DNA from: a virus | Taxonomy: Duplodnaviria; Heunggongvirae; Uroviricota; Caudoviricetes | Length of the DNA stretch: 45,678 nucleotides | Reading direction: 5' to 3' (one strand) | IMG/VR virus record: IMGVR_UViG_2663763326_000005 | In this document: positions 1 through 45,678 of the stretch, piece by piece | How the letters are laid out: the number at the start of each line of letters is the position of its first letter | Position numbering within the stretch: the first letter of the stretch is position 1 | Program-made: the position numbers and the translations under genes | Notes under the pieces: generated by a model | The model's input: the letters and a program-made list of their open reading frames with translations, nothing else | What the model was told of the DNA's origin: nothing | Database searches by the model: none

Positions 1-855
1 TGGCATTATTACTGGAGCCACTGCAGTTCACCTTTATGAGTCACGCACTGCTGATTTCACTGGTAGTTTCCATACCCTGTGCGCTGCTGTCGGTCTTTCT
101 GGTCCTGAAAGGTTGGGCACTGATGGGTGACGCGATGAGTCATGCGGTTTTTCCTGGCATCGTGCTTGCCTGGATTCTGGGGTTACCTTTGGCTACAGGG
201 GCATTCGTCGCCGGAGTATTCTGTGCGGTGGCGACGGGATACCTGAAAGACAACAGCCGAATCAAGCAAGATACAGTGATGGGGATTGTTTTTTTCTGGC
301 ATGTTTGCCGCAGGTCTGATCTTGTATATTGCAGTCAAACCAGACGTACATCTTGACCATATTCTTTTCGGCGACATGCTCGGGATAACCATCGGCGATA
401 TAATCCAGACGATGATTATTGCCGGGCTGGTTACACTTGTTATTAGCGTAAAATGGCGGGATTTTTTGCTGTTCAGCTTTGATTATCAACAGGCGCAGGT
501 AAGCGGTTTGCATACGAGATGGCTGCATTATGGGCTGCTGTGCATGGTCTCTCTGACCATTGTGGCGACGCTGAAAGCGGTAGGTATCATTCTCTCCATT
601 TCTCTGCTCATTGCGCCTGGCGCCATTGCGGTACTCCTGACACAACGCTTTCATATTGCGCTCCTACTGGCGACTGGCATATCGGTAATAGTGTCAATGA
701 CTGGTGTCTGGTTGTCCTTTTTTATCGACAGCGCACCAGCTCCGACGATTGTCGTCTTATTCGCGGTTTTGTTCATCATGACGTTTGCCGTTACCAGCAT
801 CAACGCACGCAAAAAGGGAAACTCCCATACACAGGATCTGTTATCACCCAATTAG
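1..855 (+). pseudogene. sitD: Mn/Fe ABC-transporter permease SitD-like gene, 5-prime end outside window; reading frame switches at a T7 run (289-295)
   Basis: ORFs 36..356 and 286..855 are in different frames but together read as one polytopic permease (ALLLEPLQF..MSHALLISLVVSIPCALLSVFLVLKGWALMGDAMSHAVFPGIV.. then ..SGMFAAGLILYIAVKPDVHLDHILFGDMLGITIGD..). The frame opens from base 3. The join is at gttttttt (289-295). Confidence 0.6.
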
Positions 856-946
856 CACAACATCCGAGGACAGCAACACCCGATACTTTTTCCTGGCTTC
901 CAGCAACGGGGTTTCTTCCTCCGTTGCATATACAGCTCACCTTTTT

Positions 947-1240
947 TCACCCACGATTAACCAACAGCCAGACCAGCAGACACGCCACCACCGGCACAGC
1001 AAAATCCATCAGGCTTGCCACATCCCAAGCTCGCGGATCAAAACCGCCCCACCACGGCATATTCATTCGCTTGCCATGCCCGAACATTTCAATCCAGCGA
1101 TATTCTGCCTGGGTATGTTCACGCGCAATGAAGAACGTACAACCGGCTATCGCTCCGTAAGCCCAGTTTCCGGTAAAAAGACCAACCAGTATCTGCGCAG
1201 CCACAGCACAAAGTGCATGAAGTAAGGGGCTTATATCCAT
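947..1240 (-). CDS. hypothetical small membrane protein (97 aa, about 3 predicted hydrophobic helices)
   Basis: ORF with hydrophobic segments LLHALCAVAAQILVGLFTG, AYGAIAGCTFFIA and LMDFAVPVVACLLVWLLV. Lies 12 bp downstream of the 92-aa ORF on the same strand. Confidence 0.4.
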   Translation of the reverse strand: MDISPLLHALCAVAAQILVGLFTGNWAYGAIAGCTFFIAREHTQAEYRWIEMFGHGKRMNMPWWGGFDPRAWDVASLMDFAVPVVACLLVWLLVNRG

Positions 1241-1252
1241 TATTTCCTCCTT

Positions 1253-1531
1253 TCAGCTCCATTCCCGAAGCGGTGTTTCCAGCTCCACGACATAATCAGA
1301 GAATACAGAAACATCAAACAAGTCATCAAGAATGCGAATGTTGACAAAATAACCGTCATTCCGGACACAGACAGGTTCTCCCTCTTCTGTTACCCCTGTT
1401 TCTGTGTAGGTGAAACCAATTTCATCGACTAACAGTTTATTCTGGAGGTCTTCATCCTCCTCCCAGTCAAGAGATGACAGGAAGGATTTAAACTCTCTGT
1501 TACCAGGAAATTTCAAAGTTAAATCTTTCAT
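1253..1531 (-). CDS. hypothetical small acidic protein (92 aa), start overlaps tail-fibre stop (ATGA)
   Basis: ORF rich in D/E (DWEEDEDLQNKLLVDEIGFTYTETGVTEEGEP). Its ATG at 1531 overlaps the stop of the upstream tail-fibre gene at 1528-1530. Confidence 0.4.
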   Translation of the reverse strand: MKDLTLKFPGNREFKSFLSSLDWEEDEDLQNKLLVDEIGFTYTETGVTEEGEPVCVRNDGYFVNIRILDDLFDVSVFSDYVVELETPLREWS

Positions 1532-3549
1532 ACTGCCTCCTTGATTTGCCTGTCATTTAATTCTTTAAACCAGACTCTGAAATTTCTGATGTGTCCAAAC
1601 AAATGACGCGTTCCTGCTGCGGTCTGCCCACCAAACCGGTACGATGTTGCTGTAACTCCAAATATTTTACCATTAAGGTTTGTTGTATAATTACCATTGC
1701 ATATTGCATTTACTGATAAATCAGATTTAGCTCTCACACCCACAATGAACCTTTCTCCATCTGAGGCAATTTGTGGCTGAACCATTCCTACGTTGGCGCT
1801 TATCTTTCCTGTTGCAACAAACCCCAGCGATAAATAATTATCATCAATACTGTGCCCTCCAACATCAAATATCCTTGGCGCAACATTGGGCGGTGTACTC
1901 CAGTTCCTGCTTACTTCGCACAATACCGTAAAAGGCCGTGTTGACAGGTTATTCTGCGATGGGATAGTAACTACATCACTTGCGCGTGTTGTTGGCATTG
2001 TAGTTACAATAAATGACGATGCCGTATTGCCCAGTTCAATTTGCGGCGTCGTCATGGTTAATGTTGAGTCATCATAGAATGTCTCATTACTTATTTTATT
2101 TGTCATATAAAAAGCACAGTTAACGGTATCAATGTCCGTATTAGCTGTATAAGTGGCCTCATAGTAGGTCCACTCGCCCTGTTGTTCAGCTTTGGCTGTT
2201 ATAAGGGATGTATTACCGCTTACTGTTGCGATCCGGGTATCCAGATCAAGATAAGAGTCAGCAGAGAAGGTATCTGTTCCACCAATAATAACTGAAACTC
2301 TTAACCTGCATCGTGCTTTAGCGCCTTTAACCCGGCACGAAAAAGTGAAACATTCACCACTTGCCAGCGGGAATCTGTCTGCTGCAACCACACCATGCAC
2401 AGTATAGCCACCTGTTGTTCCCACTATACTTTCCGTGGGTGTCACCGTGGCATAATTGAACCCCTGTTTATCAGTGCCAAATGTTTTATTCAGTGCGGAA
2501 TGAACAGTCCATGAGTCTGGTTTATTTGAGTTCCTCAGATAATTTGTCCTCTGTCCTTCAATCAATAAGCCATCGCGCTCAAATCGCGGTTCGTCAACTT
2601 CAGCAAGCTTGAGTTGGCCGGACTTATTAATATACGTTGCTGTTGAAGCACGTTTAAACTTAACAATCTTGTCGCCTGGCATTGTTATTTCATCGTCACC
2701 AATAACTATCTTTTTATAAGATGGCGAAAAACCCGTAATCATATCCAGTGAATCGTTAAACGGTATCCACACATCAGGCAGCGGCGGCACTATATTCGCA
2801 CAGGGCTCTGCAGTCACTTCCGCTGCGGCTTCTGCGCGGTCTGCCGCCTTTTCAGCTCGTGTCGCTGCCGACAGAGCCTCATCCTTTTTCTGCCCGGCCT
2901 TTGTTGCGTCTGCTGCGGCCTCCCGCGCTTTTGTGGTGGCGACTCCGGCATTTTCAGCGGCTGACTCTGCATTACGGCGGGAAGCCTCTTCACTGTCTGC
3001 GGAGGCTTCTTCTGACGCACGGGCATTTGTCTCTGAACGTTCTGCCGCTGTTGCTGCGTTTTGTGCGGCTGTTTTTGAAGAAGCTGCCGCTTTCGCGCTG
3101 TTACCTGCATTCGTCTCTGATGTTTTCGCCGCGTTCCTGGACGATGCCGCTGCTGTTTCTGATTTCTTTGCTGCCGCTGCGCTCTGAGAGGCGGCTTCAG
3201 CGTTGCGTGCCGCCTCTTCCACCATCTTTTCAAAACGATACAGTGCCTCCGGACAAACATCATCTTCTGTTGCAGCGCCCAGAAAATCATTCAATGTCCC
3301 CGGCTTAGAATCCTCATACACGGTGATGGTCCCGGCATGTGAAGGCGGAAAACCTTCAACCAGCAGGGCGACGCTGTACTGGCCATACTCAACATCCATG
3401 CTGTAACGTCCGGCTTCATCCGGATTTTCTGAGGCCACCGTGTTCACCACAACTGTGGTGCTGTTACGTTTTGCTTTGAGCTGAATGGTGCAGTTCTGTA
3501 TCGGTTTTCCTGCACCGTCTTTCAGCACACCTGAAATCTGTACTGCCAT
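1528..3549 (-). CDS. side tail fiber protein (Stf-like), about 673 aa
   Basis: N-terminus MAVQISGVLKDGAGKPIQNCTIQLKAKRNSTTVVVNTVASENPDEAGRYSMDVEYGQYSV matches the conserved N-terminal domain of lambdoid side tail fibers as I recall them, followed by an Ala/Ser/Thr-rich repetitive shaft. ATG at 3549 is preceded by GGAG; the ORF-track start at 3555 is a GTG. Confidence 0.75.
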   Translation of the reverse strand: MAVQISGVLKDGAGKPIQNCTIQLKAKRNSTTVVVNTVASENPDEAGRYSMDVEYGQYSVALLVEGFPPSHAGTITVYEDSKPGTLNDFLGAATEDDVCPEALYRFEKMVEEAARNAEAASQSAAAAKKSETAAASSRNAAKTSETNAGNSAKAAASSKTAAQNAATAAERSETNARASEEASADSEEASRRNAESAAENAGVATTKAREAAADATKAGQKKDEALSAATRAEKAADRAEAAAEVTAEPCANIVPPLPDVWIPFNDSLDMITGFSPSYKKIVIGDDEITMPGDKIVKFKRASTATYINKSGQLKLAEVDEPRFERDGLLIEGQRTNYLRNSNKPDSWTVHSALNKTFGTDKQGFNYATVTPTESIVGTTGGYTVHGVVAADRFPLASGECFTFSCRVKGAKARCRLRVSVIIGGTDTFSADSYLDLDTRIATVSGNTSLITAKAEQQGEWTYYEATYTANTDIDTVNCAFYMTNKISNETFYDDSTLTMTTPQIELGNTASSFIVTTMPTTRASDVVTIPSQNNLSTRPFTVLCEVSRNWSTPPNVAPRIFDVGGHSIDDNYLSLGFVATGKISANVGMVQPQIASDGERFIVGVRAKSDLSVNAICNGNYTTNLNGKIFGVTATSYRFGGQTAAGTRHLFGHIRNFRVWFKELNDRQIKEAV
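2810..3250 (-). repeat. low-complexity Ala-rich degenerate repeat region inside the tail-fibre gene
   Basis: Protein segment AARNAEAASQSAAAAKKSETAAASSRNAAKTSETNAGNSAKAAASSKTAAQNAATAAERSETNARASEEAS. It creates spurious long ORFs in other frames (2814..3290, 2859..3308, 2933..3187). Confidence 0.5.
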
Positions 3550-3560
3550 ATTCACTCCAC

Positions 3561-3588
3561 AAATAAAAAAGGCACCATTTCTGGTGCC
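3561..3588 (-). terminator. intrinsic terminator between J and the tail-fibre gene
   Basis: Minus strand reads GGCACCA-GAAA-TGGTGCC followed by TTTTTTATTT (plus-strand stem 3571-3577 / 3582-3588, A-run 3561-3570). Confidence 0.7.
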
Positions 3589-3607
3589 CGAATTTGGGTT
3601 TTAAAAT

Positions 3608-6600
3608 TCAACTGATACTGATGCCGGCTGTTGATTTCTTCATCACGACAACAAGAAGGTCGCTGATACTGGTCGTTGGCGTCCAGTTATTTGCACCATA
3701 TGAAGAAACATTGAAAGTCAGGGTGACATGGCCGTGTCCGGCAGGCATATCAATGACTGATGAAAATACCCTGCTGACATCCGTCGCGGGTTGCTGAAAG
3801 ATTTCCTGTCCGTTCTTCAGCACCTGCAGCTTACAGGTTGAATACCAGTATGACTGTTGGTTGTTGCTGTTGAAGTTTTCATGCTTACCACCGCGAAACA
3901 GAACGGGGGGGACGACTATCTGACGGTCAAAAGCCTGGTCATCGTACACAGTGACCGTTATTGTACCGCTGGCATAACTGCCATTTCTCGGAAAGGCTTT
4001 TCCCACCGTTTTGACAATATCACCTTCAATCTGGTTAGCTGACAGTTTTCCCAGAATCCGACAGTTCTGGTTAATCGTGACATTATTGAGCGTCCCGGAG
4101 TTCGCATTCACGTTACCGCTGATATCCGCATTTCTCGCAGAAAGTCGACCATCAGGTGTCAGTGAAAACGTTGGGGATTGCCACCGCTGGTAATGGTGGG
4201 AGCCGTCAGATATTTCAGGAACACTTCGTTCATGAATATCTGATCGCCCTGCCCAACAAACATCGGCTTTGTATTGCCATTCGCAGGATTAATCATCGCA
4301 ATCCTGTCCGCCGCCAGCAGCACCTGACTCTGCATACCGTCAGGGGTATTCTCAATACCGGCACCAATACCCGCGATATAAAGGCGTCCGTCCTGCATCT
4401 GCTGCAGCTTCACAGCCCACATGCTGTTCAGGTTATTATTTGTATCAACCTGAACCTTCTGTATCTGCTGGATCGCTGCACTCTGGTCTTCCAGTTTCTT
4501 ATTGACGGTCTGCGTGATTTCATTGCTGACATCCGTAATGGACGTCCTGATTTCAGCCAGGTCAGGCGCAAGCTGACCGTTATCAATCTGCGTCCACAAC
4601 TCCTGAGCCAGATGGGTTTTCCCTATCTCTCCTTTGAAAAAATCCAGATAGCCGGATGCATCATCACTCGGCTGGCCAACAGCCTCCACAAATGCCGATT
4701 TGCCAACGGTGTTCACACTGCGAATGTAAAAATAATAATCATGGCCCGGTTTGATATTGATACTGGCGGCTATCCAGTACAGCGCCGTACCAAGATAACG
4801 CGCGCTGGCTTCAACCTGCCTGATATCCGCAATCCGCTTTTCCGAGAACCAGAACTCAAACTGTACCGTCGGATCATAAACGGCAAGATGCGGCGTTGCG
4901 GTTATCTGAAAATAGCCCGGCGTCAGCTCAATCCGCGATGGCGCTGCCGGTGCGGCAATCCGGAACGATACCGACGCCGGATCCCCCTGCTGCCCCCACG
5001 CATTTACCGCCCGGACTGTCAGCCTGTAGTTCCCCAGCGCCAGTTGCCTGAAGCGGTATGTGGTTTCCGTCGTCCTGGCCGTGCTGACCAGCCGCTCACT
5101 GCCGTCATCCGCTGCCACGGTCAGGCGAAGCATAAAGCTCACCCCCTTCACCACCTTCGGTGTGTCCCATCGCGCCAGCACCTGATATTCCCCGCTGTCT
5201 GCGGTGACTTCTGCGGTCAGGTGCTGCACCGCGGGCGGCGTGACACCATTCACCGTGCCACTCTGTTCGCCGTCAAAGTGCGCCCCGTTATCCACGATGG
5301 TCTCTTTTTCCGGCACATGCTGCACGGCGGTGATGGCATACGTGCCGTCGTCGTTTTCACGGATACTCACGCAGCGGAACAGTCGCTGGCGCAGCGTCGG
5401 CAGCTTCAGCCCCATACGCTGTATTCAGCAACACCGTCAGGAACACGGCTCACTTTCACCTTCACGCCGTCGGTGACGGACTGAACCTCCACGCTGACCG
5501 GATTGCCACTTCCGTCAACCAGGCTTATCAGCGTGGTACCGGAGGATGGCAGCGTGATTTCACGGTCGAGCGTCAGCGTCCGGGTCTGGCTGTTCACCGC
5601 CAGCACACGACCACCGGTGCTGATACCGGCATAGTCATCATCGCAGATTTCAATGACATCCCCCGGTACATGGCGAAGCCCTTCAGCACCCACGCTGAAG
5701 TCCACGGTCTGCGTTTCCAGCAGCTCCGTTTTAATCAGCCACAGCCCGGCGCGGTGTGCCTGCCCCCGGCTGGTACAGCCAAAGGCATCCATCTTCGTGA
5801 CGTTACGGCCGTAACGGGCAATGGCCTGCGTATCCTCCACGAGCTCTGTCGCCGTCTCCCAGCCGTTATCCGGGTCAATCCAGTTCACCTCAACGGCATT
5901 ATGGCGGTCCTTCAGGGCGCTGAAGCTGTAGCGGAACGGCGCGCCATCATCCGGCATCACCACATTACTGCGGTTATAGGTCCACACCTTATCTGATGGT
6001 CGGTCCTGCACGAACGTCAGCGTCTGCCCGTTCCATACCGGCATACAGCGCATCGCCGAGCAGAAATCACTGAGCACATCCCACGCCTTGCGCTGTGTGG
6101 TCAGGTACGCATTACAGGTAATGCGCGGCTCCGTGCCGCCAAAGCCGTCCGGCACCGACTGGTCGCAGTACTGGCCGATGACATACAGCGCCCATTTATC
6201 CACATCCGCCGCACCAAGACGTTTCCCCATGCCGTAGCGCGGATGGGTCAGCATATCCCACAGACACCAGGCCATGTTGTTGCTGTATGCCGGTTTTAAC
6301 GTTCCGTCCCAGATACCGCTGTATTGCCGCGTCTGCGGGTTATAGTTCGACGGCACCTGCAGAATGCGCCCGCGAAGATGATAATTACGGCTCACCTGCT
6401 GGCTGCCGAACTGCTCCGAGTCCACCTGCACGCCAACCAGTGCCGTGTTCGGGTAGCACTGTTTCACATCGATGATTTCGGTGTATGACGACCAGAGCGT
6501 TTTGTTCAGCAGCTGGTCTGTGGTGCTGTCCGGCGTCATCCTGCGCATCCGGATATTAAACGGGCGCGGCGGCAGGTTATCCACCACCACCGAGGCCAGA

Positions 6601-7088
6601 TACTGCGAGGTGGTTTTGCCCTTAATGGTGATGTCTTTTTCCGTCACCCAGCCACCGTTACGCTGTATCTGAACCAGCAGGCGAACTTCCGACGGATTCC
6701 TGTCTCCCTTTGAGGTGGTTTCCACCAGTGCCTGTACACCGAAGGTAAAGCGCAGACGGTCGATGTTTGCCGACGTGATGGTCCGGGTGATCGGCGTGTC
6801 ATATTTCACTTCCGTACCCAGCACCGTCTCGGAGCCGGAGGATTCAAATCCCTCCGGCGGTGACTGCTCCTGCTCACCGGCCCGGAACACCACCGTGACG
6901 CCGGATATATTGGTATTCCCCTCACTGTCCAGCACCGGCGTACTGTTCAGCAGCACGCTTTTTAATCCATCCACCGGACCTTCAACCGGCCCTTCGCTGA
7001 TGGCATCGATCACACTCAGCAGCTGCGTGGACTTCAGGTTGTCCTTCGCTTCGCGCGGGGTATGCCCCTTACTGCTGCCTTTACCCAT
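3608..7088 (-). pseudogene. J: tail tip / host specificity protein J, reading frame interrupted twice
   Basis: ORFs 5406..7088 (MGKGSSKGHTPREAKDNLKSTQLLSVIDAISEGPVEGPVDGLKSVLLNSTPVLD...), 4159..5415 and 3608..4111 are consecutive segments of lambda J in three frames. Joins are at a C4 run (5410-5413) and a G4 run (4173-4176); adding one base at each restores a continuous J-like frame. Confidence 0.85.
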
Positions 7089-7148
7089 TCGTCATGCTCC
7101 ATAAACGATAAAACCGCCCGGAGGCGGTTTCACATAAAACGTTTTTCA

Positions 7149-7790
7149 TCAGCGACCAATCACCACAACCTGACCACCATCACCTTCATCTGCTGTGCTG
7201 ATCTCCTGAGATACCACACGTGATCCCACGCGCATTTCACCGTACAGAACGGGCAGAACATTGCCCTGGGCAACCATATTATCCAGTGAAGAAAAATAGG
7301 TGTTCTGTTTGCCGTTATCCGTTGTCTGTGTGCGGGGGGTTCTGGGTTTAGGGGCCAGCATCTGTGCAACACCGCCAAGCGTCATACTGGCACCGAGAGA
7401 AAACAGCAGATTACTCGCCATAATTCCTACCCCCGGCATCCATATAGCAACCGCCATAACAGCCGCCCCCAGCACAGCCTGAAACACACCGCCACTTTTG
7501 GCTCCTGCCAGACGCGGCACGATATGGATCACAGCACCATTTGCCAGCGGTTCATTAAGACGGGCTGATAATTCCGTTTCACCTGTATCACGCCCGGCAA
7601 TCCGTACCTGATACCAGCCGTCGCTCAGTTTCTGACGAAACGCCGGGAGCTGTGTGGCCAGCGCCCGGATGGCTTCAGCCCCCGTTTTCACACGAAGGTC
7701 GATGCGGCGGCCAAATCGTTGTAAATCCCCGTAAAGGCAGATGCGCGCCATGCCCGGTGACGCCAGAGGGAGTGTGTGCGTCGCTGCCAT
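7149..7790 (-). CDS. I: tail assembly protein I
   Basis: MAATHTLPLASPGMARICLYGDLQRFGRRIDLRVKTGAEAIRALATQLPAFRQKLSDGWYQVRIAGRD matches lambda I; overlaps K as in lambda. Confidence 0.9.
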   Translation of the reverse strand: MAATHTLPLASPGMARICLYGDLQRFGRRIDLRVKTGAEAIRALATQLPAFRQKLSDGWYQVRIAGRDTGETELSARLNEPLANGAVIHIVPRLAGAKSGGVFQAVLGAAVMAVAIWMPGVGIMASNLLFSLGASMTLGGVAQMLAPKPRTPRTQTTDNGKQNTYFSSLDNMVAQGNVLPVLYGEMRVGSRVVSQEISTADEGDGGQVVVIGR

Positions 7791-8431
7791 TTGTCGGTAT
7801 ACCTCTCTCGTTTGCTCAGTTGTTCAGGAATATGGTGCAGCAGCTCGCCATCACCACAGTAAATGGCGGCATGATTCGGCACCGATGAACCAAAACAGCA
7901 CAGCAGCACATCGCCCGGTTGTGCTGATGACAACGGCACCTGATACAGCCCTGTGGCCTCCAGATTATCCAGATAGAGATTCTGACCGTGACGCCACCAG
8001 TCATCCCCGCGATGAAAATCCGGCATCTCAATCCCCGCCAGATGATAAGCATCCCGGAACAGCGTGTAACAGTCCGTCACCCCGTGCTCAAAGCACCGCC
8101 CGGTAAGATGCGGCACACAGCGGAATTTATGAATCTCACCCCGGCAGACCAGCCACCACGGCAAATCGCTCTGCACCTGCAGCCGCCTGTCAGCCTCACT
8201 CAGCCAGGGCAGACCACCGGGGTGGCTGTGGACCAGCGCCACAATCTCACCCTGCATCTCTGCCCGCAGCCAGTCCTCCGGCGACATCCGGAAATACGCC
8301 TCCGGCTCACCGGAGATATTCACGCAGGGAAAATATCTTTCCCCCTTCGGCGTTCTCACCACGAAGCCACACGACTCCGCTGGCGCACATCGCCGGGCGT
8401 GCGCCAGAATCGCTGATTCTGTCTGTGTCAT
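7688..8431 (-). CDS. K: tail assembly protein K
   Basis: From internal Met, MTQTESAILAHARRCAPAESCGFVV.. matches lambda K; the longer ORF-track start at 8473 is probably an upstream extension. Confidence 0.85.
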   Translation of the reverse strand: MTQTESAILAHARRCAPAESCGFVVRTPKGERYFPCVNISGEPEAYFRMSPEDWLRAEMQGEIVALVHSHPGGLPWLSEADRRLQVQSDLPWWLVCRGEIHKFRCVPHLTGRCFEHGVTDCYTLFRDAYHLAGIEMPDFHRGDDWWRHGQNLYLDNLEATGLYQVPLSSAQPGDVLLCCFGSSVPNHAAIYCGDGELLHHIPEQLSKRERYTDKWQRRTHSLWRHRAWRASAFTGIYNDLAAASTFV

Positions 8432-8435
8432 GGGA

Positions 8436-9134
8436 TTACTGCGAAAGTTTGTTAATGGAAAGGAAGCCGCCAAAGTTGCCGACGTTATTGCGGAACTTAC
8501 AACCGCTCAGGCATTTGCTGCATTTATCCTTCGTGATATCGGACGTTGGCTGGTCATATTCATCCGCGACAGCCGGACCGCTATAACCGCACTCGTCACC
8601 GCGATAGGTCCAGGTGCAGGTGTTGGCCAGCATGATACGTCCCGGAAAAACAGCGCCATCCGTTTCCGTCGGCGTGGACAGTACAAAGGAGGCACTCACC
8701 GCGCTCAGTTCGCTGCACTGCTCAATGCGCCAGCGGCTGATCACCTCCTGCTCCGGATCGGCATAACTGTTTCCGTTGACGAAGTTCACCGCATCCAGAA
8801 AACGGGCGTAAACCTTACGCCGGACCACCGTTCCGCCGACCAGACTCTGCAGATCTTCCGCCATCCCGGTGACCATACCGTACAGGTTAGAAACCGTCAG
8901 CGTGGGGCGCGTACTGGTGCCTTTGCCATTCAGTTCAAAACCGCTCCCCTGAATGGGATACGGCTGATACTGTCGCCCCTGCCAGGTGACCGGCTCACCT
9001 TTTTCGTTCTGCTCATTACAGAAAAAATAACGTTCTCCACCGACCTCTGTCAGGTCGATTTCCCAGAGCACCACGCTGGCCGACTGCTCCGCACGGGTGC
9101 ATTCATTCAGTGTTTCCTGCCGGATATCCTGCAT
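8436..9134 (-). CDS. L: minor tail protein L
   Basis: MQDIRQETLNECTRAEQSASVVLWEIDLTEVGGERYFFCNEQNEKGEPVTWQGRQYQPYPIQGSGFELNGKG; 232 aa as lambda L. Confidence 0.9.
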   Translation of the reverse strand: MQDIRQETLNECTRAEQSASVVLWEIDLTEVGGERYFFCNEQNEKGEPVTWQGRQYQPYPIQGSGFELNGKGTSTRPTLTVSNLYGMVTGMAEDLQSLVGGTVVRRKVYARFLDAVNFVNGNSYADPEQEVISRWRIEQCSELSAVSASFVLSTPTETDGAVFPGRIMLANTCTWTYRGDECGYSGPAVADEYDQPTSDITKDKCSKCLSGCKFRNNVGNFGGFLSINKLSQ

Positions 9135-9463
9135 CAGTTCACCACCTGTTCAAACTCTGCGCTGAACTCAACACGCAGCATACTGACCCGCGACGACCAT
9201 TTTGCGCAGGTCACCTTTATCTGCTGCCACTCATAAGGCGGCGTCCACAGAAAGGATTTCCAGCCCCCGTGCTCTTCCAGAAACGACTCCAGTACCGTGG
9301 CCTCCTCACGGGGGACAGAAAGCGTCACGCTGTACGTTTTCAGGTTGGCATTCAGCCCGGCAGGCGCTCGCTGAGAATAGCCATCACCAAAGCGCACCTT
9401 TCTTACAGAAGGGACCGAAGCCACATCCATACCGGGTTTCACTTTCCAGCGGAAGGTCTTCAT
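9134..9463 (-). CDS. M: minor tail protein M
   Basis: MKTFRWKVKPGMDVASVPSVRKVRFGDGYSQRAPAGLNANLKTYSV; 109 aa as lambda M. Confidence 0.9.
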   Translation of the reverse strand: MKTFRWKVKPGMDVASVPSVRKVRFGDGYSQRAPAGLNANLKTYSVTLSVPREEATVLESFLEEHGGWKSFLWTPPYEWQQIKVTCAKWSSRVSMLRVEFSAEFEQVVN

Positions 9464-12021
9464 CGTCCACCTCCGGAGAACAGGCCACCATCACGCATCT
9501 GTGTCTGAATTTCATCACGGGCACCCTTGCGGGCCATGTCATACACCGCCTTCAGAGCAGCCGGACCTATCTGCCCGTTCGTGCCGTCGTTGTTAATCAC
9601 CACATGGTTATTCTGCTCAAACGTCCCGGACGCCTGCGACCGGCTGTCTGCCATGCTGCCCGGTGTACCGACATAACCGCCGGTGGCATAGCCGCGCATC
9701 AGCCGGTAAAGATTCCCCACGCCAATCCGGCTGGTTGCCTCCTTCGTGAAGACAAACTCACCACGGTGAACAATCCCCGCTGGCTCATATTTGCCGCCGG
9801 TTCCCGTAAATCCTCCGGTTGCAAAATGGAATTTCGCCGCAGCGGCCTGAATGGCTGTACCGCCTGACGCGGATGCGCCGCCACCAACAGCCCCGCCAAT
9901 GGCGCTGCCGATACTCCCGACAATCCCCACCATTGCCTGCTTAAGCAGAATTTCTGTCATCATGGACAGCACGGAACGGGTGAAGCTGCGCCAGTTCTGC
10001 TCACTGCCGGTCAGCATCGCCGCCATATTCTGTGCAATACCATCAAAGGTCTGCGTGGCTGCACTTTTTACCTGCGACATACTGTCCGTGGCGCTCTCTT
10101 CCCACTCACTCCAGCCGGACTTCAGGCCTGCCATCCAGTTCCCGCGAAGCTGGTCTTCAGCCGCCCAGGTCTTTTTCTGCTCTGACATGACGTTATTCAG
10201 CGCCAGCGGATTATCGCCATACTGTTCCTTCAGGCGCTGTTCCGTGGCTTCCCGTTCTGCCTGCCGGTCAGTCAGCCCCCGGCTTTTCGCATCAATGGCG
10301 GCCCGTTTTGCCCGTTGCTGCTGTGCGAATTTATCCGCCTGCTGCGCCAGCGCGTTCAGGCGCTCCTGATACGTAACCTTGTCGCCAAGTGCAGCCAGCT
10401 GGCGTTTGTACTCCAGCGTCTCATCTTTATGCGCCAGCAGGGATTTCTCCTGTACAGACAGCTGGCGACGTTGCGCCGCCTCCTCCAGTACCGCGAACTG
10501 ACTCTCCGCCTTCCACAAATCCCGGCGCTGCTGGCTGATTTTCTCATTTGCTCCGGCATGCTTCTCCAGCGTCCGGAGTTCAGCCTGAAGCGTCAGCAGG
10601 GCAGCATGAGCACTGTCTTCCTGACGATCGCCCGCAGACACCTTCACGCCGGACTGCTTCGGCTTTTTCAGTGTCGTTTCATAGTCCTTTTTCGCTGCCG
10701 CCATCAGCGTGTTGTAATCTGCCTGCAGGATTTTTCCGTCTTTCAGGGCCTTATTCAGTTCTTCCTGACGGGCGGCATATTTCTCCAGCGGCGTCTGCAG
10801 CCGTTCGTAAGCCTTCTGCGCCTCTTCGGTATATTTCAGCCGTGACGCTTCGGTATCGCTCTGCTGCTGCGCATTTTTGTCCTGTTGACTCTGCTGTTCA
10901 GCCTTCTTTCGGGCGGCTTCAAGCGCAAGACGGGCCTTTTCACGATCATCCCAGTAACGCGCCCGCGCTTCATCGTTAACAAAATAATCATCCTTGCGCA
11001 GATTCCAGATGTCGTCTGCTTTCTTAAACGCAGCCTCTGCCTTAATCAGCATCTCCTGCGCGGTATCAGGACGACCAATATCCAGCACCGCATCCCACAT
11101 GGATTTGAATGCCCGCGCAGTCCTGTCTGCCCAGGTCTCCAGCGTGCCCATGTTCTCTTTCAGGCGGCGGGTCTGGTCATCAAACCCTTTCGTTGCGGCC
11201 TCGTTCGCCGCCTGCAATGCCCCGGCTTCATCGCCGGAACGCTGCAACTGAGCAACATACGCAATCTGCTCCGCCGTCACGTTATGGAACTGGCGTGCCA
11301 TCGCCGTCAGCCCCGACGTCGGGTCTGTGGTCAGCTTCCCGAAGGCTTCAGCGACCTTGTCCACCTCCACGCCGGATGCAGAGGAGAAACGCGCCACACT
11401 CTGGCTGATGGACGCAATCTGAGCCTCACCGCTTACCCCCGCCTTAACCAGTGCGCTGAGTGACTCGCTGGTCTGGTTAAACGTCAGCCCTGCCGCCTGC
11501 CCGGCTCTGGACAGGACCAGCATACGATCTGCCGTCAGACCCGCCTGATTGCCGGAAAGGACCAGCGTTTTGTTGAAATCGGACAGGGTTGAGTTGCCCT
11601 GATACCAGGCATACGCCAGCGCACCGGTCGCCACCGCCAGCGAGGTGGCCCCCACCATCGGCAGGGTGATCGCACCGGCAAGCCCCCTGAACATGGGGAT
11701 CATCCCGCCGAAGGAGTCCTTCACCTGCCCCCCCTGTTGCAGCAGGATCAGCCACGGACTTTGCCCGCCTGCAAGCTGCGTGGCCACGTCGGTGAACTGT
11801 GCAGGCAGCATACGCATGGCGGCTTTATACTGCCCGACGGAAATCCCCGCTTTCTGTGCAGCCAGCGCCTGTCGGCTCAGCGACTGTTCAACGACTGCCG
11901 CTGTTTTTTTCGCATCACTTTCCGTACCGGAAAAATGACGCCTGACTCTGGCCATCTGCTCGTCAAATCTGGCCGCATCCAGACTCAAATCAACGACCAG
12001 ATCGCCTACCGGTTCAGCCAT
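9460..12021 (-). CDS. H: tail tape measure protein H
   Basis: 853-aa ORF, MAEPVGDLVVDLSLDAARFDEQMARVRRHF.., same length and sequence character as lambda H. Confidence 0.9.
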   Translation of the reverse strand: MAEPVGDLVVDLSLDAARFDEQMARVRRHFSGTESDAKKTAAVVEQSLSRQALAAQKAGISVGQYKAAMRMLPAQFTDVATQLAGGQSPWLILLQQGGQVKDSFGGMIPMFRGLAGAITLPMVGATSLAVATGALAYAWYQGNSTLSDFNKTLVLSGNQAGLTADRMLVLSRAGQAAGLTFNQTSESLSALVKAGVSGEAQIASISQSVARFSSASGVEVDKVAEAFGKLTTDPTSGLTAMARQFHNVTAEQIAYVAQLQRSGDEAGALQAANEAATKGFDDQTRRLKENMGTLETWADRTARAFKSMWDAVLDIGRPDTAQEMLIKAEAAFKKADDIWNLRKDDYFVNDEARARYWDDREKARLALEAARKKAEQQSQQDKNAQQQSDTEASRLKYTEEAQKAYERLQTPLEKYAARQEELNKALKDGKILQADYNTLMAAAKKDYETTLKKPKQSGVKVSAGDRQEDSAHAALLTLQAELRTLEKHAGANEKISQQRRDLWKAESQFAVLEEAAQRRQLSVQEKSLLAHKDETLEYKRQLAALGDKVTYQERLNALAQQADKFAQQQRAKRAAIDAKSRGLTDRQAEREATEQRLKEQYGDNPLALNNVMSEQKKTWAAEDQLRGNWMAGLKSGWSEWEESATDSMSQVKSAATQTFDGIAQNMAAMLTGSEQNWRSFTRSVLSMMTEILLKQAMVGIVGSIGSAIGGAVGGGASASGGTAIQAAAAKFHFATGGFTGTGGKYEPAGIVHRGEFVFTKEATSRIGVGNLYRLMRGYATGGYVGTPGSMADSRSQASGTFEQNNHVVINNDGTNGQIGPAALKAVYDMARKGARDEIQTQMRDGGLFSGGGR

Positions 12022-12448
12022 ACCGGACTCCTCCTGCGATCCCTTCTGATACTGTCATCAGCATTACGTCATCCTCCGTCATGTCCGCCACATCCGGGGA
12101 AGCGGGGATAACTTCATTCCCGTCCGGGCCAAAGCGGACACCTCCGGCAAGCCCTGCCGCTTTCTGCATCAGCACATCATCTTCAGGCTCTTCGTCAGCC
12201 TCGCGCCGGTTCAGCAGACTGAAATCCAGCGGATGCATATCCGGATCGCTGAAAAACAGGCTGAGCACGGTGTACGTCAGCCCGGAAAAGTGCATATCCA
12301 GCAGAACATCATGAAAATAATGGGTACTGTAAAAGCGGTGCCAGTCGGCATACTCCGTGGATGACATCCCGGCAAGCATGGCACGCCAGTCGGGTCGCCC
12401 CATCTCACGCGCCAGTTTCAGGGCAAAACTCAGCTCACCGTCGAACAC
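12014..12448 (-). CDS. T: T portion of the tail assembly chaperone G-T fusion (reached by -1 frameshift from G)
   Basis: ORF in the -1 frame relative to G starting at the slippery site; FDGELSFALKLAREMGRPDWRAMLAGMSSTEYADW.. matches lambda gpT. Confidence 0.8.
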   Translation of the reverse strand: MFDGELSFALKLAREMGRPDWRAMLAGMSSTEYADWHRFYSTHYFHDVLLDMHFSGLTYTVLSLFFSDPDMHPLDFSLLNRREADEEPEDDVLMQKAAGLAGGVRFGPDGNEVIPASPDVADMTEDDVMLMTVSEGIAGGVRYG

Positions 12449-12852
12449 TTTCCCGCAGAAACAGGCTCTGCAGGCCCGGCGTCCTCTGCCTGTTCGGGGG
12501 CATTATTCACCACAAACTCATACATACCGGACAGCCGGTACACCACGTTTTCAGCATGAGAAATTGCCTCTGTGGGCCAGGTGGTAAGCACTTCCTGCTC
12601 AATCTGTTTAACGGCTTCATTCATGGACGGCATCTGCGTCTTCTTCGGATGGTTATGCCACAGGGACATCGCCACCAGAAACGCGCCGGTTCTGATGACG
12701 TCTTCCACAGTAACCTGCCGGTTGCTGTCGGATCCCGCCGGTTCTGCCTGCCGTTTCATCAGGGCAAGATGCTCAATACGCTGCAGGGCTGACAGTTCAG
12801 AAAGCGTGACGGTCACGCCGTTATATTCAAATGATTCGGTTTTCAGGAACAT
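12430..12852 (-). CDS. G: tail assembly chaperone G
   Basis: MFLKTESFEYNGVTVTLSELSALQRIEHLALMKRQAEPAGSDSNRQVTVEDVIRTGAFLVAMSLWHNHPKK; 140 aa as lambda G. Confidence 0.9.
   Translation of the reverse strand: MFLKTESFEYNGVTVTLSELSALQRIEHLALMKRQAEPAGSDSNRQVTVEDVIRTGAFLVAMSLWHNHPKKTQMPSMNEAVKQIEQEVLTTWPTEAISHAENVVYRLSGMYEFVVNNAPEQAEDAGPAEPVSAGKCSTVS
12448..12454 (-). other. programmed -1 ribosomal frameshift slippery heptamer G GGA AAG (G to G-T)
   Basis: Minus strand GGGAAAG (reverse complement of plus ctttccc, 12448-12454) sits near the end of G. Translation in the -1 frame from it gives ..GKVFDGELSF.., the start of the T ORF. Confidence 0.75.
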
Positions 12853-12867
12853 CGCTGACTCTCCGGA

Positions 12868-13608
12868 TTAACTGGCGGTGACGGTGATTTCTGCAACCGC
12901 AGCAAACTCACCATTACCGGATACAACCGGAATGTTGACCTTGCCTGCAGCAACGCCGTTCACGGTGATGGTCATACCGCTGACCGACACGGTGGCTTTT
13001 GTTTTATCCGCAGACACCGCACGGAAGCTCTTGTCGGTTGCGCCCTCCGGCTGGAATGCCACGGTCAGCGTAGTGCTCTGCCCTTTCACTACGGAAGCAC
13101 TGGCGGGTGTCACCGTCATGCCGGTTGTCGCCGTCACCGTGCTGCGATCTTCTGCCATCGACGGACGTCCCACGTTGGTGACTTTCACCGTGCGGGTGAT
13201 CACTTCCTTCGCCGTCACCGCCTTACCGATACTGCTGACCCAGCCGCGGAACACATCGACCGTGCCGTTCGGGAAGCGGATTTTATAGGCACGGGTATCC
13301 CCTTCATTAAACCACGCCAGCAGCGCCTGCTGCCCCTGCTCTCCGGGCATCCACGCCAGCGTGAAGCTGGTATCTCCGGCAGATTTCTGCCCCTGCCCGG
13401 TCGCAGTCCAGTCCGCATCTTCATCATCGAGATAGCTGTCGTCATAGGACTCAGCGCTCAGTTCGCCGGGCGTCAGGTCTTTAACTTTAGCCAGACGCGA
13501 CCAGTCAACGTCTGAAAGCGGGTTCGCATAAGGGTCACCGTTCCCCTTATAAACCCACAGGGTGGTCCCGGCCCCTTTCACCGGCATTACTGGATTTGGT
13601 ACAGGCAT
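12868..13608 (-). CDS. V: major tail protein V
   Basis: From internal Met, [50 protein letters not shown].. matches lambda V, including a C-terminal Ig-like extension. Confidence 0.9.
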
Positions 13609-13615
13609 ATCGTCC

Positions 13616-14011
13616 TCACATTTCATAGGTAATGACATAAGTCAGATCGGCTGAACTCCACAGGCCCGCATCATCGTCGCGCCGGTAGTCATAGCCACTG
13701 GCCACCATACTGGTGATCAAATCTGACAGTGCCGGGACATCGCTCATCACCGGATAAATCCGGGACTCCATCCACGAATCCAGCTCTGAATCCGGCACCT
13801 GAGCAGGCAGGAAAACTTCAATATGCAGCTCCGCCTGCCAGGTATCGCTGTCCAGCTCTTCGCCCGTGTATTCAGCGCCGGTGAGATAAACGGCAACTGC
13901 CGGAAAATCCTCCTCATCAAAAACAGCGGGGCGACCATCAAAAAGCGTCGCCCCGGTGTCATGTTTTTCCAGTGCATCCAGTACGGCTGCACGGAGTTCT
14001 GTATGTTTCAT
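13616..14011 (-). CDS. U: tail terminator protein U
   Basis: [54 protein letters not shown]; 131 aa as lambda U. Confidence 0.9.
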
Positions 14012-14585
14012 CGCTTTATTACCATCCTCAGTTGATGCTGCAGCGCATAGCCCAGCTCTTTCGGAAGACGTTCACGCCGTATCCGCTCAATATTCTGTTT
14101 AAACGCCGTGGTCAGCGGCACTGCCATCGGGATTTTCACCACATCAATGGGGTAACGGTTTTTCCCGGCCACACGCTGCATGACATGCCATCGGCCATTT
14201 TTCAGTTGCTGAATAAACGCGCCGGGAATACGACGGTTTCCCACCACAAGCACGCTGTCGCCACCTTTCAGGGATGAACGCTGCCCCTTTTTACGACGCC
14301 TGCGTCGGGACAGGACAACCCGCGCGTTACCCAGCCTGATTACGGGCAAATCCCCCGGTTAACCTTGATTCTGGCCTGCGGATTTTTGACCGTGGCCCTT
14401 TTCAGCCTGGCCCTTTCCTTTACCAGTTTCCGGCGTACCTTTGTCTCACGGGCAACCTGTGACGCCGACTGCGATATCGCGGATGAAGCAACGCGGTTAA
14501 TGGCCATTGCGGCGGCACCGGGCACCGCCGTTCTGCTGATACGGCTGAGGTTTTCAACGGCCTGCTCAAGACCTTTTATGGCCAT
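14008..14585 (-). pseudogene. Z: tail completion protein Z, reading frame interrupted once
   Basis: ORF 14340..14585 (MAIKGLEQAVENLSRISRTAVPGAAAMAINRVASSAISQSASQVARETKVRRK..KVNRG) and ORF 14008..14349 (..VIRLGNARVVLSRRRRRKKGQRSSLKGG..) are the N- and C-terminal parts of lambda Z in different frames. The join is at a C5/G5 run (14352-14356). Confidence 0.85.
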
Positions 14586-14596
14586 ACATCCCCCCT

Positions 14597-14950
14597 TCAG
14601 CGACGACGGTTAACGGCAGGCGGCACGCCACGCCCAAGCCAGAGATGACAGCTTCCGCCATCATCCGTCGAAATCCGGTCTATCCAGAAGTTTTCCTCAC
14701 CGATGGTCAGCGTGTCGCCGCGCCGCAGCTGCCGCACATCATCAGTCCGGACAAACAGGGACGGGCTGGAGCCTTCAACGCGCACGCCCTGTCCGGCATA
14801 GCTGATATTTTCAGGGTCATCAAAAACACCACGTATTACTGCGCCGGACTGCTCACCGGATGTCATGGTGGCTGACGTTCCCATGTACCCGCGTATCGTT
14901 TCATCGGCGCGGACAATGGCAGCATCGAACAGGTTATCGAAATCAGCCAC
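14597..14950 (-). CDS. FII: head-tail connector protein FII
   Basis: MADFDNLFDAAIVRADETIRGYMGTSATMTSGEQSGAVIRGVFDDPENISYAGQGVRVEGSSPSLFVRTDD; 117 aa. Confidence 0.9.
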   Translation of the reverse strand: MADFDNLFDAAIVRADETIRGYMGTSATMTSGEQSGAVIRGVFDDPENISYAGQGVRVEGSSPSLFVRTDDVRQLRRGDTLTIGEENFWIDRISTDDGGSCHLWLGRGVPPAVNRRR

Positions 14951-14961
14951 AGCGCCTCCCG

Positions 14962-15360
14962 TTATTGCATTCTGGCCAGGCCACGTTCTGTCATTTCGGC
15001 TGCCACACCGGCAGAGACACGGAACGCCGTTCCCGGAAGCACAAATGCCACAGGTTCATCCCGCGTGGCGTGAAGTGCATCAGTATGCAGCGTCACCAGT
15101 GCCACGACCGTGACCAGTTCAGACGTATCCAGAATCACGGTATCCGGCTGCGCTGATCCCACCTCATTTTCATGTCCGGTCAGCACATTTTCCCGGCTGA
15201 GAGGGGTGTCCTGACCGGCAGTTTCATCCGTGTCATCAAGCTCCTCTTCCAGCTCTGCCACACGGAGCGCCAGTTCTTCTTTCGTCCCCGTCAGGCTGAC
15301 ATCACGGTTCAGTTGTTCACCCAGCGAGCGGAGACGGGCAATCAGTTCATCTTTCGTCAT
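14962..15360 (-). CDS. FI: DNA packaging protein FI
   Basis: From internal Met, MTKDELIARLRSLGEQLNRDVSLTGTKEELALRVAELEEELDD.. matches lambda FI. Confidence 0.85.
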   Translation of the reverse strand: MTKDELIARLRSLGEQLNRDVSLTGTKEELALRVAELEEELDDTDETAGQDTPLSRENVLTGHENEVGSAQPDTVILDTSELVTVVALVTLHTDALHATRDEPVAFVLPGTAFRVSAGVAAEMTERGLARMQ

Positions 15361-15401
15361 GGACTCCTCCACAGAGAAACAATGGCCCCGAAGGGCCATG
15401 A

Positions 15402-16427
15402 TTACGCCAGTTGTACGGACACGAACTCATCAGGGTCAGCCAGCAGCATCAGCGGTGCTGACTGAATCATGGTGAACTCACGCGCCGGATCGCCGGTGGT
15501 CACCCAGTTTTTCGGGTAACGGGCAGAGGCGTTAATGCCTTCGAGCTGTGCGTCCGCATCCTGAATGCAGCCATAGGTGCGCAGACCGCGTGCCTGAGTG
15601 TTCCCCAGCACCATCGTGTTGTCCGGCAGGAAGTTCTTTTTGACGCCGTTTTCCACGTACTGTCCGGAATACACGACGATGGCCACATCGCCATACATCC
15701 CCTTATAGGACACCGCTTTACCCAGGTCTTTCACCGCTGTCTCCAGCTCGGAATTAGAACCACGACGGGTATCCAGCTTCTCCTTGACGGCTTTGAAGGA
15801 ACGGAACAGCGCCCAGCCTTTCGGATCGAACACGATGATATTCACCACACCGCTGGCGTTCAGCGCGTAGGCTTCGATATCGTCGGTCGGGTCATACGTG
15901 GACTTGTCACGCTTGCTCCACTCCGTGCCGCCGGACTGCGTGATGTTATTCTCCTCACTGCGGCCCATATCCACCTCAACCGGATCGAAGGCTTCACCGG
16001 TCATGGTGTATTTGCCCTTAAGCACGGCAGAAACTGCCTGCATCTCTTCGACCTGAGCAATGGCCAGCTCTTCGTCACGCATGTTCTGCATGATGATGCG
16101 ACGGCGGCGGTAAGCCGGGTCCACCAGATTCTGCGGATCTTCATCCGGCAGGCGACGCAGGGTCATCTGCGGATTCACTTCATGCTTCGGCTTGACATAT
16201 CCCGGCGTAAATTCAGAGGTGGAGCCGCCACGGGAACGGATAACCTCACCGGAAACAATCGGCGAAACGTACAGCGCCATGTTTACCAGTCCCGGAATTT
16301 GTGAGAGATAGACTTTCTCCGTGGTGAAGGGATAGCTCTCACGGAAAAAGAGACGCAGAAACAGCGGATCAAACTTAAATTTCTGCTCATTTGCCGCCAG
16401 CAGCTGGGCGGTTGTGTACATCGACAT
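15402..16427 (-). CDS. E: major capsid protein E
   Basis: From internal Met, MSMYTTAQLLAANEQKFKFDPLFLRLFFRESYPFTTEKVYLSQIPGLVNMALYVSP.. matches lambda E (341 aa). Confidence 0.9.
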   Translation of the reverse strand: MSMYTTAQLLAANEQKFKFDPLFLRLFFRESYPFTTEKVYLSQIPGLVNMALYVSPIVSGEVIRSRGGSTSEFTPGYVKPKHEVNPQMTLRRLPDEDPQNLVDPAYRRRRIIMQNMRDEELAIAQVEEMQAVSAVLKGKYTMTGEAFDPVEVDMGRSEENNITQSGGTEWSKRDKSTYDPTDDIEAYALNASGVVNIIVFDPKGWALFRSFKAVKEKLDTRRGSNSELETAVKDLGKAVSYKGMYGDVAIVVYSGQYVENGVKKNFLPDNTMVLGNTQARGLRTYGCIQDADAQLEGINASARYPKNWVTTGDPAREFTMIQSAPLMLLADPDEFVSVQLA

Positions 16428-16482
16428 AAAAAAATCCCGTAAAAAAAGCCGCACAGGCGGCCTTTAGTGATGAAGGGTAAAG

Positions 16483-16815
16483 TTAAACGATGCTGATTGC
16501 CGTTCCGGCAAACGCGGTCCGTTTTTTCGTCTCGTCGCTGGCAGCCTCCGGCCAGAGCACATCCTCATAACGGAACGTGCCGGACTTGTAGAACGTCAGC
16601 GTGGTGCTGGTCTGGTCAGCAGCAACCGCAAGAATGCCAACGGCAGCACCGTCGGTGGTGCCATCCCACGCAACCAGCTTACGGCTGGAGGTGTCCAGCA
16701 TCAGCGGGGTCATTGCAGGCGCTTTCGCACTCAATCCGCCGGGCGCGGTTGCGGTATGAGCCGGGTCACTGTTGCCCAGCGGCTGGTAATGGGTAAAGGT
16801 TTCTTTGCTCGTCAT
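16483..16815 (-). CDS. D: capsid decoration protein D
   Basis: [68 protein letters not shown] matches lambda D. Confidence 0.9.
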
Positions 16816-16824
16816 AAACATCCC

Positions 16825-18124
16825 TTACACTGGTGTGTTCAGCAAATCGTTAACGGCATCAGATGCCAGGTTACCTGCAGCCAGCGGTGCCGGTGCCCCC
16901 TGCATCAGACGATCCAGCGCAGTGTCACTGCGCGCCTGTGCACTCTGTGGTGCAACTGCCAGAATGCGGCGGGCCGTTTCCACGGTCATACCAGGGGTTT
17001 CGGCCAGCACGCGTGCCTGTTCTTCGCGTCCGTGAGCTTCCTCACAGTTGAGGATCCCCATAATGCGACTGTTTTCTGCCGCAACCGCTGCGGTGATCTG
17101 CGCGTTCACGTCCGGCTGCGCAGCGCTGGCGTTCTCGCCCTCCGTCGCTGGCACCACGCCAGTAACGTCAGCCTGCGAAGCAGTGGCTGAAACAGTTGTT
17201 GATTGAGTCTCTTTGGTCATTCGCCCTCCTGAGAGACGGGATTTACGTGCATCCAGTGCATCACGCATGACGGTGATCGCATCGGTACTGTTAACAAGTT
17301 CATCAGCCAGTCCGGCATCAATGGCCTCCTGACCGCTGTACACTGCAGCCTCGGTATCCAGCACAGCCTGCACGGACAGGCCGGTATATGCCGACACCTT
17401 CTGTGCAAACATCCGGCGGGTTGCATCCATCCGGGACTGCAGTGTTTCCCGGACATCATCCGGTAGATGGCTGTAGGGGTTGCCATCCACCTTATGGCTG
17501 CCGCTGTAAATCAGCGTGATTTCCACGCCCTGTTTCTCCAGCGCAGCACCGTAATTACTGTGAGCCATCATGACGCCGATGGAGCCTGTCCGGGCGGTCT
17601 GCGTGACCAGACGTCGGGAGGCGGCGCTGGCAAGCAACTGACCTGCACTGCAGTTCATGTCGTTGGCCAGCGCCCATACCGGCTTTATGTCACGCACACG
17701 GGCGATGATGTCAGCGCAGTCAAATGCCCCTGCCACCATCCCGCCTGGCGTATCCATATCGAGCAGAATGCCGTCCACCATCGGGTCGCTGGCAGCCTGT
17801 TGCAGACGGGCGATAATGCCGTTGTAACCGGTCATCCCCGAATACGGCTGCAGCGCTCGCGTCCGACTGACCAGCGTGCCGGACACCGGCAGCACGGCGA
17901 TGCCGTTCATGACCTGATAACTGCGGGCCTGTCGTGGTCCGTCATCATCAACGGATAACGCCAGCGCCGCGGGTGCCTCTCCGGCAGTCAGGCTGTCGCC
18001 GGATACCGCATCCGTCAGGCGGCTGATCCCAAGCTGGCCTGCAAGCGCACAAAAGAAAACCCGCGCATAGGCGGGTTCAAGCATCAGCGGCTCATTAAAG
18101 GCCATACTGGCAATATGCGGGAGA

Positions 18125-18144
<20 letters not shown>
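16825..18144 (-). CDS. C: head protease / scaffold C, with nested in-frame Nu3
   Basis: ..TAELRNLPHIASMAFNEPLMLEPAYARVFFCALAGQLGIS.. matches lambda C. Likely GTG start at 18144 preceded by GGAGG; the ORF-track start at 18279 is an upstream extension overlapping B. Confidence 0.85.
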
Positions 18145-21825
<3,681 letters not shown>

Positions 21826-21851
<26 letters not shown>

Positions 21852-22371
21852 TCAGCAACCCCGGTATCAGTTCATCCAGCGCGGCTGCTTTGTTCATGGC
21901 TTTGATGATATCCCGTTTCAGGAAATCAACATGTCGGTTTTCCAGTTCCGGAAAACGCCGCTGCACCGACAGGGGGATCCCGTCGAGAATACTGGCAATT
22001 TCACCTGCGATCCGCGACAGCACGAAAGTACAGAATGCGGTTTCCACCACTTCAGCGGAGTCTCTGGCATTTTTCAGCTCCTGTGCGTCGGCCTGCGCAC
22101 GCGTAAGTCGATGGCGTTCGTACTCAATAGTCCCTGGCTGGAGATCTGTCTCGCTGGCCTGTCGCAGTTCTTCAACCTCCCGGCGCAGCTTTTCGTTCTC
22201 AATTTCAGCATCCCTTTCGGCATACCATTTTATGACGTCGGCAGAGTCATAAAGCACCTCATTACCCTTCCCACCGCCTCGCAGAACGGGCATTCCCTGC
22301 TCCTGCCAGTTCTGAATAGTACGGATACTCGCGCCGAAAATGTCAGCCAGCTGCTTTTTGTTGACTTCCAT
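21826..22371 (-). CDS. Nu1: terminase small subunit Nu1
   Basis: MEVNKKQLADIFGASIRTIQNWQEQGMPVLRGGGKGNEVLYDSADVIKWYAERDAEIENEKLRREVEELRQASE; 181 aa. Confidence 0.9.
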
Positions 22372-22379
22372 TGTTCATT

Positions 22380-22600
22380 CCACGGACAAAAACAGAGAAA
22401 GGAAACGACAGAGGCCAAAAAGCCCGTTTTCAGCACCTGTCGTTTCCTTTCTTTTCAGGGAGTGTTTTAAATAAAAACATTAAGTTACGGCGAAGAAGAA
22501 CGGAAACGCCTTAAACCGGAAAATTTTCATAAATAGCGAAAACCCGCGAGGTCGCCGCCCCGTAACCTGTTGGATCGACGGAAAGGACCCGAAAACGAGA
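22380..22600. other. cos site region; cosN 12-nt cohesive end at 22549-22560, cosB toward Nu1
   Basis: Reverse complement of 22549-22560 is GGGCGGCGACCT, the lambda cohesive end, followed (toward Nu1) by CGCGGGTTTTCGCTATTTATGAAAATTTTCCGGTTTAAGGCGTTTCCGTTCTTCTTCG..., which is lambda cosB-like. Confidence 0.85.
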
Positions 22601-22708
22601 ATAATTATCACTTACAGCAAGAATCGAATCTGATCTATTATGGTGCTTGCTATTATGTGCCGGCACAAGTGCGTCGTTTACCGTCATTTCACACAGAGGC
22701 ATCATCAA

Positions 22709-22960
22709 ATGAAAATCAGAAATATTCTCGCTATCTCCCTTGCGACATCATCCTTCAGTTGCCTGGCATTTAAATCCTCGCCCAATGTGCTACCAGGACC
22801 AACGAATCAACTAACTGCGGTAGAAAGTAAAATTATCGGACATTTTTATGCCCCACACAGTACATTACCCGGAACAACCATCACAGGGACATGTGACGCC
22901 TCCCCCGTCCCGGGATGCACCTGTCCGTTTTGTACTATGCTGCGTAGCCAAAACCGATAA
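22709..22960 (+). CDS. small secreted Cys-containing protein (83 aa), hypothetical
   Basis: ATG at 22709 preceded by AGAGG; N-terminal signal-peptide-like MKIRNILAISLATSSFSCLA; C-terminal part has CxxxxxxxxCxC cysteines. Confidence 0.45.
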   Translation: MKIRNILAISLATSSFSCLAFKSSPNVLPGPTNQLTAVESKIIGHFYAPHSTLPGTTITGTCDASPVPGCTCPFCTMLRSQNR

Positions 22961-23021
22961 CATCCGCATTTACCTGGTATTCCATGATGAGTTCACGCAG
23001 CGACTGATAGAGGAAGGAAAG

Positions 23022-23201
23022 ATGGTTAGTAAAAGCAAGGCGCATTGCCGCCGCATGCTGCAGGCATTGCAACAGACGAGAGCAGGTATTTTTGACCAGT
23101 TGGAAAACTGCCAGCATACTTTGCCCGAGTATATCGCCATCTCATCGGAAACCAGTGCAACTCTTATTCATCGGGTTCCACCAGAGAAAAAGAAGAAATG
23201 A
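23022..23201 (+). CDS. small hypothetical protein (59 aa)
   Basis: ATG at 23022 preceded by AGGAAGGAAAG; ends 6 bp before a bidirectional hairpin. Confidence 0.3.
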   Translation: MVSKSKAHCRRMLQALQQTRAGIFDQLENCQHTLPEYIAISSETSATLIHRVPPEKKKK

Positions 23202-23207
23202 ACAGTG

Positions 23208-23232
23208 AGGCGTTGTGTGGCATACAACGCCT
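23208..23232. terminator. bidirectional terminator-like hairpin between convergent genes
   Basis: AGGCGTTGT-GTGGCAT-ACAACGCCT (9-bp stem) followed by TCTTCC on plus; on minus it is followed after a short gap by a T-rich run. Confidence 0.5.
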
Positions 23233-23323
23233 TCTTCCATCATTCCTCGTCAGCCATGACAAAAATATAACCGCTGGCTCTTTCATTTTTCTCCTGCTTC
23301 CAGCCCCTCTCTACCTGGAAGCA

Positions 23324-23650
23324 TCAAGGACGTGACGGCGTAAAGATAAATTGTCTCTTCACTCCCTGACAGGGGCGATTCTTTTCAAATCGCCATTTCG
23401 CCATGGCCTTCACCACTTCATCACGAAACAAATTATGAGGCTCTGAGCGGAGAAAAACGATCCGTGTCACAGTCCCATCAGCACCAATATCGAACTTAAC
23501 CTCAACCAGCCCCTTGATATAATTTGCTGCAGCATATTCCGGATATCGTGGATACACCGTCACTAATTGCCGGGGCTCATCAGCTTTTTGCTGCGAGCAT
23601 CCCACTGCCAGGACAGATAACAGAAAAAGTAGTAAAAGGCGTCTTTTCAT
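23324..23650 (-). CDS. lipoprotein with TonB C-terminal-like domain (putative envelope protein)
   Basis: MKRRLLLLFLLSVLAVGCSQQ (lipobox-like LAVGC), then a TonB C-terminus-like segment (VYPRYPEYAAANYIKGLVEVKFDIGADGTVTRI). Confidence 0.55.
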   Translation of the reverse strand: MKRRLLLLFLLSVLAVGCSQQKADEPRQLVTVYPRYPEYAAANYIKGLVEVKFDIGADGTVTRIVFLRSEPHNLFRDEVVKAMAKWRFEKNRPCQGVKRQFIFTPSRP

Positions 23651-24130
23651 TTTTATTCCTACGGGTCTTATTCTGACAATATATCCTGTGTTCCAGACTG
23701 CCACATCACCACATCCTGTGCCATTATCTGACTCACATTACATACATCGCATCGGGATACAGTAGTAGCACTTTCTGTAATACAGCTTCCTGTTTCTTCC
23801 ACCATCGCACCGGGATAAACCCGCGAATCATTAACGCGGTAAAAACCCGGTGTGCATCGTTTTTAATTATTCCCGCACACTCACGCAGAAGGAATTCCCC
23901 GTCGGGCTACGGTCATGGTTAATGCGGGAATACGGCGACGATACAGCGCAGCTAAAAGGGTAATGGACGGATAGACCGGTTTATTTCATTCCACAGGATT
24001 CTGAGTGTCCCCAACTTCCTCCAATAGTCTGAGCCCACCTGTGTAGTTTTAATTTTCATCAATCCATTTAACTATCGTTTAATTGTTGTCACATAGGATT
24101 CTGCCGTTTTTAACAATGCAGGATAATAAG

Positions 24131-24424
24131 ATGAAAAAAATGTTGTTTTCTGCCGCTCTGGCAATGCTTATTACAGGATGTGCTCAACAGACGTTTACTG
24201 TTGGAAACAAACCTACAGCAGTAACACCAAAGGAAACCATCACCCATCATTTCTTCGTTTCGGGAATTGGGCAGAAGAAAACTGTCGATGCAGCAAAAAT
24301 TTGTGGTGGTGCAGAAAATGTTGTTAAAACAGAAACCCAGCAAACATTCGTAAATGGATTGCTCGGTTTTATTACTTTAGGCATTTATACTCCGCTGGAA
24401 GCGCGTGTGTATTGCTCACAATAA
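24131..24424 (+). CDS. bor: Bor lipoprotein (serum-resistance protein, Iss homolog)
   Basis: MKKMLFSAALAMLITGCAQQTFTVGNKPTAVTPKETITHHFFVSGIGQKKTVDAAKICGGAENVVKTETQQTFVNGLLGFITLGIYTPLEARVYCSQ matches lambda Bor as I recall it; ATG preceded by AGGATAATAAG. Confidence 0.85.
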   Translation: MKKMLFSAALAMLITGCAQQTFTVGNKPTAVTPKETITHHFFVSGIGQKKTVDAAKICGGAENVVKTETQQTFVNGLLGFITLGIYTPLEARVYCSQ

Positions 24425-24455
24425 TTGCATGAGTTGCCCATCGATATGGGCAGCT

Positions 24456-24917
24456 CTATCTGCACTGCTCATTAATATACTTCTGGGTTCCTTCCAGTTG
24501 TTTTTGCATAGTGATCAGCCTCTCTCTGAGGGTGAAATAATCCCGTTCAGCGGTGTCTGCCAGTCGGGGGGAGGCTGCATTATCCACGCCGGAGGCGGTG
24601 GTGGCTTCACGCACTGACTGACAGACTGCTTTGATGTGCAACCGACGACGACCAGCGGCAACATCATCACGCAGAGCATCATTTTCAGCTTTCGCATCAG
24701 CTAACTCCTTCGTGTATTTTGCATCGAGCGCAGCAACATCACGCTGACGCATCTGTATGTCAGTAATTGCCGCGTTCGCCAGCGTCAGTTCTCTGGCATT
24801 TTTGTCGCGCTGGGCTTTGTAGGTAATCGCGTTATCGCGGTAATGATTAACCGCCCATGAAAGGCAGACGATGACGCAGATAACCAGAGCGGAGATAATC
24901 GCGGTTATTCTGCTCAT
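24456..24917 (-). CDS. Rz: i-spanin Rz
   Basis: [97 protein letters not shown] matches lambda Rz. Confidence 0.9.
24515..24697 (-). CDS. Rz1: o-spanin Rz1 (embedded in Rz, +1 frame)
   Basis: [60 protein letters not shown]; lipobox and proline-rich as lambda Rz1. Confidence 0.85.
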
Positions 24918-25390
24918 ACCTCACTCTCTCTGAGCGTTCCGCCAGCTTCTTTGAATTTTGCAATCAGGCTGTCAGCCTTATGCTCGAACTGACCATAACC
25001 AGCGCCCGGCAGTGAAGCCCAGATATTGCTGCAACGGTCGATTGCCTGACGGATATCACCGCGATCAATCATCGGTAAAGCACCACGCTCTTTAATCTGC
25101 TGTAATGCCACTGCGTCCTGGCTTTTGGGGGAGAAGTCTTTCAAACCAAGCTGTTTACGGTAAGCATCCCACCAGCGTGAAAGAAGCTGATAACGTCCGG
25201 CGGCTGTTGATTTGAGTTTGGGGTGTAGCGTGACAAGTTTGCGAGGGTGATCGGAGTAATCAGTAAACAGTTCGCCGCCAACAATAACATCATAACCGTG
25301 GTTACGTGTCGGTTGTCGCCCGTTATCCGTTCCTTCTGACCACGCCAACATATCGAGGAAGGCTTTACGCTGAGGATTAAGATTTTGCAT
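24914..25390 (-). CDS. R: endolysin R (lytic transglycosylase)
   Basis: [85 protein letters not shown] matches lambda R. Confidence 0.9.
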
Positions 25391-25694
25391 TTTTCACCCC
25401 TGTCAGTCGTTCCCAGAAGTACGTCAGTGCAACCGAACCCATCGCACCACTAATCCCCGCTGTCGCGAGAATCATGTAAATACTGAATCCACTTTCGATG
25501 CTGATCAGGCCACCAATAACACCGGTGAATCCTGATACCACTATTTGAGCCAGAGCATTTATCCAACTCCACGTTGCTTTACTCTGCTTCACATCTATCA
25601 GGTAGCGGACCAGACCGCCCCAACCTGCGATGATCAGCAAAACGAGCCAGAACGCTCCGGCAAGGCTCTCTTTTTCGTGCATATGAATAGCCAA
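25377..25694 (-). CDS. holin (not lambda S-type), possible dual start
   Basis: 105-aa ORF immediately upstream of R with hydrophobic helices (FWLVLLIIAGWGGLV, IVVSGFTGVIGGLISI, IYMILATAGISGAMGSVALT); N-terminus MAIHM has two Mets four codons apart. Confidence 0.7.
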   Translation of the reverse strand: MAIHMHEKESLAGAFWLVLLIIAGWGGLVRYLIDVKQSKATWSWINALAQIVVSGFTGVIGGLISIESGFSIYMILATAGISGAMGSVALTYFWERLTGVKNAKS

Positions 25695-25796
25695 TGTTTC
25701 GCCGCCGACAAAAGGCCGGGACGTTAAATGTCAGAAATCAGGCTCACGGGGTAATTTAACGACAAAGCACGGAGTTGATGCTCCCCGCAAGCCTGG

Positions 25797-25822
25797 AATA
25801 AAAAAGCCAGCATGTAGCTGGC
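25797..25822 (-). terminator. intrinsic terminator in late leader (tR-prime-like)
   Basis: Minus strand GCCAGC-TACAT-GCTGGC followed by TTTTTTATT (plus 25806-25822 stem, A-run 25797-25805), between the Q-position gene and the holin. Confidence 0.7.
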
Positions 25823-25897
25823 AACAGAGGGTTAAGCAATATCAACTCAACAGCTGAAGACACCCTGGCTGGGGTAGGTTGGAAGGCTACTCACCGT

Positions 25898-25936
25898 TCA
25901 GAAACAGAAAAGCCCAAGGCTTTAAACCTCGGGCTT
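25898..25936 (-). terminator. second terminator-like hairpin in late leader
   Basis: Minus strand AAGCCCGAGG-TTTAAAG-CCTTGGGCTT (10-bp stem with one G.U) followed by TTCTGTTTCTG. Confidence 0.45.
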
Positions 25937-26003
25937 GAATTTGGATTACTGCCAGTGCGTACAACATTGGCAAAATATCAGATTTACATAAAATATATGA
26001 TTT

Positions 26004-26693
26004 TTAATCCAGTTTTGCAATATCTTGCTGTGAAAATATGGTCTTTTGTTTTGAACGTGTTTTCGTTAAAAGCAATAAAGCTTGGCTATCAAGCTGTAGA
26101 AAAATGTGCTTCATTGCAACCCAGCGTTCAGTAAATGTCTCAGACCAGTTTTTTGATGTCACTCCCACCAGTGATGCCAGCTCCTGGTATTCATAGGTCT
26201 TACGCCCTGCCAGCTCGTTCTTCACATCCTGTGCCGCCAGCCAGATCAACTTCTTCAAACGTTCCAGTGTTTTACCTGCAATTTTCCTGGTACCCAACAG
26301 AGTCTTAAACTCGCTCCATGCCCACTGCGTTATGGTGACCTGATGTTCCCAGCGAACACTTTCGCTGTAACTCCACAGCAACCACGCTTTCTGATGTTCT
26401 TCGAGAGACAGAACCGCGCGGCGCCATGACGAGGTTGAGAACTCAACCTGGCTGACCAGTGCAATGGATGAACCTTTTGCGTACAACTGCTTACCGGAAA
26501 TCGGCGGATTATCCAGCGTAATCATCCTGCCAGTTACCTCATCCAGAATGCGCGGCTTCTTTCGTTTGTATGTACCAGTATCAAATTGTGCATGCTCCAG
26601 CCAGGCTTCAAGCTGTCCTTTCGTTGCTCCGCTCAAATCAGCGGTAGCCACAATGAGTTGCTCGCGGACATACTGTAAATATTGGGTATTCAT
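26004..26693 (-). CDS. putative late-gene antiterminator at the Q position (non-lambda type, cysteine-free)
   Basis: 229-aa ORF between rusA and the terminator-containing late leader upstream of the holin. Not similar to lambda Q as I recall it and contains no Cys. AAGGAG RBS upstream. Confidence 0.5.
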   Translation of the reverse strand: MNTQYLQYVREQLIVATADLSGATKGQLEAWLEHAQFDTGTYKRKKPRILDEVTGRMITLDNPPISGKQLYAKGSSIALVSQVEFSTSSWRRAVLSLEEHQKAWLLWSYSESVRWEHQVTITQWAWSEFKTLLGTRKIAGKTLERLKKLIWLAAQDVKNELAGRKTYEYQELASLVGVTSKNWSETFTERWVAMKHIFLQLDSQALLLLTKTRSKQKTIFSQQDIAKLD

Positions 26694-26826
26694 GCGGCAG
26701 CTCCTTTCAGTGTTTTGGCGTAATTCTTCAGTATCCGGTAATCGGTCAAAACAGAACTAGGAAAACGATATAAGCGCAGGCGCACCCAGCGGCGGCGAAG
26801 ACGTTCTGCCATATAAGACTCAAACA

Positions 26827-27189
26827 TCATTCATCTCCCAGTTCAGTGATAGTCAGCTCCAGCTTCCCACCTTTGGTAACGGGCATCTTCACAACGCGGT
26901 AATCAACGACCTGAGCATCATCCAGCCAGAAACCTGCTTTGGTGAGTGCGTCAAAAGCGGCCTTTTGCAGATTATCAAGGTCACGGCGACGGCGATCCGG
27001 CATGTGGCACTCAATGCTGATTTTCACAGGAATAGCCAGGCCGATATCCAGCATTGCGTTTTTAATGATTCGGGCGACATTATCGCGGTATGCCTGCCCC
27101 TCTGCGCTGATATGCGTGCGTCCGCGATTATGGCGGTAATAGCGATTATTGCTCGGCGGCCAGGGTAGTGTGATGCAGTAAGTATTCAC
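26827..27189 (-). CDS. rusA: Holliday junction resolvase RusA
   Basis: [94 protein letters not shown]; RusA-family signature. Confidence 0.85.
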
Positions 27190-27476
27190 GCCTTAATTAC
27201 CCCCTCTTTCAGCCAGATAACCTGTGTTCTCGCCATACCTTCCAGCGCACATTCTTTTGCATATCCAGCGTCAACAAAATGCGTGCGACGGTCGATTTCG
27301 TCGTGGCAGGCAGAACATGCAATGGTGGCAATCAGGTCTGGCGGTTTGATACCGGTACCGCACAATCCAGCCAGCCGGATATGTGCCAGTACTGACGTTT
27401 CAGGATTGCCATTACATACGCCAGGGATTCTTACCTGGCATTCCCGACCACGCGCTGCTTTTCTCAAGTCAGCCAT
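27186..27476 (-). CDS. ybcO: YbcO-like nin-region protein (DUF1364-type, putative nuclease)
   Basis: [64 protein letters not shown]; Cys/His-rich. Start chosen at internal Met overlapping the ninE stop; stop overlaps rusA start. Confidence 0.65.
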
Positions 27477-27639
27477 GATTCCTCCTTGCTGCCAGTCGCA
27501 ACCATTTTTTATCAACCAGGCTGGCGGTATATCCGAGCAGTGTTGGTATTTCGGATGGTTTCAGCTCAGGCTTACGCTTACGACGATTTGGTACTCTGTA
27601 GATGTGTCCGTTCATGACACGAATAAGCGGTGTAGCCAT
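27469..27639 (-). CDS. ninE: NinE-like small protein (56 aa)
   Basis: Hand-translated: [56 protein letters not shown]. Basic, lambda NinE-like C-terminus (W-L-R-.-.-A-R). ATG overlaps the ybcN stop (TAATG). Below the ORF-track length cutoff. Confidence 0.5.
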   Translation of the reverse strand: MATPLIRVMNGHIYRVPNRRKRKPELKPSEIPTLLGYTASLVDKKWLRLAARRNHG

Positions 27640-28094
27640 TACGCCTCCTGCTTGTCGCGCAGCAGCTGGAACTCGCAGCTCTGCGGAATAGTCAGGTGGC
27701 AGCCAATATTCACCGCCCAGGCTTCAACCTTACACAGGAAGACATACATCTCTCCGGTATCGAGATCGGAGGTATGGCGTAACGACTGGATAGTAGTGAT
27801 TTCGCCGGTTACGACATCAACCAGGTCCTTGGTTTCATAACCGAGGTATGTGTGTTTGAGAGCATCTTTTACCCATGCTGCGGTAGCGAACGATTTCCCC
27901 CTGCTGATGAGGTATTCACTGATTTCGCTGTACCACATGTGGCTGAGTGCATTCTGGGAAAGACTGCGTTTCTCACGCCACGGTTTAAGCACCATGCGAA
28001 AGCATTTTCCGTTCTCCAGATAAGGCTGGATCTGCTGGCCGATAGCGATGAAGTTACCGCGATGCAGTTTGATGCCATCTTGTGGTAGGTTCAC
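27639..28094 (-). CDS. ybcN: YbcN-like nin-region protein
   Basis: [71 protein letters not shown].. resembles DLP12 YbcN as I recall it. Confidence 0.7.
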
Positions 28095-28541
28095 GCTTCA
28101 CCTCCACAGAGGTCAGACGCTAGATGCAAAAAAACGCAGGTGCATTTCTGCATCTGTGAAGGGAGAAGAGAGTTTGGATTGTGTGTGCGCATAAACGTCC
28201 CCGTTTAGCGCAGAAGTCACCGGAGTTGTTCAGGCTCCGGTGATACAATTATGGCGAATTGATTATTCATAATCAAACAAGATAAGGTCTCAAACTTCAT
28301 GCAAGCCAAGATTTATTTCTGACAGAATTATACAAAGAAGCTATTGGTCAGAATCTACTCGGACTGTAAAACATACGCATAACCTTAAGCTCTCACTTTA
28401 AGCATTGTTGAAATAATAGCCGTCAAGTACAACCTTAACCACGACTGGGATATTTCCCTGGCTACCACGAGTTGTACGGCTATTAAACTGCCGTTAAATT
28501 TAGTAAGAGAATTTCATCCGATAAGTCAAGGCATGTAAAAC

Positions 28542-29573
28542 ATGAAAATTAACAAGATATTATCATCTGCAACACTATTGTATGGTATGTCAATGGCCAT
28601 GTCGGTCGGGAGTTGTGCAACACCTGTCCAGACTAATCTTCCTGGTTACACCCCGGGTGCAGATATCATTAGTGTTTCACCGACCAGAAACCAGGTCGAT
28701 CTCATTGGTGATGTTGTTTATTCCCAGATAAAAGGAACTCGTTCTGTCAGACAGCTTCACATGTCAGTTCTTGTCCCGCGAACAAATGATTTAAAACCAG
28801 CCATTATTTATTATCCCGGCGGCGGATTCATGTCTTCTGAACATGACAAATTTATTGAAATGAGAATGGCTCTGGCAGAAGCTGGTTTTGTTGTGGCCGC
28901 TGTAGAATACAGAACAATTCCTGATACATTTCCAGCACCAGTTGAGGATGGAAAAGCTGCAATACGTTACCTGAGAGAGCATGCCAGCAATTATGGGATT
29001 GATCCTCAAAGAATCGGAGTTCTGGGTGACTCTGCCGGTGGATGGCTTGCCCAGATGATGGGAACTACAAATGGTGACAAAACCTTTGATAAAGGTGACT
29101 TTCTTCAGCAATCCTCAGATGTTCAGGCAGTTGCCACACTTTATGGGATTTCTGACTTGTTGAATATTGGCGAGGGGTTCCCTGAATCAGTGCAGGAGGT
29201 TCATCGCTCTCCTGCCGTAACCGAAGCCTTAATGATCAATGGCCCTGCATTCAGAAATTTTGCGGGAGCCCCCATCACAGCGTCAAAAGAAAAAGCGCTA
29301 AACGCCAGTCCAATCGGACATATGAAAGGAGTAAAACCCCCATTTCTTATTATGCATGGTAGCAAAGACACTCTGGTTTCACCTGAGCAAAGCGCCAAAC
29401 TATTCAGGATGTTGAAGAAGAACGGTGATAACGCTGAGTACGTGCTGGTAGAAGGGGCCGAGCATGGCGATAAGACATGGTATCAGCCAATTATTATAAA
29501 CAGAGTCGTTGAGTGGTTTACTAAAAACCTGGGAGCGCCTATAAAAACAGCTCCCCAACAACAAAACCCGTAA
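28542..29573 (+). CDS. secreted alpha/beta-hydrolase (esterase/lipase-like), 3-prime end clipped by IS insertion
   Basis: Signal-peptide-like N-terminus MKINKILSSATLLYGMSMAMSVGSCA; oxyanion-hole-like YYPGGGF; nucleophile-elbow-like GDSAGG; later H/D candidates (HGSKDT, AEHGD). The stop TAA (29571-29573) lies inside the IS66 left end. Confidence 0.7.
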   Translation: MKINKILSSATLLYGMSMAMSVGSCATPVQTNLPGYTPGADIISVSPTRNQVDLIGDVVYSQIKGTRSVRQLHMSVLVPRTNDLKPAIIYYPGGGFMSSEHDKFIEMRMALAEAGFVVAAVEYRTIPDTFPAPVEDGKAAIRYLREHASNYGIDPQRIGVLGDSAGGWLAQMMGTTNGDKTFDKGDFLQQSSDVQAVATLYGISDLLNIGEGFPESVQEVHRSPAVTEALMINGPAFRNFAGAPITASKEKALNASPIGHMKGVKPPFLIMHGSKDTLVSPEQSAKLFRMLKKNGDNAEYVLVEGAEHGDKTWYQPIIINRVVEWFTKNLGAPIKTAPQQQNP

Positions 29574-29599
29574 GCGTCAACGGAGCACCGTATTGACGC

Positions 29600-31213
29600 T
29601 TATTTATTGGTGAGTACTACGTTCCATGGCAGGAGTTCGTCAACTCGGTTGGAAGGCCATTCCGGCAGTACGCTCAGGATATGGCGCAGATACGCTTCCG
29701 GATCGATACCGTTCAGACGGCAGGTGCCGATCAGCCCGTACAACAGTGCTCCACGCTCGCCGCCGTGATCGCTGCCAAAGAACATAAAGTTTTTCTTTCC
29801 GAGACAGACTGCACGAAGCGCTCTTTCCGCAGCATTATTATCCGCCTCCGCCAGACCGTCATCACTGTAATAACAGAGGGCATCCCACTGATTCAGTACA
29901 TAGCTGAACGCTTCGCCCAGTCTGGATTTTTTCGACAGCGTACCATTCTTCTCCACCATCCATTCATGCAGCGACGTCAGTAACACTTTGCTTCGCTGCT
30001 GCCTGACGGCAAGACGCTCTGACTCCGGTAATCCCCGTATTTCATCCTCGATGGCGTACAGTTCACTGATTCGCTTCAGGGCTTCTTCTGCCGTCGCACT
30101 TTTGCTGCTGATGTATACATCGTGGATTTTTCGCCGGGCATGGGCCCAGCACGCAACTTCTGTCAGTGCACCACCTTCACGTTCTGCACTGAACAACCTG
30201 TCGTAACCTGTGAACGCATCCGCCTGCAGGATACCCCGGAAGGGGCGGAGGTGTTGCTCCGGGTGTTTCCCCTGCCGGTTCGGCGAGTACGCGAACCAGA
30301 CCGCTGGAGGAGATGACGAACCCACATTGCGATCATCCCGGACATACGTCCAGATACGCCCTGTTTTCGCCTTTTTCTGACCCGGTGCCAGTACCTTTAC
30401 CGGTGTGTCATCAGTGTGAACCTTGCGGGTGTTCATTACATAACGGTACAGGGCATCATTCACCGGTGTCATTAACTGGCAGCACGCGTCAACCCAGTTG
30501 GAGAGTAAGGCCCGGCTCAGTTCGACACCCTGGCGGGCAAAGATTTCACTCTGACGATACAGTGGCAGATGTTCGCAGTATTTTCCCGTTAACACGCGGG
30601 CAAGTAATCCGGGGCCCGCGATACCACGCTCTATCGGGCGGGACGGCGCCGGTGCTTCAACAATACAGTCACATTTTGTACAGGCTTTTTTTACCCGTTC
30701 TGTGCGGATCACTTTCAGGGCACTGCTCACCAGTTCCAGCTGTTCAGCGCTGACTTCCCCCAGATAATCCAGCTCACCGCCACACTCCGGGCAACAGCTT
30801 TCTTCTGGCTCCAGGCGGTGTATTTCACGGGGAAGGTGTGCCGGTAACGGACGACGATGGCGCGACTGTCGCAACTGGCGGGGAACCTGAGGATCGTCTT
30901 CCCGCCCACTGTAACGATCGCTGTCCTGTTCACGTTGTTTCAGCAGAGCCTCAGCCAGTTCAACTTCACGACGCAGTTTTTCAGAACGGGTACCGAACAG
31001 CATCCGGCGCAGTTTTTCTATCTGAGCCCGCAGATGTTCTATTTCCCGTTCATCTTCTTCGATCTTTTCTTCGGCACGTGTCAGTGCAGAGCGCAGGAAG
31101 GCTTCCGTCTCTTCAACCAGACTCAGTTGCTGGTCTTTCTGACGGAGGGCTTCAGCCTGCTCAGAGAGCAACCTTTCCAGCTCTGCGATGCGAATGAGGT
31201 ATTTCTGACTCAT
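29600..31213 (-). CDS. IS66-family transposase (TnpC/Orf3)
   Basis: 537-aa ORF with N-terminal coiled-coil/leucine-zipper-like region, Cys cluster (CPECGGEL, CTKCDC) and DDE-type core typical of IS66 transposases. Confidence 0.85.
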   Translation of the reverse strand: MSQKYLIRIAELERLLSEQAEALRQKDQQLSLVEETEAFLRSALTRAEEKIEEDEREIEHLRAQIEKLRRMLFGTRSEKLRREVELAEALLKQREQDSDRYSGREDDPQVPRQLRQSRHRRPLPAHLPREIHRLEPEESCCPECGGELDYLGEVSAEQLELVSSALKVIRTERVKKACTKCDCIVEAPAPSRPIERGIAGPGLLARVLTGKYCEHLPLYRQSEIFARQGVELSRALLSNWVDACCQLMTPVNDALYRYVMNTRKVHTDDTPVKVLAPGQKKAKTGRIWTYVRDDRNVGSSSPPAVWFAYSPNRQGKHPEQHLRPFRGILQADAFTGYDRLFSAEREGGALTEVACWAHARRKIHDVYISSKSATAEEALKRISELYAIEDEIRGLPESERLAVRQQRSKVLLTSLHEWMVEKNGTLSKKSRLGEAFSYVLNQWDALCYYSDDGLAEADNNAAERALRAVCLGKKNFMFFGSDHGGERGALLYGLIGTCRLNGIDPEAYLRHILSVLPEWPSNRVDELLPWNVVLTNK

Positions 31214-31243
31214 GACCGTTTTTATAATGCGGTCAGGAGTTTT

Positions 31244-31594
31244 TTACAACATTGTCAGTGAGTTACGGCTGGATGTTTTTGGCTGACGCCAGTCCAGCTT
31301 ATCGAGGAGCATTGCCAGTTGCGAGCGGGTAATGGATACCTTGCCGTCACGTACCGCAGGCCAGATAAACTGGCCTTCCTCCAGGCGTTTGGTGAACAGG
31401 CACAGACCATCAGCATCAGCCCAAAGAATTTTGACGGTGTCACCCCGTCGGCCACGGAAGATAAACAGGTGACCGGAGAAGGGATTATCATTCAGCACAT
31501 GTTGTACCTGTTCTCCCAGTCCGTTGAAGGATTTACGCATATCGGTAACGCCGGCAACGAGCCAGATACGGGTACCTGATGGGAGTGAGATCAT
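31244..31594 (-). CDS. IS66-family accessory protein TnpB (Orf2)
   Basis: MISLPSGTRIWLVAGVTDMRKSFNGLGEQVQHVLNDNPFSGHLFIFRGRRGDTVKILWADADGLCLFTKRLEEGQFIWP; typical IS66 Orf2. Confidence 0.85.
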   Translation of the reverse strand: MISLPSGTRIWLVAGVTDMRKSFNGLGEQVQHVLNDNPFSGHLFIFRGRRGDTVKILWADADGLCLFTKRLEEGQFIWPAVRDGKVSITRSQLAMLLDKLDWRQPKTSSRNSLTML

Positions 31595-32016
31595 CTTCCC
31601 CTCCCGGTCAGTTCACGGATCAACACTGTGAGCAGCTCTGGCGATGGATTTTCCAGCGTCATGTTACCGTGACGGAATTCCACCTTGCAGGAACTGGCAC
31701 TGACTCTGGTCTGAGTGGAAGTGGATAAAGACGGCGCAATGGCCGCCACAGGTTCTTTCTGCTCATCCGGCGTTATTTCTACAGGTAATAATTCAACGCC
31801 AGTGTCAGAAGAGGTCGTTACCGGAAGACGCCGCGAAACACGCCCTTCGTTCTGCCAGAGCCTGAGCCATTTGAAAATAACATTATCATTGACGCCATTT
31901 TCACGTGCAATCTGTGCAACACAAGCTCCAGGTTGTGATGCCAGTTCCACCATACGAAGTTTGAATTCATTCGAATAGTTTTTACGAGGTTCTTTTCGCC
32001 AGTCCTGTAATTCCAT
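31591..32016 (-). CDS. IS66-family accessory protein TnpA (Orf1)
   Basis: 141-aa ORF with HTH-like segment (ASQPGACVAQIARENGVNDNVIFKWLRLW); overlaps TnpB start (ATGA). Confidence 0.8.
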   Translation of the reverse strand: MELQDWRKEPRKNYSNEFKLRMVELASQPGACVAQIARENGVNDNVIFKWLRLWQNEGRVSRRLPVTTSSDTGVELLPVEITPDEQKEPVAAIAPSLSTSTQTRVSASSCKVEFRHGNMTLENPSPELLTVLIRELTGRGR

Positions 32017-32130
32017 ACTTAGATGTCCGTCTATATCAGATGGGCGTCTAAGTTACCAATTCTCGTCTGATGGCTACATACGGCGGTCAGTTTACGCTTA
32101 CCAAAACCCAAACGCTAACCTGTAAAAAGA

Positions 32131-32149
32131 GGGAGGGCTAAGCCCTCCC
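32131..32149. terminator. bidirectional intrinsic terminator shared by the hydrolase (pre-insertion) and the adhesin gene
   Basis: GGGAGGGC-TAA-GCCCTCCC. On the minus strand it directly follows the adhesin stop and is followed by TCTTTTTAC; on plus it is followed by CATTCAATTTTG. Confidence 0.75.
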
Positions 32150-32161
32150 CATTCAATTTTG

Positions 32162-35100
32162 TTAACTATCCTTTTCAGGTAGTTTTACAACATAAGTCCT
32201 TATTGTTTTCTCATATGTATTTTTGCTATTCGTTATTTTGGCCTTAATCCAGTGATAACCACTTTCATAGGTGCTGAATTCCGAAGCTGCATTACCTGTC
32301 CAGTGTAACGTTACTGTAGCAGGCTCCATTTTGACCCGTTGAGAGTCTGGACTATCTTCACTACCAGCAGAAAACTCAACCGTACCAGATAATGGGTTTC
32401 CAAAATGATCGACAAATCGAGCATAAATACCTACTGGAGATCCATCGTTTGTCTCATAACCAGGATCTTTTGTTAGAGTCAATACTCCATTTGCGTCATC
32501 AGCGTACAGGGAGAATGATTTCACCGCGCTAACATCACTGCCAAGTTCGTTTAAGGTCGCCGTTAATTTATACGAACCAACCGTTCGACCATGTACGCTT
32601 ACCGTAGCCTGACCGTTCTCATCAGTCGTTACTGTGGTTTTATCAACCACCAACGCACCATATTTAGACGGCCCAGATGTCTTAACATTCAATGCTCGAC
32701 CACTTAATGCTTCGCCTGACTTACTTTTCAACAGTAACGTAAATACCAGATTGTTGGTATCGCTCACTACAGCCGAAGATGCAGATGATGTGATCTCCAA
32801 CACAGCCCCCTTCACATCCGTCACGGCATCAATATTCTGGCTTGCGGTTATGCGTTTCCCATCCAGAACATACTCGGCCTGAATTGTGTACTGGCCTGAT
32901 TTCGATGCAGTGAACTGCGTTGTTGCCTGTCCATGAGCATCCAGTTGCAGATTACTACTGGTCAATGATGCTCCCGTCGATGGTGTAATCGTTAAATCCA
33001 CCTCGCCTGTAAACGCATTGTTATTCGCATCAACCAACTGAATGTTTACTGTTGCGTTTTCACTGCCATCGGCCACAATCTCCTGTTTTGATACACTCAT
33101 ATTCAGTTCTGCAGAAGCAACATCGGGCACAAAAGTTAACTTAACGCTGCCAGATTCCACGCTATGGGAACCGTCAGTCACCCGTGCAGTCACCGTGTAC
33201 TCACCAGCTTTCACCGTTGTAAGCGGAACAGAAACATGCCCTGTTGAATCAGTCACGATATTTGTTGGTACAGATAATCCTTCAGATGAGGTGATGAGCT
33301 GAATCTTTTGCCCATTGACCGACGCATTCGTATTTGTCAGCTGCACATCTAATACCGCTGCATCCTTACCATTAGCAGGAATATTGGAAATTAAACTACT
33401 GCTTTCAGGCGTCAGTGACAGTGAAGCTCCGGTCATATTTGATGCAAAGGTCACTGTTAACTCAGTAGACATCTGAGAACCAGCATGAGCTGTAATCACG
33501 TAAGACCCCGGAGTGGAGCTTATTAACGCAAAAATAGCATTACCATTTTCGTCAGTTGAAACAGCATGTTCACCACCAACTTGAGTTATCCCTGCTGGTA
33601 AAGACAATGTGACAGCATAACCAGGAACAACATTGCCGAAACGGTCCGCAAGGCTTACAGTTACCATATTTCTCTGTTTTCCATCAGCCAATGCATTATT
33701 TTGGCTGGCTTCAAACTGAGAGAATGTAACCTGCTGCCGGTCCTCAATAAAGGTGATTTCTTTCTTAACACCTGAGAAATCATGACTATCAGATTTAACA
33801 CCGATAGTAATCTTACCAGCTCGTTTTGAAGTTACTGTCGCGCTATAGACACCGTCTTTTTCCGTTACAGTCCCAAACTCGACTCCTTCTGCCTGGTTAA
33901 GAGCATAAAAGCTCAGAGTGTTATCACCAGTGATTGCATTTCCTTGTGAATCCTTCACTGCCAGTTGTAGATTGATATTGTAACCAACTACCTGTTCTGC
34001 TGGTGCAGCGGTTAAAACAGCACTGACCTCAGAATCAGGTTCTGTTGTTGCTGTTTGCTTAATACTGAGAGTAAATGTTTTTCCCTGAACTTTTGCAGTT
34101 ACACGTACCGTACCAGCCTGCGAACCAGCAGCCAGAACAGAGCGATATACCCCAGCAGAGATTTCCTCTACCGCGCCTAATGACGGAGCAGTTACCGTTT
34201 CACGCTGTCGAGCACTATTGCTATCTGCTGTAAATTCCACTGACATTTCAATGTCATCAGCCAGTCCGGTTAATGCCTTACCGTTACTATCTTTCAGGCT
34301 TAATACTATCGGATAAGTGGATTGGCTATCAGCAGAGATCGTCGGCGACGAATCTCCATCCAGTGTAAAAGACGAATCAGCTGTCGATACATCACTATCA
34401 GTAATGGCTGCCTGCTTAATATTCAGAGTAAAGGTTTTTCCCTGAACTTTTGCAGTTACACGTACCGTACCAGCCTGCGAACCAGCAGCCAGAACAGAGC
34501 GATATACACCAGCAGAGATTTCCTCTACCGCGCCTAATGACGGAGCAGTTACCGTTTCACGCTGTCGAGCACTATTGCTATCTGCTGTAAATTCCACTGA
34601 CATTTCAATGTCATCAGCCAGTCCGGTTAATGCCTTACCGTTACTATCTTTCAGGCTTAATACTATCGGATAAGTGGATTGGCTATCAGCAGAGATCGTC
34701 GGCGACGAATCTCCATCCAGTGTAAAAGACGAATCAGCTGTCGATACATCACTATCAGTAATGGCTGCCTGCTTAATATTCAGAGTAAAGGTTTTTCCCT
34801 GAACTTTTGCAGTTACACGTACCGTACCAGCCTGCGAACCAGCAGTCAGAACAGAGCGATATACCCCAGCAGAGATTTCCTCTACCGCGCCTAATGACGG
34901 AGCAGTTACCGTTTCACGCTGTCGAGCACTATTGCTATCTGCTGTAAATTCCACTGACATTTCAATGTCATCAGCCAGTCCGGTTAATGCCTTACCGTTA
35001 CTATCTTTCAGGCTTAATACTATCGGATAAGTGGATTGGCTATCAGCAGAGATTGTCGGCGACGAATCTCCATCCAGTGTAAAAGACGAATCAGCCGTCG

Positions 35101-36427
35101 AGACACCACTATCAGTAACGCTAATATTCATCACGGCATAGTTGGAAACGTTGCCTCTGTTATCCTGTACTGTGGCTCCAACATTCCACGAATTTACACC
35201 TTCGCTTTTATAAGCCGGTAAAGTGATCTGCCATGATGTGCCATTTCCACTGATCTTGCCGCCAGCCGCAGTGAATGCACTATCATTCCACTGTACAGAC
35301 TTGATACCACCACTAGCATTGTTGATTGTCAGTGTTACAGGGATGATTGATTCCCCCTCCCCCTGAACAGACTCTGGCAAACTGATTTTCAGTGCATGCT
35401 TCTTCTTGTACTCCAGAACAATGTTGTTATTTCGTTCAACAAAATCATAACGCCGGTTCTGGACTTCTCGCATAACTGCAACATTATCGCTGCTAAGCTG
35501 TTCAGCCAAGGAAACGCCCGGGCGATAATTAAACTCAACACCAAAGGTTGTATCGTGAGTGTTGCTCTGTCCTTGCTTATGCTGTGCAGAAAACTTAATC
35601 AGAGGAACTGGTGTATAAGAAATTCCCCCAGTAACTGCGTAAGGGTTTTCCTGCAGGTTATCGCTTCCAAATAACCCGACATTTTTACCATAATATTTTT
35701 CAAACTGAATAGATGCCCCTAATTGCGGATAAGCAGGTAGCCATCCTTCAGCAGAAAAATCCCAGCCATTTGCAGGTCTTTCCAGATAATCATCAATATC
35801 ACGACTGTTCTTCCAGTCAGATAGACCAAAATAGGTATTTACACCAAGCCTGAAATAATCCCTCCAGTACTCAACCCCAAAACCTGCACGAGAGTGACTA
35901 CGACTTAAATCGTAATCATAGAAAACATTCGCACCCAACATTGCGTTATCAGGAGTGAAATGACGAATCCCCAAACCAATATTGGTCTGATTTCGGTCAT
36001 CAGTACGATGTAGTGATGTCTGACTGAATAACACATAATCCTGAGTATCCAGCCATGGATATAAAAAGTCGAATGATGAATCCTTCAAGGAAAAAGAATC
36101 ATCGACATTAAGCTTGATGCGCGCATTGCCATATTGTTGCAACCAGTCGACGACCTCTTTTGTCGCCTGAGTTGATAAAGTATTTACAGCAAAACTACTT
36201 GCATTATTATTCGCCAGGCTCTGACCTGCACTTGCTGCAAATGAGGCCACTTTATTTGCATGCTCATCGCTGGCATAAATTTGCGTAACATCTTTATTAC
36301 CAGATGATGCAAAACTGTTTGCTGGGATCAAAGAAAGAGAAACTGGAGATAATATCTGGGTAACAATTACCGACCATGTAATCGCGCCAGATGCAGTTTT
36401 TTTTAACTTTTTATTCACAGTGGTCAT
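32162..36427 (-). CDS. inverse autotransporter adhesin (intimin/invasin family), 1421 aa, with Ig-like repeats
   Basis: N-terminal signal/anchor, then a beta-barrel-like region (DFLYPWLDTQDYVLFSQTSLHRTDDRNQTNIGLGIRHF.., GFGVEYWRDYFRLGVNTYF, EGWLPAYPQLGASIQFEKYYG), then a long series of Ig-like passenger repeats including three near-identical 119-aa units. AT-rich upstream region. Confidence 0.8.
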   Translation of the reverse strand: MTTVNKKLKKTASGAITWSVIVTQILSPVSLSLIPANSFASSGNKDVTQIYASDEHANKVASFAASAGQSLANNNASSFAVNTLSTQATKEVVDWLQQYGNARIKLNVDDSFSLKDSSFDFLYPWLDTQDYVLFSQTSLHRTDDRNQTNIGLGIRHFTPDNAMLGANVFYDYDLSRSHSRAGFGVEYWRDYFRLGVNTYFGLSDWKNSRDIDDYLERPANGWDFSAEGWLPAYPQLGASIQFEKYYGKNVGLFGSDNLQENPYAVTGGISYTPVPLIKFSAQHKQGQSNTHDTTFGVEFNYRPGVSLAEQLSSDNVAVMREVQNRRYDFVERNNNIVLEYKKKHALKISLPESVQGEGESIIPVTLTINNASGGIKSVQWNDSAFTAAGGKISGNGTSWQITLPAYKSEGVNSWNVGATVQDNRGNVSNYAVMNISVTDSGVSTADSSFTLDGDSSPTISADSQSTYPIVLSLKDSNGKALTGLADDIEMSVEFTADSNSARQRETVTAPSLGAVEEISAGVYRSVLTAGSQAGTVRVTAKVQGKTFTLNIKQAAITDSDVSTADSSFTLDGDSSPTISADSQSTYPIVLSLKDSNGKALTGLADDIEMSVEFTADSNSARQRETVTAPSLGAVEEISAGVYRSVLAAGSQAGTVRVTAKVQGKTFTLNIKQAAITDSDVSTADSSFTLDGDSSPTISADSQSTYPIVLSLKDSNGKALTGLADDIEMSVEFTADSNSARQRETVTAPSLGAVEEISAGVYRSVLAAGSQAGTVRVTAKVQGKTFTLSIKQTATTEPDSEVSAVLTAAPAEQVVGYNINLQLAVKDSQGNAITGDNTLSFYALNQAEGVEFGTVTEKDGVYSATVTSKRAGKITIGVKSDSHDFSGVKKEITFIEDRQQVTFSQFEASQNNALADGKQRNMVTVSLADRFGNVVPGYAVTLSLPAGITQVGGEHAVSTDENGNAIFALISSTPGSYVITAHAGSQMSTELTVTFASNMTGASLSLTPESSSLISNIPANGKDAAVLDVQLTNTNASVNGQKIQLITSSEGLSVPTNIVTDSTGHVSVPLTTVKAGEYTVTARVTDGSHSVESGSVKLTFVPDVASAELNMSVSKQEIVADGSENATVNIQLVDANNNAFTGEVDLTITPSTGASLTSSNLQLDAHGQATTQFTASKSGQYTIQAEYVLDGKRITASQNIDAVTDVKGAVLEITSSASSAVVSDTNNLVFTLLLKSKSGEALSGRALNVKTSGPSKYGALVVDKTTVTTDENGQATVSVHGRTVGSYKLTATLNELGSDVSAVKSFSLYADDANGVLTLTKDPGYETNDGSPVGIYARFVDHFGNPLSGTVEFSAGSEDSPDSQRVKMEPATVTLHWTGNAASEFSTYESGYHWIKAKITNSKNTYEKTIRTYVVKLPEKDS
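34050..35120. repeat. three near-perfect direct tandem repeats of 357 bp inside the adhesin gene
   Basis: The same string (e.g. gcttaat.. at 34057, 34414, 34771) recurs with a 357-bp period. It encodes DSGVSTADSSFTLDGDSSPTISADSQSTYPIVLSLKDSNGKALTGLADDIEMSVEFTADSNSARQRETVTAPSLGAVEEISAGVYRSVL.. three times and produces identical spurious plus-strand ORFs at 34322, 34679 and 35036. Confidence 0.9.
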
Positions 36428-36676
36428 AGTTCAATCAACGTTATGAATATAATGAAAAAAATAACTGGTATGACAAGAGGCGCGAAATATACAGCTCGTT
36501 ACAAAAAAATCAACTCAAAAATAAAATAAAATCTCTGCATAAACTTTATGGCTAAATGATTTCACAACAATGGAAGAAAAATTTTGTTGCTCACGCAATC
36601 AATCATTTCGGGCGTTACAACTAGTCCTAGATTATATTCGCTAGGTATACTTTATTTTTAAGCTAATACTTTAGCT

Positions 36677-37378
36677 CTATTTCATCGCTCCTTTCAGCCC
36701 GAACTTAGCTTTGATTTCTGCGATCTTCGCCAGAGCCTGTGCACGATTTAGAGGCCTACCGCCCATGACAGGAAGTTGTTTTACTGGTTCAGGTATAGCC
36801 TCACCACGGTTAATTCGCGCGGTCATACAGGCCAGTTCATCGGCAGCCTTGCGCCGTAATTCCGCGTCAGTCAACGCATTGGCCCGCATGTTCTGATACA
36901 GGTTGGTAACCAGCCAGTAGTGCGCGTTTGATTTCCACGGATAAGACTCTGCATCCGGATACAGACCACGCTTCCGGCAATACTCGTAAACCATATCAAC
37001 CAGCTCGCTGACGTTTGGCAGCCCGGCGGTAACGGATGCTTCTTCCCGGCACCATGCAACAAACTGCCCGGGTGATGGCAGAAATGGTCTATTCTGCCGA
37101 CGGGCAACACGCATTCCGTCGCTCACCTGCTCCATCGTGGTGATCCCGTTTTCCCGGAAAGCCAGAACCCACTGGCGGCGGATTTCGTTCAGTTCGTTCT
37201 GGTCACGATTAGCCAGGCTCGCCGGGAAAGTTGCCAGTAACTGGCTGAATACACCGTTGATTATCTGCGCTACCTGCTGTACCTGCGGCTTTTCGTCGTA
37301 CTGTTCCGGCATGTTGTTGGCGATCCGACGCATCTGCTCACGGTCAAAGTTAATCATCTGTGCGGCGATGTTTTTCAT
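36677..37378 (-). CDS. P: replication protein P (DnaB helicase loader)
   Basis: MKNIAAQMINFDREQMRRIANNMPEQYDEKPQVQQVAQIINGVFSQLLATFPASLANRDQNELNEIRRQWVLAFRENGITTMEQV; 233 aa as lambda P. Confidence 0.9.
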   Translation of the reverse strand: MKNIAAQMINFDREQMRRIANNMPEQYDEKPQVQQVAQIINGVFSQLLATFPASLANRDQNELNEIRRQWVLAFRENGITTMEQVSDGMRVARRQNRPFLPSPGQFVAWCREEASVTAGLPNVSELVDMVYEYCRKRGLYPDAESYPWKSNAHYWLVTNLYQNMRANALTDAELRRKAADELACMTARINRGEAIPEPVKQLPVMGGRPLNRAQALAKIAEIKAKFGLKGAMK

Positions 37379-38394
37379 AGATCCACCCCGTAAATCCAGT
37401 CTGTGTTTGTCAGGTCGAGTTTTGGTTTGCTAGCTGTCACGCCTGCCTGTTGCTTGTTACGGTTGATTTCGAGTTGGGTCCACTTGTCGCGGAGTTTGGC
37501 CGGACTTAGCACGTTACCGGACCAGAAGTTGTCCTGGCATGCCCAGCGGAACAGCACGCACATGTCGCGGTGGTTACGTCCGTCACGTTCACGCATCAGG
37601 CGGATATCGTTAGCCCACCCTGCAAAATTCGGTTTTCTGGCTGATGGCGCGATGGTCTTCACCATGTCAAACATCCACTCTGCGGCGGTCAGGTCTTCTG
37701 CTGTCCCCCACTTGCTGCCGCTCTGAATTGCAGCATCCGGTTTCACCACAGGAAGATCGTTTTCTGGTTGGTCAGAGGATTCGCCAGAATTCTCGGACGA
37801 AAAAGGTTTTATATTGTCTTTTGTTAGTTTGTCTTTTGTGTTTACCTGATTCGGGTAAACGCCTTTACCTGATTTGGGTAAACTTTTTTTACCTGATTCA
37901 GGTAAATTTACCTCTTTCAGGTAAACTTTATTTTTCTTACCTGATTCGGGTAATGTTGACCATTCACTGACCACATTATTAATGCCGGTATTCCGCCCGC
38001 TCTGAATAAAAATCCCACGCTTTACCAGAACACTTTTTGCAGCAGAACACTTGTGCGGCAATATCCCGGTTAATTCGGAAAGTTGCTCGTTGCTAACCCA
38101 ATCCAGTTTTTTATTAAAGCCATATGTTTTGCGCATGACAGCCAGAAAGACCAGAAGCTGGTGCTGTGTTAATCCGGCCAGCATCACAGCTTCCAGCAAC
38201 TCATTTGCAATGCGCGTATAACCATCATCGAGATCTGCCACGCGCGGCTCCTTTTGTGCCGCATCCGGCACTGGAAAATTGAATATCTCAGCAGTGTTTG
38301 CCATAATTCCTCCCGCAATGAGTGTGTTACGATTTGCACCTGAAAGTCGGTTCTGTTCCAGCAGACCGGCTTTCGCCATTTCTGAACCTGTCAT
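37375..38394 (-). CDS. O: replication initiator O-like protein (origin-binding)
   Basis: Lambda-O-like N-terminal domain (ADLDDGYTRIANELLEAVMLAGLTQHQLLVFLAVMRKTYGFNK), iterons inside the coding sequence, stop overlaps the P start. Confidence 0.8.
   Translation of the reverse strand: MTGSEMAKAGLLEQNRLSGANRNTLIAGGIMANTAEIFNFPVPDAAQKEPRVADLDDGYTRIANELLEAVMLAGLTQHQLLVFLAVMRKTYGFNKKLDWVSNEQLSELTGILPHKCSAAKSVLVKRGIFIQSGRNTGINNVVSEWSTLPESGKKNKVYLKEVNLPESGKKSLPKSGKGVYPNQVNTKDKLTKDNIKPFSSENSGESSDQPENDLPVVKPDAAIQSGSKWGTAEDLTAAEWMFDMVKTIAPSARKPNFAGWANDIRLMRERDGRNHRDMCVLFRWACQDNFWSGNVLSPAKLRDKWTQLEINRNKQQAGVTASKPKLDLTNTDWIYGVDL
37842..37954. repeat. replication origin iterons (5 x 17-bp TTACC..GGTAA) with adjacent AT-rich tract
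   Basis: TTACCTGATTCGGGTAA (37842), TTACCTGATTTGGGTAA (37865), TTACCTGATTCAGGTAA (37889), TTACCTCTTTCAGGTAA (37908), TTACCTGATTCGGGTAA (37938); AT-rich 37801-37841. Confidence 0.8.
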
Positions 38395-38930
38395 ATCGCC
38401 CCCAGCATGGTAGTAACCATCGCCATCAATGGACCAGCCAGATCTGGGTCCACACGAAACATCGACACAATACCTTCACTAATTTCCTTCAGTTTCTGGT
38501 GGCGTGGTGCGTTGAGAATGACAGCCTGTTTTGCCTCACTGAGTTCCTTTTCCATTTCAGCCAACCTAGCCATGAAGCTATCCTGCTCAACCAGGTAACC
38601 GCGATATTCCAGCGGTAGTACCGCCAGAATTGCCGGGGTCAGTTCACGCACGTTATTTCGGTATTTTTCAGAATCGAATTTGTTATCGAGGAAGCGGAAC
38701 AGCTTCTGGCGTGCACGGCTGACATCATCAGGGAAATCGATGGTGCCGCCGCCCTGCTCCAGATACTCATTCACAATGAGTGTGGCAACGACATCCTGAT
38801 TATCTACAGCCGACCAGGCGCGGACGGCATCACGGATTTTTTCGTGGCCTGGCACCTGTTTTGTTTGAGAACGATTTATCACCGCAGTCGGGCTAAATCC
38901 GCTAGTCTGTTGGTATGTAAGTGGTTGCAT
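38391..38930 (-). CDS. putative CII-like regulatory protein (179 aa) between cro and O
   Basis: Position between cro and O, stop overlapping the O start (ATGA). Sequence not lambda cII; assignment is by position and a vague resemblance to CII-like prophage regulators. Confidence 0.35.
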   Translation of the reverse strand: MQPLTYQQTSGFSPTAVINRSQTKQVPGHEKIRDAVRAWSAVDNQDVVATLIVNEYLEQGGGTIDFPDDVSRARQKLFRFLDNKFDSEKYRNNVRELTPAILAVLPLEYRGYLVEQDSFMARLAEMEKELSEAKQAVILNAPRHQKLKEISEGIVSMFRVDPDLAGPLMAMVTTMLGAI

Positions 38931-38999
38931 AATTGACTCCTTTAGTTTGAATTGACTGTTAAGTTGATTGCTTATTGTTAAAGAGCGTGAAATGGAAAT

Positions 39000-39230
39000 T
39001 TAAGCTGCGTTCTTTTCGGTGTGTGGAAACAACTTCGGAAGATCCGGGCGAATCTGGTATGCCTTCACTACTCCACCAGTAGCCGTAACAATGCTGCCGA
39101 CATGTTCAGGGGATACCTTTGCTTTGTTGTGAAGCCACTTATAGACGGCCTGCTGTGAAACTTCGCAAGCAGCGCCCAGTTTCTTTTGTGAACCAACGAT
39201 ATTGATCGCTGTTTTGATAGCTGGGTTCAT
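39000..39230 (-). CDS. cro: Cro-like repressor (small HTH protein)
   Basis: 76-aa ORF divergent from cI with an HTH-like segment (QKKLGAACEVSQQAVYKWLHNK) and GGAGG RBS at 39236-39240. Confidence 0.75.
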   Translation of the reverse strand: MNPAIKTAINIVGSQKKLGAACEVSQQAVYKWLHNKAKVSPEHVGSIVTATGGVVKAYQIRPDLPKLFPHTEKNAA

Positions 39231-39334
39231 AACAACCTCCGTGGTTAATTTGAATCAAGATTAAAACTATGGTTGTTTTTAGTCAACAACCATTTTCGTT
39301 TGATGGAATAAAACCTTGGTTGTACATTTGGACT
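39231..39334. promoter_or_regulatory. OR operator / divergent PR and PRM promoter region
   Basis: Palindrome ATGGTTGTT-TTTAGTC-AACAACCAT (39269-39293) plus further AACAACC/GGTTGT half-sites. Candidate PR on minus: TTGACT (39281-39286), 17 bp, TAATCT (39258-39263). Candidate PRM on plus: TTGATG (39300-39305), 17 bp, TACATT (39323-39328), with cI ATG at 39335 (leaderless-like). Confidence 0.6.
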
Positions 39335-40024
39335 ATGAAAACAACACTCTCAGAAAGACTTAAAGAAGCCAGATTAGCGCGAGGCCTTACACAAAAGGCG
39401 CTTGGGGATTTGGTCGGGGTTAGCCAGGCTGCTATTCAGAAAATCGAAACAGGGAAAGCTAATCAAACAACTAAAATCGTGGAGATCGCGAACGCTTTGG
39501 GTGTGCGCGCAGAATGGTTATCTTCTGGCGTTGGAAATATGTCAGACAGTACAGTGCAACCAATACAATCAACTGTCAGCCATTCCAAATACTTCAAGAT
39601 TGACGTTCTTGATATAGAAGTCAGTGCTGGGCCGGGAGTCATCAACCGTGAGTTTGTAGAAGTTCTACGCTCGGTTGAGTACTCGTTTGACGATGCTCGT
39701 CACATGTTCGATGGTAGGAAGGCGGAAAATATCCGCATCATTAACGTGCGTGGTGACAGCATGTCAGGAACGATCGAACCAGGTGATCTGCTGTTCGTTG
39801 ATATCACAGTTAAATCTTTCGACGGTGATGGTATCTATGCGTTTCTGTACGACGACACAGCCCATGTAAAGCGCCTGCAAATGATGAAGGATAAGCTGCT
39901 GGTCATCTCTGATAACAAAAGCTACTCACCGTGGGACCCGATCGAGAAAGACGAGATGAACCGGGTGTTCATCTTCGGTAAGGTTATTGGGAGCATGCCG
40001 CAGACATATAGGAAGCATGGGTAG
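39335..40024 (+). CDS. cI: CI-type prophage repressor (HTH plus LexA/S24-like autocleavage domain)
   Basis: MKTTLSERLKEARLARGLTQKALGDLVGVSQAAIQKIETGKANQTTKIVEIANALGV (HTH) and a C-terminal S24-like domain (VRGDSMSGTIEPGDLLFVD..AHVKRL). Confidence 0.85.
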   Translation: MKTTLSERLKEARLARGLTQKALGDLVGVSQAAIQKIETGKANQTTKIVEIANALGVRAEWLSSGVGNMSDSTVQPIQSTVSHSKYFKIDVLDIEVSAGPGVINREFVEVLRSVEYSFDDARHMFDGRKAENIRIINVRGDSMSGTIEPGDLLFVDITVKSFDGDGIYAFLYDDTAHVKRLQMMKDKLLVISDNKSYSPWDPIEKDEMNRVFIFGKVIGSMPQTYRKHG

Positions 40025-40145
40025 TACCAATTAAAAATTATCAACTGGGCATTGTGCTCATTCAGTAAAGAACTAATTCCTATCTTTGCTCTAGGTAGTA
40101 ATATTAAGCCACCGCAATAATATCTTTACCTAACGGCGTAAGAAT

Positions 40146-40172
40146 CCCGGTCACCGTGCCGGGTTTTCTTTT
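40146..40172 (+). terminator. intrinsic terminator downstream of cI
   Basis: CCCGG-TCACCGTG-CCGGG followed by TTTTCTTTT. Confidence 0.6.
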
Positions 40173-40286
40173 GCCCTCCCCTCATCACACACACCGTTAA
40201 AAAAACCACCATAACCTCGCTTCAGTTATCGCTATGCGATTCAAGTCACAAAATAAATCCATCCTAAATACAACCAGTTATATCTA

Positions 40287-40345
40287 AAACAACCAATAAA
40301 ACAACTTTTGTTGTTGACGATAAAACAACTATAGTTTTAAATAAG
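40287..40345 (+). promoter_or_regulatory. candidate OL operators / PL promoter
   Basis: Repeated AAAACAAC motifs (40287, 40299, 40322) and inverted GTTGTT (40310-40315) share the OR half-site. TTGACG (40314-40319), 17 bp, TTAAAT (40337-40342) is oriented toward gam-bet-exo. Confidence 0.5.
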
Positions 40346-40346
40346 T

Positions 40347-40489
40347 TCATCGCAACAACACAACGATACGGCAACTACCTGATTCACCGTTGCGATGACC
40401 GCTTAGATCCGCAGTTTGAATTTCAGCAGGCTTCGGGGAGTGCGAGGGGTGAAACGGACGCGTGAACGTCGGTGTGACCAGCTGAAATT
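40347..40489 (+). promoter_or_regulatory. two consecutive long-range inverted repeats in the predicted PL leader (candidate structured RNA: nut- or put-like)
   Basis: TCATCGCAAC (40347-40356) pairs with GTTGCGATGA (40389-40398). AATTTCAGC (40419-40427) pairs with GCTGAAATT (40481-40489); its loop holds GACG-CGTGAA-CGTC (40457-40470). Confidence 0.35.
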
Positions 40490-40535
40490 AACTCAACATT
40501 TCATACCTTAGTCGCTTCAACGAGGCGGCTTAGTT

Positions 40536-40826
40536 ATGACAACCGGCGGCCATCCACCGCCTGAATACGCGCAGAAGTCTCTATATGTTCAGCAGCCCAG
40601 CTTACGGGCAGGAGTTTTTATGGTTCATCAACATTACGGAACGCAGACCGTTAATCGCGGTGCGGTCATGCCAGGAATGCTGGTCAAACACAAAGATGGT
40701 ACCTGGACTGCATCAGCTAATTTACGCGGACGGCTTTATCTGCATCGCGGCATCGAGCGCACTTATACCCGTGATTTGCTCGTGGAAGTTTTTCTCGACG
40801 GACGCGGCAACGGCCTGAATCACTAA
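40536..40826 (+). CDS. hypothetical protein (96 aa) at the N-gene position
   Basis: First ORF downstream of the candidate PL, upstream of gam; no arginine-rich N-like motif; GAGG about 10 nt upstream. Confidence 0.4.
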
Positions 40827-40901
40827 TCCCCTTTCCTGTTTACCTAATCAGCCCGGCATTTCGCAGGCGATATTTTCACAGCCATTTTCAGGAGTTCAGC
40901 C

Positions 40902-41198
40902 ATGAACGCTTATTACATTCAGGATCGTCTTGAGGCTCAAAGCTGGGCGCGTCACTACCAGCAGATCGCCCGTGAAGAGAAAGAGGCAGAACTGGCAGAC
41001 GACATGGAAAAAGGTCTTCCACAGCACCTGTTTGAATCACTCTGCATCGATCATTTGCAACGCTGCGGGGCCAGCAAAAAAGCCATTACCCGTGCGTTTG
41101 ATGACGATGTTGAGTTTCAGGAGCGCATGGCAGAACACATCCGGTACATGGTTGAAACCATTGCTCACCACCATGTTGATATTGATTCAGAGGTATAA
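40902..41198 (+). CDS. gam: Gam (RecBCD inhibitor), short GamS-like form
   Basis: [98 protein letters not shown] matches lambda Gam; no in-frame upstream ATG for a long form. Confidence 0.9.
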
Positions 41199-41203
41199 AA
41201 CGG

Positions 41204-41989
41204 ATGAGTACAGCACTCGCAACGCTGGCTGGGAAGCTGGCTGAACGTGTCGGCATGGATTCTGTCGACCCACAGGAACTGATCACCACTCTTCGTCAGA
41301 CGGCATTTAAAGGTGATGCCAGCGATGCGCAGTTCATCGCATTGCTGATCGTCGCCAACCAGTACGGCCTTAATCCGTGGACGAAAGAAATTTACGCCTT
41401 CCCTGATAAGCAGAACGGCATCGTTCCGGTGGTGGGCGTTGATGGCTGGTCCCGCATCATCAATGAAAACCAGCAGTTTGATGGCATGGACTTTGAGCAG
41501 GACAATGAATCATGTACGTGCCGGATTTACCGCAAAGACCGCAATCATCCGATCTGCGTTACCGAATGGATGGATGAATGCCGCCGCGAACCATTCAAAA
41601 CTCGCGAAGGCAGAGAAATCACGGGGCCGTGGCAGTCGCATCCCAAACGGATGTTACGGCATAAAGCCATGATTCAGTGTGCCCGTCTGGCCTTCGGATT
41701 TGCTGGTATCTATGACAAGGATGAAGCCGAGCGCATTGTCGAAAATACTGCATACACTGCGGAACGTCAGCCGGAACGCGACATCACTCCGGTTAACGAT
41801 GAAACCATGCAGGAGATTAACACTCTGCTGATTGCCCTGGACAAAACATGGGATGACGACTTATTGCCGCTCTGTTCCCAGATATTTCGCCGCGACATTC
41901 GCGCATCGTCAGAACTGACACAGGCCGAAGCAGTGAAAGCTCTTGGATTCCTGAAACAGAAAGCCACTGAGCAGAAGGTGGCAGCATGA
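41204..41989 (+). CDS. bet: Bet (Red-beta single-strand annealing protein)
   Basis: [72 protein letters not shown]..; 261 aa. Confidence 0.9.
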
Positions 41990-42666
41990 CACCGGACATT
42001 ATCCTGCAGCGTACCGGGATCGACGTGAGAGCTGTCGAACAGGGGGATGATGCATGGCACAAATTACGGCTCGGCGTCATCACCGCTTCAGAAGTTCACA
42101 ACGTGATAGCAAAGCCCCGCTCAGGAAAGAAGTGGCCTGACATGAAAATGTCCTACTTCCACACCCTGCTGGCTGAGGTTTGCACCGGTGTGGCTCCGGA
42201 AGTTAATGCTAAGGCGCTGGCGTGGGGAAAACAGTACGAGAACGACGCCAGAACCCTGTTTGAATTCACTTCCGGCGTGAATGTTACTGAATCCCCGATC
42301 ATCTATCGCGACGAAAGTATGCGCACCGCCTGCTCTCCCGATGGTTTATGCAGTGACGGCAATGGCCTTGAGCTGAAATGCCCGTTTACCTCCCGGGATT
42401 TCATGAAGTTCCGGCTCGGTGGTTTCGAGGCCATAAAGTCGGCTTACATGGCCCAGGTGCAGTACAGCATGTGGGTGACACGAAAAGATGCCTGGTACTT
42501 TGCCAACTATGACCCACGAATGAAGCGTGAAGGCCTGCATTATGTCGTGGTTGAGCGGGATGAAAAGTACATGGCGAGTTTTGACGAGATGGTGCCGGAG
42601 TTCATCGAAAAAATGGACGAAGCACTGGCTGAAATTGGTTTTGTATTTGGAGAGCAATGGCGATGA
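41986..42666 (+). CDS. exo: Exo (Red-alpha 5-prime to 3-prime exonuclease)
   Basis: [69 protein letters not shown]..; 226 aa. Confidence 0.9.
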
Positions 42667-42845
42667 CCCATCCTCACGATAATATCCGGGTAGGCGCGAT
42701 CACTTTCGTCTACTCCGTTACAAAGCGAGGCTGGGTATTTCACGGTCTTTCTGTTATCCGAAATCCGCTGAAAGCCCAGCGGCTGGCTGAGGAGATAAAT
42801 AATAAACGGGGGGCGGTATGCACAAAGCATCTCCTGTTGAGTTAA
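42657..42845 (+). CDS. small b-region protein (lambda orf61-like)
   Basis: 62-codon ORF directly after exo, overlapping its end. Confidence 0.5.
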
Positions 42846-43009
42846 GAACGAGTATTGATTTGGCACATAGCCTTGCTCAAATTGGAGTCAGGTTTGTGCC
42901 AATACCAGCAGAAACAGACGAAGAATTTCATACGTTAGCCACATCCCTTTCACAAAAGCTGGAAATGATGGTGGCGAAAGCAGAAGCAGATGAGAGAGAC
43001 CAGGTATGA
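42818..43009 (+). CDS. small b-region protein (lambda orf63-like)
   Basis: 63-codon ORF, acidic C-terminus; overlaps neighbours. Confidence 0.5.
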   Translation: MHKASPVELRTSIDLAHSLAQIGVRFVPIPAETDEEFHTLATSLSQKLEMMVAKAEADERDQV

Positions 43010-43089
43010 CAACCACTGAATGCATTTTTCTGGCAGCGGGCTTCATATTCTGTGTGCTTATGCTTGCCGACATGGGGCTTGTTCAGTGA
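43006..43089 (+). CDS. possible 27-aa hydrophobic peptide
   Basis: Hand-translated ATG at 43006 (ATGA overlap with the preceding stop): MTTTECIFLAAGFIFCVLMLADMGLVQ; one predicted transmembrane helix. Below the ORF-track cutoff. Confidence 0.25.
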   Translation: MTTTECIFLAAGFIFCVLMLADMGLVQ

Positions 43090-43301
43090 CACCTCAGCAA
43101 GAAAATGCCCTTCGCAGCATTGCCCGTCAGGCTAATTCTGAAATCAAAAAAGTCAGACAGCAGTTTCCGGATAAAAACGTCAATGACATTTGCCGTAGCG
43201 TACTGAAGAAGCACCGCGAAACGGTAACGCTGAAGGGATTCACACCGACTCATTTAAGCCTGGCAATCGGCATGTTAAACGGCGTCTTTAAGGAACGATG
43301 A
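43086..43301 (+). CDS. small hypothetical b-region protein
   Basis: ORF 43020..43301; likely start at GTG 43086 (..TPQQENALRSIARQANSEIKKVRQQFPDKNVNDICRSVLKKHRETVTLKGF..). Confidence 0.4.
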   Translation: MTPQQENALRSIARQANSEIKKVRQQFPDKNVNDICRSVLKKHRETVTLKGFTPTHLSLAIGMLNGVFKER

Positions 43302-43399
43302 ACATGAAAAGCAAAATTATCAGGGAGCTACAGGCTCCTTTTTTATTGTTCGCATTCACCCTCAAGCGTATTAACCAACAGTTCAGGGATTAATGAAAG

Positions 43400-43621
43400 A
43401 TGGCAGACATCATTGATTCAGCATCAGAAATAGAAGAATTACAGCGCAACACAGCAATAAAAATGCGCCGCCTGAACTACCTGGCTGTATCTGCCACTCA
43501 TTGTTGTGAGTGTGGCGATCCGATAGATGAACGAAGACGCCTGGCCGTTCAGGGTTGTCGGACTTGCGCCAGTTGCCAGCAAGATCTGGAGCTTATCCGC
43601 AAACAAAGGGGGATTAAGTGA
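43400..43621 (+). CDS. DksA/TraR-type C4 zinc-finger protein
   Basis: 73 aa with CxxC..17..CxxC (CCECGDPIDERRRLAVQGCRTCASC), typical of phage TraR-like proteins. Confidence 0.7.
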   Translation: MADIIDSASEIEELQRNTAIKMRRLNYLAVSATHCCECGDPIDERRRLAVQGCRTCASCQQDLELIRKQRGIK

Positions 43622-43947
43622 TGGCTAACCTGCAACTTGCTGTTAAAAGTGAATACTTCGATGCCATGATTCGCGGAGAGAAAACGGAAGAGTATCGCTT
43701 GTGTAATGACTACTGGAATAAGCGAATTATGTTCCGGGAATATGACCGCCTGATTATCACAAAGGGATATCCGAAGCGCGACGATTCCAGTCGCAGAATT
43801 GATGTTCCGTATGACGGATATGAAGTGAAGACAATCACACATCCGCACTTTGGCGATAAACCGGTAAAGGTGTTCGCTATAAAGGTGAATATCAGCACTG
43901 AATATCAATCCGCACAACACAAGGTCAAGAATGTTCAGAGTGATTGA
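43621..43947 (+). CDS. ASCH-like (PUA-fold) domain protein, hypothetical
   Basis: About 108 aa with a GxKxxExR-type motif (IRGEKTEEYR) near the N-terminus as in ASCH domains; start overlaps the TraR-like stop (TGATG). Confidence 0.4.
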   Translation: MANLQLAVKSEYFDAMIRGEKTEEYRLCNDYWNKRIMFREYDRLIITKGYPKRDDSSRRIDVPYDGYEVKTITHPHFGDKPVKVFAIKVNISTEYQSAQHKVKNVQSD

Positions 43948-44170
43948 CCCTAACACCTGGTACGTCGACCACCACGGCACTCCCTGCAAAATCCTGCGTT
44001 CTACCCACAACAAAGTTCACTACATCCGAAAAGGCAGAACATGTATCGCCAGCATGTTCCGCTTTAATCATGACTTTGAACCTGTGAATAAAGCTGATGC
44101 AGATCGGATAGCAGAAGAGATCGAAACGGCAGAACACATTAAGAAGTTACGTGACATGCGCAGGAAATAG
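43931..44170 (+). CDS. small basic hypothetical protein (79 aa)
   Basis: ORF whose start overlaps the end of the ASCH-like gene by 17 nt. Confidence 0.4.
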   Translation: MFRVIDPNTWYVDHHGTPCKILRSTHNKVHYIRKGRTCIASMFRFNHDFEPVNKADADRIAEEIETAEHIKKLRDMRRK

Positions 44171-44309
44171 AAAAATTGATAAATTCAATACTGCATTTCT
44201 CAGCATTAAATTTATCTCTATGACCAGTCAAGAGATGTACCTGCCATGAGCTTAATATCATGTCAGATATATCGGTCACAAACTCCCTCAGCAGCTAAGA
44301 GGAGGACAA

Positions 44310-44546
44310 ATGTCTCGACTAATCACTTTACAGGACTGGGCTAAAGAAGAATTTGGGGACTTAGCACCAAGTGAGCGAGTTCTGAAAAAATACGCGCAAG
44401 GGAAAATGATGGCCCCACCCGCTATAAAAGTTGGTCGCTACTGGATGATTGACCGAAATTCCCGTTTTGTAGGAACGCTTGCAGAACCGCAACTCCCAAT
44501 AAACGCAAACCCAAAACTCCAAAGGATAATCGCTGATGGCTGCTAG
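44310..44546 (+). CDS. excisionase-like protein (Xis)
   Basis: 78-aa ORF immediately upstream of and overlapping int; N-terminus MSRLITLQDWAKEE resembles the Xis LTLQEWA motif; AGAGGAGG RBS. Confidence 0.65.
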   Translation: MSRLITLQDWAKEEFGDLAPSERVLKKYAQGKMMAPPAIKVGRYWMIDRNSRFVGTLAEPQLPINANPKLQRIIADGC

Positions 44547-45678
44547 ACCCCGATCTCACAAAATCTCTATACCCAATTTATATTGCAAATTAGATAAGCG
44601 AACCGGAAAGGTATATTGGCAATACAAACATCCACTATCCGGTCGTTTTCATAGCTTAGGAACTGATGAGAATGAAGCAAAACAAGTTGCTACTGAAGCA
44701 AATACCATTATTGCTGAACAACGTACCAGACAAATATTAAGCGTCAATGAGCGTCTGGAAAGAATGAAAGGCAGGCGCTCAGACATTACGGTGACAGAAT
44801 GGCTTGATAAATATATTTCTATCCAAGAGGACAGGCTGCAACATAATGAACTAAGACCCAACTCCTATCGGCAAAAAGGCAAACCCATTCGTCTTTTCCG
44901 TGAGCATTGTGGAATGCAACACCTCAAGGATATTACCGCACTTGATATTGCCGAAATAATTGATGCTGTAAAGGCTGAAGGTCATAACAGGATGGCGCAA
45001 GTCGTGAGAATGGTGTTGATCGACGTCTTCAAAGAAGCACAACACGCAGGACATGTTCCGCCAGGATTTAACCCAGCGCAGGCAACAAAACAACCGCGAA
45101 ATCGAGTAAACCGCCAAAGATTGTCACTGCCCGAATGGCAGGCAATATTTGACAGCGTAAGCAGACGGCAGCCCTATTTAAAATGCGGCATGCTACTTGC
45201 TCTTGTTACTGGACAACGTTTAGGCGATATCTGCAATTTGAAATTCTCTGATATATGGGACGACATGTTGCACATTACTCAGGAAAAAACCGGTTCAAAA
45301 CTTGCTATTCCGCTTAACCTGAAATGCGATGCTCTGAATATTACCCTTCGTGAAGTTATATCTCAGTGCAGGGATGCTGTTGTTAGTAAATATCTGGTCC
45401 ATTACCGTCACACTACCTCTCAAGCAAACAGAGGAGACCAGGTTTCTGCAAATACTCTGACAACGGCTTTTAAAAAGGCCCGGGAAAAATGTGGCATAAA
45501 ATGGGAGCAAGGAACTGCGCCCACATTTCATGAGCAGCGATCTCTGTCAGAACGGTTATATCGGGAACAGGGTCTGGATACGCAAAAGTTGTTAGGCCAT
45601 AAATCCAGAAAAATGACCGACCGATACAATGATGATCGTGGTAAAGACTGGATTATCGTAGATATCAAAACAGCATAG
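44536..45678 (+). CDS. int: tyrosine integrase, complete (stop is the last codon of the window)
   Basis: 380-aa ORF with the recombinase C-terminal catalytic region (..HEQRSLSERLYREQG..LLGHKSRKMTDRYNDD..), located next to xis at the prophage end. Confidence 0.85.
   Translation: MAARPRSHKISIPNLYCKLDKRTGKVYWQYKHPLSGRFHSLGTDENEAKQVATEANTIIAEQRTRQILSVNERLERMKGRRSDITVTEWLDKYISIQEDRLQHNELRPNSYRQKGKPIRLFREHCGMQHLKDITALDIAEIIDAVKAEGHNRMAQVVRMVLIDVFKEAQHAGHVPPGFNPAQATKQPRNRVNRQRLSLPEWQAIFDSVSRRQPYLKCGMLLALVTGQRLGDICNLKFSDIWDDMLHITQEKTGSKLAIPLNLKCDALNITLREVISQCRDAVVSKYLVHYRHTTSQANRGDQVSANTLTTAFKKAREKCGIKWEQGTAPTFHEQRSLSERLYREQGLDTQKLLGHKSRKMTDRYNDDRGKDWIIVDIKTA

Follow-up and report, generated by a model that had tools for sequence, protein, structure and literature searches.

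A fibre-linked acidic protein and a widespread small membrane protein encoded at the end of the tail fibre module of an Escherichia coli lambda-like prophage

The fibre chaperones lambda Tfa, Mu U and P2 G (Caudo_TAP), Pam3 gp25 and the Alteromonas V22/A5 chaperones are encoded directly downstream of a fibre gene, are each specific to one class of fibre tip and are exchanged with the C-terminal part of the fibre. The edge of the receptor-binding module also harbors genes for small envelope-located products. T5 llp adjoins the pb5 gene, in phi80/N15/T1-type phages cor comes after the genes for the tail fibres, and genes 21 to 23 of epsilon15 form a conversion cassette beside the tailspike gene. 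Llp and Cor are lipoproteins directed against one receptor, FhuA, and are narrowly distributed, and the Gtr proteins are recognisable enzymes or flippases. T4 Imm, HK97 gp15 and P22 SieA, all small phage-encoded inner-membrane accessory products, are lineage-restricted and fast-evolving.

Here we describe two adjacent ORFs, p92 and p97, at the end of the tail fibre module of an E. coli lambda-like prophage, within a window of 45,678 nucleotides that represents the whole stretch of DNA analysed (IMG/VR record IMGVR_UViG_2663763326_000005). Like the fibre chaperones, p92 lies directly downstream of its fibre gene and appears to be specific to one class of fibre tip and exchanged with it. It differs from the Caudo_TAP Tfa proteins in having no sequence or fold similarity to them, and resembles them in gene position and co-inheritance. 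Some p92 homologues carry about 90 additional C-terminal amino acids, helical as judged from sequence alone, and their layout of an N-terminal fibre-side domain followed by an extension recalls the two domains of Pam3 gp25. The p97 gene lies where llp, cor, the gtrABC genes of P22 and epsilon34 and the epsilon15 genes also lie, at the border of the receptor-binding module, and its product is likewise small and envelope-located. However, p97 matches neither Llp, Cor nor the Gtr proteins: its neighbors are many unrelated receptor-binding proteins, it is far more conserved, and it is also chromosomal. It resembles Imm, gp15 and SieA in being a small phage-encoded inner-membrane accessory product, but no homology to them was detected by PHROG annotation or PADLOC, and, unlike them, p97 is conserved across proteobacterial classes with up to seven copies coexisting in poly-lysogens.

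Organization of the locus

The side tail fibre gene stf, p92 and p97 are all encoded on the minus strand (Table 1). The initial annotation had described a 92-amino-acid acidic ORF beginning in an ATGA overlap with the fibre stop codon and a 97-amino-acid ORF 12 bp after it, and both are confirmed here. The reverse complement of the spacer between them, AAGGAGGAAATA, provides a strong Shine-Dalgarno site for p97. No promoter-like or terminator-like site was found in the interval from stf to p97. The convergent region that follows p97 was searched for a canonical intrinsic terminator and none was found, the RNA fold z-score being only -1.98.

Table 1. Positions of the features in the window.
Feature	Positions	Strand	Basis
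stf, side tail fibre gene, 675 aa	1528-3555	-	Pfam, PHROG and NCBIfam matches; identity profile
Last ~50 stf codons (...GTRHLFGHIRNFRVWFKELNDRQIKEAV), conserved C-terminal motif	1528-1680	-	identity comparison; motif recurrence
ATGA overlap, stf stop / p92 start	1528-1531	-	read from sequence (window 'tcat')
p92, 92-aa acidic ORF	1253-1531	-	phrog_1361, phrog_18574, AF2, synteny, GC
12-nt spacer with AAGGAGG ribosome-binding site of p97	1241-1252	-	read from sequence
p97, 97-aa membrane ORF	947-1240	-	phrog_1443, AF2, conservation, GC
Convergent intergenic region, p97 end versus sitD end (sitD on plus strand)	856-946	.	gene ends, RNA fold
Rz-like spanin (24456-24917) and neighboring 158-aa ORF (taken as endolysin, unscanned)	24456-25390

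Both ORFs match PHROG families over their full length. p92 matches phrog_1361 (E 1.6e-39, residues 1-91 of 92) and phrog_18574 (E 1.2e-5, residues 1-92), and p97 matches phrog_1443 (E 2.4e-58, residues 1-96 of 97). With these matches and their conservation in hundreds of genomes, p92 and p97 are, on comparative evidence, genuine genes and not chance ORFs. The two plus-strand ORFs at 519-1160 and 785-1225 were rejected as genes since they are antisense shadows of p97. None of the three PHROG families has a functional annotation, and the link to a fibre type or to receptor-binding modules is not recorded there. Searches of the literature on phage 21, on chaperones of stf fibres and on morons beside tailspikes returned nothing on p92 or p97.

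p92 and its link to a fibre type

In the stf protein, a conserved N-terminal attachment domain (phage_tail_N in Pfam, E 2.8e-67) is followed by an Ala-rich shaft, then by a hypervariable jelly-roll region and finally by a conserved C-terminal motif. It matches phrog_1419 (E 2e-294) and phrog_5939 (E 8.8e-57), and residues 331-525 match the NCBIfam GTA_spike_fiber domain (E 7.5e-18). Compared with the fibre of phage 21, the last ~50 residues are 73% identical and residues 360-630 only about 25%. A homologous fibre has a weak precomputed Pfam match to Laminin_G_3; a search of PDB sequences with the C-terminal half of stf gave no match.

p92 is a cytoplasmic protein with 22 acidic (D+E) and 8 basic (K+R) residues and a pI of 4.05. 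Its AlphaFold2 model (mean pLDDT 90.6) has a beta-alpha-alpha-beta-beta fold. In Pfam, searched up to E 1, the only match was LUD_dom at E 0.1, with Caudo_TAP absent; NCBIfam gave no match, nor did a search of PDB sequences with the p92-family profile. Foldseek against BFVD returned uncharacterised phage proteins only, and comparison with known Tfa proteins, including the fold of Mu Tfa (PDB 5YVQ), revealed no similarity. The earlier remark that the locus is devoid of a canonical tail fibre assembly gene is thus correct, neither ORF matching Caudo_TAP or any other Pfam or NCBIfam model.

The p92 family is found next to one kind of fibre. In nearly all cases the start codon of a member lies on the stop codon of a fibre gene whose product shares the C-terminal motif of stf, and all 22 distinct fibre/p92-like pairs from other phages overlap by 1 or 4 nucleotides. 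The motif itself is present in 17-22 of these 22 fibres; a strict regular expression recovers 8 of them and a looser one, which was written after viewing the sequences, recovers 17, so that these counts are descriptive only. Across 218 loci, p92 is absent wherever the C-terminal domain of stf is absent, and every E. coli locus examined that has this domain also has a p92-like ORF. p92-like genes stay after such fibres even where p97 is missing. p92 is 93% (90-93%) identical to its phage 21 counterpart, and identity tracks the last ~50 residues of stf, not the hypervariable region. The GC content of p92 (41.9%) equals that of the low-GC C-terminal half of stf (42.5%). A near-identical allele class of p92 occurs in about 21% of complete E. 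coli genomes.

The family extends beyond E. coli. PHROG families 1361 and 18574 hold more than 200 clusters and range from E. coli to Comamonas phages. Comamonas-type homologues of 91-95 amino acids were missed by a narrow p92 profile and were linked through PHROG 18574, phmmer and hhalign. Their homology to p92 follows from the match of the Comamonas protein to phrog_18574 (E 2.4e-11), from hhalign (E 0.0015, equivalent columns), from an end-to-end alignment with nine invariant positions and from the same synteny as in the window, namely fibre, then p92-like gene, then p97.

Translational coupling, shared base composition, C-terminal co-variation and synteny from E. coli to Comamonas phages together indicate that p92 is tightly and specifically linked to this fibre type. 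It is most likely a hitherto unnamed partner of fibres with LamG/ConA-like ends, probably a non-Tfa accessory or chaperone. Translationally coupled to the 3' end of its fibre gene, p92 would bind the conserved C-terminal end of newly made fibre subunits, where it may assist the folding or trimerisation of this fibre in particular, or cap it transiently. p92 could thereby be a functional analogue of lambda Tfa with an unrelated fold. As a separate matter, co-variation of p92 with the fibre end may reflect mere physical linkage, which runs against a helper role.

The same linkage evidence would equally suit a p92 that stays in the virion as a structural component of the fibre tip (a cap or adaptor), or one that works inside the cell as an inhibitor, keeping the lectin-like tip masked until release. 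Such roles have parallels, as lambda Tfa has been reported to stay in virions (PMC7291167) and the fibre chaperones of Alteromonas phages have been proposed to be transient caps (PMC10579305). However, p92 varies much less than the receptor-binding region does (identity to phage 21 of 90-93% and about 25%, respectively) and is therefore not the adhesin. We consider a structural or inhibitory role rather unlikely and retain p92 as a probable fibre helper.

p97, a conserved small membrane protein

AlphaFold2 predicts three helices in p97 (residues 4-23, 26-52 and 74-96) with a mean pLDDT of 93. The three transmembrane segments first proposed for it are plausible in view of this model, but in the hydropathy profile two of the segments are clearly hydrophobic, with the middle one weaker, and the annotation of the phage 21 homologue has only two TMDs, as defined by TMHMM. 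A 29-residue signal peptide called by SignalP in phage 21 was rejected, given that the N-terminus has no positive n-region and that His8, which lies inside the putative peptide, is 92% conserved. The family harbors a nearly invariant polar motif (H8, R40-E41, Q44-A45-E46-Y47-R48, P62-W63, W72, D79 and P83). Its polar loop, which contains about five K/R residues, is the most conserved part, more so than the transmembrane helices.

Homology to any characterised protein was sought in Pfam, NCBIfam, PADLOC, PDB sequences (with the family profile) and among relatives, and none was found. A Pfam scan of 42 diverse relatives gave nothing meaningful, with a weak match to Phage_holin_8 in one of them (E 0.0036). 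Neither p97 nor these relatives matched GtrA, glycosyltransferase or acyltransferase profiles of Pfam or NCBIfam, and PHROG holds no exclusion annotation and no lysis-family match for p97.

The p97 family comprises 577 clusters at 90% identity and 442 at 50%, and its members are always stand-alone proteins of about 95-105 amino acids. The E. coli phage protein is 57-63% identical to homologues from Aeromonas, Leclercia and Comamonas. p97 occurs in 35% of complete E. coli genomes, often more than once and with up to seven near-identical copies in each. In sipho-, myo- and podoviruses, as in large phages, it adjoins receptor-binding genes (for IMG/VR, the best 80 of 439 matches were looked at). 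These include lambdoid phages, HP1/P2-like prophages (L138, phiHAP-1), the P22-like phage Gally, a Salmonella multi-tailspike phage or prophage contig (L139), Cobetia Carin-5, the large Aeromonas phage ACP1 and Comamonas prophages. The gene just before it often encodes a protein that ends in an S74 intramolecular chaperone-like domain (a Pfam match in L138, read from the sequence in the others). In Comamonas-type phages, p97 is translationally coupled within the late operon, directly upstream of a holin-endolysin-spanin cassette. Conserved chromosomal copies are present in Aeromonas, Leclercia, Silvania and sphingomonads, and are syntenic in several Aeromonas and Leclercia species. The concern that the membrane protein might prove to be a conserved host gene is borne out as far as these copies go, but p97 is also clearly a phage gene; a plain host gene was rejected, p97 being carried by cultured phages.

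In Gally, a terminator follows the tailspike gene, and p97 comes after a promoter-like site and a ribosome-binding site of its own. p97 thus appears in this P22-like phage as a self-contained moron, an architecture of the P22/epsilon34 gtrABC type. P22 and epsilon34 carry gtrABC at the very site that p97 occupies in Gally (PMC2629481).

Our best guess is that p97, as a mobile and very conserved small membrane protein, has an envelope-acting role in exclusion or conversion. The gene would be a self-contained cassette for a three-helix inner-membrane protein whose invariant polar cluster lies at one face of the membrane. Within the cell envelope, this protein may target something conserved in the host, be it a protein or a lipid-linked intermediate, and may thereby change receptor display or phage entry, with no action on the virion.

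Several aspects of expression and distribution run against such a role. In the window p97 lacks its own promoter and would be expressed along with the late genes, the Comamonas-type p97 is coupled inside the late operon, and p97 also lies between fibre genes in large phages for which no lysogeny genes were seen in the stretches examined. Lysogenic conversion can thus be at most one of the roles of p97. As many as seven near-identical copies can share one E. coli genome, which speaks against exclusion of related, p97-carrying phages, and sequence conservation as strong as that of p97 is unusual for exclusion proteins.

The consistent position of p97 beside receptor-binding genes of very different folds, its co-transcription or coupling with them in several phage types, including these large phages, and its frequent location directly after S74-domain-ending proteins would also be consistent with a membrane-anchored morphogenesis factor that receptor-binding proteins as a whole need in order to mature, be modified or be released. 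However, the receptor-binding proteins concerned share no common fold, and we know of no fibre or tailspike that needs a membrane factor. Lone copies of p97 stand at conserved chromosomal loci with no phage partner, and in Gally the terminator and promoter-like site separate p97 from the tailspike gene. A role in virion morphogenesis is thus improbable.

A bolder proposal, which we hold to be similarly improbable, is that p97 represents a new pan-proteobacterial family of miniature inner-membrane proteins in which an invariant His-Arg-Glu-(Gln/Glu/Tyr/Arg)-Asp cluster at one face of the membrane makes up a catalytic or ligand-binding site. By carrying the gene beside their receptor-binding genes, phages of all three tail morphologies would redirect a step of envelope biogenesis that is universal, for instance one involving undecaprenyl-phosphate-linked glycans, and so alter the surface met by fibres and tailspikes. 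The same reaction would be the reason for its retention in bacteria such as Aeromonas and Leclercia, and p92 would be the founding member of a class of LamG-tip chaperones.

A small protein with three helices, found in Comamonas-type prophages directly upstream of the lysis cassette and with one weak Phage_holin_8 match in its family, might also be a lysis protein, such as a class I-like holin, an antiholin or a lysis-timing factor. This is very unlikely. The lysis genes of the window are located about 23 kb away (Table 1), and p97 as the holin of this phage was rejected because its lysis cassette is elsewhere. The Comamonas phages have holin-like genes of their own after p97. The family generally has no long charged C-terminal tail, and its conservation peaks in the polar loop instead of the transmembrane helices. 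In P2/HP1-like, P22-like and large phages p97 lies among fibre or tailspike genes, not lysis genes, and the syntenic chromosomal copies in Aeromonas are hard to square with a holin.

Two genes in two modules

By their distribution p92 and p97 are separable, and although adjacent they appear to belong to two different modules. The explanation we prefer, and which we regard as having about an even chance of being right, combines a fibre helper (p92) with a separate envelope-acting cassette (p97); in it, we infer the chaperone activity of p92 and both the target and the effect of p97. Of the two readings offered by the initial annotation, a non-canonical fibre chaperone with a membrane exclusion protein comes nearer to this. 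p92 is a fibre-linked non-Tfa protein, presumably a chaperone, and p97 is a phage-borne membrane protein at a usual site of exclusion and conversion genes, but exclusion of related phages agrees poorly with the up to seven near-identical copies that an E. coli genome can carry.

The other reading, a two-gene system for defence or immunity, or more generally a toxin-antidote or sensor-effector cargo at the end of the tail module, is unsupported and can be set aside as highly improbable: the genes are only 12 nucleotides apart in the window, contiguous in 156 of the 218 loci examined and also in Comamonas-type prophages, and an electrostatic contact between acidic p92 and the basic residues of the p97 loop is conceivable, but most lineages with p97 lack p92, p97 also stands alone on chromosomes, many phages have a p92-like gene and no p97, an 11-point GC break separates p97 (52.7%) from p92, many E. 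coli prophages have additional fibre-like S74-domain ORFs of 227-346 amino acids inserted between the two, p97 is still 95-100% identical where p92 is only 50% identical, and PADLOC-DB gave no family for either protein at E values up to 1.

For p92, these results suggest a testable role for a common 'hypothetical protein' that has relatives in beta-proteobacterial phages. If p92 is the chaperone of LamG-ended side fibres, fibre swaps that retarget lambda-type particles would need p92 to be moved together with the tip. p97 is the more intriguing of the two genes, being conserved across proteobacterial classes with no Pfam or NCBIfam family. Since it is so small, so conserved and so consistently placed, p97 probably touches a basic process of the cell envelope.

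Gene content of the tail-module end

The window contains a nearly complete lambda-type prophage, with sitD at its left end and the integrase at its right; between them, in order, are the genes for tail, head, lysis and early functions. Downstream of the side tail fibre gene (stf) come p92, which encodes a small acidic protein, and p97, which encodes a small membrane protein. The initial annotation described the two correctly with regard to the ATGA overlap of p92 with stf, the 12-nt spacing, the two lengths, the acidity of p92 and the membrane character of p97. Its count of three membrane spans is less firm: the AlphaFold2 model of p97 (mean pLDDT 93) has three helices (residues 4-23, 26-52 and 74-96), whereas the TMHMM prediction of the phage 21 annotators gave two transmembrane segments, and the middle helix is weakly hydrophobic. 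Over positions 800-1700, the sequence matches Escherichia phages 1H12, Lambda_2E9 and others at 100% identity and phage 21 at 95%; in phage 21, p92 is annotated as 'hypothetical protein' and p97 as 'putative membrane protein'. The E. coli RefSeq entries (WP_000654172 for p92, WP_000355360 for p97) are both 'hypothetical protein', and no mention of either was found in the literature searched. Both genes are common and already in databases, and the sequence feature is not new; overall it would be a fibre accessory gene and an accessory membrane gene at the end of a tail module.

Coding features of the tail-module end and of the cargo region
Feature	Position	Strand	Properties
stf	1528-3555	minus	675 aa; Pfam phage_tail_N, E 2.8e-67; phrog_1419, E 2e-294; NCBIfam GTA_spike_fiber, aa 331-525
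p92	1253-1531	minus	92 aa; start codon overlaps the stf stop in ATGA
p97	947-1240	minus	97 aa; starts 12 nt past p92, with AAGGAGG ahead
Inverse autotransporter	among 32162-36427 (-), 29600-31213 (-), 31591-32016 (-) and 28542-29573 (+)		1421 aa; intimin/invasin-like adhesin; IAT_beta and Invasin_D3/Big_1 repeats
IS66-family element	among the same four intervals within 28542-36427		cargo region
BD-FAE/alpha-beta-hydrolase esterase	among the same four intervals within 28542-36427		cargo region

Between J and stf (3570-3589, minus strand) is a terminator-like hairpin, an 8-bp stem with TTTTTATTTG after it, and the phage 21 annotation has a terminator at the equivalent place. Expression of stf, p92 and p97 would therefore need antiterminated late transcription. 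Two plus-strand ORFs antisense to p97 that reach into the sitD end (519-1160, 213 aa; 785-1225, 146 aa) were rejected as genes, since their tblastn conservation at other loci mirrors that of p97. Compared with E. coli strain 4/1-1, the window is identical over 8 kb except for three single-base homopolymer indels (289, 4172 and 5409), namely T7 versus T6 in sitD, and G4 versus G5 and C4 versus C5 in gene J. They leave sitD as two ORFs and J as three, and are either homopolymer sequencing errors or genuine inactivating frameshifts. In strain 4/1-1 itself (locus L002, 5527-7548), an intact stf ORF is broken up in RefSeq into two fragments, each marked as a pseudogene ('head spike fiber domain' and 'tail fiber N-terminal domain'), probably because its Ala/Ser/Thr-rich shaft repeat lies outside any model. 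Intact side fibre genes may thus be under-reported in many E. coli genomes. More cargo separates the late-gene regulator region of the window from its replication genes.

Association of p92 with the fibre end

With 22 acidic and 8 basic residues, p92 has a pI of 4.05, and its AlphaFold2 model (mean pLDDT 90.6) adopts a β-α-α-β-β arrangement. Among 218 related loci, p92 never occurs without the stf C-terminal domain, and five loci that seemed to lack p92 carry a divergent 89-aa version starting on the fibre stop codon. Along stf, the N-terminal part is conserved, residues ~360-630 are hypervariable (~25% identity), and identity is higher again over the last ~50 residues. Identity of this fibre end parallels that of p92 (73% and 93%, respectively, for phage 21; 50-60% for both in other types). 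GC content is 42.5% in the C-terminal half of stf and 41.9% in p92, compared with 52.7% in p97 and 51.2% in the whole window. From the shared GC content and the parallel identity, the distal half of stf and p92 look like one exchange unit, with p97 outside it.

An initial search with p92 returned 45 clusters, from E. coli and Shigella only. Prophage L092 of Comamonas kerstersii has a 388-aa tail protein that matches PHROGs 5939/1419, as stf does, and ends in '...ISRVALYSRTLTTQNVQRLTA'. Next come a 95-aa acidic protein (ATGA overlap), a p97 homologue that again overlaps, and genes for a holin-like protein, an M15 endolysin and Rz/Rz1. The phrog_18574 profile matches the 95-aa protein (E 2.4e-11), whose own profile aligns with that of p92 over equivalent columns (hhalign E 0.0015). 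The joint alignment of the two types spans their full length and has nine invariant positions, and a search with it returned 207 clusters. Metagenomic prophages show a recurrent order of GpJ, a ~250-aa protein, a ~405-aa fibre (weak Laminin_G_3 match), p92-like, p97-like and lysis genes. Distant viral contigs carry p92-like genes and lack p97; there, the p92-like start overlaps the end of a long upstream ORF by 1 or 4 nt in all 22 distinct cases. This upstream ORF usually has an end motif of the same kind, '...GHIRNxRIWHxxLTxxQI...' or '...RLTA'. Part of the p92 homologues have ~90 additional C-terminal residues (phrog_6034), which we read as helical by sequence inspection, a two-domain layout resembling that of the Pam3 fibre chaperone gp25 (PMC9608196). 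Comamonas-type fusions with such a domain (phrog_6034/14311) are found at L105 and L112 (both 5432-5998), L101 (5484-5999) and L233 (4001-4531), while in L231 the two regions form separate ORFs.

We infer that p92 is an accessory protein specific for this fibre end. Its most likely role would be that of a folding or trimerisation helper, or of a transient cap, for this fibre-end type, and we favour, with reasonable though not high confidence, a putative assembly helper that binds the fibre end. The main alternative is that p92 remains on the fibre as a cap. The proposed role is analogous to those of Tfa (PMC7291167) and the Alteromonas fibre chaperones (PMC10579305), but the proteins are unrelated. 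Assigning p92 to a fibre type, as an accessory family distinct from Tfa, is new.

Conservation and genomic settings of p97

The initial annotation also considered that p92 and p97 form a two-gene defence or immunity pair. The comparative evidence argues against a pair: each gene is widespread without the other, their GC content and evolutionary rate differ, other genes are inserted between them, and neither gave a match to a defence model. In many E. coli prophages, a 227-346-aa ORF separates the two, and p97 is still 95-97% identical while p92 falls to 50%. Inserted ORFs (for example L086 4918-5958, L048 4286-4990 and L057 4307-4990) have a short coiled-coil N-terminus and a C-terminal part that we read, by sequence inspection, as a domain resembling the Peptidase_S74 intramolecular chaperone, and the 346-aa form falls in phrog_4563 ('tail fiber protein'). 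They may be very short second fibres or free-standing chaperone domains. The adjacency of p92 and p97 in the window reflects the habit of p97 of occupying the outer edge of receptor-binding modules.

p97 is an independent cassette with unusually high conservation. Its family splits into 577 clusters at 90% identity and 442 at 50%; every member is a stand-alone protein of ~95-105 aa, and p97 shares 56-64% identity with homologues in Aeromonas, Leclercia, Silvania, Comamonas and Acidovorax. Residues H8, R40, E41, Q44-R48, R58, P62, W72, D79 and P83 are kept in 86-99% of 220 relatives, and helix geometry would place H8, R40/E41 and D79 at similar depth on one membrane face. Charge counts (5.4 K+R in the central loop) favour a cytoplasmic loop, whereas the basic C-terminal tails and the TMHMM call argue for the opposite topology.

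The gene follows stf and p92 in lambdoid phages and a phage-plasmid, a fibre with an S74 end in a Leclercia prophage of HP1/P2-like type, and a giant GpJ in Comamonas testosteroni. It lies between two tailspike genes in a 160-kb Salmonella contig; in Cobetia phage Carin-5 it is flanked by tailspike and fibre genes, and in the 236-kb Aeromonas phage ACP1 a large fibre-like gene stands on either side. In Halomonas phage phiHAP-1, the fibre assembly gene precedes it and the sheath gene follows, which is the position of the Z/fun accessory site in P2. P22-like phage Gally has p97 between tailspike and integrase, with the layout of a typical moron: past the tailspike gene come a strong hairpin terminator, then an AT-rich stretch bearing a promoter-like site, then AAGGAG and p97. 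This site is occupied by gtrABC in P22 and epsilon34 (PMC2629481).

Lone chromosomal copies with conserved neighbours occur in several Aeromonas species between pirin and RIO1 kinase genes (L004 8001-11645; L089, L091, L095, L096). Others are found in Leclercia upstream of a MetE-like gene, in Silvania near a porin gene, and in sphingomonads near pnp, recN or ligA. In L004, two lipid A acyltransferase (LpxL/M-like) genes lie ~1.2 kb away, which could be coincidence or hint at an envelope-lipid connection. In Aeromonas molluscorum (L090 6001-7358) and a JGI metagenome contig (L137 1395-2913), p97 homologues stand beside MqsA/HigA-type antitoxin, RelE-type toxin, Fic and transposase genes, a mobile-element setting in which no phage tail genes are visible. 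Of 5426 complete E. coli genomes, 1903 carry p97, with a median of two copies and a maximum of seven.

Possible function of p97

We propose that p97 would work in the cell envelope, where its target would be a conserved component of the host, and that this would alter receptor display or phage entry. Entry exclusion is a tentative reading, and a slightly more doubtful one is that p97 interferes with or modifies a conserved step involving envelope glycans; the remaining, larger share of the probability goes to some other or unknown function. An envelope role is favoured by where p97 sits, by its moron layout in Gally, by the copies in hosts and by its strong conservation, consistent with a conserved target. 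Against it stand the tight coupling within late operons of Comamonas phages, the failure to find a promoter for p97 in the window, the presence of p97 in large phages with no lysogeny genes seen in the stretches examined, and the several identical copies per poly-lysogen. That p97 is a holin is unlikely: the lysis cassette of the window phage lies elsewhere, Comamonas phages with p97 possess their own holins, and the best-conserved part of p97 is a polar loop. The new recognition is that p97 represents a separate pan-proteobacterial family associated with receptor-binding genes and lacking a curated model; the family is a good subject for experiments.

Follow-up and report, generated by a model that had tools for sequence, protein, structure and literature searches.

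In phage lambda, the tail genes are arranged in the order Z-U-V-G-T-H-M-L-K-I-J, followed by stf, and J encodes the tail-tip (host specificity) protein gpJ, which comprises 1132 residues, is represented by PDB entries 8iyk and 8k35 and contains six Pfam families (PF24801, PF13550, PF24421, PF24489, PF09327, PF12421). Relatives of lambda that carry the sitABCD genes are well documented: among lambda-type phages that had been cultivated from E. coli of the infant gut, 70% carried sitABCD, and phages of such kind, mostly sitABCD carriers, were recovered there as plaque-forming temperate coliphages (PMC6969025). The PhiR panel of lambda-related temperate phages has likewise been used in plaquing assays (PMC13190303). 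Two deposited phage genomes with J annotated as intact are close to the J region studied here, i.e., PhiR47_2 (PV340567.1) with 99.7% and Lambda_ev087 of the Lambda_ev series with 97.7% identity over a query of 3,701 bases. The host on record for PhiR47_2 is E. coli C. As a resident element of the chromosome, this type of phage is exemplified by E. coli strain 4/1-1, in which a lambdoid prophage with an intact gpJ gene of 3,483 nt adjoins icd; its cargo comprises sitABCD, iss/bor and an inverse autotransporter.

The stretch of DNA analyzed here, in the following referred to as the window, has a length of 45,678 bases and contains a J gene that is interrupted as given (Table 1). The initial annotation had described J as being read in three frames, with joins at a C4 and a G4 run, and had proposed that one added base at each run restores the frame. 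These statements proved accurate in every respect: the open reading frame listing contains J in three pieces of 560, 418 and 167 residues, the two runs are exactly as described, and the addition of one base to each of them results in a single open reading frame of 1160 residues, the product of which does not differ from the gpJ annotated in strain 4/1-1 (WP_001531667.1). A continuous J frame of about 1130-1160 codons is absent in the window as given and is present only after both one-base additions have been made. At the first join, the sense strand reads GTATGGGGCTGA, and the ATG of the middle open reading frame overlaps the stop codon of the N-terminal fragment in ATGGGGCTGA. This overlap at 5406-5415 looks like a translational-coupling junction but is due to chance. 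The second join costs J about 20 residues, which lie between the stop of the middle open reading frame and the GTG of the last one.

Table 1. Position of J, its fragments and further features in the window. Run lengths are given as read in the window; differences in length refer to the complete genome Ecol_AZ146 where this is named.
Feature	Position	Strand	Remarks
Lambda-type tail-tip (host specificity) gene J	3608-7088	-	Not continuous in the window sequence as given
N-terminal J fragment, 560 aa	5406-7088	-	From ORF listing; natural ATG start; ends ...EYSVWG-stop just past the shortened run
Middle J fragment, 418 aa	4159-5415	-	From ORF listing; ATG at 5413-5415
C-terminal J fragment, 167 aa	3608-4111	-	From ORF listing; GTG start; holds the receptor-binding domain
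C4 run in J (G4 in J sense)	5410-5413		First frame break; C5 in relatives, including Ecol_AZ146
G4 run in J (C4 in J sense)	4173-4176		Second frame break; G5 in relatives, including Ecol_AZ146
T7 run in sitD	289-295		Companion break; T6 in Ecol_AZ146
C5 run in Z (tail gene)	14352-14356		Companion break; C6 in Ecol_AZ146
ISEc23 (IS66-family), 2,532 bp	29570-32101		8-bp target duplication CAAAACCC at 29562-29569 and 32102-32109
Alpha/beta-hydrolase ORF	28542-29573		3' end clipped by ISEc23; 343 aa vs 347 aa
Inverse-autotransporter cargo gene, 1,421 aa	32162-36427	-	Inside the prophage
Repeats of the inverse autotransporter	34056-35118		About three tandem 357-nt units, about 98% alike
Side-tail-fibre-like ORF, 675 aa	1528-3555	-	Continuous

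That the gene is indeed J, as originally named, is apparent from its domains and from its likeness to the lambda protein. Pfam families FNIII-A_GpJ and Phage-tail_3 were detected on the N-terminal piece, Ig_J, Ig_J_second and most of Phage_Tail_Tip on the middle piece, and Ig_GpJ_C on the last one (E=5e-39). All six families are above the cut-offs in the repaired protein, and in the window they are split over the three open reading frames in the right order. The repaired protein thus contains the full gpJ domain architecture, consisting of FNIII-A, the Phage-tail_3 hub, two Ig-like domains, the tail-tip fibre and the C-terminal receptor-binding domain, in the same order as in lambda gpJ. Comparison with the lambda gpJ structure 8iyk_J gave an E value of 0 at 2168 bits; residues 1-835 align 1:1, and C-terminal stretches match too. 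Differences from lambda concern the length (1160 vs 1132 residues) and the receptor-binding C-terminal part, which is nearer to the 'A8 gpJ' variant (9wca) than to that of lambda itself. The placement of J corresponds to that in the lambda tail gene order, and its position after I and before the side tail fibre gene is also seen in the annotated identical loci of strain 4/1-1 and Ecol_AZ146 and in phage PhiR47_2. The repaired gene is therefore a textbook member of the lambda gpJ family. All defining features are present, and only the unrepaired version in the window lacks one of them, namely the continuous frame. The neighboring side-tail-fibre-like open reading frame is continuous; in RefSeq genomes, PGAP represents this gene as two partial pseudogenes, in contrast to its intact annotation in PhiR47_2, a discrepancy that may reflect inconsistent annotation and not a broken gene.

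When used as a query of 3,701 bases, the J region had matches in 4,653 of 5,426 complete E. coli genomes. ST131-type strains gave the best ones, with 99.9% identity and a span of 3,703 bases, compared with 3,701 in the query. The first base of the window lies about four bases into sitD, and its last base is that of the stop codon of the integrase gene (int) beside icd; its ends were apparently set where the borders of the prophage had been predicted, with sitA-C left outside. Over its 45,678 bases, the window aligns end to end with the complete genome Ecol_AZ146 without a single mismatch; the alignment is interrupted only by four one-base gaps, located in the two J runs and in the runs in Z and sitD (Table 1). 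The same four run-length differences are evident when strain 4/1-1 is compared with the window, which otherwise differs only by an insertion sequence. This element, ISEc23, is also present in Ecol_AZ146. The identical ISEc23 junction is common to 68 complete E. coli genomes and marks a sublineage.

Three of the four indels are run shortenings (two in J and one in Z), the fourth, in sitD, is a lengthening, and all four lie in homopolymers, just as the initial annotation had it for J, Z and sitD. As only 6.0% of the bases of the window are located in runs of 4 or more, the probability that four random single-base indels all fall into such runs is about 1.3e-5. The link of the indels to homopolymers is real and goes beyond chance. 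It does not separate replication slippage from sequencing error, because both predict it.

Homopolymer slippage is a genuine mutational route, and prophages do decay. The four indels could be private slippage mutations in a freshly defective prophage, in which J is cut at residue 560 and has a second break near residue 972, and in which Z and sitD are knocked out too. We regard this reading as unlikely, even though slippage is favoured in runs such as those in which all four changes reside and even though prophage tail genes are dispensable to the host. The difficulty lies in the mutational spectrum, that is, in four indels without any substitution in 45.7 kb since the ancestor shared with Ecol_AZ146. 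In mismatch-repair-defective E. coli mutation-accumulation lines, 30,061 substitutions and 5,324 small indels were recorded when the lines were pooled, so that indels made up 15% of 35,385 events (PMC8510543). With this proportion of 0.15, the probability that all of four events are indels is about 5e-4 even under this mutator spectrum, and a repair-proficient strain would give a value below 5e-4. Slippage would furthermore have to account for four independent knockouts in one 46-kb element with nothing else changed, which is an implausible burst of mutation. One of the four affects sitD, and since this is bacterial cargo rather than a gene of the phage, random error fits better than decay specific to the prophage.

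We searched for the variants in other genomes using exact 80-base queries centred on each J site and 5,426 RefSeq E. coli genomes as the complete set. The version of the G-run found in the window was present in none of 2,886 matching complete genomes and that of the C-run in none of 3,576, and none was present in the band of at least 99% identity; the best matches to the 80-base queries span 81 bases, i.e., they hold the extra base. The T7 version of the sitD run was likewise found in 0 of 2,343 matching complete genomes. The C5 version of the Z run occurs in 4 of 3,317 complete genomes, and in the two of these that were examined (Ecol_542 and A22) the gene is annotated as a 'frameshifted' pseudogene, with neighboring genes frameshifted too in A22. 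In IMG/VR, all 22 matches at the G-run site have G5 and all at the C-run site, among the matches listed, have C5; the exact C4 string found no match in this collection, and neither the C4 nor the G4 string found one in the GTDB representative genomes. At the protein level, an exact look-up in about 15 billion proteins returned neither the 560-residue nor the 418-residue product, and the former is also missing from the gene-position index. The intact protein of 1160 residues, on the other hand, is encoded on at least 1,000 contigs. The fact that both J variants are unique to the window sequence would also be expected of private mutations and in this respect accords with slippage.

The uniformity of the relatives also bears on the idea that the breaks serve a function, be it as a programmed frameshift, as a phase-variable contingency tract that switches J or as the basis of a J protein made of three polypeptides, for which the ATG that overlaps the upstream stop codon could allow re-initiation. 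This chance overlap is the sole point that speaks for any of these possibilities, which we judge, taken together, to be extremely improbable. Relatives uniformly have G5 and C5 and one continuous J frame, and the lengths of the runs are constant across thousands of complete genomes. Runs of 4-5 bases are too short for high-frequency phase variation. About 20 residues of J would be lost at the second break, and a conserved slippery heptamer is lacking, as none of the relatives has any need for it. Given the continuous frames and fixed runs in the relatives, we reject a three-part J as well as programmed frameshifting and phase variation.

The 167-residue C-terminal product differs from the other two fragments in that exactly this protein is called on 80 contigs, and we therefore asked in what context it occurs. 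Ten of the 80 were inspected. Nine are multi-megabase GenBank contigs (GCA_0455.../0456...) from long-read assemblies with J in 3-8 pieces. The G-run of J is shortened in all nine, by one base in eight cases and by two in the remaining one (L155). Within J, the nine assemblies contain 2-15 indels, i.e., 1-14 in addition to that in the G-run, most of them in runs of 5-6 bases, and, in those with the same J allele, no more than 6 substitutions. Eight of the nine carry the same prophage and exhibit 0.8-2.9 gaps per kb over about 10 kb with almost no substitutions. In the ninth (L148), the J allele is only 96% identical, and the G-run deletion therefore recurs across lineages. The tenth place, in E. 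coli UMEA 3175-1 (KE701853.1), is of a different nature: the C5 run is intact, and a CGA to TGA change at codon 982 (5965-5967) yields the same 167-residue downstream open reading frame as in the window. This is a genuine-looking knockout of J in another lineage and as such lends some credit to the slippage reading. A G4 run that circulates as a real allele, as the 80 contigs with the 167-residue product might have suggested, was rejected, as nine of the ten inspected cases are indel-ridden long-read assemblies and the tenth is a nonsense mutation.

Many long-read assemblies in which terminase, portal and tape-measure genes are broken into pieces also have the Z run shortened from C6 to C5. 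Miscalls in other assemblies are thus demonstrable at two of the four sites, the J G-run and the Z C-run, which again argues against slippage. The situation differs for the remaining two sites. None of the error-rich long-read assemblies that we examined has the C4 variant of J, such that this site is no demonstrated hot spot; the only other C4 found at this position is on a single 4.8-kb human-gut metagenome contig with 2.9x coverage, which is 96% identical and contains at least 10 further one-base indels. The change in the T-run of sitD was not seen in the other error-rich assemblies either. As a separate observation, deletions recur at the same J runs and at the Z C6 run in a larger set of long-read assemblies of this prophage (L147-L156 and L158-L167; GCA_0455.../0456.../0515.../0529...) that exhibit 0.8-2.9 gaps per kb, with sense nucleotides 126, 1425, 1944, 2103, 2914 and 3521 as recurrent deletion sites in J. 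Those recurrent miscalls are systematic and create many false pseudogenes.

The window itself has a gap density of only 0.09 per kb, or about one per 11 kb, which is 10-30 times below that of the error-rich assemblies. At one error per 11 kb, roughly 400-450 homopolymer frameshifts would be expected in a genome of 5 Mb, far more than we would anticipate for an Illumina-polished ST131 genome. Both the low gap density of the window and the lack of a demonstrated hot spot at the C4 site count against an error as the cause. The low density also indicates that the sequence stems from a fairly good assembly. A further clue to its source comes from the insertion sequence, as the window reads through a 2.5-kb IS66-family element that is found at 6-13 copies in related genomes. 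Reading through such a multicopy element points to a long-read or finished assembly as the source. Residual errors of such assemblies are mostly homopolymer indels. NA114, an ST131 assembly with known problems, was considered as the origin and dropped, as its published fault is the misassembly of contigs from short reads and nothing connects it with the window.

Taken together, these comparisons lead us to infer, with a probability of roughly 0.85, that both breaks in J are homopolymer errors of the assembly; the breaks in Z and sitD, too, are most probably of non-biological origin. An artefact is favoured because four indels and no substitutions have accumulated since the common ancestor with Ecol_AZ146, because both J variants are absent from the 5,426 complete genomes and because the G-run and Z-run deletions recur in error-rich long-read assemblies. 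The four changes would then be single-base homopolymer miscalls, three under-calls and one over-call, that persisted in the consensus sequence of an assembly made from long reads or otherwise prone to homopolymer errors. The organism would carry an ordinary, intact lambda-type gpJ of 1160 residues, and the prophage would be the usual sitABCD-carrying lambdoid prophage at icd of ST131-type E. coli. Of the two options that the initial annotation had left side by side, homopolymer sequencing errors in an intact phage are strongly favoured, and the defective prophage decayed by slippage is not.

The two readings differ in what they would mean for the phage. If the breaks were real, J would end at residue 560, past the hub domains, and would be devoid of the Ig-like domains, the central fibre and the receptor-binding domain, with Z broken too. 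Because lambda tail assembly starts with J, neither functional tails nor infective particles would be formed; excision and lysis could still proceed. In a single ST131 isolate, a burst of slippage without substitutions would then have disabled J, Z and sitD, as a first step of prophage domestication, and J split at the ATG/stop overlap could still yield an N-terminal hub fragment; we consider this scenario quite improbable. If the breaks are an artefact, the element is an ordinary and common sitABCD-carrying lambdoid phage of ST131-type E. coli that is probably inducible. At face value, the sequence suggests a defective prophage and a broken sitD, a part of a virulence-associated transporter, and reading it in this way would mislead calls of prophage intactness, counts of pseudogenes and the inference of host range. 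For curation, it is useful to know that the G-run in J and the C-run in Z are repeatedly miscalled in public long-read assemblies.

In gene content and gene order, the window matches the sitABCD-carrying lambdoid prophage that resides at icd in E. coli ST131 and other B2 strains all the way from int to sitD, and it differs from that prophage type only in four homopolymer lengths and in the presence of ISEc23. Those four differences have their own counterpart among known artefacts. When 454 and PacBio assemblies of the ST131 strain EC958 were compared, 15 single-base indels and one substitution were noted, the majority within runs of at least 5 bases (PMC4134206). Homopolymer errors in 454, PacBio and Nanopore consensus sequences alike take the form of the same one-base changes, mostly deletions, in runs of at least five bases, occur without substitutions and give rise to apparent frameshifted pseudogenes. 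The long-read GenBank assemblies inspected here contain such errors at a density that is much higher than in the window. The breaks in J, Z and sitD match the known class of homopolymer consensus errors, and neither they nor the J gene itself represent new biology.

Follow-up and report, generated by a model that had tools for sequence, protein, structure and literature searches.

A probable consensus error in a homopolymer run splits the tail completion gene Z of a lambda-type prophage of Escherichia coli ST131

Introduction

Is the tail completion gene Z of this prophage truly broken, or has a base been lost from the written sequence only? The stretch of DNA analysed here, which we call the window (45,678 nt), holds a lambda-type prophage of E. 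coli ST131 located between sitD and icd, with its late genes on the minus strand. Z is positioned between the head-tail joining gene FII and the tail terminator gene U, in the gene order FII-Z-U-V-G/T-H of the lambda-type late operon. In the window it is divided over two reading frames, and the division falls on a homopolymer run. Below we describe the break and its repair, compare the window with related genomes, and weigh sequencing error against real mutation and against recoding.

Results

Gene Z is split at a five-base run

The following features describe the Z locus, with the evidence for each in brackets:

14008..14585, minus strand: gene Z (lambda gpZ, tail completion protein), interrupted (ORFs, PF06763 matches, one-base repair and synteny)
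14340..14585, minus strand: N-terminal Z piece of 81 aa, MAIKGLEQ...KVNRGICP* (ORF list and PF06763)
14008..14349, minus strand: C-terminal Z piece of 113 aa in the -1 frame, its start listed as TTG (ORF list and PF06763)
14352..14356, no strand assigned: C5 run on the plus strand, G5 on the coding strand, the site of the frameshift (letters, alignment and allele counts)

The locus is 578 nt long, where 579 nt would be expected. On the plus strand the sequence around the break reads ...GGGCAAATCCCCCGGTTAACC..., with the five C at exactly 14352-14356, which are five G on the coding minus strand. The frame of the 81-aa piece terminates at a TAA 10 nt beyond the G5 run. The -1 frame of the 113-aa piece is open only from the TAA within GTTAAC, just 5' of the run.

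Both pieces match the Minor_tail_Z family (Pfam: PF06763) far above its curated cut-off of 23.9 bits. The 81-aa piece scores 100.6 bits over profile positions 1-76 of 190 and the 113-aa piece scores 158.8 bits over positions 79-190 of 190. Because the coverage of the profile ends at 76 in one piece and resumes at 79 in the other, the two pieces abut.

In the window as written there is no uninterrupted Z ORF of about 192 aa; inserting one C after position 14356 produces a single ORF of 192 aa. The repaired protein is identical to WP_000985120.1, the intact Z of E. coli Ecol_AZ146, and shares 189 of 192 residues with lambda gpZ. The lambda gene carries G6 at nt 230-235, in the codons CGG GGG GAT, so that the run in the window is one base below the G6 of lambda and of nearly all relatives. 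Lambda gpZ and the repaired Z are alike in their 192 aa, in gene order and in the G6 codons, whereas as written lambda gpZ is intact and the Z of the window is broken by G5 into 81 and 113 aa.

A preliminary description of this DNA, made from the letters alone, had placed the N-terminal 81 aa and the C-terminal 113 aa in different frames joined at 14352-14356, and the ORF list, the abutting profile matches and the position of the C5 run all agree with it. It had also proposed that one extra base restores the peptide as in lambda. This held for the ORF and for its overall likeness to lambda, but not for the exact peptide, which after repair reads ...KVNRGDLPVIRLGNARV... with an R (...PVIRLG...), where lambda has a K (...PVIKLGNARV).

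Four one-base indels and no substitution

The window was aligned over its full length with the copy of this prophage in E. coli Ecol_AZ146 (NZ_CP018991.1). Over the 45,678 nt there are 0 substitutions and exactly four 1-nt indels. All four are located in homopolymers which are 5-6 nt long in Ecol_AZ146; relative to it the window has lost a base at three of these sites and gained one at the fourth, and all but one of the sites are G/C runs. The window contains 196 runs of at least 5 nt, which make up 2.3% of its sequence. At Z, the C5 of the window on the plus strand (14352-14356) stands against C6 in Ecol_AZ146. The other three indels, each known from alignment and allele count, are frameshifts of the same class:

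289..295, plus strand: T7 run in sitD, T6 in relatives
4173..4176, minus strand: run in J, G4 on the plus strand, G5 in relatives
5410..5413, minus strand: run in J, C4 on the plus strand, C5 in relatives

The homopolymer pattern that the preliminary description had reported for J and sitD as well as for Z is therefore present at every one of these runs.

The gene sitD, of a host iron/manganese transporter, occupies positions 1-855 on the plus strand, and the window begins 4 nt inside it. Its N-terminal frame stops at 354-356 through the T7 run. The tail-tip gene J (3608-7088, minus strand) is read in three frames through two separate one-base deletions in G5/C5 runs.

Positions 20679-45678 of the window are 100% identical to dozens of ST131 genomes, and therefore the true divergence is near zero. 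No gap-free match to positions 1-25000 was found among the RefSeq complete E. coli genomes. Published mutation-accumulation work in E. coli finds real indels to be about ten times rarer than substitutions. With divergence so close to zero, four real indels without a single substitution are therefore very unlikely; an assumed mean of 0.1 would give them, as an illustration, a Poisson probability of about 4e-6.

All four indels lie within the first 14.4 kb (positions 1-14356), which hold only 63 of the 196 runs of at least 5 nt (p ~0.01). Such clustering might reflect locally low read depth or a failure of polishing.

The alleles are rare or absent elsewhere

To count alleles we matched 61-nt queries, each centred on one of the runs, against 5,426 RefSeq complete E. 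coli genomes and took an exact match as the allele of the window. The counts are lower bounds, as for example G5 is detected only in an identical 61-nt context. The T7 allele of sitD was found in 0 of 2,248 genomes and the G4 allele of J in 0 of 762, while the C4 allele of J occurs in at most 1 of 3,570. The G5 allele of Z is present in 4 of the 2,086 genomes with a match, leaving 2,082 (99.8%) without the shortened allele. A collection of 153 billion gene positions has no entry for the 560-aa fragment of J that results from the C4 frameshift. The alleles which the window carries in sitD, J and Z are private or nearly private.

Outside the complete genomes, G5 of Z was found in 0 of 27 records of isolated phages, 0 of 29 IMG/VR contigs and 0 of 120 metagenome contigs, many of which have SPAdes-style names. 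All 176 of these phage, IMG/VR and metagenome sequences have G6, with a single Z ORF wherever the run was read directly.

Genomes and contigs that share the G5 allele

A small number of other public assemblies also have the G5 allele of Z, with the gene annotated as 'frameshifted'. The four RefSeq genomes are uk_P46212 (CP013658), Ecol_542 (CP018970), CREC-544 (CP024826) and A22 (CP028753), and their Z genes, called frameshifted by PGAP, are identical to the window across 61 nt centred on G5. The accession range CP013658-CP028753 presumably dates to 2015-2018. All four G5 carriers fall in this range, against only about 8 in an even sample of 60 matching genomes (p ~3e-4).

In A22, a possum isolate, the 24 kb that surround Z (NZ_CP028753.1, 2675138-2699198) hold 29 prophage genes, of which 11 are annotated as 'frameshifted'. 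A22 is an example of a RefSeq 'complete genome' whose assembly has many frameshift calls. In the other three carriers (Ecol_542, uk_P46212 and CREC-544) no frameshift besides that of Z is annotated in the prophage region compared, and in Ecol_542 and uk_P46212 the Z indel is the only difference from Ecol_AZ146 besides insertion sequences. These lone frameshifts show some site preference. Regarding the sequencing of the carriers, uk_P46212 was assembled from PacBio reads (PMC4807372) and CREC-544, of ST457, was sequenced with PacBio RSII only (PMC5884925). Ecol_542 belongs to a PacBio assembly series which, according to its paper, was checked against Illumina reads (10.1101/111914).

The carriers differ from the window in other respects. 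Ecol_542 and uk_P46212 lack the sitD and J indels of the window and also lack the insertion sequence ISEc23, which is present in the window and in G6 genomes such as Ecol_AZ146. The prophages of CREC-544 and A22 are about 2-3% diverged from that of the window. The G5 state is polyphyletic, as indicated by the pattern of ISEc23, by the ST457 background of CREC-544 and by the possum origin of A22.

The identical 81-aa product is encoded on at least 34 contigs, with sources including Logan and ENA. Among the matches listed, all ten other contigs coding for it have 11-95 indel columns per 12-20 kb, often at the same A/T and G/C runs, and most of them have the terminase, portal, protease, tape-measure and J genes in pieces. 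The product is also listed in 37 blocks of contigs shorter than 20 kb, some of which may be short-read assemblies.

Control runs

As a control, the nearby C6 run in the spacer between FII and Z (14590-14595) was artificially shortened by one base. This shortened allele occurs in 5 of 3,236 genomes at an identity of at least 99%. Four full-length exact matches are listed, with accessions from CP013831 to CP029420 (again the 2015-2018 range), and none of them belongs to the set with G5 in Z. As the C6 control behaves alike, the Z run is not special and resembles other G/C runs of its length. In a second control, in which G7 of the tape-measure gene was shortened to G6, the allele was found in ten genomes, mostly of O157:H7, several with accessions later than 2015-2018. 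This tape-measure control indicates that part of the homopolymer variation among lambdoid prophages may be real.

Two simple accounts of why Z is affected were discarded. The run is not the sole long G/C run of the prophage, which has seven G/C runs of at least 6 nt. A multi-copy region that resists short-read polishing is unsupported for Z, since most ST131 genomes listed carry one copy of it. The gene sitD is found on many plasmids, and at that site an error may have survived in this way.

Other features of the prophage

Positions 29570-32101 are occupied by an insertion of ISEc23 (IS66 family), and the 8-bp target sequence CAAAACCC is duplicated on its two sides (29562-29569 and 32102-32109). 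The insertion, which is present in Ecol_AZ146 and many ST131 genomes, cuts off the end of an alpha/beta hydrolase gene. An inverse autotransporter gene of 4,266 nt (32162-36427, minus strand) is carried as a moron within the prophage and has internal tandem repeats of about 357 nt (self-matches at 34056-35118, 98% identity).

Of the side tail-fibre (stf-like) genes at about 1500-3550 on the minus strand only remnants are left. Identical DNA in Ecol_AZ146, Ecol_542 and uk_P46212 is annotated as two partial pseudogenes, an N-terminal and a C-terminal fragment. Because the stf-like genes are remnants, the prophage may already be defective in its tail fibres, whatever the state of Z.

Discussion

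A probable consensus error

We think that the Z frameshift is probably an error of the assembly consensus, a one-base undercall of a G6 homopolymer, and not a change in the DNA of the bacterium; judging from the sequence comparisons we give this a probability of roughly 85%. Long-read or flow-based sequencing would have undercalled G6 as G5 in Z, and the same process would have produced the other three homopolymer changes, one in sitD and two in J. The real gene is then most likely an intact homologue of the 192-aa gpZ, as in nearly all copies of this ST131 prophage, and we infer that the reads or the DNA of the window's isolate would carry G6.

Three observations which mark an artefact come together at this locus: the changes are of 1 nt and confined to homopolymers, the alleles are absent or rare elsewhere, and error-prone assemblies are associated with them. 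The window resembles the homopolymer errors left by long-read and flow-based platforms (PacBio RSII, Nanopore, 454 and Ion Torrent) in that every difference from its nearest relative is a 1-nt change in a run of 5 nt or more. What the genomes compared show directly is how the window differs from its relatives, how often each allele occurs and that G5 goes with long-read assemblies; G5 of Z recurs in assemblies that are documented as PacBio or rich in frameshifts, as a homopolymer artefact would. The density of indels in the window, 4 in 45.7 kb, is far below that of the worst assemblies, which have 27-95 indel columns per 17-20 kb. The problem of homopolymer length implied for Z in the preliminary description is supported by the four homopolymer indels without substitution, the rare alleles and the long-read association, and its view that ribosomal slippage is unlikely here finds support in the recoding features that were looked for in the region and not found, which are set out below.

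A possible real deletion

The most serious alternative is that replication slippage in G6 truly removed one base and that Z is a pseudogene in a decaying or domesticating prophage. G/C homopolymers are natural hot spots of indels and slippage, and this prophage already has truncated tail-fibre genes and the ISEc23 insertion, so that the host would lose nothing if Z were truly gone. The allele occurs in four RefSeq genomes in which PGAP calls a frameshifted pseudogene. Ecol_542 keeps G5 despite its reported Illumina check and the allele could be real there, in two ST131 genomes the Z indel is all that separates the prophage from that of Ecol_AZ146 besides insertion sequences, and it is the sole annotated frameshift in CREC-544. 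The spread of the 81-aa product over at least 34 contigs, from Logan and ENA among other sources, points the same way.

However, a real deletion in Z would have to be accepted together with three further indels and no substitution over 45.7 kb, one of which breaks the host transporter gene sitD that is intact in 2,248 of 2,248 genomes compared. Three of the four indel alleles are private or nearly private, and G5 is absent from the phage, IMG/VR and metagenome collections. The complete genomes with G5 are all from the 2015-2018 accession range and are PacBio assemblies or assemblies with many frameshifts, and the listed contigs with G5 carry many further indels. On this balance we regard a real deletion as unlikely, though it deserves more weight than any of the readings that follow. 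If the deletion was real then, together with the two frameshifts in J, the prophage could no longer build infectious tails; lambda particles defective in Z are largely non-infectious.

A stronger form of this idea is that the G6 of Z, which lies beside the palindrome GGTTAACC, would be a recurrent slippage hot spot through which tail completion has been switched off independently in ST131, in ST457 and in the possum isolate. We consider this very improbable. If it were true, prophages could be domesticated cheaply in this way, and low-level -1 slippage on GGG might rescue part of the lost function.

It is scarcely credible that the isolate was a mutator strain deficient in mismatch repair, in which four real and recent homopolymer indels had arisen. 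Mutators do gather homopolymer indels fast and all four changes are of that type, but mutators accumulate transitions even more than homopolymer indels and there is no transition in 45.7 kb; moreover, four events per 45 kb would amount to several hundred frameshifts per genome. Z does not resemble a phase-variable contingency locus, as its tract is 6 nt long, where at least 8 nt is typical, and 99.8% of the matching RefSeq genomes are without the short allele.

Recoding

Finally, the two frames could be joined during expression, by a programmed -1 ribosomal slip or by transcriptional slippage on G5. The two frames overlap by only about 20 nt around the run. Any -1 slip would have to fall on the run itself, and re-pairing one base back is conceivable for a tRNA-Gly that reads GGG. 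For G/GT this operon possesses a genuine programmed -1 site, the canonical lambda slippery sequence GGGAAAG at 12454-12448 on the minus strand, at the end of gene G (12430-12852), which illustrates the form of an actual recoding site. Like the Z break, the G/GT frameshift of lambda concerns a tail gene of this operon in which two frames overlap, but G/GT has a slippery heptamer and the Z site is without heptamer, conservation or structure signal.

In the zero frame the run reads AAC CGG GGG ATT TGC CCG TAA, and no X_XXY_YYZ heptamer was found there. The RNA downstream has a minimum free energy of -37.7 kcal/mol compared with a shuffle mean of -39.9 (z = +0.60), which gives no stimulatory structure. 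Neither is the layout in two frames conserved, as G5 is absent in lambda, in 2,082 of 2,086 RefSeq genomes, in 27 of 27 phages and in 149 of 149 IMG/VR and metagenome contigs. For transcriptional slippage, efficient slipping of the polymerase needs a longer run than five G. Lacking a slippery heptamer, a structure signal and a conserved two-frame layout, recoding of Z was rejected, and we hold it to be extremely unlikely.

Implications

The main value of the finding is in quality control. Anyone taking the frameshifts at face value would count sitD among the pseudogenes and class the prophage as tail-defective. If the deletion in Z is real after all, it would still be an ordinary inactivating mutation of a prophage, of a kind that PGAP already annotates. 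If, as we believe, the break is a consensus error, then all three genes, Z, J and sitD, are best regarded as intact, and any further homopolymer frameshift in the same assembly deserves distrust. A reading at face value would distort the calls of prophage intactness, the counts of pseudogenes and the iron/manganese transport capacity attributed to this ST131 genome.

Follow-up and report, generated by a model that had tools for sequence, protein, structure and literature searches.

The interval between P and ninB in this prophage is most probably a variable cargo slot, in which an adhesin gene, an esterase gene and the insertion sequence ISEc23 are three independent acquisitions that form no obligate functional pair. 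The window, that is the whole stretch of 45,678 nucleotides that was analysed, is a 100% match to E. coli ST131 chromosomes and contains a lambda-like prophage integrated at icd, which also carries iss. The interval extends from 28095 to 36676, bounded by NinB/YbcN (27639-28094) on one side and by P (36677-37378, Pfam Phage_lambda_P 3.4e-61) on the other. Leaving the insertion sequence out, the GC content of the island is 43.4%, compared to 48.0% for the adjoining early region and 52.4% for the remaining window. These flanks and this composition bear out a first-pass annotation that had placed foreign cargo in the lambdoid P-to-nin slot. Its description of some 8.5 kb as foreign and AT-rich is correct for 5.9 kb of cargo at 43% GC; it had overlooked the 2,532 bp ISEc23, whose GC content of 53% implies that ~30% of the claimed stretch is not AT-rich. 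The left edge of the interval is not foreign either. Its first 183 nt are ~90% identical to about 2,800 E. coli genomes, and homology of the window to an adhesin-only prophage stops at 28236, that to a generic DLP12-type backbone at 28277. Judged by sequence, the first ~140-180 nt (28095 to ~28236-28277) are conserved lambdoid/DLP12 backbone and no cargo. They include a minus-strand ORF of 33 codons (28091..28192), a hypothetical protein in RefSeq, which we presume to be ylcH-like from the DLP12 gene order.

The distribution of the two genes was examined in 5,426 complete E. coli genomes. The adhesin was found in 560 (~10%) and the esterase in 677; a direct junction between them was present in 427 genomes, and a form split by the insertion sequence in 73. 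As these are closed chromosomes, a mis-assembled chromosomal locus, which had been considered at first, is excluded. At every locus inspected, including 37 of 37 IMG/VR loci, the adhesin gene lies just downstream of P. Each gene is also found alone. Adhesin-only prophages account for 7 of the ~30 informative IMG/VR loci (L003, L017-L019, L028, L031, L032), to which strain 144 is added, and esterase-only prophages were detected in well over 100 genomes; the esterase-only prophages L004 and L005 carry ren-emrE-ybcK. In the isolated phage PhiR34_1, whose O and P are 99.6% identical, the slot holds ren-emrE-ybcK-ybcL-ybcM. Because each gene occurs alone, has its own terminator and can be replaced by alternative cassettes, we conclude that they do not constitute a single functional module. 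Both genes are together in ~500 of the 560 adhesin-positive genomes, a figure compatible with co-selection, and which clonal expansion of ST131 explains as well.

In the window the two genes are separated by ISEc23 (IS66 family), identified on the minus strand at 29570..32101 from its RefSeq name, its Pfam domains and its inverted repeats. The latter are 24 nt long, start with GTAAGCG, and occupy 29570-29593 and 32078-32101. They enclose tnpC, encoding the DDE transposase (29600-31213, DDE_Tnp_IS66 9e-98), tnpB (31244-31594, TnpB_IS66 1.1e-36) and tnpA (31591-32016, HTH_Tnp_1 5.1e-12). Strain JJ1886 has the same locus as an empty site, and alignment with it revealed an 8 bp target-site duplication, CAAAACCC, on the left (29562..29569) and on the right (32102..32109) of the element. 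At 32110..32125 (plus strand) follow the codons that the element severed from the 3′ end of the esterase, …N-A-N-L-stop; the uninterrupted JJ1886 ORF reads …QQQNPNANL*. The last codon and the stop codon of the esterase in the window are provided by the end of ISEc23, and the product is 343 aa long, the intact allele being 347 aa. When ISEc23 transposed, it hit the final codons of the esterase: 8 bp at the target were doubled, the four terminal residues gave way to others, and the gene was parted from the hairpin that follows.

This hairpin, GGGAGGGC-TAA-GCCCTCCC, is GC-rich, bidirectional in form, and was found at 32130..32150 by a two-strand terminator scan; it is the terminator of the adhesin module. 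The view that hydrolase and adhesin genes converge on a shared bidirectional terminator does not apply to the window, because ISEc23 lies between the genes, which are 2.6 kb apart, and the hairpin marks the 3′ end of the adhesin only. It does describe IS-free JJ1886, in which the two genes are convergent over a 36-bp spacer with the hairpin in common, and this IS-free arrangement is the ancestral state. An identical hairpin follows the adhesin in adhesin-only strain 144, a different one is present in esterase-only prophages, and the recombination junction falls exactly at the stop codon of the esterase.

Alternatively, esterase and adhesin could be a co-adapted lysogenic-conversion module, in which for instance the esterase deacylates a host or bacterial glycan and bares the ligand of the adhesin. 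The two genes are indeed adjacent in 427 and IS-split in 73 of the 560 adhesin-positive genomes, both products are predicted to be exported to the cell envelope, and both genes are under purifying selection (dN/dS 0.09-0.26). We nevertheless consider this reading unlikely, given the independent assortment reported above, the opposite orientation of the genes, their separate terminators and the position of the junction. Moreover, their closest relatives are unrelated: those of the esterase are found in phenolic-acid or plant-polymer contexts, none of them adjoining an adhesin. The main correction to the earlier picture of a paired module is that two genes of a cargo hot-spot lie side by side by chance and are now parted by an insertion sequence.

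The adhesin gene (32162..36427, minus strand) encodes a 1421-aa protein that Pfam and PDB matches assign to the inverse autotransporters (type Ve). Its proposed nature was open to refutation by the lack of a family barrel; the Pfam model IAT_beta (PF11924) matched at 5.6e-101, with 338 bits for a cut-off of 22.3, residues 57-334 being aligned to profile positions 3-279 of 279. The beta-barrel covers approximately residues 57-341 and matches those of invasin (4e1t, E 9.9e-74) and intimin (4e1s, E 6.8e-63) in the PDB. At the N-terminus, a basic KKLKK, a hydrophobic run and ANSFA-SS compose a putative long Sec signal. C-terminal to residue 341, the passenger comprises ~ten Ig-like domains, with Invasin_D3 (2.3e-61) in 7 stretches and Big_1 (8.4e-56) in 5. 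A Pfam scan detected no LysM domain, and no cysteine is present in the whole 1421-aa sequence. The C-terminal 332 residues were modelled with AF2 from 5 sequences, with moderate confidence (pLDDT 76), as three all-beta domains resembling FdeC, InvD and invasin; with an all-beta tip and no cysteine, the protein is devoid of a C-type lectin tip. No close relatives of the tip were found outside its own family. From its sequence features, we assign the protein to this known family as a true inverse autotransporter.

Three copies of a 357-nt tandem repeat, 98% matching, were detected by Tandem Repeats Finder at 34056..35118 (minus strand). Each encodes an Ig domain of 119 aa, and pairwise identity between copies is 113-118 of 119. 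Repeat number varies from 1 to 4 by strain, giving adhesin alleles of 1183, 1302, 1421 and 1540 aa. By analogy with related proteins, export would be via Sec, BAM would place the 12-stranded N-terminal barrel in the outer membrane, and the ~ten Ig-like domains would be threaded outward as a rod, its length set by the number of 119-aa repeats, presenting an Ig-like tip for adhesion or biofilm formation.

Upstream of the adhesin gene is a region of 249 nt at 30% GC (36428..36676, minus strand). It contains two sigma-70-like matches on the minus strand (36513-36486 and 36476-36449), identified by consensus only, and their number over the region is not above that of shuffled sequences. The adhesin's own promoter is likely to be located in this stretch, and H-NS silencing possibly acts there. 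Scanning upstream of the esterase gene yielded no promoter-like match. Expression in a lysogen, control by H-NS, and substrates or ligands are points that we infer. The adhesin module is made up of its own AT-rich upstream region, an FdeC-like protein and its own hairpin terminator.

That the cargo is unexpressed and decaying in a cryptic prophage, its ORFs being still intact because the ST131 clone is young, appears quite improbable. This reading would fit with the insertion sequence already present in the locus, with a promoter signal that does not exceed chance, and with the poor expression of other E. coli inverse autotransporters in the laboratory (Goh et al. 2019, PMC6714894). Against it, divergent alleles (dS 0.13-0.43) have kept full-length ORFs across unrelated prophages and hosts, under the purifying selection mentioned above. 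Furthermore, ISEc23 cost the esterase four codons only and left the adhesin intact, and the prophage retains in full its head, tail, lysis, replication and integration genes.

It may also be asked whether the adhesin serves the phage, by masking receptors against superinfection or by binding released virions. The gene belongs to the early-right operon, in the orientation of O, P and the nin genes, and would therefore be transcribed during induction; in relatives the same slot is filled by Ren, an exclusion protein. Yet all matches in Pfam, the PDB, NCBIfam and structure searches are to host-adhesion inverse autotransporters, and none to a defence or exclusion family, so that such a role seems to us extremely improbable. 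The preferred reading remains that of a host-adhesion protein brought in as independent cargo.

The esterase module (28237..29569, plus strand, GC 43.6%) was delimited by pairwise BLAST against L002-L005 and ends at the insertion point of the IS. As announced in the first-pass annotation, it encodes an alpha/beta-hydrolase with an N-terminal signal and a GDSAG motif (28542..29573, plus strand, 343 aa). The Pfam model BD-FAE matched at 5.5e-45 (153.9 bits, cut-off 26.8). GDSAG is found at residue 162, and the triad Ser164, Asp276, His308 is invariant across 60 homologues. Sequence matches in the PDB were 6nkf, 6mly, 6xyc and 6tkx, an identical set being returned by Foldseek; the model (pLDDT 83.5) resembles carbohydrate esterases and lipases, with a rumen 'lipase' as top structural match. 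Sequence and fold thus point to a serine esterase of the known BD-FAE/CE10 type. That it is a freely secreted hydrolase, as had been suggested, is doubtful. A regular expression for the lipobox matched GMSMAMSVGS-C25, with Ala at +2 and basic Lys2 and Lys5, following the logic of PROSITE PS51257 (Cys within residues 15-35 after a basic N-region). This cysteine is kept in the homologues of 75-80% identity (P0150-P0152) and absent from the Dickeya protein described below. Because of this lipoprotein signal, the esterase is probably membrane-anchored.

The nearest relatives of the esterase are found in plant-associated Enterobacterales. The gene of one homologue, 75% identical, immediately follows that of a phenolic-acid decarboxylase. 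The esterase is also 66% identical over 327 residues to Dickeya P0216, whose UniRef name is 'ferulate esterase'; P0216 has a Sec signal peptide and, nearby, a 328-aa BD-FAE paralogue, adjoining a LysR gene. We take P0216 to be presumably FaeD, on the basis of its UniRef name and its gene context. Both FaeD and FaeT of Dickeya are listed in CE10 as feruloyl esterases. By identity and gene context, hydrolysis of feruloyl or hydroxycinnamoyl esters is a putative, FaeD-like activity of the phage protein, which would use its Ser-Asp-His triad on these or on carbohydrate esters. In the E. coli lineage, the outer membrane is the probable site of its anchoring.

What does this cargo bring to its host? 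Multidrug-resistant extraintestinal E. coli are dominated by the ST131 clone, whose adhesins are studied for vaccines, FdeC and SinH being candidates. On a bolder and rather improbable reading, the adhesin would add to the inverse autotransporters of E. coli an eighth lineage, a mobile one; as a true lysogenic-conversion adhesin it would aid gut or urinary colonisation by ST131, with repeats and tip alleles tuning reach and specificity. The FaeD-like lipoprotein would add cleavage of dietary or host ester-linked substrates, and temperate phages would spread this colonisation toolkit through ExPEC. The adhesin is phage-mobile and varies in length and tip allele; if expressed in vivo, it would count among the candidates for colonisation factors and antigens, and would exemplify the spread of type Ve adhesins by lambdoid phages. 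Of lesser weight is the esterase, an odd plant-type enzyme in a human pathogen. The first-pass annotation did not recognise this locus as a described phage cargo, and no description of it in this role, or of the adhesin itself, was found in the searchable literature. Among deposited phage genomes, tblastn over 50,697 records turned up no type Ve adhesin; the sole two matches were distant, 29-31% identical, and neither of them lies in a complete phage genome.

Among known systems, the closest to the adhesin is FdeC/EaeH (PDB 4E9L). The two proteins are of similar length (1415 and 1421 aa), with a collinear signal, barrel and run of Ig-like domains, and without a LysM or lectin cap; they share 55% identity in the barrel, and FdeC is the top structural match for the tip region. 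They differ in that the phage adhesin is prophage-borne and has near-identical 119-aa repeats in variable number. Orthology with FdeC was rejected, overall identity being 33% and JJ1886 possessing a separate fdeC at its usual chromosomal site. With invasin of Yersinia pseudotuberculosis and intimin of EPEC/EHEC, the adhesin shares the barrel and a Big_1/Invasin_D3 Ig-like passenger, but it lacks their LysM and disulphide-bonded C-type lectin tip. Membership of the intimin/invasin subgroup was likewise rejected, with no LysM, no Cys, and an NCBIfam intimin score of 329 bits for a cut-off of 1400.

IatC, IatB/SinH, IatA/YchO, IatD and YeeJ belong to the same secretion family. The phage adhesin scored under all curated NCBIfam cut-offs tested (IatC 388 vs 2400, SinH 318 vs 999, YchO 270 vs 508); none of the NCBIfam models among its matches bears the name of IatD or YeeJ. 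The catalogued Iat and YeeJ genes occupy fixed chromosomal positions, whereas the phage gene occupies a prophage slot; its closest relative is a chromosomal inverse autotransporter of E. albertii. Several of the catalogued proteins, under regulation by H-NS or LeuO, lead to biofilm upon over-expression; in the same survey, fdeC, iatA and iatB were the only genes for which JJ1886 and EC958 were scored (Goh et al. 2019, PMC6714894). JJ1886 carries the phage adhesin, and EC958 belongs to its ST131 subgroup; with this locus, the published E. coli catalogue gains a large surface adhesin that it did not contain.

FaeD of Dickeya (CAZy CE10, BD-FAE) resembles the phage esterase in its triad and overall length as well as in sequence. 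However, the Dickeya protein bears a signal-peptidase-I signal, and secretion of FaeD by the Out type II system is reported (PMC9007343); a lipobox takes the place of this signal in the phage esterase and in its relatives of 75-80% identity. E. coli, moreover, is no plant pathogen. Finally, as a whole the locus is reminiscent of moron cargo (bor/iss, lom) and of ren-emrE-ybcK-ybcL-ybcM of DLP12: self-contained units that deviate in GC content, each with a terminator of its own, set between conserved genes. Presence/absence, composition and terminators fit with morons; for the promoter, consensus matches are not above chance. The adhesin gene, at 4.3 kb, is unusually large for such cargo, and as with morons, the slot swaps cassettes among otherwise near-identical phages.

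The window matched closed chromosomes of E. coli ST131 with 100% identity, and corresponds to a lambda-like prophage integrated beside icd and equipped with head, tail, lysis and integration genes. Its early-right genes lie on the minus strand, in the order cro, a gene for a YdaT-domain protein at the cII position, O, P, the interval under study (28095-36676), ybcN/ninB, ninE, ybcO, rusA, ylcG and Q. The 179-aa protein encoded at the cII position (38391-38930, minus strand) is called "toxin YdaT domain-containing" by RefSeq and "cII" in the record of the isolated phage PhiR34_1. Further cargo was seen elsewhere in the prophage, namely an iss/bor-type serum-survival lipoprotein gene beside the lysis cassette (about 24131-24424, plus strand) and a small TonB-family ORF (about 23324-23650, minus strand), both with coordinates transferred from the RefSeq annotation of locus L001. 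Within the interval, the leftmost 140-180 nt, including a 33-codon ORF, are conserved phage backbone.

The two ORFs picked out by the first-pass annotation, a hydrolase (hereafter the esterase) and an adhesin, are located where it had put them. Between their genes lies a complete IS66-family element of 2,532 bp (29570-32101), named ISEc23 by RefSeq, with Pfam matches for tnpA (5.1e-12), tnpB (1.1e-36) and the DDE transposase (9e-98); it is bounded by 24-nt inverted repeats and a duplication of the target CAAAACCC. The AT-richness reported for the island holds once this element is set aside (43.4% GC, compared to 52.4% for the rest of the window, and 30% in the 249 nt that precede the adhesin gene), but the IS itself, at 53% GC, had been overlooked. 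Its insertion disrupted the final codons of the esterase gene, changing the end of the protein from …QQQNPNANL* to …QQQNP*, and the hairpin at 32130-32150 stayed on the adhesin side. In the ST131 strain JJ1886, which carries the locus without the IS, the esterase is 347 aa long, and a 36-bp spacer with a single GC-rich hairpin separates its end from the adhesin stop codon. The description of two genes convergent on a shared terminator is therefore true of the ancestral form, as in JJ1886, and untrue of the window, because the IS has separated the esterase gene from the hairpin. We considered whether the element targets the module boundary and rejected this idea: alignments stop at that point because the leftover tail is too short for BLAST. 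The IS genes share the orientation of the early-right operon and the element sits between P and the nin-Q genes, so that, in this copy of the prophage, it might be polar on delayed-early and late gene expression.

We then compared the contents of the P-to-ybcN slot between prophages. The order is P, adhesin, ISEc23, esterase, small ORF, ybcN in the window, and P, adhesin, esterase, small ORF, ybcN in JJ1886. Strain 144 and seven IMG/VR prophages have P, adhesin, small ORF, ybcN, without the esterase. Two other prophages (L004 and L005) have P, ren, emrE, a hypothetical gene, ybcK, esterase, small ORF, ybcN, without the adhesin. PhiR34_1, whose O and P are 99.6% identical to those of the window and whose immunity region is common to both, has P, ren, emrE, ybcK, ybcL, ybcM, ybcN. 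Junction alignments placed the meeting point of the esterase and adhesin modules exactly after the esterase stop codon; the hairpin GGGAGGGC…GCCCTCCC accompanies the adhesin gene, and another hairpin is found in the esterase-only prophages. In all 37 of 37 IMG/VR loci the adhesin gene begins about 250 nt after P, despite differing O and Q alleles. Because the cassettes in the slot differ, the hairpins differ, and the position of the adhesin gene after P is constant, we conclude that the P-to-ybcN interval is a recombinational hot-spot for cargo, and that adhesin and esterase are independent passengers. The proposal that the two form a functional pair for lysogenic conversion is thus not borne out; they are juxtaposed by chance, each being also found in the slot without the other. 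In raw counts over 5,426 complete genomes of E. coli, 560 carried the 5′ part of the adhesin gene, 677 the esterase gene, 427 the direct esterase/adhesin junction, and 73 the entire arrangement with the IS. The simplest reason why the two genes so often occur together would be that one ST131 prophage has been clonally successful. In NZ_OZ369368.1 and NZ_OZ369168.1 (H3/H4), the island is matched over its full length, but across 12,059 bp rather than 8,801 bp and in three pieces, with overlap into Q and lysis genes, which suggests an additional rearrangement or insertion in this sub-lineage.

The adhesin gene (32162-36427, minus strand) encodes 1421 aa with repeated Invasin_D3 and Big_1 domains. 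An inverse-autotransporter beta-domain, on which the initial assignment hinged, was found (Pfam IAT_beta, 5.6e-101), and the barrel matched the solved barrels of invasin and intimin at 9.9e-74 and 6.8e-63. A disulphide-bonded lectin cap as in intimin and invasin is ruled out, since the Pfam search gave no LysM match and the 1421-aa sequence contains no cysteine. With either the full adhesin or its C-terminal 332 aa as query, word-indexed searches recovered near-identical E. coli alleles only, hence a shallow alignment for structure prediction; the AlphaFold model of these last 332 residues, of moderate confidence (pLDDT 76), is all-beta with three Ig-like domains, and its best PDB matches are FdeC (4e9l), InvD and invasin. 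Compared to FdeC from the same strain background, the adhesin is collinear over 1,215 residues with 33% identity, rising to 55% in the barrel. When 1.84 billion representatives were searched exhaustively, no close relatives of the tip appeared outside its own family, only generic Big_1 adhesins at 25-33% identity, which are uninformative on the ligand.

By the mechanism of its family, the adhesin would be exported by Sec and its barrel inserted by BAM, the chain of Ig domains then presumably leaving as a hairpin. The product would be a rod with an Ig-like binding tip, whose length may be set by the number of repeats. By analogy with fdeC, yeeJ and iatB, the AT-rich region upstream of the gene is a plausible H-NS target. 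A promoter scan gave consensus matches at chance level, in counts equal to those of shuffled sequence.

Three tandem repeats of 357 nt, 98% matching, encode 119-aa units, and alleles of 1183, 1302, 1421 and 1540 aa correspond to one to four copies. Three alleles exist for the distal 330 residues (100%, 91% and 88% identity). Along the gene dN/dS was 0.09-0.26, and in some pairs dS jumped between the N- and C-terminal parts, which indicates recombination inside the gene; with loci L021 and L036, for the same allele pairs, dS was 0.03-0.05 over the first 441 codons and 0.26-0.43 distally. The low dN/dS and the dS jump together argue for a functional, mosaic gene. Scanning one genome per species yielded only two matches. 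The first is an inverse-autotransporter gene on the E. albertii NBRC 107761 chromosome (L006, 8001-8711), which lies at a contig end in a non-phage context downstream of ydcR-ydcSTUV-patD and whose product is 80% identical over its N-terminal 237 aa. This hints that the phage gene may derive from a captured chromosomal gene, with the E. albertii lineage as a possible source, a lead rather than a result. The second, a contig labelled Moraxella osloensis (CAXORL010000232.1), is 357 bp long, exactly one repeat period, and matches a single 119-aa repeat unit with 99% identity throughout. Rather than a Moraxella gene, it probably represents contamination by E. coli or an assembly artefact from collapsed repeats.

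The esterase (28542-29573, plus strand, 343 aa) is an alpha/beta hydrolase matching Pfam BD-FAE (5.5e-45) and Abhydrolase_3 (1.1e-22), with GDSAG at residue 162; Ser164, Asp276 and His308 are invariant across 60 homologues. It had been described as secreted. An N-terminal signal is indeed present, but it conforms to the lipobox rule (Cys25, with Ala at +2), pointing to membrane anchoring rather than free release. Since this cysteine is kept in 75-80% identical homologues, the enzyme is more probably a lipoprotein anchored in the outer membrane than one released freely; the Dickeya relative has an ordinary signal peptide. The confident structural model (pLDDT 83.5) matched carbohydrate esterases of the gut microbiota, a lipase from the rumen and a bifunctional GH43-CE enzyme. 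Most of the homologues that share 63-80% identity belong to plant-associated Enterobacterales (Dickeya, Pectobacterium, Pantoea, Kosakonia, Klebsiella) or to rhizobia. The Dickeya protein, 66% identical and named ferulate esterase in UniRef, is presumably FaeD. In two Dickeya loci (L045 and L046), the esterase homologue has a second BD-FAE paralogue of 328 aa (10090-11076) 3 kb away, which is oriented divergently to a LysR gene; this two-gene locus fits the FaeD/FaeT pair, CE10 feruloyl esterases according to the Dickeya papers. A 75%-identical metagenomic homologue directly follows a phenolic-acid decarboxylase gene, a neighbourhood that supports an ancestral role in cleaving hydroxycinnamoyl esters. 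The dN/dS of 0.13-0.22 indicates that the esterase has been maintained.

Both proteins clearly belong to known families, without being orthologous to any named and characterised protein. No NCBIfam name was above threshold for either, the adhesin falling below the curated cut-offs for IatC, intimin, SinH, Ilp, YrIlm, Inv and YchO, and its RefSeq annotation is generic. A tblastn search of 50,697 deposited phage genomes gave two distant matches only, so the adhesin is absent from characterised phages. Searching the literature by topic and accession number, we found no description of the locus, in agreement with the initial impression that it was undescribed as phage cargo. For the "Adhesin-Invasin New PAI" (PMC10848155), no tie to the adhesin gene was established. 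Seven inverse-autotransporter groups, all at fixed chromosomal sites, were catalogued in 126 E. coli genomes by Goh et al. 2019 (PMC6714894), whose table scores JJ1886 and EC958 for fdeC, iatA and iatB only, whereas JJ1886 also carries the phage-borne adhesin gene, unlisted there. What emerges is an FdeC-like adhesin that is mobile with phages, absent from the catalogue and common in a pandemic clone, beside an unexpected plant-type esterase lipoprotein.

Follow-up and report, generated by a model that had tools for sequence, protein, structure and literature searches.

The window (the whole stretch of 45,678 nucleotides analysed here) carries a complete copy of the insertion sequence ISEc23 in the 3' end of a prophage hydrolase gene. 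It is almost certain that this arose by a single transposition of the intact element into a prophage of an E. coli ST131 ancestor, followed by clonal inheritance. This site is one among many that insertion sequences have hit independently within about 2 kb around the convergent 3' ends of the hydrolase gene and a neighbouring adhesin gene. The features concerned are the following.

28542..29573, plus strand: 343-aa alpha/beta hydrolase of the BD-FAE / esterase-lipase type, probably a lipoprotein, with its TAA stop in the IS
29562..29569: left 8-bp target-site duplication, CAAAACCC, spanning the Q and N codons of the hydrolase and bases 1 and 2 of its P codon
29570..32101, minus strand: ISEc23, complete IS66-family insertion sequence, 2532 bp
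29570..29593: tnpC-end terminal inverted repeat (IRR), GTAAGCGTCAACGGAGCACCGTAT
29571..29602: perfect 10-bp hairpin within the IS end (TAAGCGTCAA / TTGACGCTTA), with TTTATTTATT after it on the plus strand
29600..31213, minus strand: tnpC, DDE transposase, 537 aa (PF03050, E 9e-98; WP_000080195.1)
31244..31594, minus strand: tnpB, IS66 Orf2-type accessory protein, 116 aa (PF05717 TnpB_IS66, E 1e-36; WP_000624722.1)
31591..32016, minus strand: tnpA, helix-turn-helix accessory protein, 141 aa (PF01527 HTH_Tnp_1, E 5e-12; WP_000422741.1)
32078..32101: tnpA-end terminal inverted repeat (IRL), reading GTAAGCGTAAACTGACCGCCGTAT on the minus strand
32102..32109: right 8-bp target-site duplication, CAAAACCC
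32111..32125, plus strand: last hydrolase codons, stranded beyond the IS, AAC GCT AAC CTG TAA (N-A-N-L-stop)
32131..32149: GC-rich hairpin common to both convergent genes, candidate bidirectional intrinsic terminator
32162..36427, minus strand: inverse-autotransporter (intimin/invasin-like) adhesin, 1421 aa, intact (PF11924, E 6e-101; WP_022645049.1)

The element and its boundaries

The left edge of ISEc23 reads GTAAGCGTCAAC... and the right edge reads ...GTTTACGCTTAC. The two termini form the longest inverted repeat of the region, with 20 of their 24 nt complementary (83%), and both begin GTAAGCGT. Terminal repeats in the IS66 family are imperfect, about 20–30 bp long, and typically start 5'-GTAAGCG. 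The octamer CAAAACCC occurs twice in the window, the two copies being perfect and exactly abutting the two IS termini. It is not in itself rare, with 1.9 copies expected by chance in the window; by our own arithmetic, the chance of an octamer match at both IS termini is 4^-8, or about 1.5e-5. The sequence-only reading of this DNA had proposed an IS66-family element bounded by inverted repeats and an 8-bp duplication. Both are present on careful alignment, and all of its coordinates are exact.

The three genes lie in the order tnpA-tnpB-tnpC on the minus strand, and all three reading frames are intact. The ATG of tnpB overlaps the stop of tnpA (ATGA, 31591-31594), and a gap of 30 nt precedes tnpC. 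TnpC matches the DDE_Tnp_IS66 profile (PF03050) over positions 1-283 of 284, and also contains zinc-finger, leucine-zipper and C-terminal domains (PF13005, PF13007, PF13817). It should be noted that TnpB here is of the PF05717 type, unrelated to the TnpB nuclease of IS200/IS605, in agreement with the RefSeq note on the identical protein. These matches bear out the family assignment.

All 2532 bp are identical to copies on E. coli chromosomes and plasmids that are annotated as 'IS66-like element ISEc23 family', and the name ISEc23 used here rests on this RefSeq/PGAP annotation of identical copies. In 3333 records there is a copy that spans 80% or more of the query. The element here is already known and ordinary. 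ISEc23 has previously been reported from plasmid pEC958 of the ST131 strain EC958 (PMC4398462), and the PGAP-annotated copies, including that on pEC958, have the same 2532-bp sequence and the same three proteins, with no difference. At 24 other ISEc23 copies that were examined there is an 8-bp duplication, different each time, and the target duplication of IS66 is likewise 8 bp (PMC6778807). Related elements in other E. coli records, labelled ISEc8 family or plain IS66 family in RefSeq, matched at about 93-97% identity.

The founding and best-studied members of the family are IS66, from Agrobacterium Ti plasmids, and IS679 and ISEc8, from pathogenic E. coli. The family is said to have been characterised by Han et al. 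in 2001 and Gourbeyre et al. in 2010 as having tnpA-tnpB-tnpC, a DDE TnpC and GTAAGCG terminal repeats, and in IS679 all three gene products are reportedly needed for transposition. ISEc23 shares with these three elements the gene layout, the DDE TnpC, the GTAAGCG ends and the 8-bp duplication, but is a different element by sequence.

Empty and occupied sites in other genomes

When the IS and one copy of the duplication are removed in silico, the hydrolase reads ...APQQQNPNANL*, and is followed by the hairpin GGGAGGGCTAAGCCCTCCC, as had been predicted from the sequence. This reconstructed empty site, 1208 bp long, matches many E. coli ST131 genomes at 100% (EC958 and JJ1886 among them), and in 421 records a single unbroken match spans 80% or more of it. 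The reconstructed junction is therefore equal to real ST131 alleles. In EC958 a hydrolase gene of 1044 nt is convergent with the adhesin gene, the pair lying between the replication gene P and ybcN/ninE. Window positions 8963-29569 and 32102-45678 are collinear with EC958 at 99.99-100% identity; the alignment is interrupted precisely at the IS, and the two blocks overlap by exactly the 8-bp duplication. The claim of a simple insertion is thus supported.

Searches with the two junctions matched 68 genomes for the left one and 69 for the right. We estimate the carriers at about 65 complete genomes, a lower figure because a few of the junction matches are neighbouring insertions joined by the search tool. 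The carriers come from many countries, and the same arrangement is annotated in THO-003. The insertion allele is already known, since about 65 RefSeq genomes contain it in annotated form. As so many complete genomes have exactly this insertion, it must be read as a marker inherited within a clone, and not as an event private to one strain. A search of the literature on carrier strain names and ISEc23 gave nothing usable on the clade to which the approximately 65 carriers belong (for example ST131 C1-M27).

The insertion had also been called probably recent, which holds in part. The IS matches other copies without a single mismatch, and over 34 kb of flanking sequence one mismatch and one gap separate the window from EC958. 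Against this, the insertion is common to about 65 complete genomes, and therefore dates to the ancestor of a subclone.

On the basis of these observations, it is almost certain that one complete copy of ISEc23 entered a lambdoid prophage, integrated at icd, in an ancestor of E. coli ST131. It landed 15 nt before the stop of the alpha/beta-hydrolase gene, which is a cargo (moron) gene of the prophage. TnpC would have made a staggered cut in the target, and repair would have duplicated the 8 bp CAAAACCC, as suggested by the known behaviour of the family. The hydrolase now ends four residues early, at a TAA within the IS terminus, and the allele has been passed on clonally to the approximately 65 sequenced genomes. 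No evidence contradicting a simple insertion was found in this analysis.

The converse, that the IS-bearing allele is ancestral and that the IS-free alleles arose by precise excision, is extremely improbable. The IS-free alleles hold exactly one copy of CAAAACCC, which precise excision would also leave, although this observation is not specific to excision. Insertion sequences of the DDE type rarely excise precisely. The empty site is moreover the commoner form, with 421 one-piece records as against about 65 genomes with the insertion, and it is intact in all 18 of the 18 genomes in which ISEc23 occupies another exactly mapped position of the locus. A single insertion followed by clonal descent remains by far the better account. 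The insertion itself is a textbook IS event that probably leaves both neighbours working, and is at most a convenient marker for one ST131 subclone.

Consequences for the neighbouring genes

The IS had been placed between the two convergent genes. It does lie in the junction region, but strictly it interrupts the reading frame of the hydrolase, 15 nt ahead of the natural stop. The open reading frame now ends ...APQQQNP, and its stop is supplied by the IS end as proposed, the TAA at 29571-29573 being bases 2-4 of the IS. As also anticipated, four codons are clipped: the protein has 347 aa in IS-free genomes (WP_000700202.1) and 343 aa in those with the IS (WP_029700859.1). All of the catalytic-domain sequence is kept, and the 343-aa hydrolase is therefore probably still functional.

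The hydrolase has been parted from its terminator, the shared hairpin being now 2.5 kb from the hydrolase stop. The hairpin inside the IS end overlaps both the new hydrolase stop and the stop of tnpC. It is predicted to fold on either strand (centroid energies of -17.9 kcal/mol, z -3.3, on the plus strand and -20.1 kcal/mol, z -2.8, on the minus strand), and a terminator-like site is predicted on the minus strand at 29584..29567. It could thus act as a putative terminator of tnpC, and stand in for the original terminator of the hydrolase transcript.

The adhesin, which also matches Big_1 / Invasin_D3 repeats, is untouched by the insertion, as is its terminator; the shared hairpin still adjoins the adhesin stop. 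It had been suggested that transcription reading out of the IS might reach the adhesin gene. The geometry is in fact the reverse: the IS genes share the strand of the adhesin and point away from it, toward the hydrolase, so that read-out from tnpC would be antisense to the hydrolase. The terminator of the adhesin itself stands between the adhesin gene and the IS. A consensus scan for outward promoters returned 5 promoter-like sites, against 4.9 expected from shuffled sequence. Inspection of both IS ends showed a TTGACG hexamer at the tnpC end, but without a usable -10 in the flank. Neither the scan nor the inspection supports IS-driven transcription of the neighbours.

Recurrent insertion at the convergent junction

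There are at least 24 distinct ISEc23 sites within 2139 bp around the convergent junction, of which 19 were mapped exactly and 5 approximately, the latter being estimated from alignment spans only. Each of the 19 exact sites was verified base by base, and each has a different 8-bp duplication. The sites are centred on the terminator, with 17 in a core of 889 bp. As a control, the flanks of the same prophage were searched in the same genomes, using queries made of 1300-nt IS ends, which separated insertion alleles cleanly. This gave 9 sites in about 25 kb, or 0.36 per kb compared to 19 per kb in the core. The enrichment is 53-fold over 889 bp and 31-fold over 2139 bp (Poisson P ~1e-23). In each of the two genes only the 3' part is hit: all 9 hits in the hydrolase are in the last 570 of its 1044 bp (p = 0.004), and all 14 in the adhesin are in the last 1531 of its 4266 bp (p = 6e-7). 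There are two pairs of insertions 1 bp apart and in opposite orientations, at locus positions 807/808 and 1117/1118. Overall there is no bias in orientation, with 9 insertions oriented as in the window and 15 the opposite way (p = 0.3).

Other elements are found here as well. ISEc52, an unrelated element of the IS3 family, has at least about 14 insertions in the same cargo in 18 genomes; its sites include locus positions 943, 1061 (in the terminator loop) and 1470, and three sites were verified base by base. In an unrelated strain, a different IS66-family element is found in this locus, at approximately position 1324. Altogether there are about 40 independent insertions of three different insertion sequences within a few kb. 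By our tally, about a quarter of the approximately 500 genomes that have the locus (at least 99% identity) carry an IS there.

Two simple causes were considered and rejected. When the 19 sites are aligned by IS orientation there is a G-A....T-C/T tendency, too weak to account for the clustering. Base composition fares no better: the hot core is 55.5% AT, compared to 56.2% in the cold 5' half of the adhesin gene and 57.8% in the cold 5' end of the hydrolase gene and the sequence upstream of it. A scan for IS ends in species-representative genomes gave 14 loci, several of them on contaminant metagenome-assembled contigs, and this number is too small for a test of preference for convergent 3' ends.

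We tentatively suggest that the convergent 3' ends may be a regional transposition hot spot in ST131, to which ISEc23, and to a lesser extent ISEc52, would be drawn by the local state of the DNA or chromatin and not by sequence or composition. For ISEc23, it is quite conceivable, if somewhat short of an even chance, that the clustering reflects a regional target preference whose cue is such a state at the convergent junction; examples would be supercoiling, a bound nucleoid protein, R-loops or stalled forks near the terminator. The excess of sites centred on the terminator points this way, as do the paired insertions 1 bp apart, the second IS66-family element in an unrelated strain, and an AT content that does not follow the hot spot. 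So does the confinement of hits to the 3' parts of both genes, a pattern that plain selection for knock-outs would not yield. However, ISEc52 also strikes the cargo, so that the effect extends beyond IS66-family enzymes. Among the duplicated octamers there is no more than the weak tendency noted above, and one such junction has been looked at in depth. No mechanism of regional targeting by IS66-family elements was found in the accessible literature, most of the relevant papers being outside it. If target preference is the cause, the locus is a natural and densely sampled experiment on target choice in the IS66 family.

The clustering might instead be due to selection or tolerance, a possibility that we regard with some doubt. 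Disruption or remodelling of the hydrolase, of the distal C-terminal part of the adhesin, or of both, would be advantageous or free of cost in ST131, and IS hits would therefore survive and spread, whichever IS was involved. This would explain why two unrelated families, ISEc23 and ISEc52, are enriched in the cargo, with an IS66-family element as the third, and it fits the proportion of genomes that carry an IS in the locus. Large surface adhesins are also classically subject to on/off variation mediated by IS. Yet the commonest allele, that of the present window, disrupts neither gene, and ISEc23 avoids the 5' halves of both genes, where a knock-out would be equally effective. The rest of the prophage should moreover be about equally tolerant, but insertions there are 30-50 times rarer. 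If selection is the cause, ST131 is repeatedly remodelling or losing a surface adhesin encoded by a prophage, along with the partner esterase, and this would bear on the question of which ST131 surface proteins can be dispensed with, or carry a cost, in the host. It is most unlikely that the hot spot is an artefact of heavy ST131 sampling and of the search design. ST131 is strongly over-represented among complete genomes, the queries depended on the rule by which the tool joins alignment pieces, and five positions were estimated from spans; but the controls in the same genomes and prophage, with the same query design, gave few sites, and the 19 ISEc23 and 3 ISEc52 sites verified base by base each have their own duplication.

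It is worth adding a comparison with IS256 in the staphylococcal ica operon, an example of IS-mediated on/off variation of surface structures. The two cases are alike in that many independent IS hits fall in a surface-adhesin gene within one clone. They differ in that the hits here extend to the adjacent hydrolase gene and to the terminator between the two genes, and in that the commonest allele here leaves both genes essentially intact.

The inserted element and its empty site

Both junctions were read from window 29300-32400. On the left, the frame of the α/β hydrolase gene runs ...CAA CAA AAC CC/G TAA GCG TCA ACG G..., and on the right the sequence is ...CAGTTTACGCTTAC/CAAAACCC AAACGCTAACCTGTAA, the slash marking the junction. 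The octamer CAAAACCC occurs twice in the whole window, each time directly outside one terminus. A repeat finder gave the termini, 29570-29593 and 32078-32101, as the longest inverted pair in the region (24 nt, 20 complementary). The element is filled by three ORFs, all on the minus strand:

29570-32101, inserted element, 2532 bp, from sequence reading
32016..31591, minus strand, tnpA, 141 aa, Pfam HTH_Tnp_1
31594..31244, minus strand, tnpB, 116 aa, ATGA overlap with the 141-aa ORF, TnpB_IS66 (E 1e-36)
31213..29600, minus strand, tnpC, 537 aa, DDE_Tnp_IS66 over the full profile length (E 9e-98)

Pfam also finds the IS66 zinc-finger, leucine-zipper and C-terminal modules in the 537-aa product. 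All the structural features that we take to define the IS66 family are present, and the Pfam matches, ORF layout, terminal repeats and 8-bp duplication agree with an earlier sequence-only reading, which had proposed an IS66-family insertion with an 8-bp target duplication.

A megablast search of the 2532-bp element against 5,426 complete E. coli genomes found full-length, 100% identical copies on both chromosomes and plasmids, labelled by PGAP as 'IS66-like element ISEc23 family transposase', with tnpA and tnpB. In 3,333 records a copy spans 80% or more of the query, with a median of 3 places per copy-bearing genome. On the RefSeq annotation, from which the name is taken, the element is identified as a copy of ISEc23, a member of the IS66 family. 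ISEc23 is already named in the literature, with one copy on the resistance plasmid pEC958 of ST131 strain EC958 (PMC4398462).

The empty site was rebuilt from 600 bp ending in one CAAAACCC and 600 bp after the other copy (1208 bp), and searched in complete E. coli genomes, a comparison which the sequence-only reading had set as its own refutation test. The reconstruction matches EC958, JJ1886, JJ1887 and many other ST131 genomes at 100% and without gaps, and 421 records hold at least 80% of it as one piece. In EC958 the locus lies within a lambdoid prophage integrated beside icd, where a hydrolase gene of 1044 nt (347 aa, WP_000700202.1) is convergent with a 4266-nt inverse-autotransporter gene (WP_022645049.1), the pair being flanked by replication gene P and ybcN/ninE/rusA/Q. 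Against EC958 the window aligns as blocks 8963-29569 and 32102-45678, whose EC958 ranges share exactly 8 bp; one block (20.6 kb) differs by 1 mismatch and 1 gap, and the other (13.6 kb) shows no difference. The empty-site match and this collinearity therefore establish that the insertion is simple and that the predicted ending ...QQQNPNANL* is the real one in IS-free genomes; the earlier interpretation was correct overall. The insertion is real, but ordinary and already known: there is nothing new in the structure of the element, and this exact insertion is annotated in public genomes.

The alignment over 8963-45678 also shows the window to be the icd-integrated lambdoid prophage of ST131. The window end coincides exactly with the end of the integrase gene, and among the prophage genes is iss, for serum survival, which is convergent with rzpD.

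With junction queries of 400 bp of flank and 400 bp of IS, 68 genomes matched at the left junction and 69 at the right. The exact window allele is carried by about 65, because a few matches are neighbouring insertions joined by the search tool. The carrier records retrieved name humans, a dog, wastewater and rivers as sources, with Japan and Switzerland among the countries; THO-003 is annotated with the same arrangement as the window. Since the IS shows zero divergence and the flanks are near-identical, the insertion appears recent on an evolutionary scale, as had been suggested, yet it is an inherited subclone marker rather than a private event.

Consequences for the cargo genes

The hydrolase loses only N-A-N-L, as shown by the 347 aa of WP_000700202.1 (EC958) against the 343 aa of WP_029700859.1 (THO-003), and the clipping by four codons was thus correctly predicted. 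The Pfam domains finish by residue about 331, and in the translation the GDSAGG and ...EGAEHGD motifs are placed well upstream of the end. The shortened enzyme is expected to be active.

The stop codon is now TAA 29571-29573, within the IS end, and the original hairpin at 32131-32149, which has a terminator-like score on both strands and a stable fold, is now 2.5 kb from it; the sequence-only reading had described both the IS-supplied stop and the separation from the terminator. At its tnpC-side end the IS contains a perfect 10-bp hairpin (29571-29580 / 29593-29602) that may act as a substitute terminator; on the hydrolase strand TTTATTTATT comes next. In this hairpin the terminal repeat pairs with a complement inside the IS, and T-rich sequence follows on either strand.

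The IS genes are on the adhesin strand and point away from the adhesin. From this layout, transcription out of tnpC would run antisense to the hydrolase, and adhesin read-through would meet its own terminator before tnpA. A promoter scan gave no signal above chance.

The adhesin gene contains three tandem 357-bp units, 98% identical, at window 34056-35118. The repeat number varies, since in other genomes the adhesin gene is one or two units shorter, as at 3552 versus 4266 nt.

Recurrent insertion at the cargo locus

Junction searches gave the first offset ISEc23 copies, in THO-015 and one further isolate, at slightly different places. Chimeric queries, in which an IS end is joined to a stretch of the locus, rank genomes with the IS in or near that stretch above empty alleles and IS copies elsewhere. 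Each match was retrieved, and IS ends and duplications were placed by exact string matching. Nineteen distinct sites were mapped exactly in this way, all with copies of 2532 bp with 0-4 mismatches, and each with a different perfect 8-bp duplication.

Insertion sites at the cargo locus (positions counted from the hydrolase ATG on the IS-free sequence; L numbers are loci in the genomes compared)
Landmarks: hydrolase stop codon ends 1044; terminator about 1050-1068; adhesin stop about 1081
ISEc23, exact, hydrolase side: 474, 650, 774, 783, 799, 807, 808, 851, 864, 1028 (the window)
ISEc23, exact, beyond the terminator: 1117, 1118, 1143, 1162, 1275, 1329, 1362, 2022, 2612
ISEc23, adhesin gene, from alignment spans only: about 1602, 2196, 2267, 2375, 2522
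ISEc52, exact: 943 (window 29484, L028, duplication ATC); 1470 (window 32551, L029, GTT); 1061 (window 32142, L030, TAAG)
ISEc52, estimated from spans: about -1273, -548, 2712, 2720, 2803, 2946, 2990, 3499, 3690, 3951

With the five span-placed sites there are at least 24 independent ISEc23 insertions (loci L003-L021) between positions 474 and 2612, corresponding to window 29015-29569 and 32110-33693. Two pairs lie 1 bp apart in opposite orientations, 807/808 (L016/L006) and 1117/1118 (L018/L011), which suggests local preference for certain sites, with either orientation accepted. A different IS66-family element (TnpC WP_006703274.1) is found at about 1324 in E. coli 2015C-4136CT1 (L009), where the locus copy is 96.7% identical and its adhesin gene is interrupted at the 3' end.

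Background density was obtained by applying the chimeric design to backbone stretches of 5 kb, which probed about 12 kb of prophage on either side in both orientations. The left control (window 17000-29014) gave six ISEc23 sites, five mapped exactly at window 21208, 21555, 22093, 24741 and 25825, and the sixth 19 bp inside an ISEc52 end at window 25031 (duplication ACAAAAAC; L026, strain TO60). The right control (33693-46700) gave three, at about 36655, 41600 and 44-45k. The nin/Q region, the opening 473 nt of the hydrolase gene and the 2.7 kb at the 5' end of the adhesin gene hold none of these sites. This puts the background at 0.36 sites per kb. The core, positions 474-1362, holds 17 sites in the 889 bp that surround the convergent terminator (19 per kb), some 50 times the density of the 25 kb of flanking prophage (53-fold excess, Poisson P about 8e-24); in the wider zone, 474-2612, the figure is 11 per kb, 31-fold above background.

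The ISEc52 that hosts the L026 copy is itself inserted in the prophage lysozyme gene; NR2550 is indicated to have the same ISEc23-in-ISEc52 arrangement. The background site at window 24741 is 284 bp from a second convergent junction, iss/rzpD.

Possible causes of the clustering

The interest of the case lies in this locus-level pattern alone. Target sequence was rejected as its cause, the duplicated octamers sharing only a weak G-A....T-C/T tendency, and so was base composition, the hot core being no richer in AT than its cold neighbours. Nor is the clustering specific to ISEc23, because the unrelated ISEc52, an IS3-family element of 1250 bp taken from L026, was found in or beside the two cargo genes in 18 genomes by a query with one of its ends. 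L030 comes from a genome that has the window's ISEc23 as well, and there ISEc52 occupies the loop of the shared terminator hairpin. In 10 kb of control backbone there were few ISEc52 alleles among the matches listed, all in the left region.

Orientation of ISEc23 at the locus shows no bias (9 versus 15). Simple selection for knock-outs fits poorly, because the ISEc23 sites are restricted to the 3' parts of the genes (hydrolase p = 0.004, adhesin p = 6e-7) and the commonest allele disrupts neither gene. Two possible explanations carry similar weight and do not exclude each other: targeting of the region, with its centre at the junction of the convergent genes, and selection on the cargo genes or tolerance of insertions there. 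We found no paper on recurrent IS insertion at this ST131 prophage locus, nor on target preference of IS66-family elements, which is weak evidence of absence because most subscription journals are outside the coverage of the search.

A scan of genome contigs gave exact 41-nt matches to the ISEc23 end on short contigs at L032, L033, L035 and L041-L044, in assemblies labelled Lachnospiraceae, Clostridia, Rikenellaceae, Moraxella osloensis and Streptococcus sanguinis; contamination by enterobacterial DNA, or its mis-binning, is the most likely source. In the replication-gene region of the window, repeats of about 20 bp (TTTACCTGATTCGGGTAAAC and variants) form an array at 37841-37934 that looks like lambdoid origin iterons.

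Follow-up and report, generated by a model that had tools for sequence, protein, structure and literature searches.

The window analysed here, a stretch of 45,678 nucleotides, carries an array in which one Ig-like stalk domain of an adhesin has very probably been triplicated in tandem, with an old duplication behind it, homogenised copy interiors and recent in-frame changes in copy number. Tandem Repeats Finder described positions 34056-35118 as a single array (period 357, 3.0 copies, 98% matches, 0% indels, score 2063), self-comparison of the window at an offset of 357 set its bounds at 34050-35121, and the in-frame register gave three head-to-tail units of 357 bp at 34049-35119 (Table 1). 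The sequence-only reading had described three near-identical 357-bp tandem repeats in frame, each of 119 amino acids. This agrees with the pairwise differences of 7, 12 and 7 of 357 nt (98.0, 96.6 and 98.0% identity) and with the 119 codons per unit; the sole correction to that description of the array is that the repeats are read on the minus strand. Units of 357 nt that are 97-98% identical cannot be produced by chance, and the sequence flanking the array does not resemble the unit (15/60 and 18/60 identities).

The substitutions between the copies had been described as few and close to the ends. For most of them this holds, as unit positions 1, 14, 18, 24 and 66 distinguish copy 1 from the other two and positions 330-357 distinguish copy 3; two more differences, at positions 255 and 274, lie in the interior. 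Copy 2 carries a private synonymous T at position 255 and is otherwise a hybrid whose 5' edge resembles copy 3 and whose 3' edge resembles copy 1, which is the expected product of an unequal crossover between two copies.

Table 1. Features of the adhesin gene and its surroundings (window positions).
Feature	Position	Strand	Remarks
Inverse autotransporter (type Ve) adhesin gene, 1421 aa	32162-36427	-	single ORF
Outer-membrane beta-barrel translocation domain	35426-36259	-	residues 57-334; Pfam PF11924 (IAT_beta)
First passenger domain, D00-like	35105-35404	-	residues 342-441; match to intimin D00-D0 6TQD, E 1e-9
Repeat copy 1	34763-35119	-	residues 437-555; 5' edge with 'first copy' markers
Repeat copy 2	34406-34762	-	residues 556-674; hybrid edges
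Repeat copy 3	34049-34405	-	residues 675-793; 3' edge with 'last copy' markers
Distal passenger, six further mutually divergent Ig-like domains	32165-34045	-	~residues 800-1407; Pfam and self-profile domain envelopes
Terminator-like GC-rich hairpin	32130-32150	-	consensus scan only: 9-bp stem, 7 GC pairs, T-rich tail
Two promoter-like sites	36449-36513	-	consensus matches only, 9 of 12

The gene that contains the array is annotated in RefSeq as 'inverse autotransporter beta domain-containing protein'. In E. coli ST131 it is part of the cargo of a lambdoid prophage whose integration site is icd, and it corresponds to EC958_1349 (PMC8541385), located in EC958 at 1266117-1270382. The earlier prediction that it codes for an adhesin is supported by the domain order, in which an IAT_beta barrel (338.2 bits, cut-off 22.3, profile positions 3-279 of 279) precedes Big_1 and Invasin_D3 matches in five and eight stretches, respectively. 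An intimin-like beta-barrel (PF11924) defines the inverse autotransporter family (Goh et al. 2019, PMC6714894), and its presence assigns the protein to type Ve, the intimin-invasin family. Moreover, the topology is inverted, with the barrel at the N-terminus (57-334) and the Ig-like domains at the C-terminus (342-1407). Residues 97-341 match the barrels of invasin (4E1T, E 1e-73) and intimin (4E1S, 7e-63). The passenger behind the barrel comprises ten Ig-like domains; the D00-like domain directly precedes the repeats, and residues 910-1155 of the distal part match invasin 1CWV. Neither a C-type lectin domain nor a LysM domain was detected in the adhesin with Pfam. By eye, the N-terminus shows a basic stretch (KKLKK), a hydrophobic run and an ANSFA/SS motif. 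The terminator-like hairpin lies 12 nt past the stop codon, between the adhesin and a convergent hydrolase gene, and the promoter-like sites lie in an AT-rich spacer of 250 bp upstream of the gene (GC 0.38). Elsewhere in the prophage, the Red recombination genes exo and bet are located at ~41204-42666, with gam upstream.

Each repeat had also been taken for an Ig-like domain, and three approaches specify this fold as the invasin-D3/FdeC type. A single unit scored 38.8 bits against Pfam Invasin_D3 (cut-off 33). A profile of the unit and 25 distant homologues, searched against the PDB, matched solved Ig-like domains of FdeC (4E9L, E 2e-53, four domains) and InvD (5LDY) as well as InvE (5N40) and residues 201-295 of invasin (1CWV). 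Accordingly, an AlphaFold model of the unit built on the alignment of 26 distantly homologous sequences reached a pLDDT of 93 and matched these same structures in Foldseek at TM 0.63-0.66. A run based on an alignment of nothing but the eight paralogous domains of the protein itself gave a pLDDT of 56 and was discarded.

The gene was present in 561 of 5426 complete E. coli genomes (~10%). As anticipated from the sequence, the length of the passenger varies among relatives: intact alleles of 3552, 3909, 4266 and 4623 bp contain 1, 2, 3 and 4 copies, so that the protein ranges from 1183 to 1540 aa by gain or loss of whole domains. Alleles with five or more copies were not found among the protein clusters listed or the top-ranked complete genomes. 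Copy number also differs on identical backgrounds, since none of the 3195 non-repeat nucleotides distinguishes the three-copy allele of the window (L001) from the two-copy allele L002, and the same is true of L003 (2 copies) and L004 (1 copy) and of L006 (2 copies) and L007 (1 copy). Three four-copy alleles on the background of the window differ from one another in their interior markers, with GG, TT and TG respectively at position 255. From the sequences, the direction of single changes (gain or loss) is often ambiguous. An apparent excess of 640 differences in the 3' part of the gene in L008 was an artefact of an ungapped comparison across a 3-nt indel.

Most of this variation could be assembly collapse and not biology. 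On the background of the window the exact two-copy protein was found on at least 1000 contigs of the general assembly collection and the exact three-copy protein on 906, compared with a ratio of two-copy to three-copy alleles of about 1 to 35 in complete genomes; this excess of the short form, an indirect sign of collapse, refers to assemblies pooled irrespective of sequencing technology. The shorter form is likewise relatively enriched in the general collection on the L003/L004 background (189 vs 312 contigs). On the L006/L007 background, however, one-copy and two-copy alleles stood in about the same ratio in the complete-genome sample (about 7:2) as across the assembly collection as a whole (at least 1000 to 356). 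Complete chromosomes contain every copy number from one to four, one-copy alleles were found on three distinct backgrounds, and collapse is unable to generate four-copy alleles. We therefore consider collapse an improbable explanation for most of the differences. Some of the copy numbers called in public 'complete' genomes could nevertheless reflect assembly errors, and draft assemblies appear to under-count copies. The expected trouble with assemblies also appears to take the form of breakage: partial proteins of 447-640 aa at the ends of contigs, which can be as long as 250-360 kb, break off after 13-204 residues of the array. Fragments of 72-129 aa on contigs of 220-390 bp were considered as collapsed single repeats and rejected, as they are N-terminal or barrel fragments.

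The sequence-only reading had offered recent expansion or concerted evolution, and the alleles point to both. In each of the five multi-copy alleles compared, 10 positions within 52 edge nucleotides separate the first copy from the last, whereas orthologous edges differ between alleles at only 0-5 positions. The 305-nt interior behaves in the opposite way. First and last copies of one allele differ there by 0-3 nt (11 in L009). For orthologous copies the difference is 6-21 nt in nine of the ten allele pairs and 1-3 nt in the closest pair (the window and L003). One-copy alleles consist exactly of a first-copy 5' edge joined to a last-copy 3' edge. Because the edges are common to diverged alleles and the interiors are homogenised within each allele, we infer an old duplication, concerted evolution and recent in-frame unequal recombination. 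The identical-background pairs and the markers of the four-copy alleles argue for the recent part of this history.

According to this model, an old duplication produced two copies whose outer edges stayed distinct, and gene conversion or unequal crossing-over keeps the interiors within each allele nearly identical. Misaligned homologous recombination or replication slippage then adds or removes whole domains in frame, because adjacent copies share perfectly identical stretches of 188-254 bp and the length of the unit is divisible by three. Repeated and recent events of this kind account for the intact alleles with 1, 2, 3 and 4 copies. Whether RecA, prophage Red or slippage is responsible cannot be told from sequence.

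Alternatively, a single-copy domain might have been duplicated independently in each lineage, so that the copies would be young and no concerted evolution would be needed. The near-identical interiors within four of the five alleles (0-3 differences) would fit young copies. Nevertheless, all five multi-copy alleles have the same junction even when their interiors are 4-6% diverged, copying of a one-copy allele could not regenerate the edge differences, and the 11 interior differences kept by L009 fit an older pair that was partly homogenised. Independent duplications are thus very unlikely, and we favour the old duplication with homogenised interiors.

It is equally necessary to ask whether the three copies in the window are themselves an assembly artefact, by over-expansion or collapse. 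Mis-assembly is known for tandem repeats of such a size (PMC6868369), and draft contigs are broken within the array. On the other hand, the window agrees with the complete JJ1887 genome at 100% identity on either side of an IS insertion, and its gene is the three-copy allele of JJ1887, EC958 and JJ1886 in the same length and sequence. Of the complete E. coli records with a match, ~58% have this allele too (35 of 60 rows taken at regular intervals), and distinct markers order the three copies unambiguously. An artefact in the window is for these reasons hardly credible, and its three copies are probably correct, given its identity to complete ST131 genomes.

A role of the repeats as a contingency switch, with on/off phase variation of the adhesin, can practically be dismissed: repeat-mediated switching is generally known to be common in surface proteins of pathogens, but the unit has 357 nt (3 x 119), all alleles with 1-4 copies examined are intact ORFs, a change in copies hence affects length and not the reading frame, and no shift in frame or promoter spacing, as in a phase-variable locus, was found.

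The five-domain rod of invasin is ~18 nm long. Scaled from this rod, each copy would extend the rod-like stalk by roughly 4 nm, and the copy number would alter the reach of the distal domains from the outer membrane; possibly it might also alter the antigenicity of the adhesin. The three-copy allele predominates in complete ST131 genomes. It is conceivable, yet rather doubtful, that the phage carries a length-adjustable adhesin whose copy number is functionally tuned, with the reach of three copies matched against the O25b O-antigen and the capsule layer and with Red (exo, bet, gam) speeding the change upon induction. Some ST131 genomes have the gene interrupted by IS elements, so that it may be dispensable and its polymorphism neutral. 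This recurrent disruption argues against strong selection.

The feature is of a known kind, with YrIlm of Yersinia ruckeri as precedent, and the adhesin itself is uncharacterised. YrIlm is also an inverse autotransporter with tandem Ig-like domains that are (near-)identical in DNA (repeat of ~300 bp), and our array shares with it the near-identical head-to-tail DNA repeats, the single Ig-like domain in each (here of the Invasin_D3 type) and the strain-variable copy number. According to Wrobel et al. 2018, as cited in PMC6868369 and PMC10174560, the number of YrIlm repeats varies by strain and short reads under-count them. In contrast to YrIlm, which has more than 20 identical repeats and usually a C-type lectin end, the E. 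coli adhesin has one to four repeats and no such end was detected; unlike YrIlm, it is also prophage-borne, with a unit of 357 bp. FdeC (EaeH) of E. coli (4E9L) is an inverse autotransporter adhesin of similar size (1415 aa), and among solved structures its Ig-like domains match the unit profile best (Foldseek TM 0.66, 28% identity). It is encoded at a different, chromosomal locus, and the overall amino-acid homology of the two proteins is ~19% (PMC8541385); no description of near-identical tandem repeats in FdeC was found in the literature. Invasin of Yersinia pseudotuberculosis (1CWV, 4E1T) and intimin (4E1S, 6TQD) share the N-terminal 12-stranded barrel followed by an Ig-like rod, the repeat unit resembling invasin D3 and the D00-like domain matching intimin 6TQD. 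Their passengers have four or five domains compared with ten in the adhesin, in which Pfam detected no C-terminal C-type lectin-like binding domain. In the streptococcal alpha C/Rib proteins long in-frame tandem repeats change in number by recombination, which alters protein length, and mis-assemble; this is a functional analogy only, as family, fold and secretion differ. The same applies to UpaH of uropathogenic E. coli, whose long in-frame tandem repeats likewise vary in number through recombination, change its length and mis-assemble, and which Goh et al. (PMC6714894) mention in connection with such variation; it belongs to another family, with another fold and secretion.

The whole adhesin protein reached no curated cut-off of the seven named NCBIfam inverse autotransporter models that it matched; no model of FdeC or YeeJ was among the matches. 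Scores and cut-offs were 388 vs 2400 for the IatC N-terminal model, 329 vs 1400 for intimin, 318 vs 999 for SinH, 312 vs 1125 for Ilp, 305 vs 750 for the YrIlm N-terminal model, 284 vs 710 for Cronobacter Inv and 270 vs 508 for YchO/YchP. SinH was rejected as identity, being IatB, another protein. None of the seven E. coli IAT groups of Goh et al. 2019 fits by size or locus, and the adhesin differs in size and locus from the six inverse autotransporters of SMS-3-5 in that study (PMC6714894). The literature search for a published name gave only the locus tag, and the gene had no relevant match among sequenced phage genomes (two distant ones, 29-31% identity).

The array is an ordinary repeat polymorphism, relevant mainly to assembly and variant calling, and its practical weight exceeds its conceptual weight. 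The gene belongs to the multidrug-resistant E. coli clone that has been sequenced most intensively, where the array appears to break or shorten drafts and can yield spurious indel or frameshift calls in reference-guided comparisons. In a clinical study, three 'putative mutations' in EC958_1349 were reported between sister isolates after reference-guided assembly (PMC8541385), calls that could, but need not, involve the repeats. Any use of the protein as marker, typing target or vaccine antigen must reckon with its variation in length. Beyond this, the array is a clean natural case of concerted evolution inside one gene, in which the edges of the copies are conserved and their interiors homogenised.

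Tandem Repeats Finder identified one strong array, at 34056-35118 (period 357, 3.0 copies, 98% matches, 0 indels, score 2063), and comparison of the adhesin gene with itself at an offset of 357 nt placed the repeated region at 34050-35121. The array is enclosed by one ORF of 1421 codons. These results confirmed the three in-frame 357-bp tandem repeats of 119 aa that the sequence-only reading had placed at 34050-35120, with a single correction, the gene being encoded on the minus strand. Of the 357 positions, 7, 12 and 7 differ in the three pairwise comparisons of the units. Unit positions 1, 14, 18, 24 and 66 set copy 1 apart, six positions within 330-357 set copy 3 apart, and copy 2 is a hybrid with a copy 3-like 5' edge and a copy 1-like 3' edge. 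Substitutions had been described as few and close to the ends, which holds for these edge markers but not for two differences in the interior (positions 255 and 274). Adjoining copies share perfectly identical tracts of 188-254 nt, and no likeness to the unit was found in the sequence directly flanking the array.

Features of the window discussed in the text
Feature	Position	Strand	Remark
Adhesin gene	32162-36427	-	encloses the array
Repeat copy 1	34763-35119	-	in-frame register, 119 codons
Repeat copy 2	34406-34762	-	in-frame register, 119 codons
Repeat copy 3	34049-34405	-	in-frame register, 119 codons
IS66-family element	29570-32101		2532 bp
Target-site duplication	29562-29569 and 32102-32109		8 bp
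iss	~24131-24424		coordinates transferred via JJ1887 match
Phage_rep_O gene	37375-38394	-
Short tandem repeats	37841-37934		19-23 bp

The adhesin gene was matched by 562 records, in 561 of 5426 complete E. coli genomes. Among 60 rows taken at even steps down the match ranking of these genomes, 35 had three copies (4266 bp; two with an IS as well), 13 had two (3909 or 3912 bp), nine had one (3552 bp; one with an IS as well) and three had a truncated gene. The eight alleles of one or two copies that were fetched all have an uninterrupted ORF, of 1183 or 1302-1303 aa. The protein collection holds several distinct 1540-aa sequences, and three loci encoding proteins of this length carry four units each; among the matches listed, copy number did not exceed four. 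The suggestion that passenger length varies is thus borne out by alleles of one, two, three and four copies across related genomes. One complete RefSeq chromosome, that of strain AVS0193 (NZ_CP124455.1), has a 4-copy allele. Over its full length (4623 nt) and in a single piece, its gene matches an intact allele of 1540 codons at 100.0%, yet RefSeq splits it into a partial pseudogene and a distinct 'invasin domain 3-containing protein', which looks like an annotation artefact at unusual length. In the 1423-aa protein allele P0005 (E. coli UMEA 3489-1) the second repeat stops short after '..APSLGA', where a portion of the D00 domain ('GNGTSWQITLPAYKSEG...NISVNNSG') is re-inserted ahead of a further repeat; this is either a different duplication spanning D00 and repeat or a draft mis-assembly.

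Across the 3195 nt of the gene outside the array, 0 differences separated the window and JJ1887 (3 copies) from locus L002 (2 copies), L003 (2 copies) from L004 (1 copy) and L006 (2 copies) from L007 (1 copy). The recent expansion proposed from the sequence is supported by these three pairs of unequal copy number, which show that copy number has changed recently and more than once. The three 4-copy loci differ from the window background at 0-1 positions; at the synonymous marker at position 255 their two middle units read G/G, T/T and T/G, indicating that these alleles arose by separate expansions or conversions. The 1-copy alleles are an exact join of two edges from the matching 2-copy allele, the 5' edge of its first copy and the 3' edge of its last, which is what an unequal crossover deleting a unit is expected to leave.

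First and last copies differ at 10 of the 52 edge nucleotides in all five multi-copy alleles compared, whereas orthologous edges differ between alleles at just 0-5 positions. In the 305-nt interior, 0-3 nt separate the first from the last copy of the same allele, rising to 11 in L009, the most divergent allele. Orthologous copies are 6-21 nt apart between alleles for nine of the ten pairs; the window and L003, the closest pair, are 1-3 nt apart. An independent duplication of a single copy in each lineage was rejected, as it could not rebuild the edge differences. The junction shared across multi-copy alleles argues for one ancestral duplication, and substitutions that are allele-specific yet common to both copies point to conversion or unequal exchange as the homogenising process. 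Concerted evolution was likewise upheld, with edges shared between alleles and interiors near-identical per allele, and the earlier interpretation agrees fully with our results; the finding is real and well supported. In every allele pair, per-site divergence between alleles was higher in the interior (~1-6.6%) than in the 5' stretch of 1308 nt (0.5-3.8%), for example 4.3% versus 0.5% for L003 and L006. This excess could reflect imported sequence or diversifying selection.

One 119-aa unit matched Pfam Invasin_D3 at residues 8-110 (38.8 bits, cut-off 33). Only 58 relatives were found at E <= 0.001 among 1.84 billion representative proteins; full-length relatives mostly share 24-46% identity, and several are giant multi-domain proteins. 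A profile of the unit and 25 of these relatives, searched against solved structures, matched four domains of FdeC (4E9L, E 2e-53) as well as Ig-like domains of InvD (5LDY), invasin (1CWV residues 201-295) and InvE (5N40). From the same alignment AlphaFold modelled an eight-strand all-beta fold (pLDDT 93.1, pTM 0.85), whose best PDB matches in Foldseek were InvE, FdeC, InvD and invasin (TM 0.63-0.66). Profile matches, model and Foldseek together identify each repeat as one Ig-like stalk domain. The array directly follows the membrane-proximal D00 domain of the protein.

In Pfam, the inverse autotransporter (IAT) beta-barrel PF11924 is complete (338 bits, residues 57-334), with multiple Invasin_D3 and Big_1 matches C-terminal to it; C-type lectin and LysM domains were not detected. 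Among solved structures, the barrel resembles its counterparts in invasin (4E1T, E 1e-73) and intimin (4E1S); intimin D00-D0 (6TQD) is matched by residues 342-441 and invasin 1CWV by residues 910-1155. A self-profile, which is circular by construction past the first round and served for domain boundaries only, delimits ten Ig-like domains after the barrel: one D00-like, three formed by the repeats and, distally, six that diverge from one another. Since all NCBIfam models of named IATs (IatC, intimin, SinH, Ilp, YrIlm, Inv, YchO/YchP) scored far below their curated cut-offs and neither size nor locus fits the six E. coli IATs of Goh et al., the adhesin is an IAT family member without a name.

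Because the identical tracts are long, homologous recombination or replication slippage between them would be the obvious route to a changed copy number. Since 357 nt divides evenly by three and the ORF is intact in every allele, a change of copy number affects length but not reading frame, which rules out an on/off switch. Judging from invasin and intimin, whose passengers are rod-like, stalk length would change by ~4 nm per domain over the range of one to four copies, which might alter exposure or antigenicity. In some complete ST131 genomes (L013 of strain EC65, L014 of strain 22872; H1-H8, H58) the gene is split downstream of the repeats by ISEc23 at ~gene nt 3141 or ISEc52 at ~gene nt 2619, with annotated pseudogene halves remaining. 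This hints that the gene may be dispensable.

The sequence-only reading also expected short-read assemblies to fail here. Partial proteins of 447-451, 512, 533-534 and 633-640 aa end 13-204 residues into the array, several on contigs of 250-360 kb, so assemblies do break inside it. As to collapse, at least 1000 contigs of the general assembly collection carry the exact 2-copy protein of the window background and 906 its exact 3-copy counterpart, whereas the 2-copy form accounts for ~1 sampled row versus 35 among complete genomes; this contrast fits a 3-to-2 collapse in short-read drafts, although it is indirect and the strain sets of the two collections differ. On the L006/L007 background the proportions of one and two copies agree between both collections, and therefore the 1-copy allele appears to be genuine in that case.

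As a precedent, YrIlm of Yersinia ruckeri comes closest. According to two reports (PMC6868369, PMC10174560), YrIlm is, like the adhesin, an inverse autotransporter. Its tandem Ig-like domains are identical in DNA, vary in number between strains and were under-counted by short reads; unlike the adhesin it has >20 repeats and a lectin cap. Given YrIlm, the array is a feature type already known and not surprising. Its value is mainly practical, for assembly, variant calling and the use of the adhesin as a marker or antigen in ST131.

On both flanks of one insertion, the window matches the complete genome of E. coli JJ1887, an ExPEC ST131 strain (PMC9937491), at 100% identity. In JJ1887 the adhesin gene lies inside a lambdoid prophage integrated beside icd; it is bordered by replication gene P on one side and, on the other, by a convergent alpha/beta-hydrolase gene beyond which lies the nin region. 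Its low G+C (0.44 versus 0.51 for the window), a terminator-like hairpin 12 nt past the stop codon and promoter-like sites within the AT-rich upstream spacer (both consensus matches only) give a layout that fits an independently transcribed cargo gene. It was found in none of the sequenced phages of the collection searched. EC958 carries the identical 3-copy allele as EC958_1349, a 'prophage-associated invasin-like protein' (PMC8541385), and the searchable literature yielded no further mention. Table 2 of that study lists three 'putative mutations' in EC958_1349 between sister clinical isolates from an EC958-guided assembly (insertion/truncation, frameshift and substitution, positions not given), which, given the array, could be mapping or assembly artefacts.

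The IS66-family element, which JJ1887 lacks in a sequence that is otherwise 100% identical, encodes tnpA, tnpB and a transposase; EC65 ORFs of equal size are annotated as ISEc23. It is bounded by a target-site duplication, lies 53 nt downstream of the adhesin stop codon and sits 16 nt short of the hydrolase CDS end, giving a hydrolase ORF of 343 aa and not 347. The serum-survival lipoprotein gene iss is located beside the lysis genes (6510-6803 in the JJ1887 locus L001), and the prophage therefore holds at least two virulence-associated cargo genes. Short tandem repeats (consensus TTTACCTGATTCGGGTAAAC..) within the Phage_rep_O gene look like putative lambdoid origin iterons.

Follow-up and report, generated by a model that had tools for sequence, protein, structure and literature searches.

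A predicted structured, noncoding leader between PL and kil in a lambda-like Escherichia coli prophage lineage without N

The DNA analysed in this study, referred to as the window, is the whole of IMG/VR virus record IMGVR_UViG_2663763326_000005, a stretch of 45,678 nucleotides from a member of the Caudoviricetes, and it represents a lambda-like prophage of the DLP12/'Bievrevirus' type. Among sequenced phages, PhiR34_1 and Turner come closest, with 99% identity across 39000-41200. Past exo, the plus strand carries lambda-like small ORFs, a dksA-like gene, xis (44310-44546) and int (44536 onward). The minus strand carries, besides cro and the genes behind it, a 1421-aa inverse-autotransporter/invasin gene, an IS66-type element, ninB, HNH, rusA and Q, with an esterase gene on the opposite strand. 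The features of the immunity region and the PL operon are as follows, with the kind of evidence in brackets.

39230-39000, minus strand: cro, then a 179-aa CII-like protein, O and P
39269-40024, plus strand: LexA-type cI, HTH and S24 (domain content)
40146-40163, plus strand: cI terminator, upstream of PL
40285-40329, plus strand: OL operator-like repeats, TAAAACAAC three times at 40285, 40297 and 40321, with AACAAC/GTTGTT palindromes, overlapping PL
40314-40342, plus strand: PL promoter, -35 TTGACG at 40314-40319, 17-nt spacer, -10 TTAAAT at 40337-40342 (read from the sequence)
40349-40396, plus strand: IR1, predicted RNA stem-loop at +1, AUCGCAAC (40349-56) paired with GUUGCGAU (40389-96) around a 32-nt C/A-rich loop (repeat search, folding)
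40419-40489, plus strand: IR2, a 71-nt domain, predicted to be Y-shaped (repeat search and folding)
40490-40500, plus strand: variable spacer with CTCAA copy-number variation, at the junction with the shared downstream module
40501-40540, plus strand: hairpin 3, 16 pairs, core 40510-18/40522-30, burying GAGG (40522-25) and AUG 40536 (folding, covariation)
40545-40561, plus strand: hairpin 4, GGCGG-CCAUCCA-CCGCC (nearly invariant, pi 0.001)
40620-40826, plus strand: kil, which opens the PL operon, 68 aa and of the FtsZ-inhibitor family, AGGAG 7 nt before the ATG (phrog_294, E=1e-37)
40902-42666, plus strand: gam, bet and exo, directly after kil
43322-43340, plus strand: intrinsic-terminator-like hairpin with a U-run in the PL operon, before the dksA-like gene, xis and int (sequence)

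A PL promoter of the form TTGACG-17-TTAAAT had been proposed in a preliminary description of this DNA, and it was borne out by its hexamers, the three TAAAACAAC repeats, the cI terminator upstream, a homology breakpoint and promoters of the same register in other immunity classes. It was not listed by a consensus promoter scan because TTAAAT has no A at position 2. The OL half-sites are also present at OR (39269-39293). In 80 viral contigs that share an identical Kil, the DNA upstream belongs to one of three immunity classes. The second class becomes homologous to the window at 40349/40350 and the third at 40383, and the other classes have their own PL promoter, TTGATA-17-TATCAT or TTGACT-17-TATTGT, in exactly the same register. 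Since 40349 is 7 nt past the -10 hexamer and since the promoters of the other classes keep the register, the +1 of the PL transcript is probably at about A40349. The homology between the classes begins at this inferred +1, and therefore the module appears to be the transcribed leader; leader and kil together form one recombination module. A promoter-like sequence on the minus strand, TTGCGA-16-TATAGT (40355-40328), was rejected since such matches are at chance level (one found, 3.3 expected).

The statement that no N-like protein follows PL also holds. The genes kil, gam, bet and exo follow the leader directly, no N family was found among the 20 early ORFs when compared with PHROGs, and the annotations of PhiR34_1 and Turner likewise contain no N gene. 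A noncoding leader is supported by its segregating sites, which lack a third-position excess (7, 4 and 5 at the three codon positions, against 20, 14 and 44 in gam and 0, 0 and 16 in kil). Two coding candidates were rejected. A mini-N or arginine-rich peptide, from a 31-codon ORF (40416-40511) overlapping IR2, shows no N homology and no third-position bias and contains a common TAG/CAG polymorphism; an N-terminally extended Kil fails on the same absence of bias and the same polymorphism. The stop at 40509 (TAG) is CAG in 46 of 69 relatives, and therefore some records have over-long 'Kil' annotations.

Two consecutive long-range inverted repeats had been noticed directly after PL, the second with an inner hairpin. 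A repeat search found both, and folding added the inner hairpin and hairpin 3. As DNA, the arms of IR1 lie at 40347-56 and 40389-98 (10/10, separation 32 nt) and those of IR2 at 40419-30 and 40478-89 (11/12, 9 perfect, separation 47 nt), while the inner hairpin of IR2 is GACG-CGUGAA-CGUC at 40457-70. The repeats exceed chance. When 40343-40535 was shuffled 1000 times with dinucleotides preserved, perfect stems of 10 bp or more arose with P=0.008, and a pair of consecutive stems of 9 bp or more arose in none of the shuffles (0/1000). Folding gave a divided answer. Each domain alone reaches a z of about -2.3 (IR1 -2.4, IR2 -2.3; hairpin 3, -3.2), whereas the whole leader is not more stable than shuffles (z=-0.55 or -0.24) and the IR stems do not dominate the ensemble, the IR1 and IR2 stems having in context a probability of only about 0.35-0.45. 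The pair probability of IR2 is 0.94 alone and 0.04-0.46 in context, the value of 0.04 applying when kil sequence takes part in the fold. For hairpin 3, it exceeds 0.9 whatever the context. In vivo, the leader would presumably fold as well.

As RNA, IR1 is predicted to form an 8-bp stem from the first transcribed base, and the DNA repeat reaches 40347/40398. Analogous +1 hairpins were found in phi80, HK639 and four further loci (L090, L091, L094 and L103), and hairpins of the type AUCG...CACCGUUG occur at +1 in PL leaders from other genera. The PL leaders of Silvania, Enterobacter and Kluyvera open with a AUCGACAAC...CACCGUUGUC hairpin, and those of phi80, HK225 and HK639 with an AUCGA...UCGAU hairpin. 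The first 35 nt of the leader align with an N-bearing Citrobacter prophage (L105) at a score of 29, as high as in none of 200 shuffles. IR1 is therefore this lineage's form of a 5'-terminal hairpin found across the family, rather than an analogue of put or nut. In class C leaders, 28 loop nucleotides beside the 5' arm are of unrelated sequence and identical length, and the first eight transcribed bases, AUUGCAUC, pair with the IR1 3' arm at 7 of 8 positions. The stretch 40383-40404, with the 3' arm, is almost invariant (pi 0.004). The loop is C-rich (C/G 1.75) and is predicted to be open.

A quite improbable alternative makes the leader a platform or precursor for riboregulation, in which Hfq or GcvB would act on the C/A-rich IR1 loop or CsrA on GGA, or a stable sRNA would tune the toxic kil or host targets. 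The 12 nt of CAACAACACAAC (40353-64) are perfectly complementary to the GcvB R1 seed, GGA/GGAG motifs lie in predicted loops, and a toxic kil would gain from tight control; AgvB, a known prophage RNA that pairs with GcvB, is a precedent for such RNAs (PMC4104026). However, GcvB-complementary 12-mers are found at four places in the window, and therefore the match at 40353-64 is not significant. Class C leaders are without a GcvB site, no Rfam sRNA family matches the leader, there is no terminator to release an sRNA, and PL is repressed in lysogens. An anti-sRNA of the AgvB kind was likewise rejected, since AgvB maps downstream of PR' and not at PL, and a 12-nt GcvB complement is not statistically unusual.

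Only for hairpin 3 does a comparison between lineages back the predicted structure. Across 12 sequences from several kinds of lambdoid phages, 90% of cells are paired, with compensatory changes at four pairs. Its covariation score of 0.126, reached by one of 500 shuffles, compares with 0.084 in shuffles. The peptide that would start at AUG 40536 varies, reading MTTGGHPPP... here and MKRLSNRN... in one relative (L108), while the hairpin is kept; therefore, hairpin 3 is an RNA feature. In the same relative, GCGG-CUAUCCAA-CCGC stands at the place of hairpin 4.

The segment 40499-40567, which comprises hairpin 3, the AUG and hairpin 4, is also found in phi80 (behind its 'N' gene), HK225, HK639 and prophages of Citrobacter, Enterobacter and Huaxiibacter. 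In all those relatives, a strong intrinsic terminator directly precedes the hairpin 3/4 module, and its T-run enters 'CATACC'. A tL1-type terminator is found right before 'TTTCATACC' in phi80, HK225, HK639, L102, L107 and L109-L111. In the window, the tL1-type hairpin before hairpin 3 is absent; the spacer keeps only TTT of the T-run seen in relatives, and its diversity (pi 0.083) equals that of synonymous sites. Such a loss is expected where a lineage acquired no antitermination.

IR2 has a much narrower distribution. It was found in 2251 copies in E. coli, from 2210 of 5426 complete genomes (~41%); over 40399-40500, no copy falls below 90% identity, and no copy carries an annotation. No relatives of IR2 were found outside this lineage by a blastn-distant search of 50,697 phage records, or in other species by nhmmer on 25 kil loci from other species in GTDB. 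The search for divergent homologues also took in the 5,426 E. coli genomes and 80 viral kil loci, and it returned only E. coli prophage copies with at least 90% identity. A scan of 38000-42000 against Rfam 15 (E up to 10) gave matches outside the leader only; Rfam holds no put family, and HK022 itself is without an Rfam match. Full-text literature search found no papers carrying leader sequences.

In the predicted structure of IR2, a closing stem (40419-27/40481-89), which can be extended to 40430/40478 over an A.A mismatch, encloses inner hairpins A (G-rich, 40431-40449) and B (40452-40475, core GACG-CGUGAA-CGUC), and the predicted topology is a closed three-way junction. At the polymorphic positions 40425 (A/G), 40454 (A/G) and 40455 (C/U), pairs are kept as G.U, and the change of A to U at 40428 in one copy (L022) repairs the A.A mismatch. 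Most polymorphisms in stems turn A-U into G.U or C-G into U.G, with pairing kept only in the plus-strand RNA. Wobble-preserving changes outnumber pair-breaking ones by about 10 to 5, which falls short of significance. Two predicted pairs, 40419/40489 and 40433/40445, are broken by high-frequency polymorphisms, and double compensatory changes in IR1 or IR2 are absent among the copies compared. The copies of IR1 and IR2 are too similar for covariation to show, all being at least 90% identical. A comparison of related leaders had been proposed as a check on the repeats; conservation was found in it, and covariation was not, all 2251 copies being this similar. Given the absent double changes and the two pairs broken by common polymorphisms, the IR2 fold is a plausible but still hypothetical one.

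Nucleotide diversity is 0.029 in IR2, 0.083 in the spacer (40490-40500) and 0.047-0.087 at third codon positions. Diversity in IR2 is thus about half of that at synonymous sites, and it is near zero in the IR1 3' arm (0.004) and hairpin 4 (0.001). These values suggest some constraint on the leader, strongest outside IR2. Overall, the leader is a mosaic of a family-wide IR1, a lineage-specific IR2 and a widely shared hairpin 3/4 module.

IR2 may also be a scar or hitchhiker from the loss or replacement of nutL-N-tL1, conserved as a young early-left module that recombines en bloc. Identity across the leader (95-100%) is no higher than in the adjacent kil, gam and bet DNA, common polymorphisms break the two pairs named above, and the stop/sense polymorphism at 40509 and the CTCAA copy-number changes are tolerated. 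The 50,697 phage records and the 25 kil loci from other species gave no homologue outside E. coli prophages, and the ensemble probability of IR2 is low. However, tandem long inverted repeats are unexpected at a random junction (0/1000 shuffles), and IR2 has about half the synonymous level of diversity, with the IR1 3' arm much lower. Most stem polymorphisms preserve pairing, and the L022 variant repairs the A.A mismatch. A scar is therefore unlikely.

Lambda has nutL and then N at this place, and the preliminary description had pointed to CGCTTAGAT (40400-40408) as a weak boxA-like string. It is not a boxA: between 40343 and 40620 there is no match to GCTCTTTAACAA within three mismatches, and in the same range no boxA in the form CGCUCUUA / GCUCUUUAACAA was found within three mismatches. 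A boxB, with its short stem and purine-rich loop, is absent behind both the CGCTTAGAT string and the boxA of the PR transcript. In L105, by comparison, the homologous +1 hairpin is followed by boxA GCUCAUUAACAA, a boxB hairpin CCUCAGAAUCUGAGG and a P22-type N, whose ORF starts with MNRNQARRLAAFNAKK and ends with ...ALYAAGHRKSGQITAR.

The idea of a divergent nut with an unrecognised partner accordingly failed on boxA, on a boxB-type hairpin and on the partner protein. A nut for an N-like protein from this phage or from a co-resident prophage is largely refuted, and its chance is very slight. The leader lies at the nutL position and the arginine-rich 31-codon ORF overlaps IR2; the PR transcript has a true consensus boxA, and therefore Nus-factor recruitment would be plausible for this phage on the right. 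Against this, the leader has neither a boxA (within three mismatches) nor a boxB-like purine-loop hairpin, and no early ORF matches an N family. The basic ORF is without N homology or a coding signature, and the common TAG/CAG polymorphism interrupts or extends it.

The consensus boxA GCUCUUUAACAA of the PR transcript lies at 38986-38975 on the minus strand, 12 nt past the cro stop, which is the nutR position. It is the sole 12/12 match in the 45.7-kb window and is without a boxB hairpin. It is limited to this immunity class; in 4A7 and HK639, its place is taken by a plain hairpin.

The repeats had further been likened to the put sites of HK022. The put RNAs are cis-acting and suppress downstream terminators through the beta' zinc-binding domain (PMC9378689). 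For comparison, put RNAs were gathered from viral contigs by a degenerate pattern, and 32 distinct putL and putR sequences were aligned. In this alignment, 11 of 14 pairs covary, and it formed the basis of a covariance model, R1, which scores HK022 putL at 95 bits, HK022 putR at 63 bits and HK639 putL at 89 bits; the statements on HK639 rest on its GenBank annotation and on this model. In 40287-40640, R1 has no match at E up to 10. With filters off, its best match anywhere in the window lies at 13212-13276, in a structural gene, and scores 10.9 bits (E=0.35). The search also covered 15 related loci; phi80, HK225, 4A7 and eleven other PL-kil loci were likewise negative. Since R1 recovers the known puts of HK022 and HK639 at 63-95 bits and finds nothing in the leader, membership of the put family, as judged by this model, is rejected.

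The leader shares with put a PL location in a lambdoid phage without N. The put core, consisting of stem I with the CGAACGGCxCG loop, GUCGG, and stem II closing on GGCG...CAAU, is not present in it. The third stem in the put region of HK639 looks similar to 'CAGCAG..UGCGAGGGG..CGG', but this likeness was rejected because the local alignment is no better than shuffles.

What stands of the comparison with put and nut sites is the position. The repeats lie where relatives carry an antitermination signal, nutL and N in L105 and a put-like RNA in HK639, and both signals follow the same kind of +1 hairpin; kinship with either did not emerge. No counterpart of the element was found downstream of PR, where neither a related sequence nor an R1 match is present. 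The missing PR copy is not decisive, because HK639 too has its put on the left only, with putR absent.

The reading that we tentatively prefer is that 40349-40619 would be a noncoding structured 5' leader of the PL mRNA, in which the nutL-N-tL1 cassette was replaced by RNA of ~150 nt, and that this leader would act in cis, on the transcript that carries it, by a route other than processive antitermination. Hairpins at the 5' terminus protect mRNAs from 5'-end-dependent decay, and the IR1 stem, starting at the first transcribed base, would shield the mRNA in this manner. IR2 together with hairpins 3 and 4 would keep most of the 270-nt untranslated leader paired, and therefore Rho would find little free C-rich RNA before the ribosome engages kil. 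Since the strong terminator before hairpin 3 is absent, kil-gam-bet-exo would be expressed without N, and the simplest view is that the lineage would have become N-independent for these genes through tL1 loss. The hairpin 3/4 module is conserved and may have a putative translational or processing role.

Many prophages in other genera run from PL straight into kil without N. Among N-less PL-to-kil prophages, L090, L091 and L095 have leaders as short as ~70 nt; therefore, N-less early-left expression needs no large RNA element. It is quite possible, if somewhat short of an even chance, that, in a lineage from which N and tL1 have gone, the leader acts in cis by stabilising the 5' end and shielding the mRNA from Rho.

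Several points stand against stabilisation and shielding. The IR1 loop, predicted to be open and rich in C, looks like a Rho entry site, and the predicted 71-nt Y domain is more elaborate than shielding would require. The modelled IR2 fold is not dominant when the flanks are included, and the predicted stability of the whole leader is that of shuffles. IR1 and IR2 also show no covariation among their highly similar copies. Moreover, the terminator at 43322-43340, common to N-dependent phages, is intact. The hairpin is identical in the N-dependent lambda h434 imm21 and in the N-less PhiR34_1, while 4A7 differs by one base at the stem foot. Lambda tL3 presumably maps in the neighbourhood of this hairpin.

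These points leave room for the reading in which IR2, with or without IR1, would be a new, non-homologous cis RNA for processive antitermination, that is, a put analogue substituting for N in the left operon. IR2 lies at about +70 to +140, after the +1 hairpin, at the same place as the nutL of L105 and the put-like RNA of HK639, whose put is also left only, so that the absent PR copy is not decisive. It is ~70 nt long, multi-helix, purine-rich, somewhat constrained and extremely widespread, and a terminator-like hairpin identical to that of N-dependent lambda h434 imm21 is kept at 43322-43340 before xis/int. Furthermore, the N-less PL leaders L089 and L097 have a different Y-shaped element with compensatory changes, and put-like RNAs in N-less phages have already been speculated upon (PMC12315714). 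However, IR2 has no similarity to put in sequence or structure. It is predicted to be a closed three-way junction and not two tandem hairpins; this predicted fold is unstable in context and shows no covariation. The lineage also lost the tL1-type terminator which the put-bearing HK639 keeps, and N-less relatives with leaders of ~70 nt exist. Antitermination of this kind is thus doubtful, although it keeps some weight.

The strongest form of the claim would be that IR2, perhaps jointly with the +1 hairpin, represents a third class of cis RNA, unrelated to the others, that makes E. coli RNA polymerase terminator-resistant, that it replaced nutL-N in a prophage lineage carried by ~41% of complete E. 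coli genomes, and that transcription from PL passes 43322-43340 with expression of xis/int. This is improbable. If read-through were true, it would mean a new class of RNA antiterminator in the best-studied bacterium. If the leader is only stabilising, it would be ordinary, yet it corrects over-long 'Kil' annotations and explains N-independence via terminator loss. In either case, 40349-40500 is a defined, short and experimentally tractable element. A very common E. coli lineage has a PL leader without N, nut or put; this leader has a conserved, unannotated 150-nt RNA, structured by prediction, and the first terminator of its relatives is missing. For transcription of the early operons of N-less lambda-like phages, recent lambdoid surveys simply guess at a 'put-like RNA' (PMC12315714).

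Compared with known systems, the leader occupies the identical place in the PL transcript to lambda-type nutL and N, whereas it has no boxA, boxB or N. Antitermination of the rrn type, by boxA and Nus factors, is matched by the exact consensus boxA in the PR transcript; that boxA differs in not being in the PL leader and in lacking a boxB or N. With the put sites of HK022 and HK639, the leader shares an N-less lambdoid phage and a multi-helix element of ~70 nt early in the PL operon; with the HK639 put in particular, it shares a position after a +1 hairpin, AUCGA...UCGAU in HK639, and occurrence on the left only. However, the put signature CGAACGGCxCG ... GUCGG ... GGCG(G/U)G ... CAAU is wholly absent from the leader. 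A put has two tandem stem-loops (three in HK639) over ~70 nt with no closing helix, whereas the prediction for IR2 is a closed Y. A put also reads through a nearby terminator, whereas the leader of the window is without such a terminator, and its activity is only a candidate one. The EAR RNA of Bacillus eps operons is a cis-acting processive antiterminator RNA. Were the antiterminator reading true, the leader would work by a mechanism of this kind, although it has no relation to EAR in sequence or structure and no match in Rfam. For the preferred reading of a stabilising and shielding leader, the comparison is with 5'-terminal stabiliser hairpins such as that of the ompA 5' UTR. The IR1 loop is unusually long (32 nt) by that measure and a stabilising role would be assigned here by analogy, but in both cases a stem lies at or beside the first transcribed nucleotide of a long leader.

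The features of the early-left (PL) leader and operon considered here are as follows.

40416-40511: arginine-rich ORF of 31 codons (MNFSRLRGVRGVKRTRERRCDQLK...), overlapping IR2, the predicted Y-shaped 71-nt domain of the leader
40501-40561, plus strand: module of hairpins 3 and 4, in which hairpin 3 buries GAGG and AUG
43322-43340, plus strand: intrinsic-terminator-like hairpin with a U-run, lying between an orf61-like ORF and a dksA-like gene

The module of hairpins 3 and 4, in the 3' part of the leader, is kept in lambdoid phages with differing antitermination types. Compensatory changes are present in hairpin 3, and hairpin 4 consists of GGCGG-CCAUCCA-CCGCC. Other copies are found among the comparison loci in L001 (2498-2567), L002 (2996-3065), L006 (phage HK639; 33111-33180, minus strand), L102, L107, and L109-L111, and a strong intrinsic terminator lies directly 5' of the module everywhere but in the window's lineage.

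The ORF overlapping IR2 was considered as a candidate N gene and rejected; it resembles the arginine-rich motif of N, but has neither homology to N nor a coding signature. About two thirds of the relatives have CAG in place of its TAG stop at 40509, and since the frame is then open into kil, the first gene of the operon, over-long 'Kil' annotations result in some phage records. Just 3' of the IR2 stem (40488-40498), CTCAA/TCAAC is present in either two or three copies, a variation seen between prophages that are near-identical elsewhere. In the loop of IR1, the hairpin at the inferred start of the PL transcript, CAACAACACAAC (40353-40364) is a perfect 12-nt complement to the R1 seed of GcvB (GcvB nt 72-83). 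This match is probably due to chance, because four sites in the window carry 12-mers complementary to GcvB and the site is absent from the leaders of class C, the immunity class with an unrelated IR1 loop sequence.

The features of the early-right (PR) operon are listed below.

38975-38986, minus strand: boxA of exact consensus in the PR transcript (GCUCUUUAACAA), 12 nt past the cro stop codon
36427-32162, minus strand: inverse-autotransporter/invasin-like gene (1421 aa) with three near-identical Ig-like repeats
32150-32130: strong terminator of the invasin-like gene
32016-29600, minus strand: IS66-type element
28542-29573, opposite strand: esterase gene

The boxA is the sole 12/12 match in the whole window and is limited to the window's immunity class. 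No boxB hairpin was found with it, and the N gene is also absent from the phage. This boxA suggests antitermination by host Nus factors (rrn-type), or a relic nutR. Several elements are inserted further along the operon, between P and ninB (28542-36427), and they would obstruct transcription from PR toward Q.

In the HK639 record, an 'M3-like RNA' is annotated just past the CII-like gene (L006 37910-37969); the equivalent position in the window has no intergenic space for it, because O overlaps the cII-like gene. The hairpin at 43322-43340 has the same sequence in lambda h434 imm21 (N-dependent) and in PhiR34_1 (N-less); the copy in 4A7 has a single base difference, located at the stem's foot.

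The N-less PL leaders of a Leclercia and a Citrobacter youngae prophage (L089, ~2330-2440; L097, ~2262-2372) carry a different element of ~100 nt. The element is closed by a CCACC/GGUGG stem, and compensatory changes distinguish its inner hairpins (CCGG..CCGG versus CCGAC..GUCGG); this is possibly a further structured RNA at the same position as the window's leader element. A long hairpin, GUGAGCUUCGCGGUGGUG ... CACCACCAGCGAAGUUCAC, is present ~130 nt 5' of kil in several Citrobacter and Kluyvera prophages (L088, L092, L094, L096, and L097), where it directly adjoins the kil ribosome-binding site on the upstream side. Finally, a Citrobacter meridianamericanus prophage (L105, 893-1330) has a textbook nutL (boxA GCTCATTAACAA and boxB CCTCAGAATCTGAGG) and a P22-type N ORF 3' of the same +1 hairpin as in the window's PL family, for which it is a useful comparator with N.

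Follow-up and report, generated by a model that had tools for sequence, protein, structure and literature searches.

The window, that is, the whole stretch of 45,678 nucleotides analysed here, carries the early-left region of a lambdoid prophage with the gene order repressor, PL, kil, gam, bet, exo (Table 1). The kil gene is the first open reading frame (ORF) after the putative PL promoter; its stop codon ends at position 40826 and gam starts at 40902. A preliminary description of this DNA had reported an unassigned protein of 96 amino acids, encoded at 40536..40826, at the N position and directly upstream of gam. The coordinates of the ORF and its adjacency to gam are right.

Table 1. Features of the early-left region, in coordinates of the window
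Feature	Position	Strand	Basis or remark
Repressor (HTH and S24 peptidase)	39269..40024, as ORF	+	Upstream of kil
Terminator-like hairpin after the repressor gene	40146-40173		
Operator palindrome AACAACTTTTGTTGTT (putative OL)	40300-40315	+	Unique in the window; 0.02 occurrences expected by chance
Putative PL -35 hexamer, TTGACG	40314-40319	+	Read from the sequence; overlapped by the operator palindrome
Putative PL -10 hexamer, TTAAAT	40337-40342	+	17-nt spacer; read from the sequence
Leader, about 271 nt, from putative PL start to kil ATG	40349..40619	+	Alignment of 34 variants
Two-hairpin RNA motif	40502..40561	+	Overlaps the false 5' extension of the ORF
Hairpin 1, 14 pairs	40502..40538	+	Basal stem CAUA/UAUG contains ATG 40536
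Hairpin 2, GGCGG-CCATCCA-CCGCC	40545..40561	+	Inside the 26-mer ATGACAACCGGCGGCCATCCACCGCC
False extension, 28 codons of non-coding leader	40536..40619	+	In frame by chance in this lineage; absent, stopped or unrelated in orthologues
Shine-Dalgarno sequence, AGGAG	40610..40614	+	5 nt upstream of the kil ATG; read from the sequence
kil CDS (KilR family)	40620..40826, TAA included	+	PHROG, NCBIfam, BLASTP, RefSeq, codon pattern, AlphaFold2 (AF2)
gam	40902..41198	+	Pfam Gam PF06064, E = 3.7e-63; RefSeq; downstream neighbour in the same operon
bet	41204..41989	+	Follows gam; RefSeq of an identical prophage
exo	41986..42666	+	Follows bet; RefSeq of an identical prophage

The window and lambda are unalignable within their kil genes and near-identical from a shared CAC TAA stop through the start of gam. 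The mosaic junction covers 40820..40905 of the window and 33112..33190 of lambda, and its downstream part includes the start of the 98-aa Gam. Since lambda homology resumes at the kil stop codon, the comparison places the gene exactly in the lambda kil slot and not, as had been proposed, at the N position in the homologous sense. No N gene lies between the putative PL and kil in the window, and the sole likeness of kil to lambda N is its rank as first ORF after PL; the fold class differs.

This arrangement is widespread. Of 5426 complete E. coli genomes, 2703 contain the 877-bp stretch that runs between the end of the repressor gene and gam, 1987 of them at near full length; 97 phage records contain it too. 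A tblastn search with the Kil protein detected it in 146 phage records, including HK225, mEp237, phi80, HK639, and many Stx2a phages. HK225, KO-TP1, and HK639 share the gene context of the window, and phi80 encodes an annotated kil homologue.

Several features around the locus were recorded in passing. The repressor ORF (251 aa) probably starts at ATG 39335 (230 aa, 39335..40024), as in RefSeq; the upstream ATG at 39269 sits within an inverted repeat, ATGGTTGTTTTTAGTCAACAACCAT, whose ACAAC/GTTGT half-sites are the same as those of the OL palindrome, so the repeat is probably an OR operator. In phage PhiR47_2 (L002, 1148..2576) a two-gene insert annotated as GevT toxin and GevA antitoxin lies between the repressor gene and PL, the position of rex in lambda; it is absent from the window. 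Within the O-like replication gene (37375..38394), four copies of a word of 9-11 nt, spaced 23-48 nt apart at 37843..37947 (+), resemble origin iterons; they were seen as repeated blastn hits only. A terminator-like hairpin with a T-run at 43322..43350 (+), AGGGAGCTACAGGCTCCTT TTTTATTGTT, lies within the early-left operon, 5' of a TraR/DksA-like gene and int, and raises the question of how a phage without N reads through it.

Family and Coding Sequence of kil

The preliminary description found nothing assignable in the 96-aa ORF and proposed a profile search as a check. PHROGs, NCBIfam, and pairwise BLAST instead all assign it to the Kil/KilR family. The profile phrog_294, "Kil protein for bacterial septation inhibition," matches amino acids 20-96 of the ORF with E = 1.2e-38, and NCBIfam NF008465, "FtsZ inhibitor protein," matches amino acids 29-96 with E about 2e-17 to 4e-17. 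The NF008465 score is 61.9 bits for the 96-aa ORF and 63.1 bits for the 68-aa protein, both under the curated cutoff of 92 bits, and this shortfall (62-63 versus 92 bits) marks the 68-aa Kil, by its sequence, as a sister clade rather than KilR proper. In BLASTP, KilR of the Rac prophage, taken from E. coli K-12, shares 36% identity with the ORF over 61 aa (E = 9e-13), and Met1 of KilR is aligned to Met29 of the ORF. The precomputed Pfam family PF27398 is shared by database proteins related to the query (149 of them) and to KilR (57), and cluster representatives 96-99% identical to the query protein carry it as well. A search of Pfam-A with ORF 40536..40826 was empty because the PF27398 model is newer than the Pfam copy used.

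The clear homology to a known lambda early protein that the preliminary description had named as evidence against its view was thus found in spirit, with Rac KilR and not with lambda Kil. The latter (47 aa) gave no local alignment with the window Kil at E <= 100; the two proteins occupy the same slot next to gam without detectable sequence similarity, and both are annotated as host-killing, FtsZ-directed division inhibitors. We agree that the protein is not like N: there is no arginine-rich N terminus in the conserved 68 aa, and no N-type antiterminator matched the 96-aa ORF in Pfam, PHROG, or NCBIfam. In an identical prophage, RefSeq annotates WP_000233576.1 (68 aa), equivalent to 40620..40826, as "phage encoded cell division inhibitor protein," and phage records name the product Kil. 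The kil gene of the window is therefore already known and annotated. The proposal of a novel early-left function, such as host takeover, holds for host takeover in the broad sense that membership of the KilR family gives it, but not for novelty.

The six-frame ORF list contains the ORF 40536..40826 (+, ATG to TAA, 96 aa) and, overlapping it, an ORF of 77 codons at 40585..40818. We compared the two frames across ten diverged orthologues, drawn from HK225, Klebsiella phage KO-TP1, Citrobacter, Silvania, Enterobacter, Kluyvera, Pseudocitrobacter, and one metagenome bin, which share 71-76% nucleotide identity and 78-87% protein identity with the window. All ten align without gaps over 68 codons, from a common Met to a common stop. 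In the kil frame, 24 columns vary at codon position 1, 15 at position 2, and 59 at position 3, a pattern that favours this frame over the 77-codon frame and is the mark of purifying selection. Every one of these relatives keeps the kil frame intact, whereas the +1 frame of the 77-codon ORF holds three to five stops in each; it is present in the window as a string but not conserved.

The same comparison bears on the start codon. Orthologues in other genera are 67-68 aa long. Three orthologues have in-frame stops 4-5 codons 5' of the shared Met, and the others have unrelated sequence there; close relatives of the L136 type encode an identical Kil and have the upstream ATG in another frame (offset 83, not 85). 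A purine-rich GGAG, GAGG, or GGGGA precedes the Met by 5-9 nt at the same place in all ten orthologues. The orthologue start, the upstream stops, and the out-of-frame ATG together argue that the CDS is 40620..40826, with its true start at ATG 40620 (Met29 of the ORF), and that the 28 upstream codons are outside the protein; the product from this start reads MVHQHYG.... The caution in the preliminary description that the frame needed confirmation was well placed: the frame of its 96-aa ORF was upheld, the 77-codon frame was rejected, and the start was moved. Taken together, the evidence leaves us with little doubt that the feature at 40620..40826 is kil, encoding a 68-residue member of the KilR family and standing first in the PL operon of a lambdoid E. 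coli prophage.

The Putative PL Leader and a Two-Hairpin RNA Motif

An automatic promoter scan did not call PL at 40300..40342. As the promoter we also considered the pair TTGACG/TATAGT, which has a spacer of only 10 nt, and rejected it in favour of TTGACG-17-TTAAAT. The leader was aligned in 34 distinct variants, which fall behind at least three operator/promoter types. In two of three promoter types the homology starts 7 nt past the -10 hexamer, and in the third it starts farther downstream. This onset suggests that transcription probably begins near 40349 and that the leader would be a module separate from the immunity region. Near-identical copies of the leader differ by indels of 1 nt and 5 nt, so its 271 nt are non-coding. 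Such a leader probably modulates kil expression or the fate of the transcript. As a whole it is not predicted to fold more stably than shuffled sequence (z = 0.25). Rfam gave no match at the gathering score anywhere in the window, and at E <= 10 the region 40030-40900 returned only matches at noise level (12-18 bits).

The 5' part of the leader, 40349..40500 (+), forms a conserved non-coding module in this N-less phage, and its C/A-rich, G-poor 5' end (AUCGCAACAACACAACGAUACGGCAAC) is a possible Rho-loading site. Like the put RNAs of HK022 and HK639, the leader would be a non-coding RNA with stem-loops at the start of the PL transcript of a lambdoid phage that lacks N. A put antiterminator RNA was nevertheless rejected as its identity: neither HK022 putL nor the annotated putL-like RNA of HK639 aligns convincingly with it, and a sensitive blastn search found no second, putR-like copy of the leader in the window.

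We also examined a 31-codon ORF at 40416..40511 (+, TTG start), whose product has an arginine-rich stretch (RLRGVRGVKRTRERR) containing KRTRERR, as a candidate N-like arginine-rich-motif peptide, to which the likeness is superficial. It has no ribosome-binding site, and near-identical relatives carry internal indels of 1 nt and 5 nt that shift its frame, so this ORF probably arose by chance. Its TAG at 40509 reads CAG in many relatives, which opens the frame into kil, and the PhiR47_2 record annotates the resulting 128-aa read-through product as "Kil."

The 3' part of the leader contains a motif of two hairpins. In a blastn search of the leader for distant matches, 40499-40561 matched HK225 (95%) and phi80 (85.5%) amid otherwise unrelated sequence, just upstream of kil in the former and just after N and its terminator in the latter. 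The 26-mer ATGACAACCGGCGGCCATCCACCGCC (40536-40561) is identical or one base different in HK225, phi80, KO-TP1, and HK639, and exact-pattern matching turned up at least 120 viral contigs that carry it. The two arms of hairpin 1 differ wholly between variants, for example GTCGCTTC/GAGGCGGC, GAGTCATT/AGTGGCTC, AAACGGGTTC/GAGCCTGTTT, GGCAGATT/AGTCTGCC, CAGCAACTTC/GAGGTTGCT, and CACCGTTCTC/GAGTGCGGT. RNAalifold, applied to 33 distinct sequences, recovered the 14 pairs of hairpin 1, seven of them with compensatory double changes. In all, 99.0% of the cells of hairpin 1 are paired, compared with 86.4% after shuffling (0 of 500 shuffles reach the observed value) and 33-50% with slid partners; the covariation score is 0.39 against 0.14. 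G-U pairs are frequent, and the covariance-model score is 90 bits for the + strand and 24 bits for the - strand; both results indicate that it is the sense (kil) strand that would fold. Hairpin 2 is invariant in a sample that was gathered with its sequence as the search pattern, and the lack of variation therefore cannot count as independent evidence.

The window has a single copy of the motif. It is absent from Rac, from lambda, from the region of HK022 that was examined, and from the kil loci of Citrobacter, Kluyvera, and Enterobacter, so a link with kil is not obligatory. Most variants have it directly after an intrinsic terminator, and about three quarters have a kil homologue no more than 1.5 kb downstream. 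Phage phi80 has its N gene 5' of the motif and the kil homologue farther downstream; in HK639 the motif is additional to the annotated putL, about 1 kb downstream of it. Rac differs in having the small RNA KilS in the kilR 5' UTR (PMC8175672), and KilS has no alignable similarity to the window leader. The sRNAs AgvB/AsxR and Pas were discarded as identities for the motif, as they sit at other prophage sites. RefSeq carries no annotation at the motif sites, and the motif is likewise not in Rfam. It is potentially the one new item at this locus. We suggest tentatively, giving the idea somewhat less than an even chance, that it is an undescribed cis-regulatory RNA that gates the expression of toxic early-left genes. 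It could act, for example, as a site for RNase III or other processing, as a Rho or pausing element, or as a switch that hides the start of a polyproline leader peptide.

The motif also bears on what ribosomes might do at ATG 40536. A longer, 96-aa isoform of Kil could be made from this codon in addition to the 68-aa protein, its extra 28 residues (MTTGGHPPP...) having a lineage-specific N-terminal function. In the window, as in most close relatives, no stop separates 40536 from kil in this frame (the upstream ORF is 96 codons long in the commonest variants), a GAGG lies 10 nt upstream, and removing six N-terminal residues from KilR barely alters its toxicity (PMC12482147). We nevertheless consider this isoform improbable, given that every diverged orthologue lacks the extension, interrupts it with a stop, or has unrelated sequence there, and that the L136-type relatives have it out of frame; that the ATG (40536-40538) forms part of the paired basal stem of the covarying hairpin 1, itself a further argument against a start here, with the GAG(G) in the same hairpin; and that the GAGG is poorly spaced and not conserved in other motif variants, while RefSeq picks 40620. 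Somewhat less improbable, yet still unlikely, is that ATG 40536 starts a regulatory leader peptide that controls kil, for instance through Rho access or RNA folding, and that in the window merely runs into kil by chance. Many variants have only a short ORF from this ATG (16, 20, 21, 22, or 24 aa) with the same TAT TAA end (...EVLY*), and its PPP is a known EF-P-dependent stalling sequence. Silencing of Rac kilR by Rho and NusG (PMC12482147) would also fit such control. Against it, the ORF spans from 16 to 226 codons with many frame-shifting differences, there is no consistent Shine-Dalgarno sequence, and the ATG is base-paired; its first nine codons show no third-position variation, but in a sample that was selected by that same sequence and is therefore no guide on this point. 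That the 77-codon frame is the real gene, as in the PhiR34_1 GenBank record, can be practically dismissed: the ORF exists and is what PV340559.1 annotates as the CDS here, but it has no family match beyond noise in Pfam and PHROGs, and the stops and substitution pattern described above fit the kil frame. We therefore retain ATG 40620 as the start of kil.

Predicted Structure and Function of Kil

An AF2 model was built from a 48-sequence alignment covering both clades and has a mean pLDDT of 86 and a pTM of 0.71. It predicts strands at residues 8-12, 20-24, 27-35, 38-43, 46-50, and 54-59, and its confidence is low at residues 1-7 and at about 60-68, so that Kil is predicted to be a small beta barrel of six strands with flexible ends. 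Structure prediction had been among the checks proposed in the preliminary description, and its result agrees in architecture with the published AlphaFold3 model of KilR, which has a beta core and unstructured ends of 7 and 12 residues (PMC12482147). A sequence search of the PDB with Kil returned only noise, with no sequence-related solved structure; Foldseek against the PDB found at best weak SH3/KOW-like barrels, such as the N-domain of eIF5A (E about 0.4). The best structural match in BFVD is a 73-aa Pantoea phage protein (TM 0.80, 35% identity). Residues conserved across the window and KilR clades (H5, G7, R13, P18, G19, A31, S32, L39, Y40, L59, and G63) span the entire barrel.

KilR of the E. 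coli K-12 Rac prophage (b1352, 73 aa) is homologous to the window Kil along its full length. Each gene belongs to the early-left operon of its lambdoid prophage and lies between repressor and recombination genes, the latter being lambda Red (gam-bet-exo) in the window and recE/recT in Rac. KilR is toxic, causes filamentation, and disrupts Z rings, effects that are suppressed by extra FtsZ; at high dose MreB is mislocalised and cells become rounded, so that KilR acts on more than one target (PMC12482147). ZipA is required by lambda Kil but not by KilR, and the two are unrelated proteins that differ in action (PMC12482147). The C-terminal tail of KilR is essential in a length-dependent manner, and loss of the last three residues keeps filamentation and abolishes rounding (PMC12482147). 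The window Kil is five residues shorter than KilR, mostly in this tail, which ends about four residues before that of KilR in the alignment and differs in sequence too; its potency or target range may differ. From the shorter tail and the truncation result, a phenotype confined to division would be a reasonable guess.

By position and by homology to KilR, the one characterised member of the family, Kil would most likely act after prophage induction to block host cell division via FtsZ and possibly also MreB. The S24-type repressor (39335..40024) would keep PL off in the lysogen; upon induction Kil would be made together with Gam, Bet, and Exo and would disturb assembly of the FtsZ ring, leading to filaments; in larger amounts it may interfere with MreB-dependent elongation as well.

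Anti-defence genes abound in the early-left regions of lambdoid phages, and the protein might have the KilR fold but a different main role, for example in anti-defence or superinfection, rather than inhibition of FtsZ. Its place in a sister clade under the KilR cutoff, its different and shorter C-terminal tail, and the multiple targets of KilR itself (PMC12482147) would be in keeping with this. We nonetheless regard such a role as quite unlikely: the residues shared by the two clades extend over the whole barrel, and the gene sits in the exact slot of lambda kil, which encodes an unrelated protein with the same FtsZ-directed function, suggesting functional replacement. Inhibition of division through FtsZ thus remains our preferred function for Kil.

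The practical value of these results lies in correcting the annotation to kil at 40620..40826, since the 96-aa ORF, the 128-aa call in PhiR47_2, and the 77-aa call in the wrong frame in PhiR34_1 are mis-annotations in public phage records. The locus is also a clean case of lambdoid mosaicism, in which an unrelated FtsZ-directed killer gene has been swapped for lambda kil with the junction at the stop codon. If the two-hairpin motif and the N-less PL leader control expression of this toxic division inhibitor, they would be relevant to how prophages silence genes of this kind.
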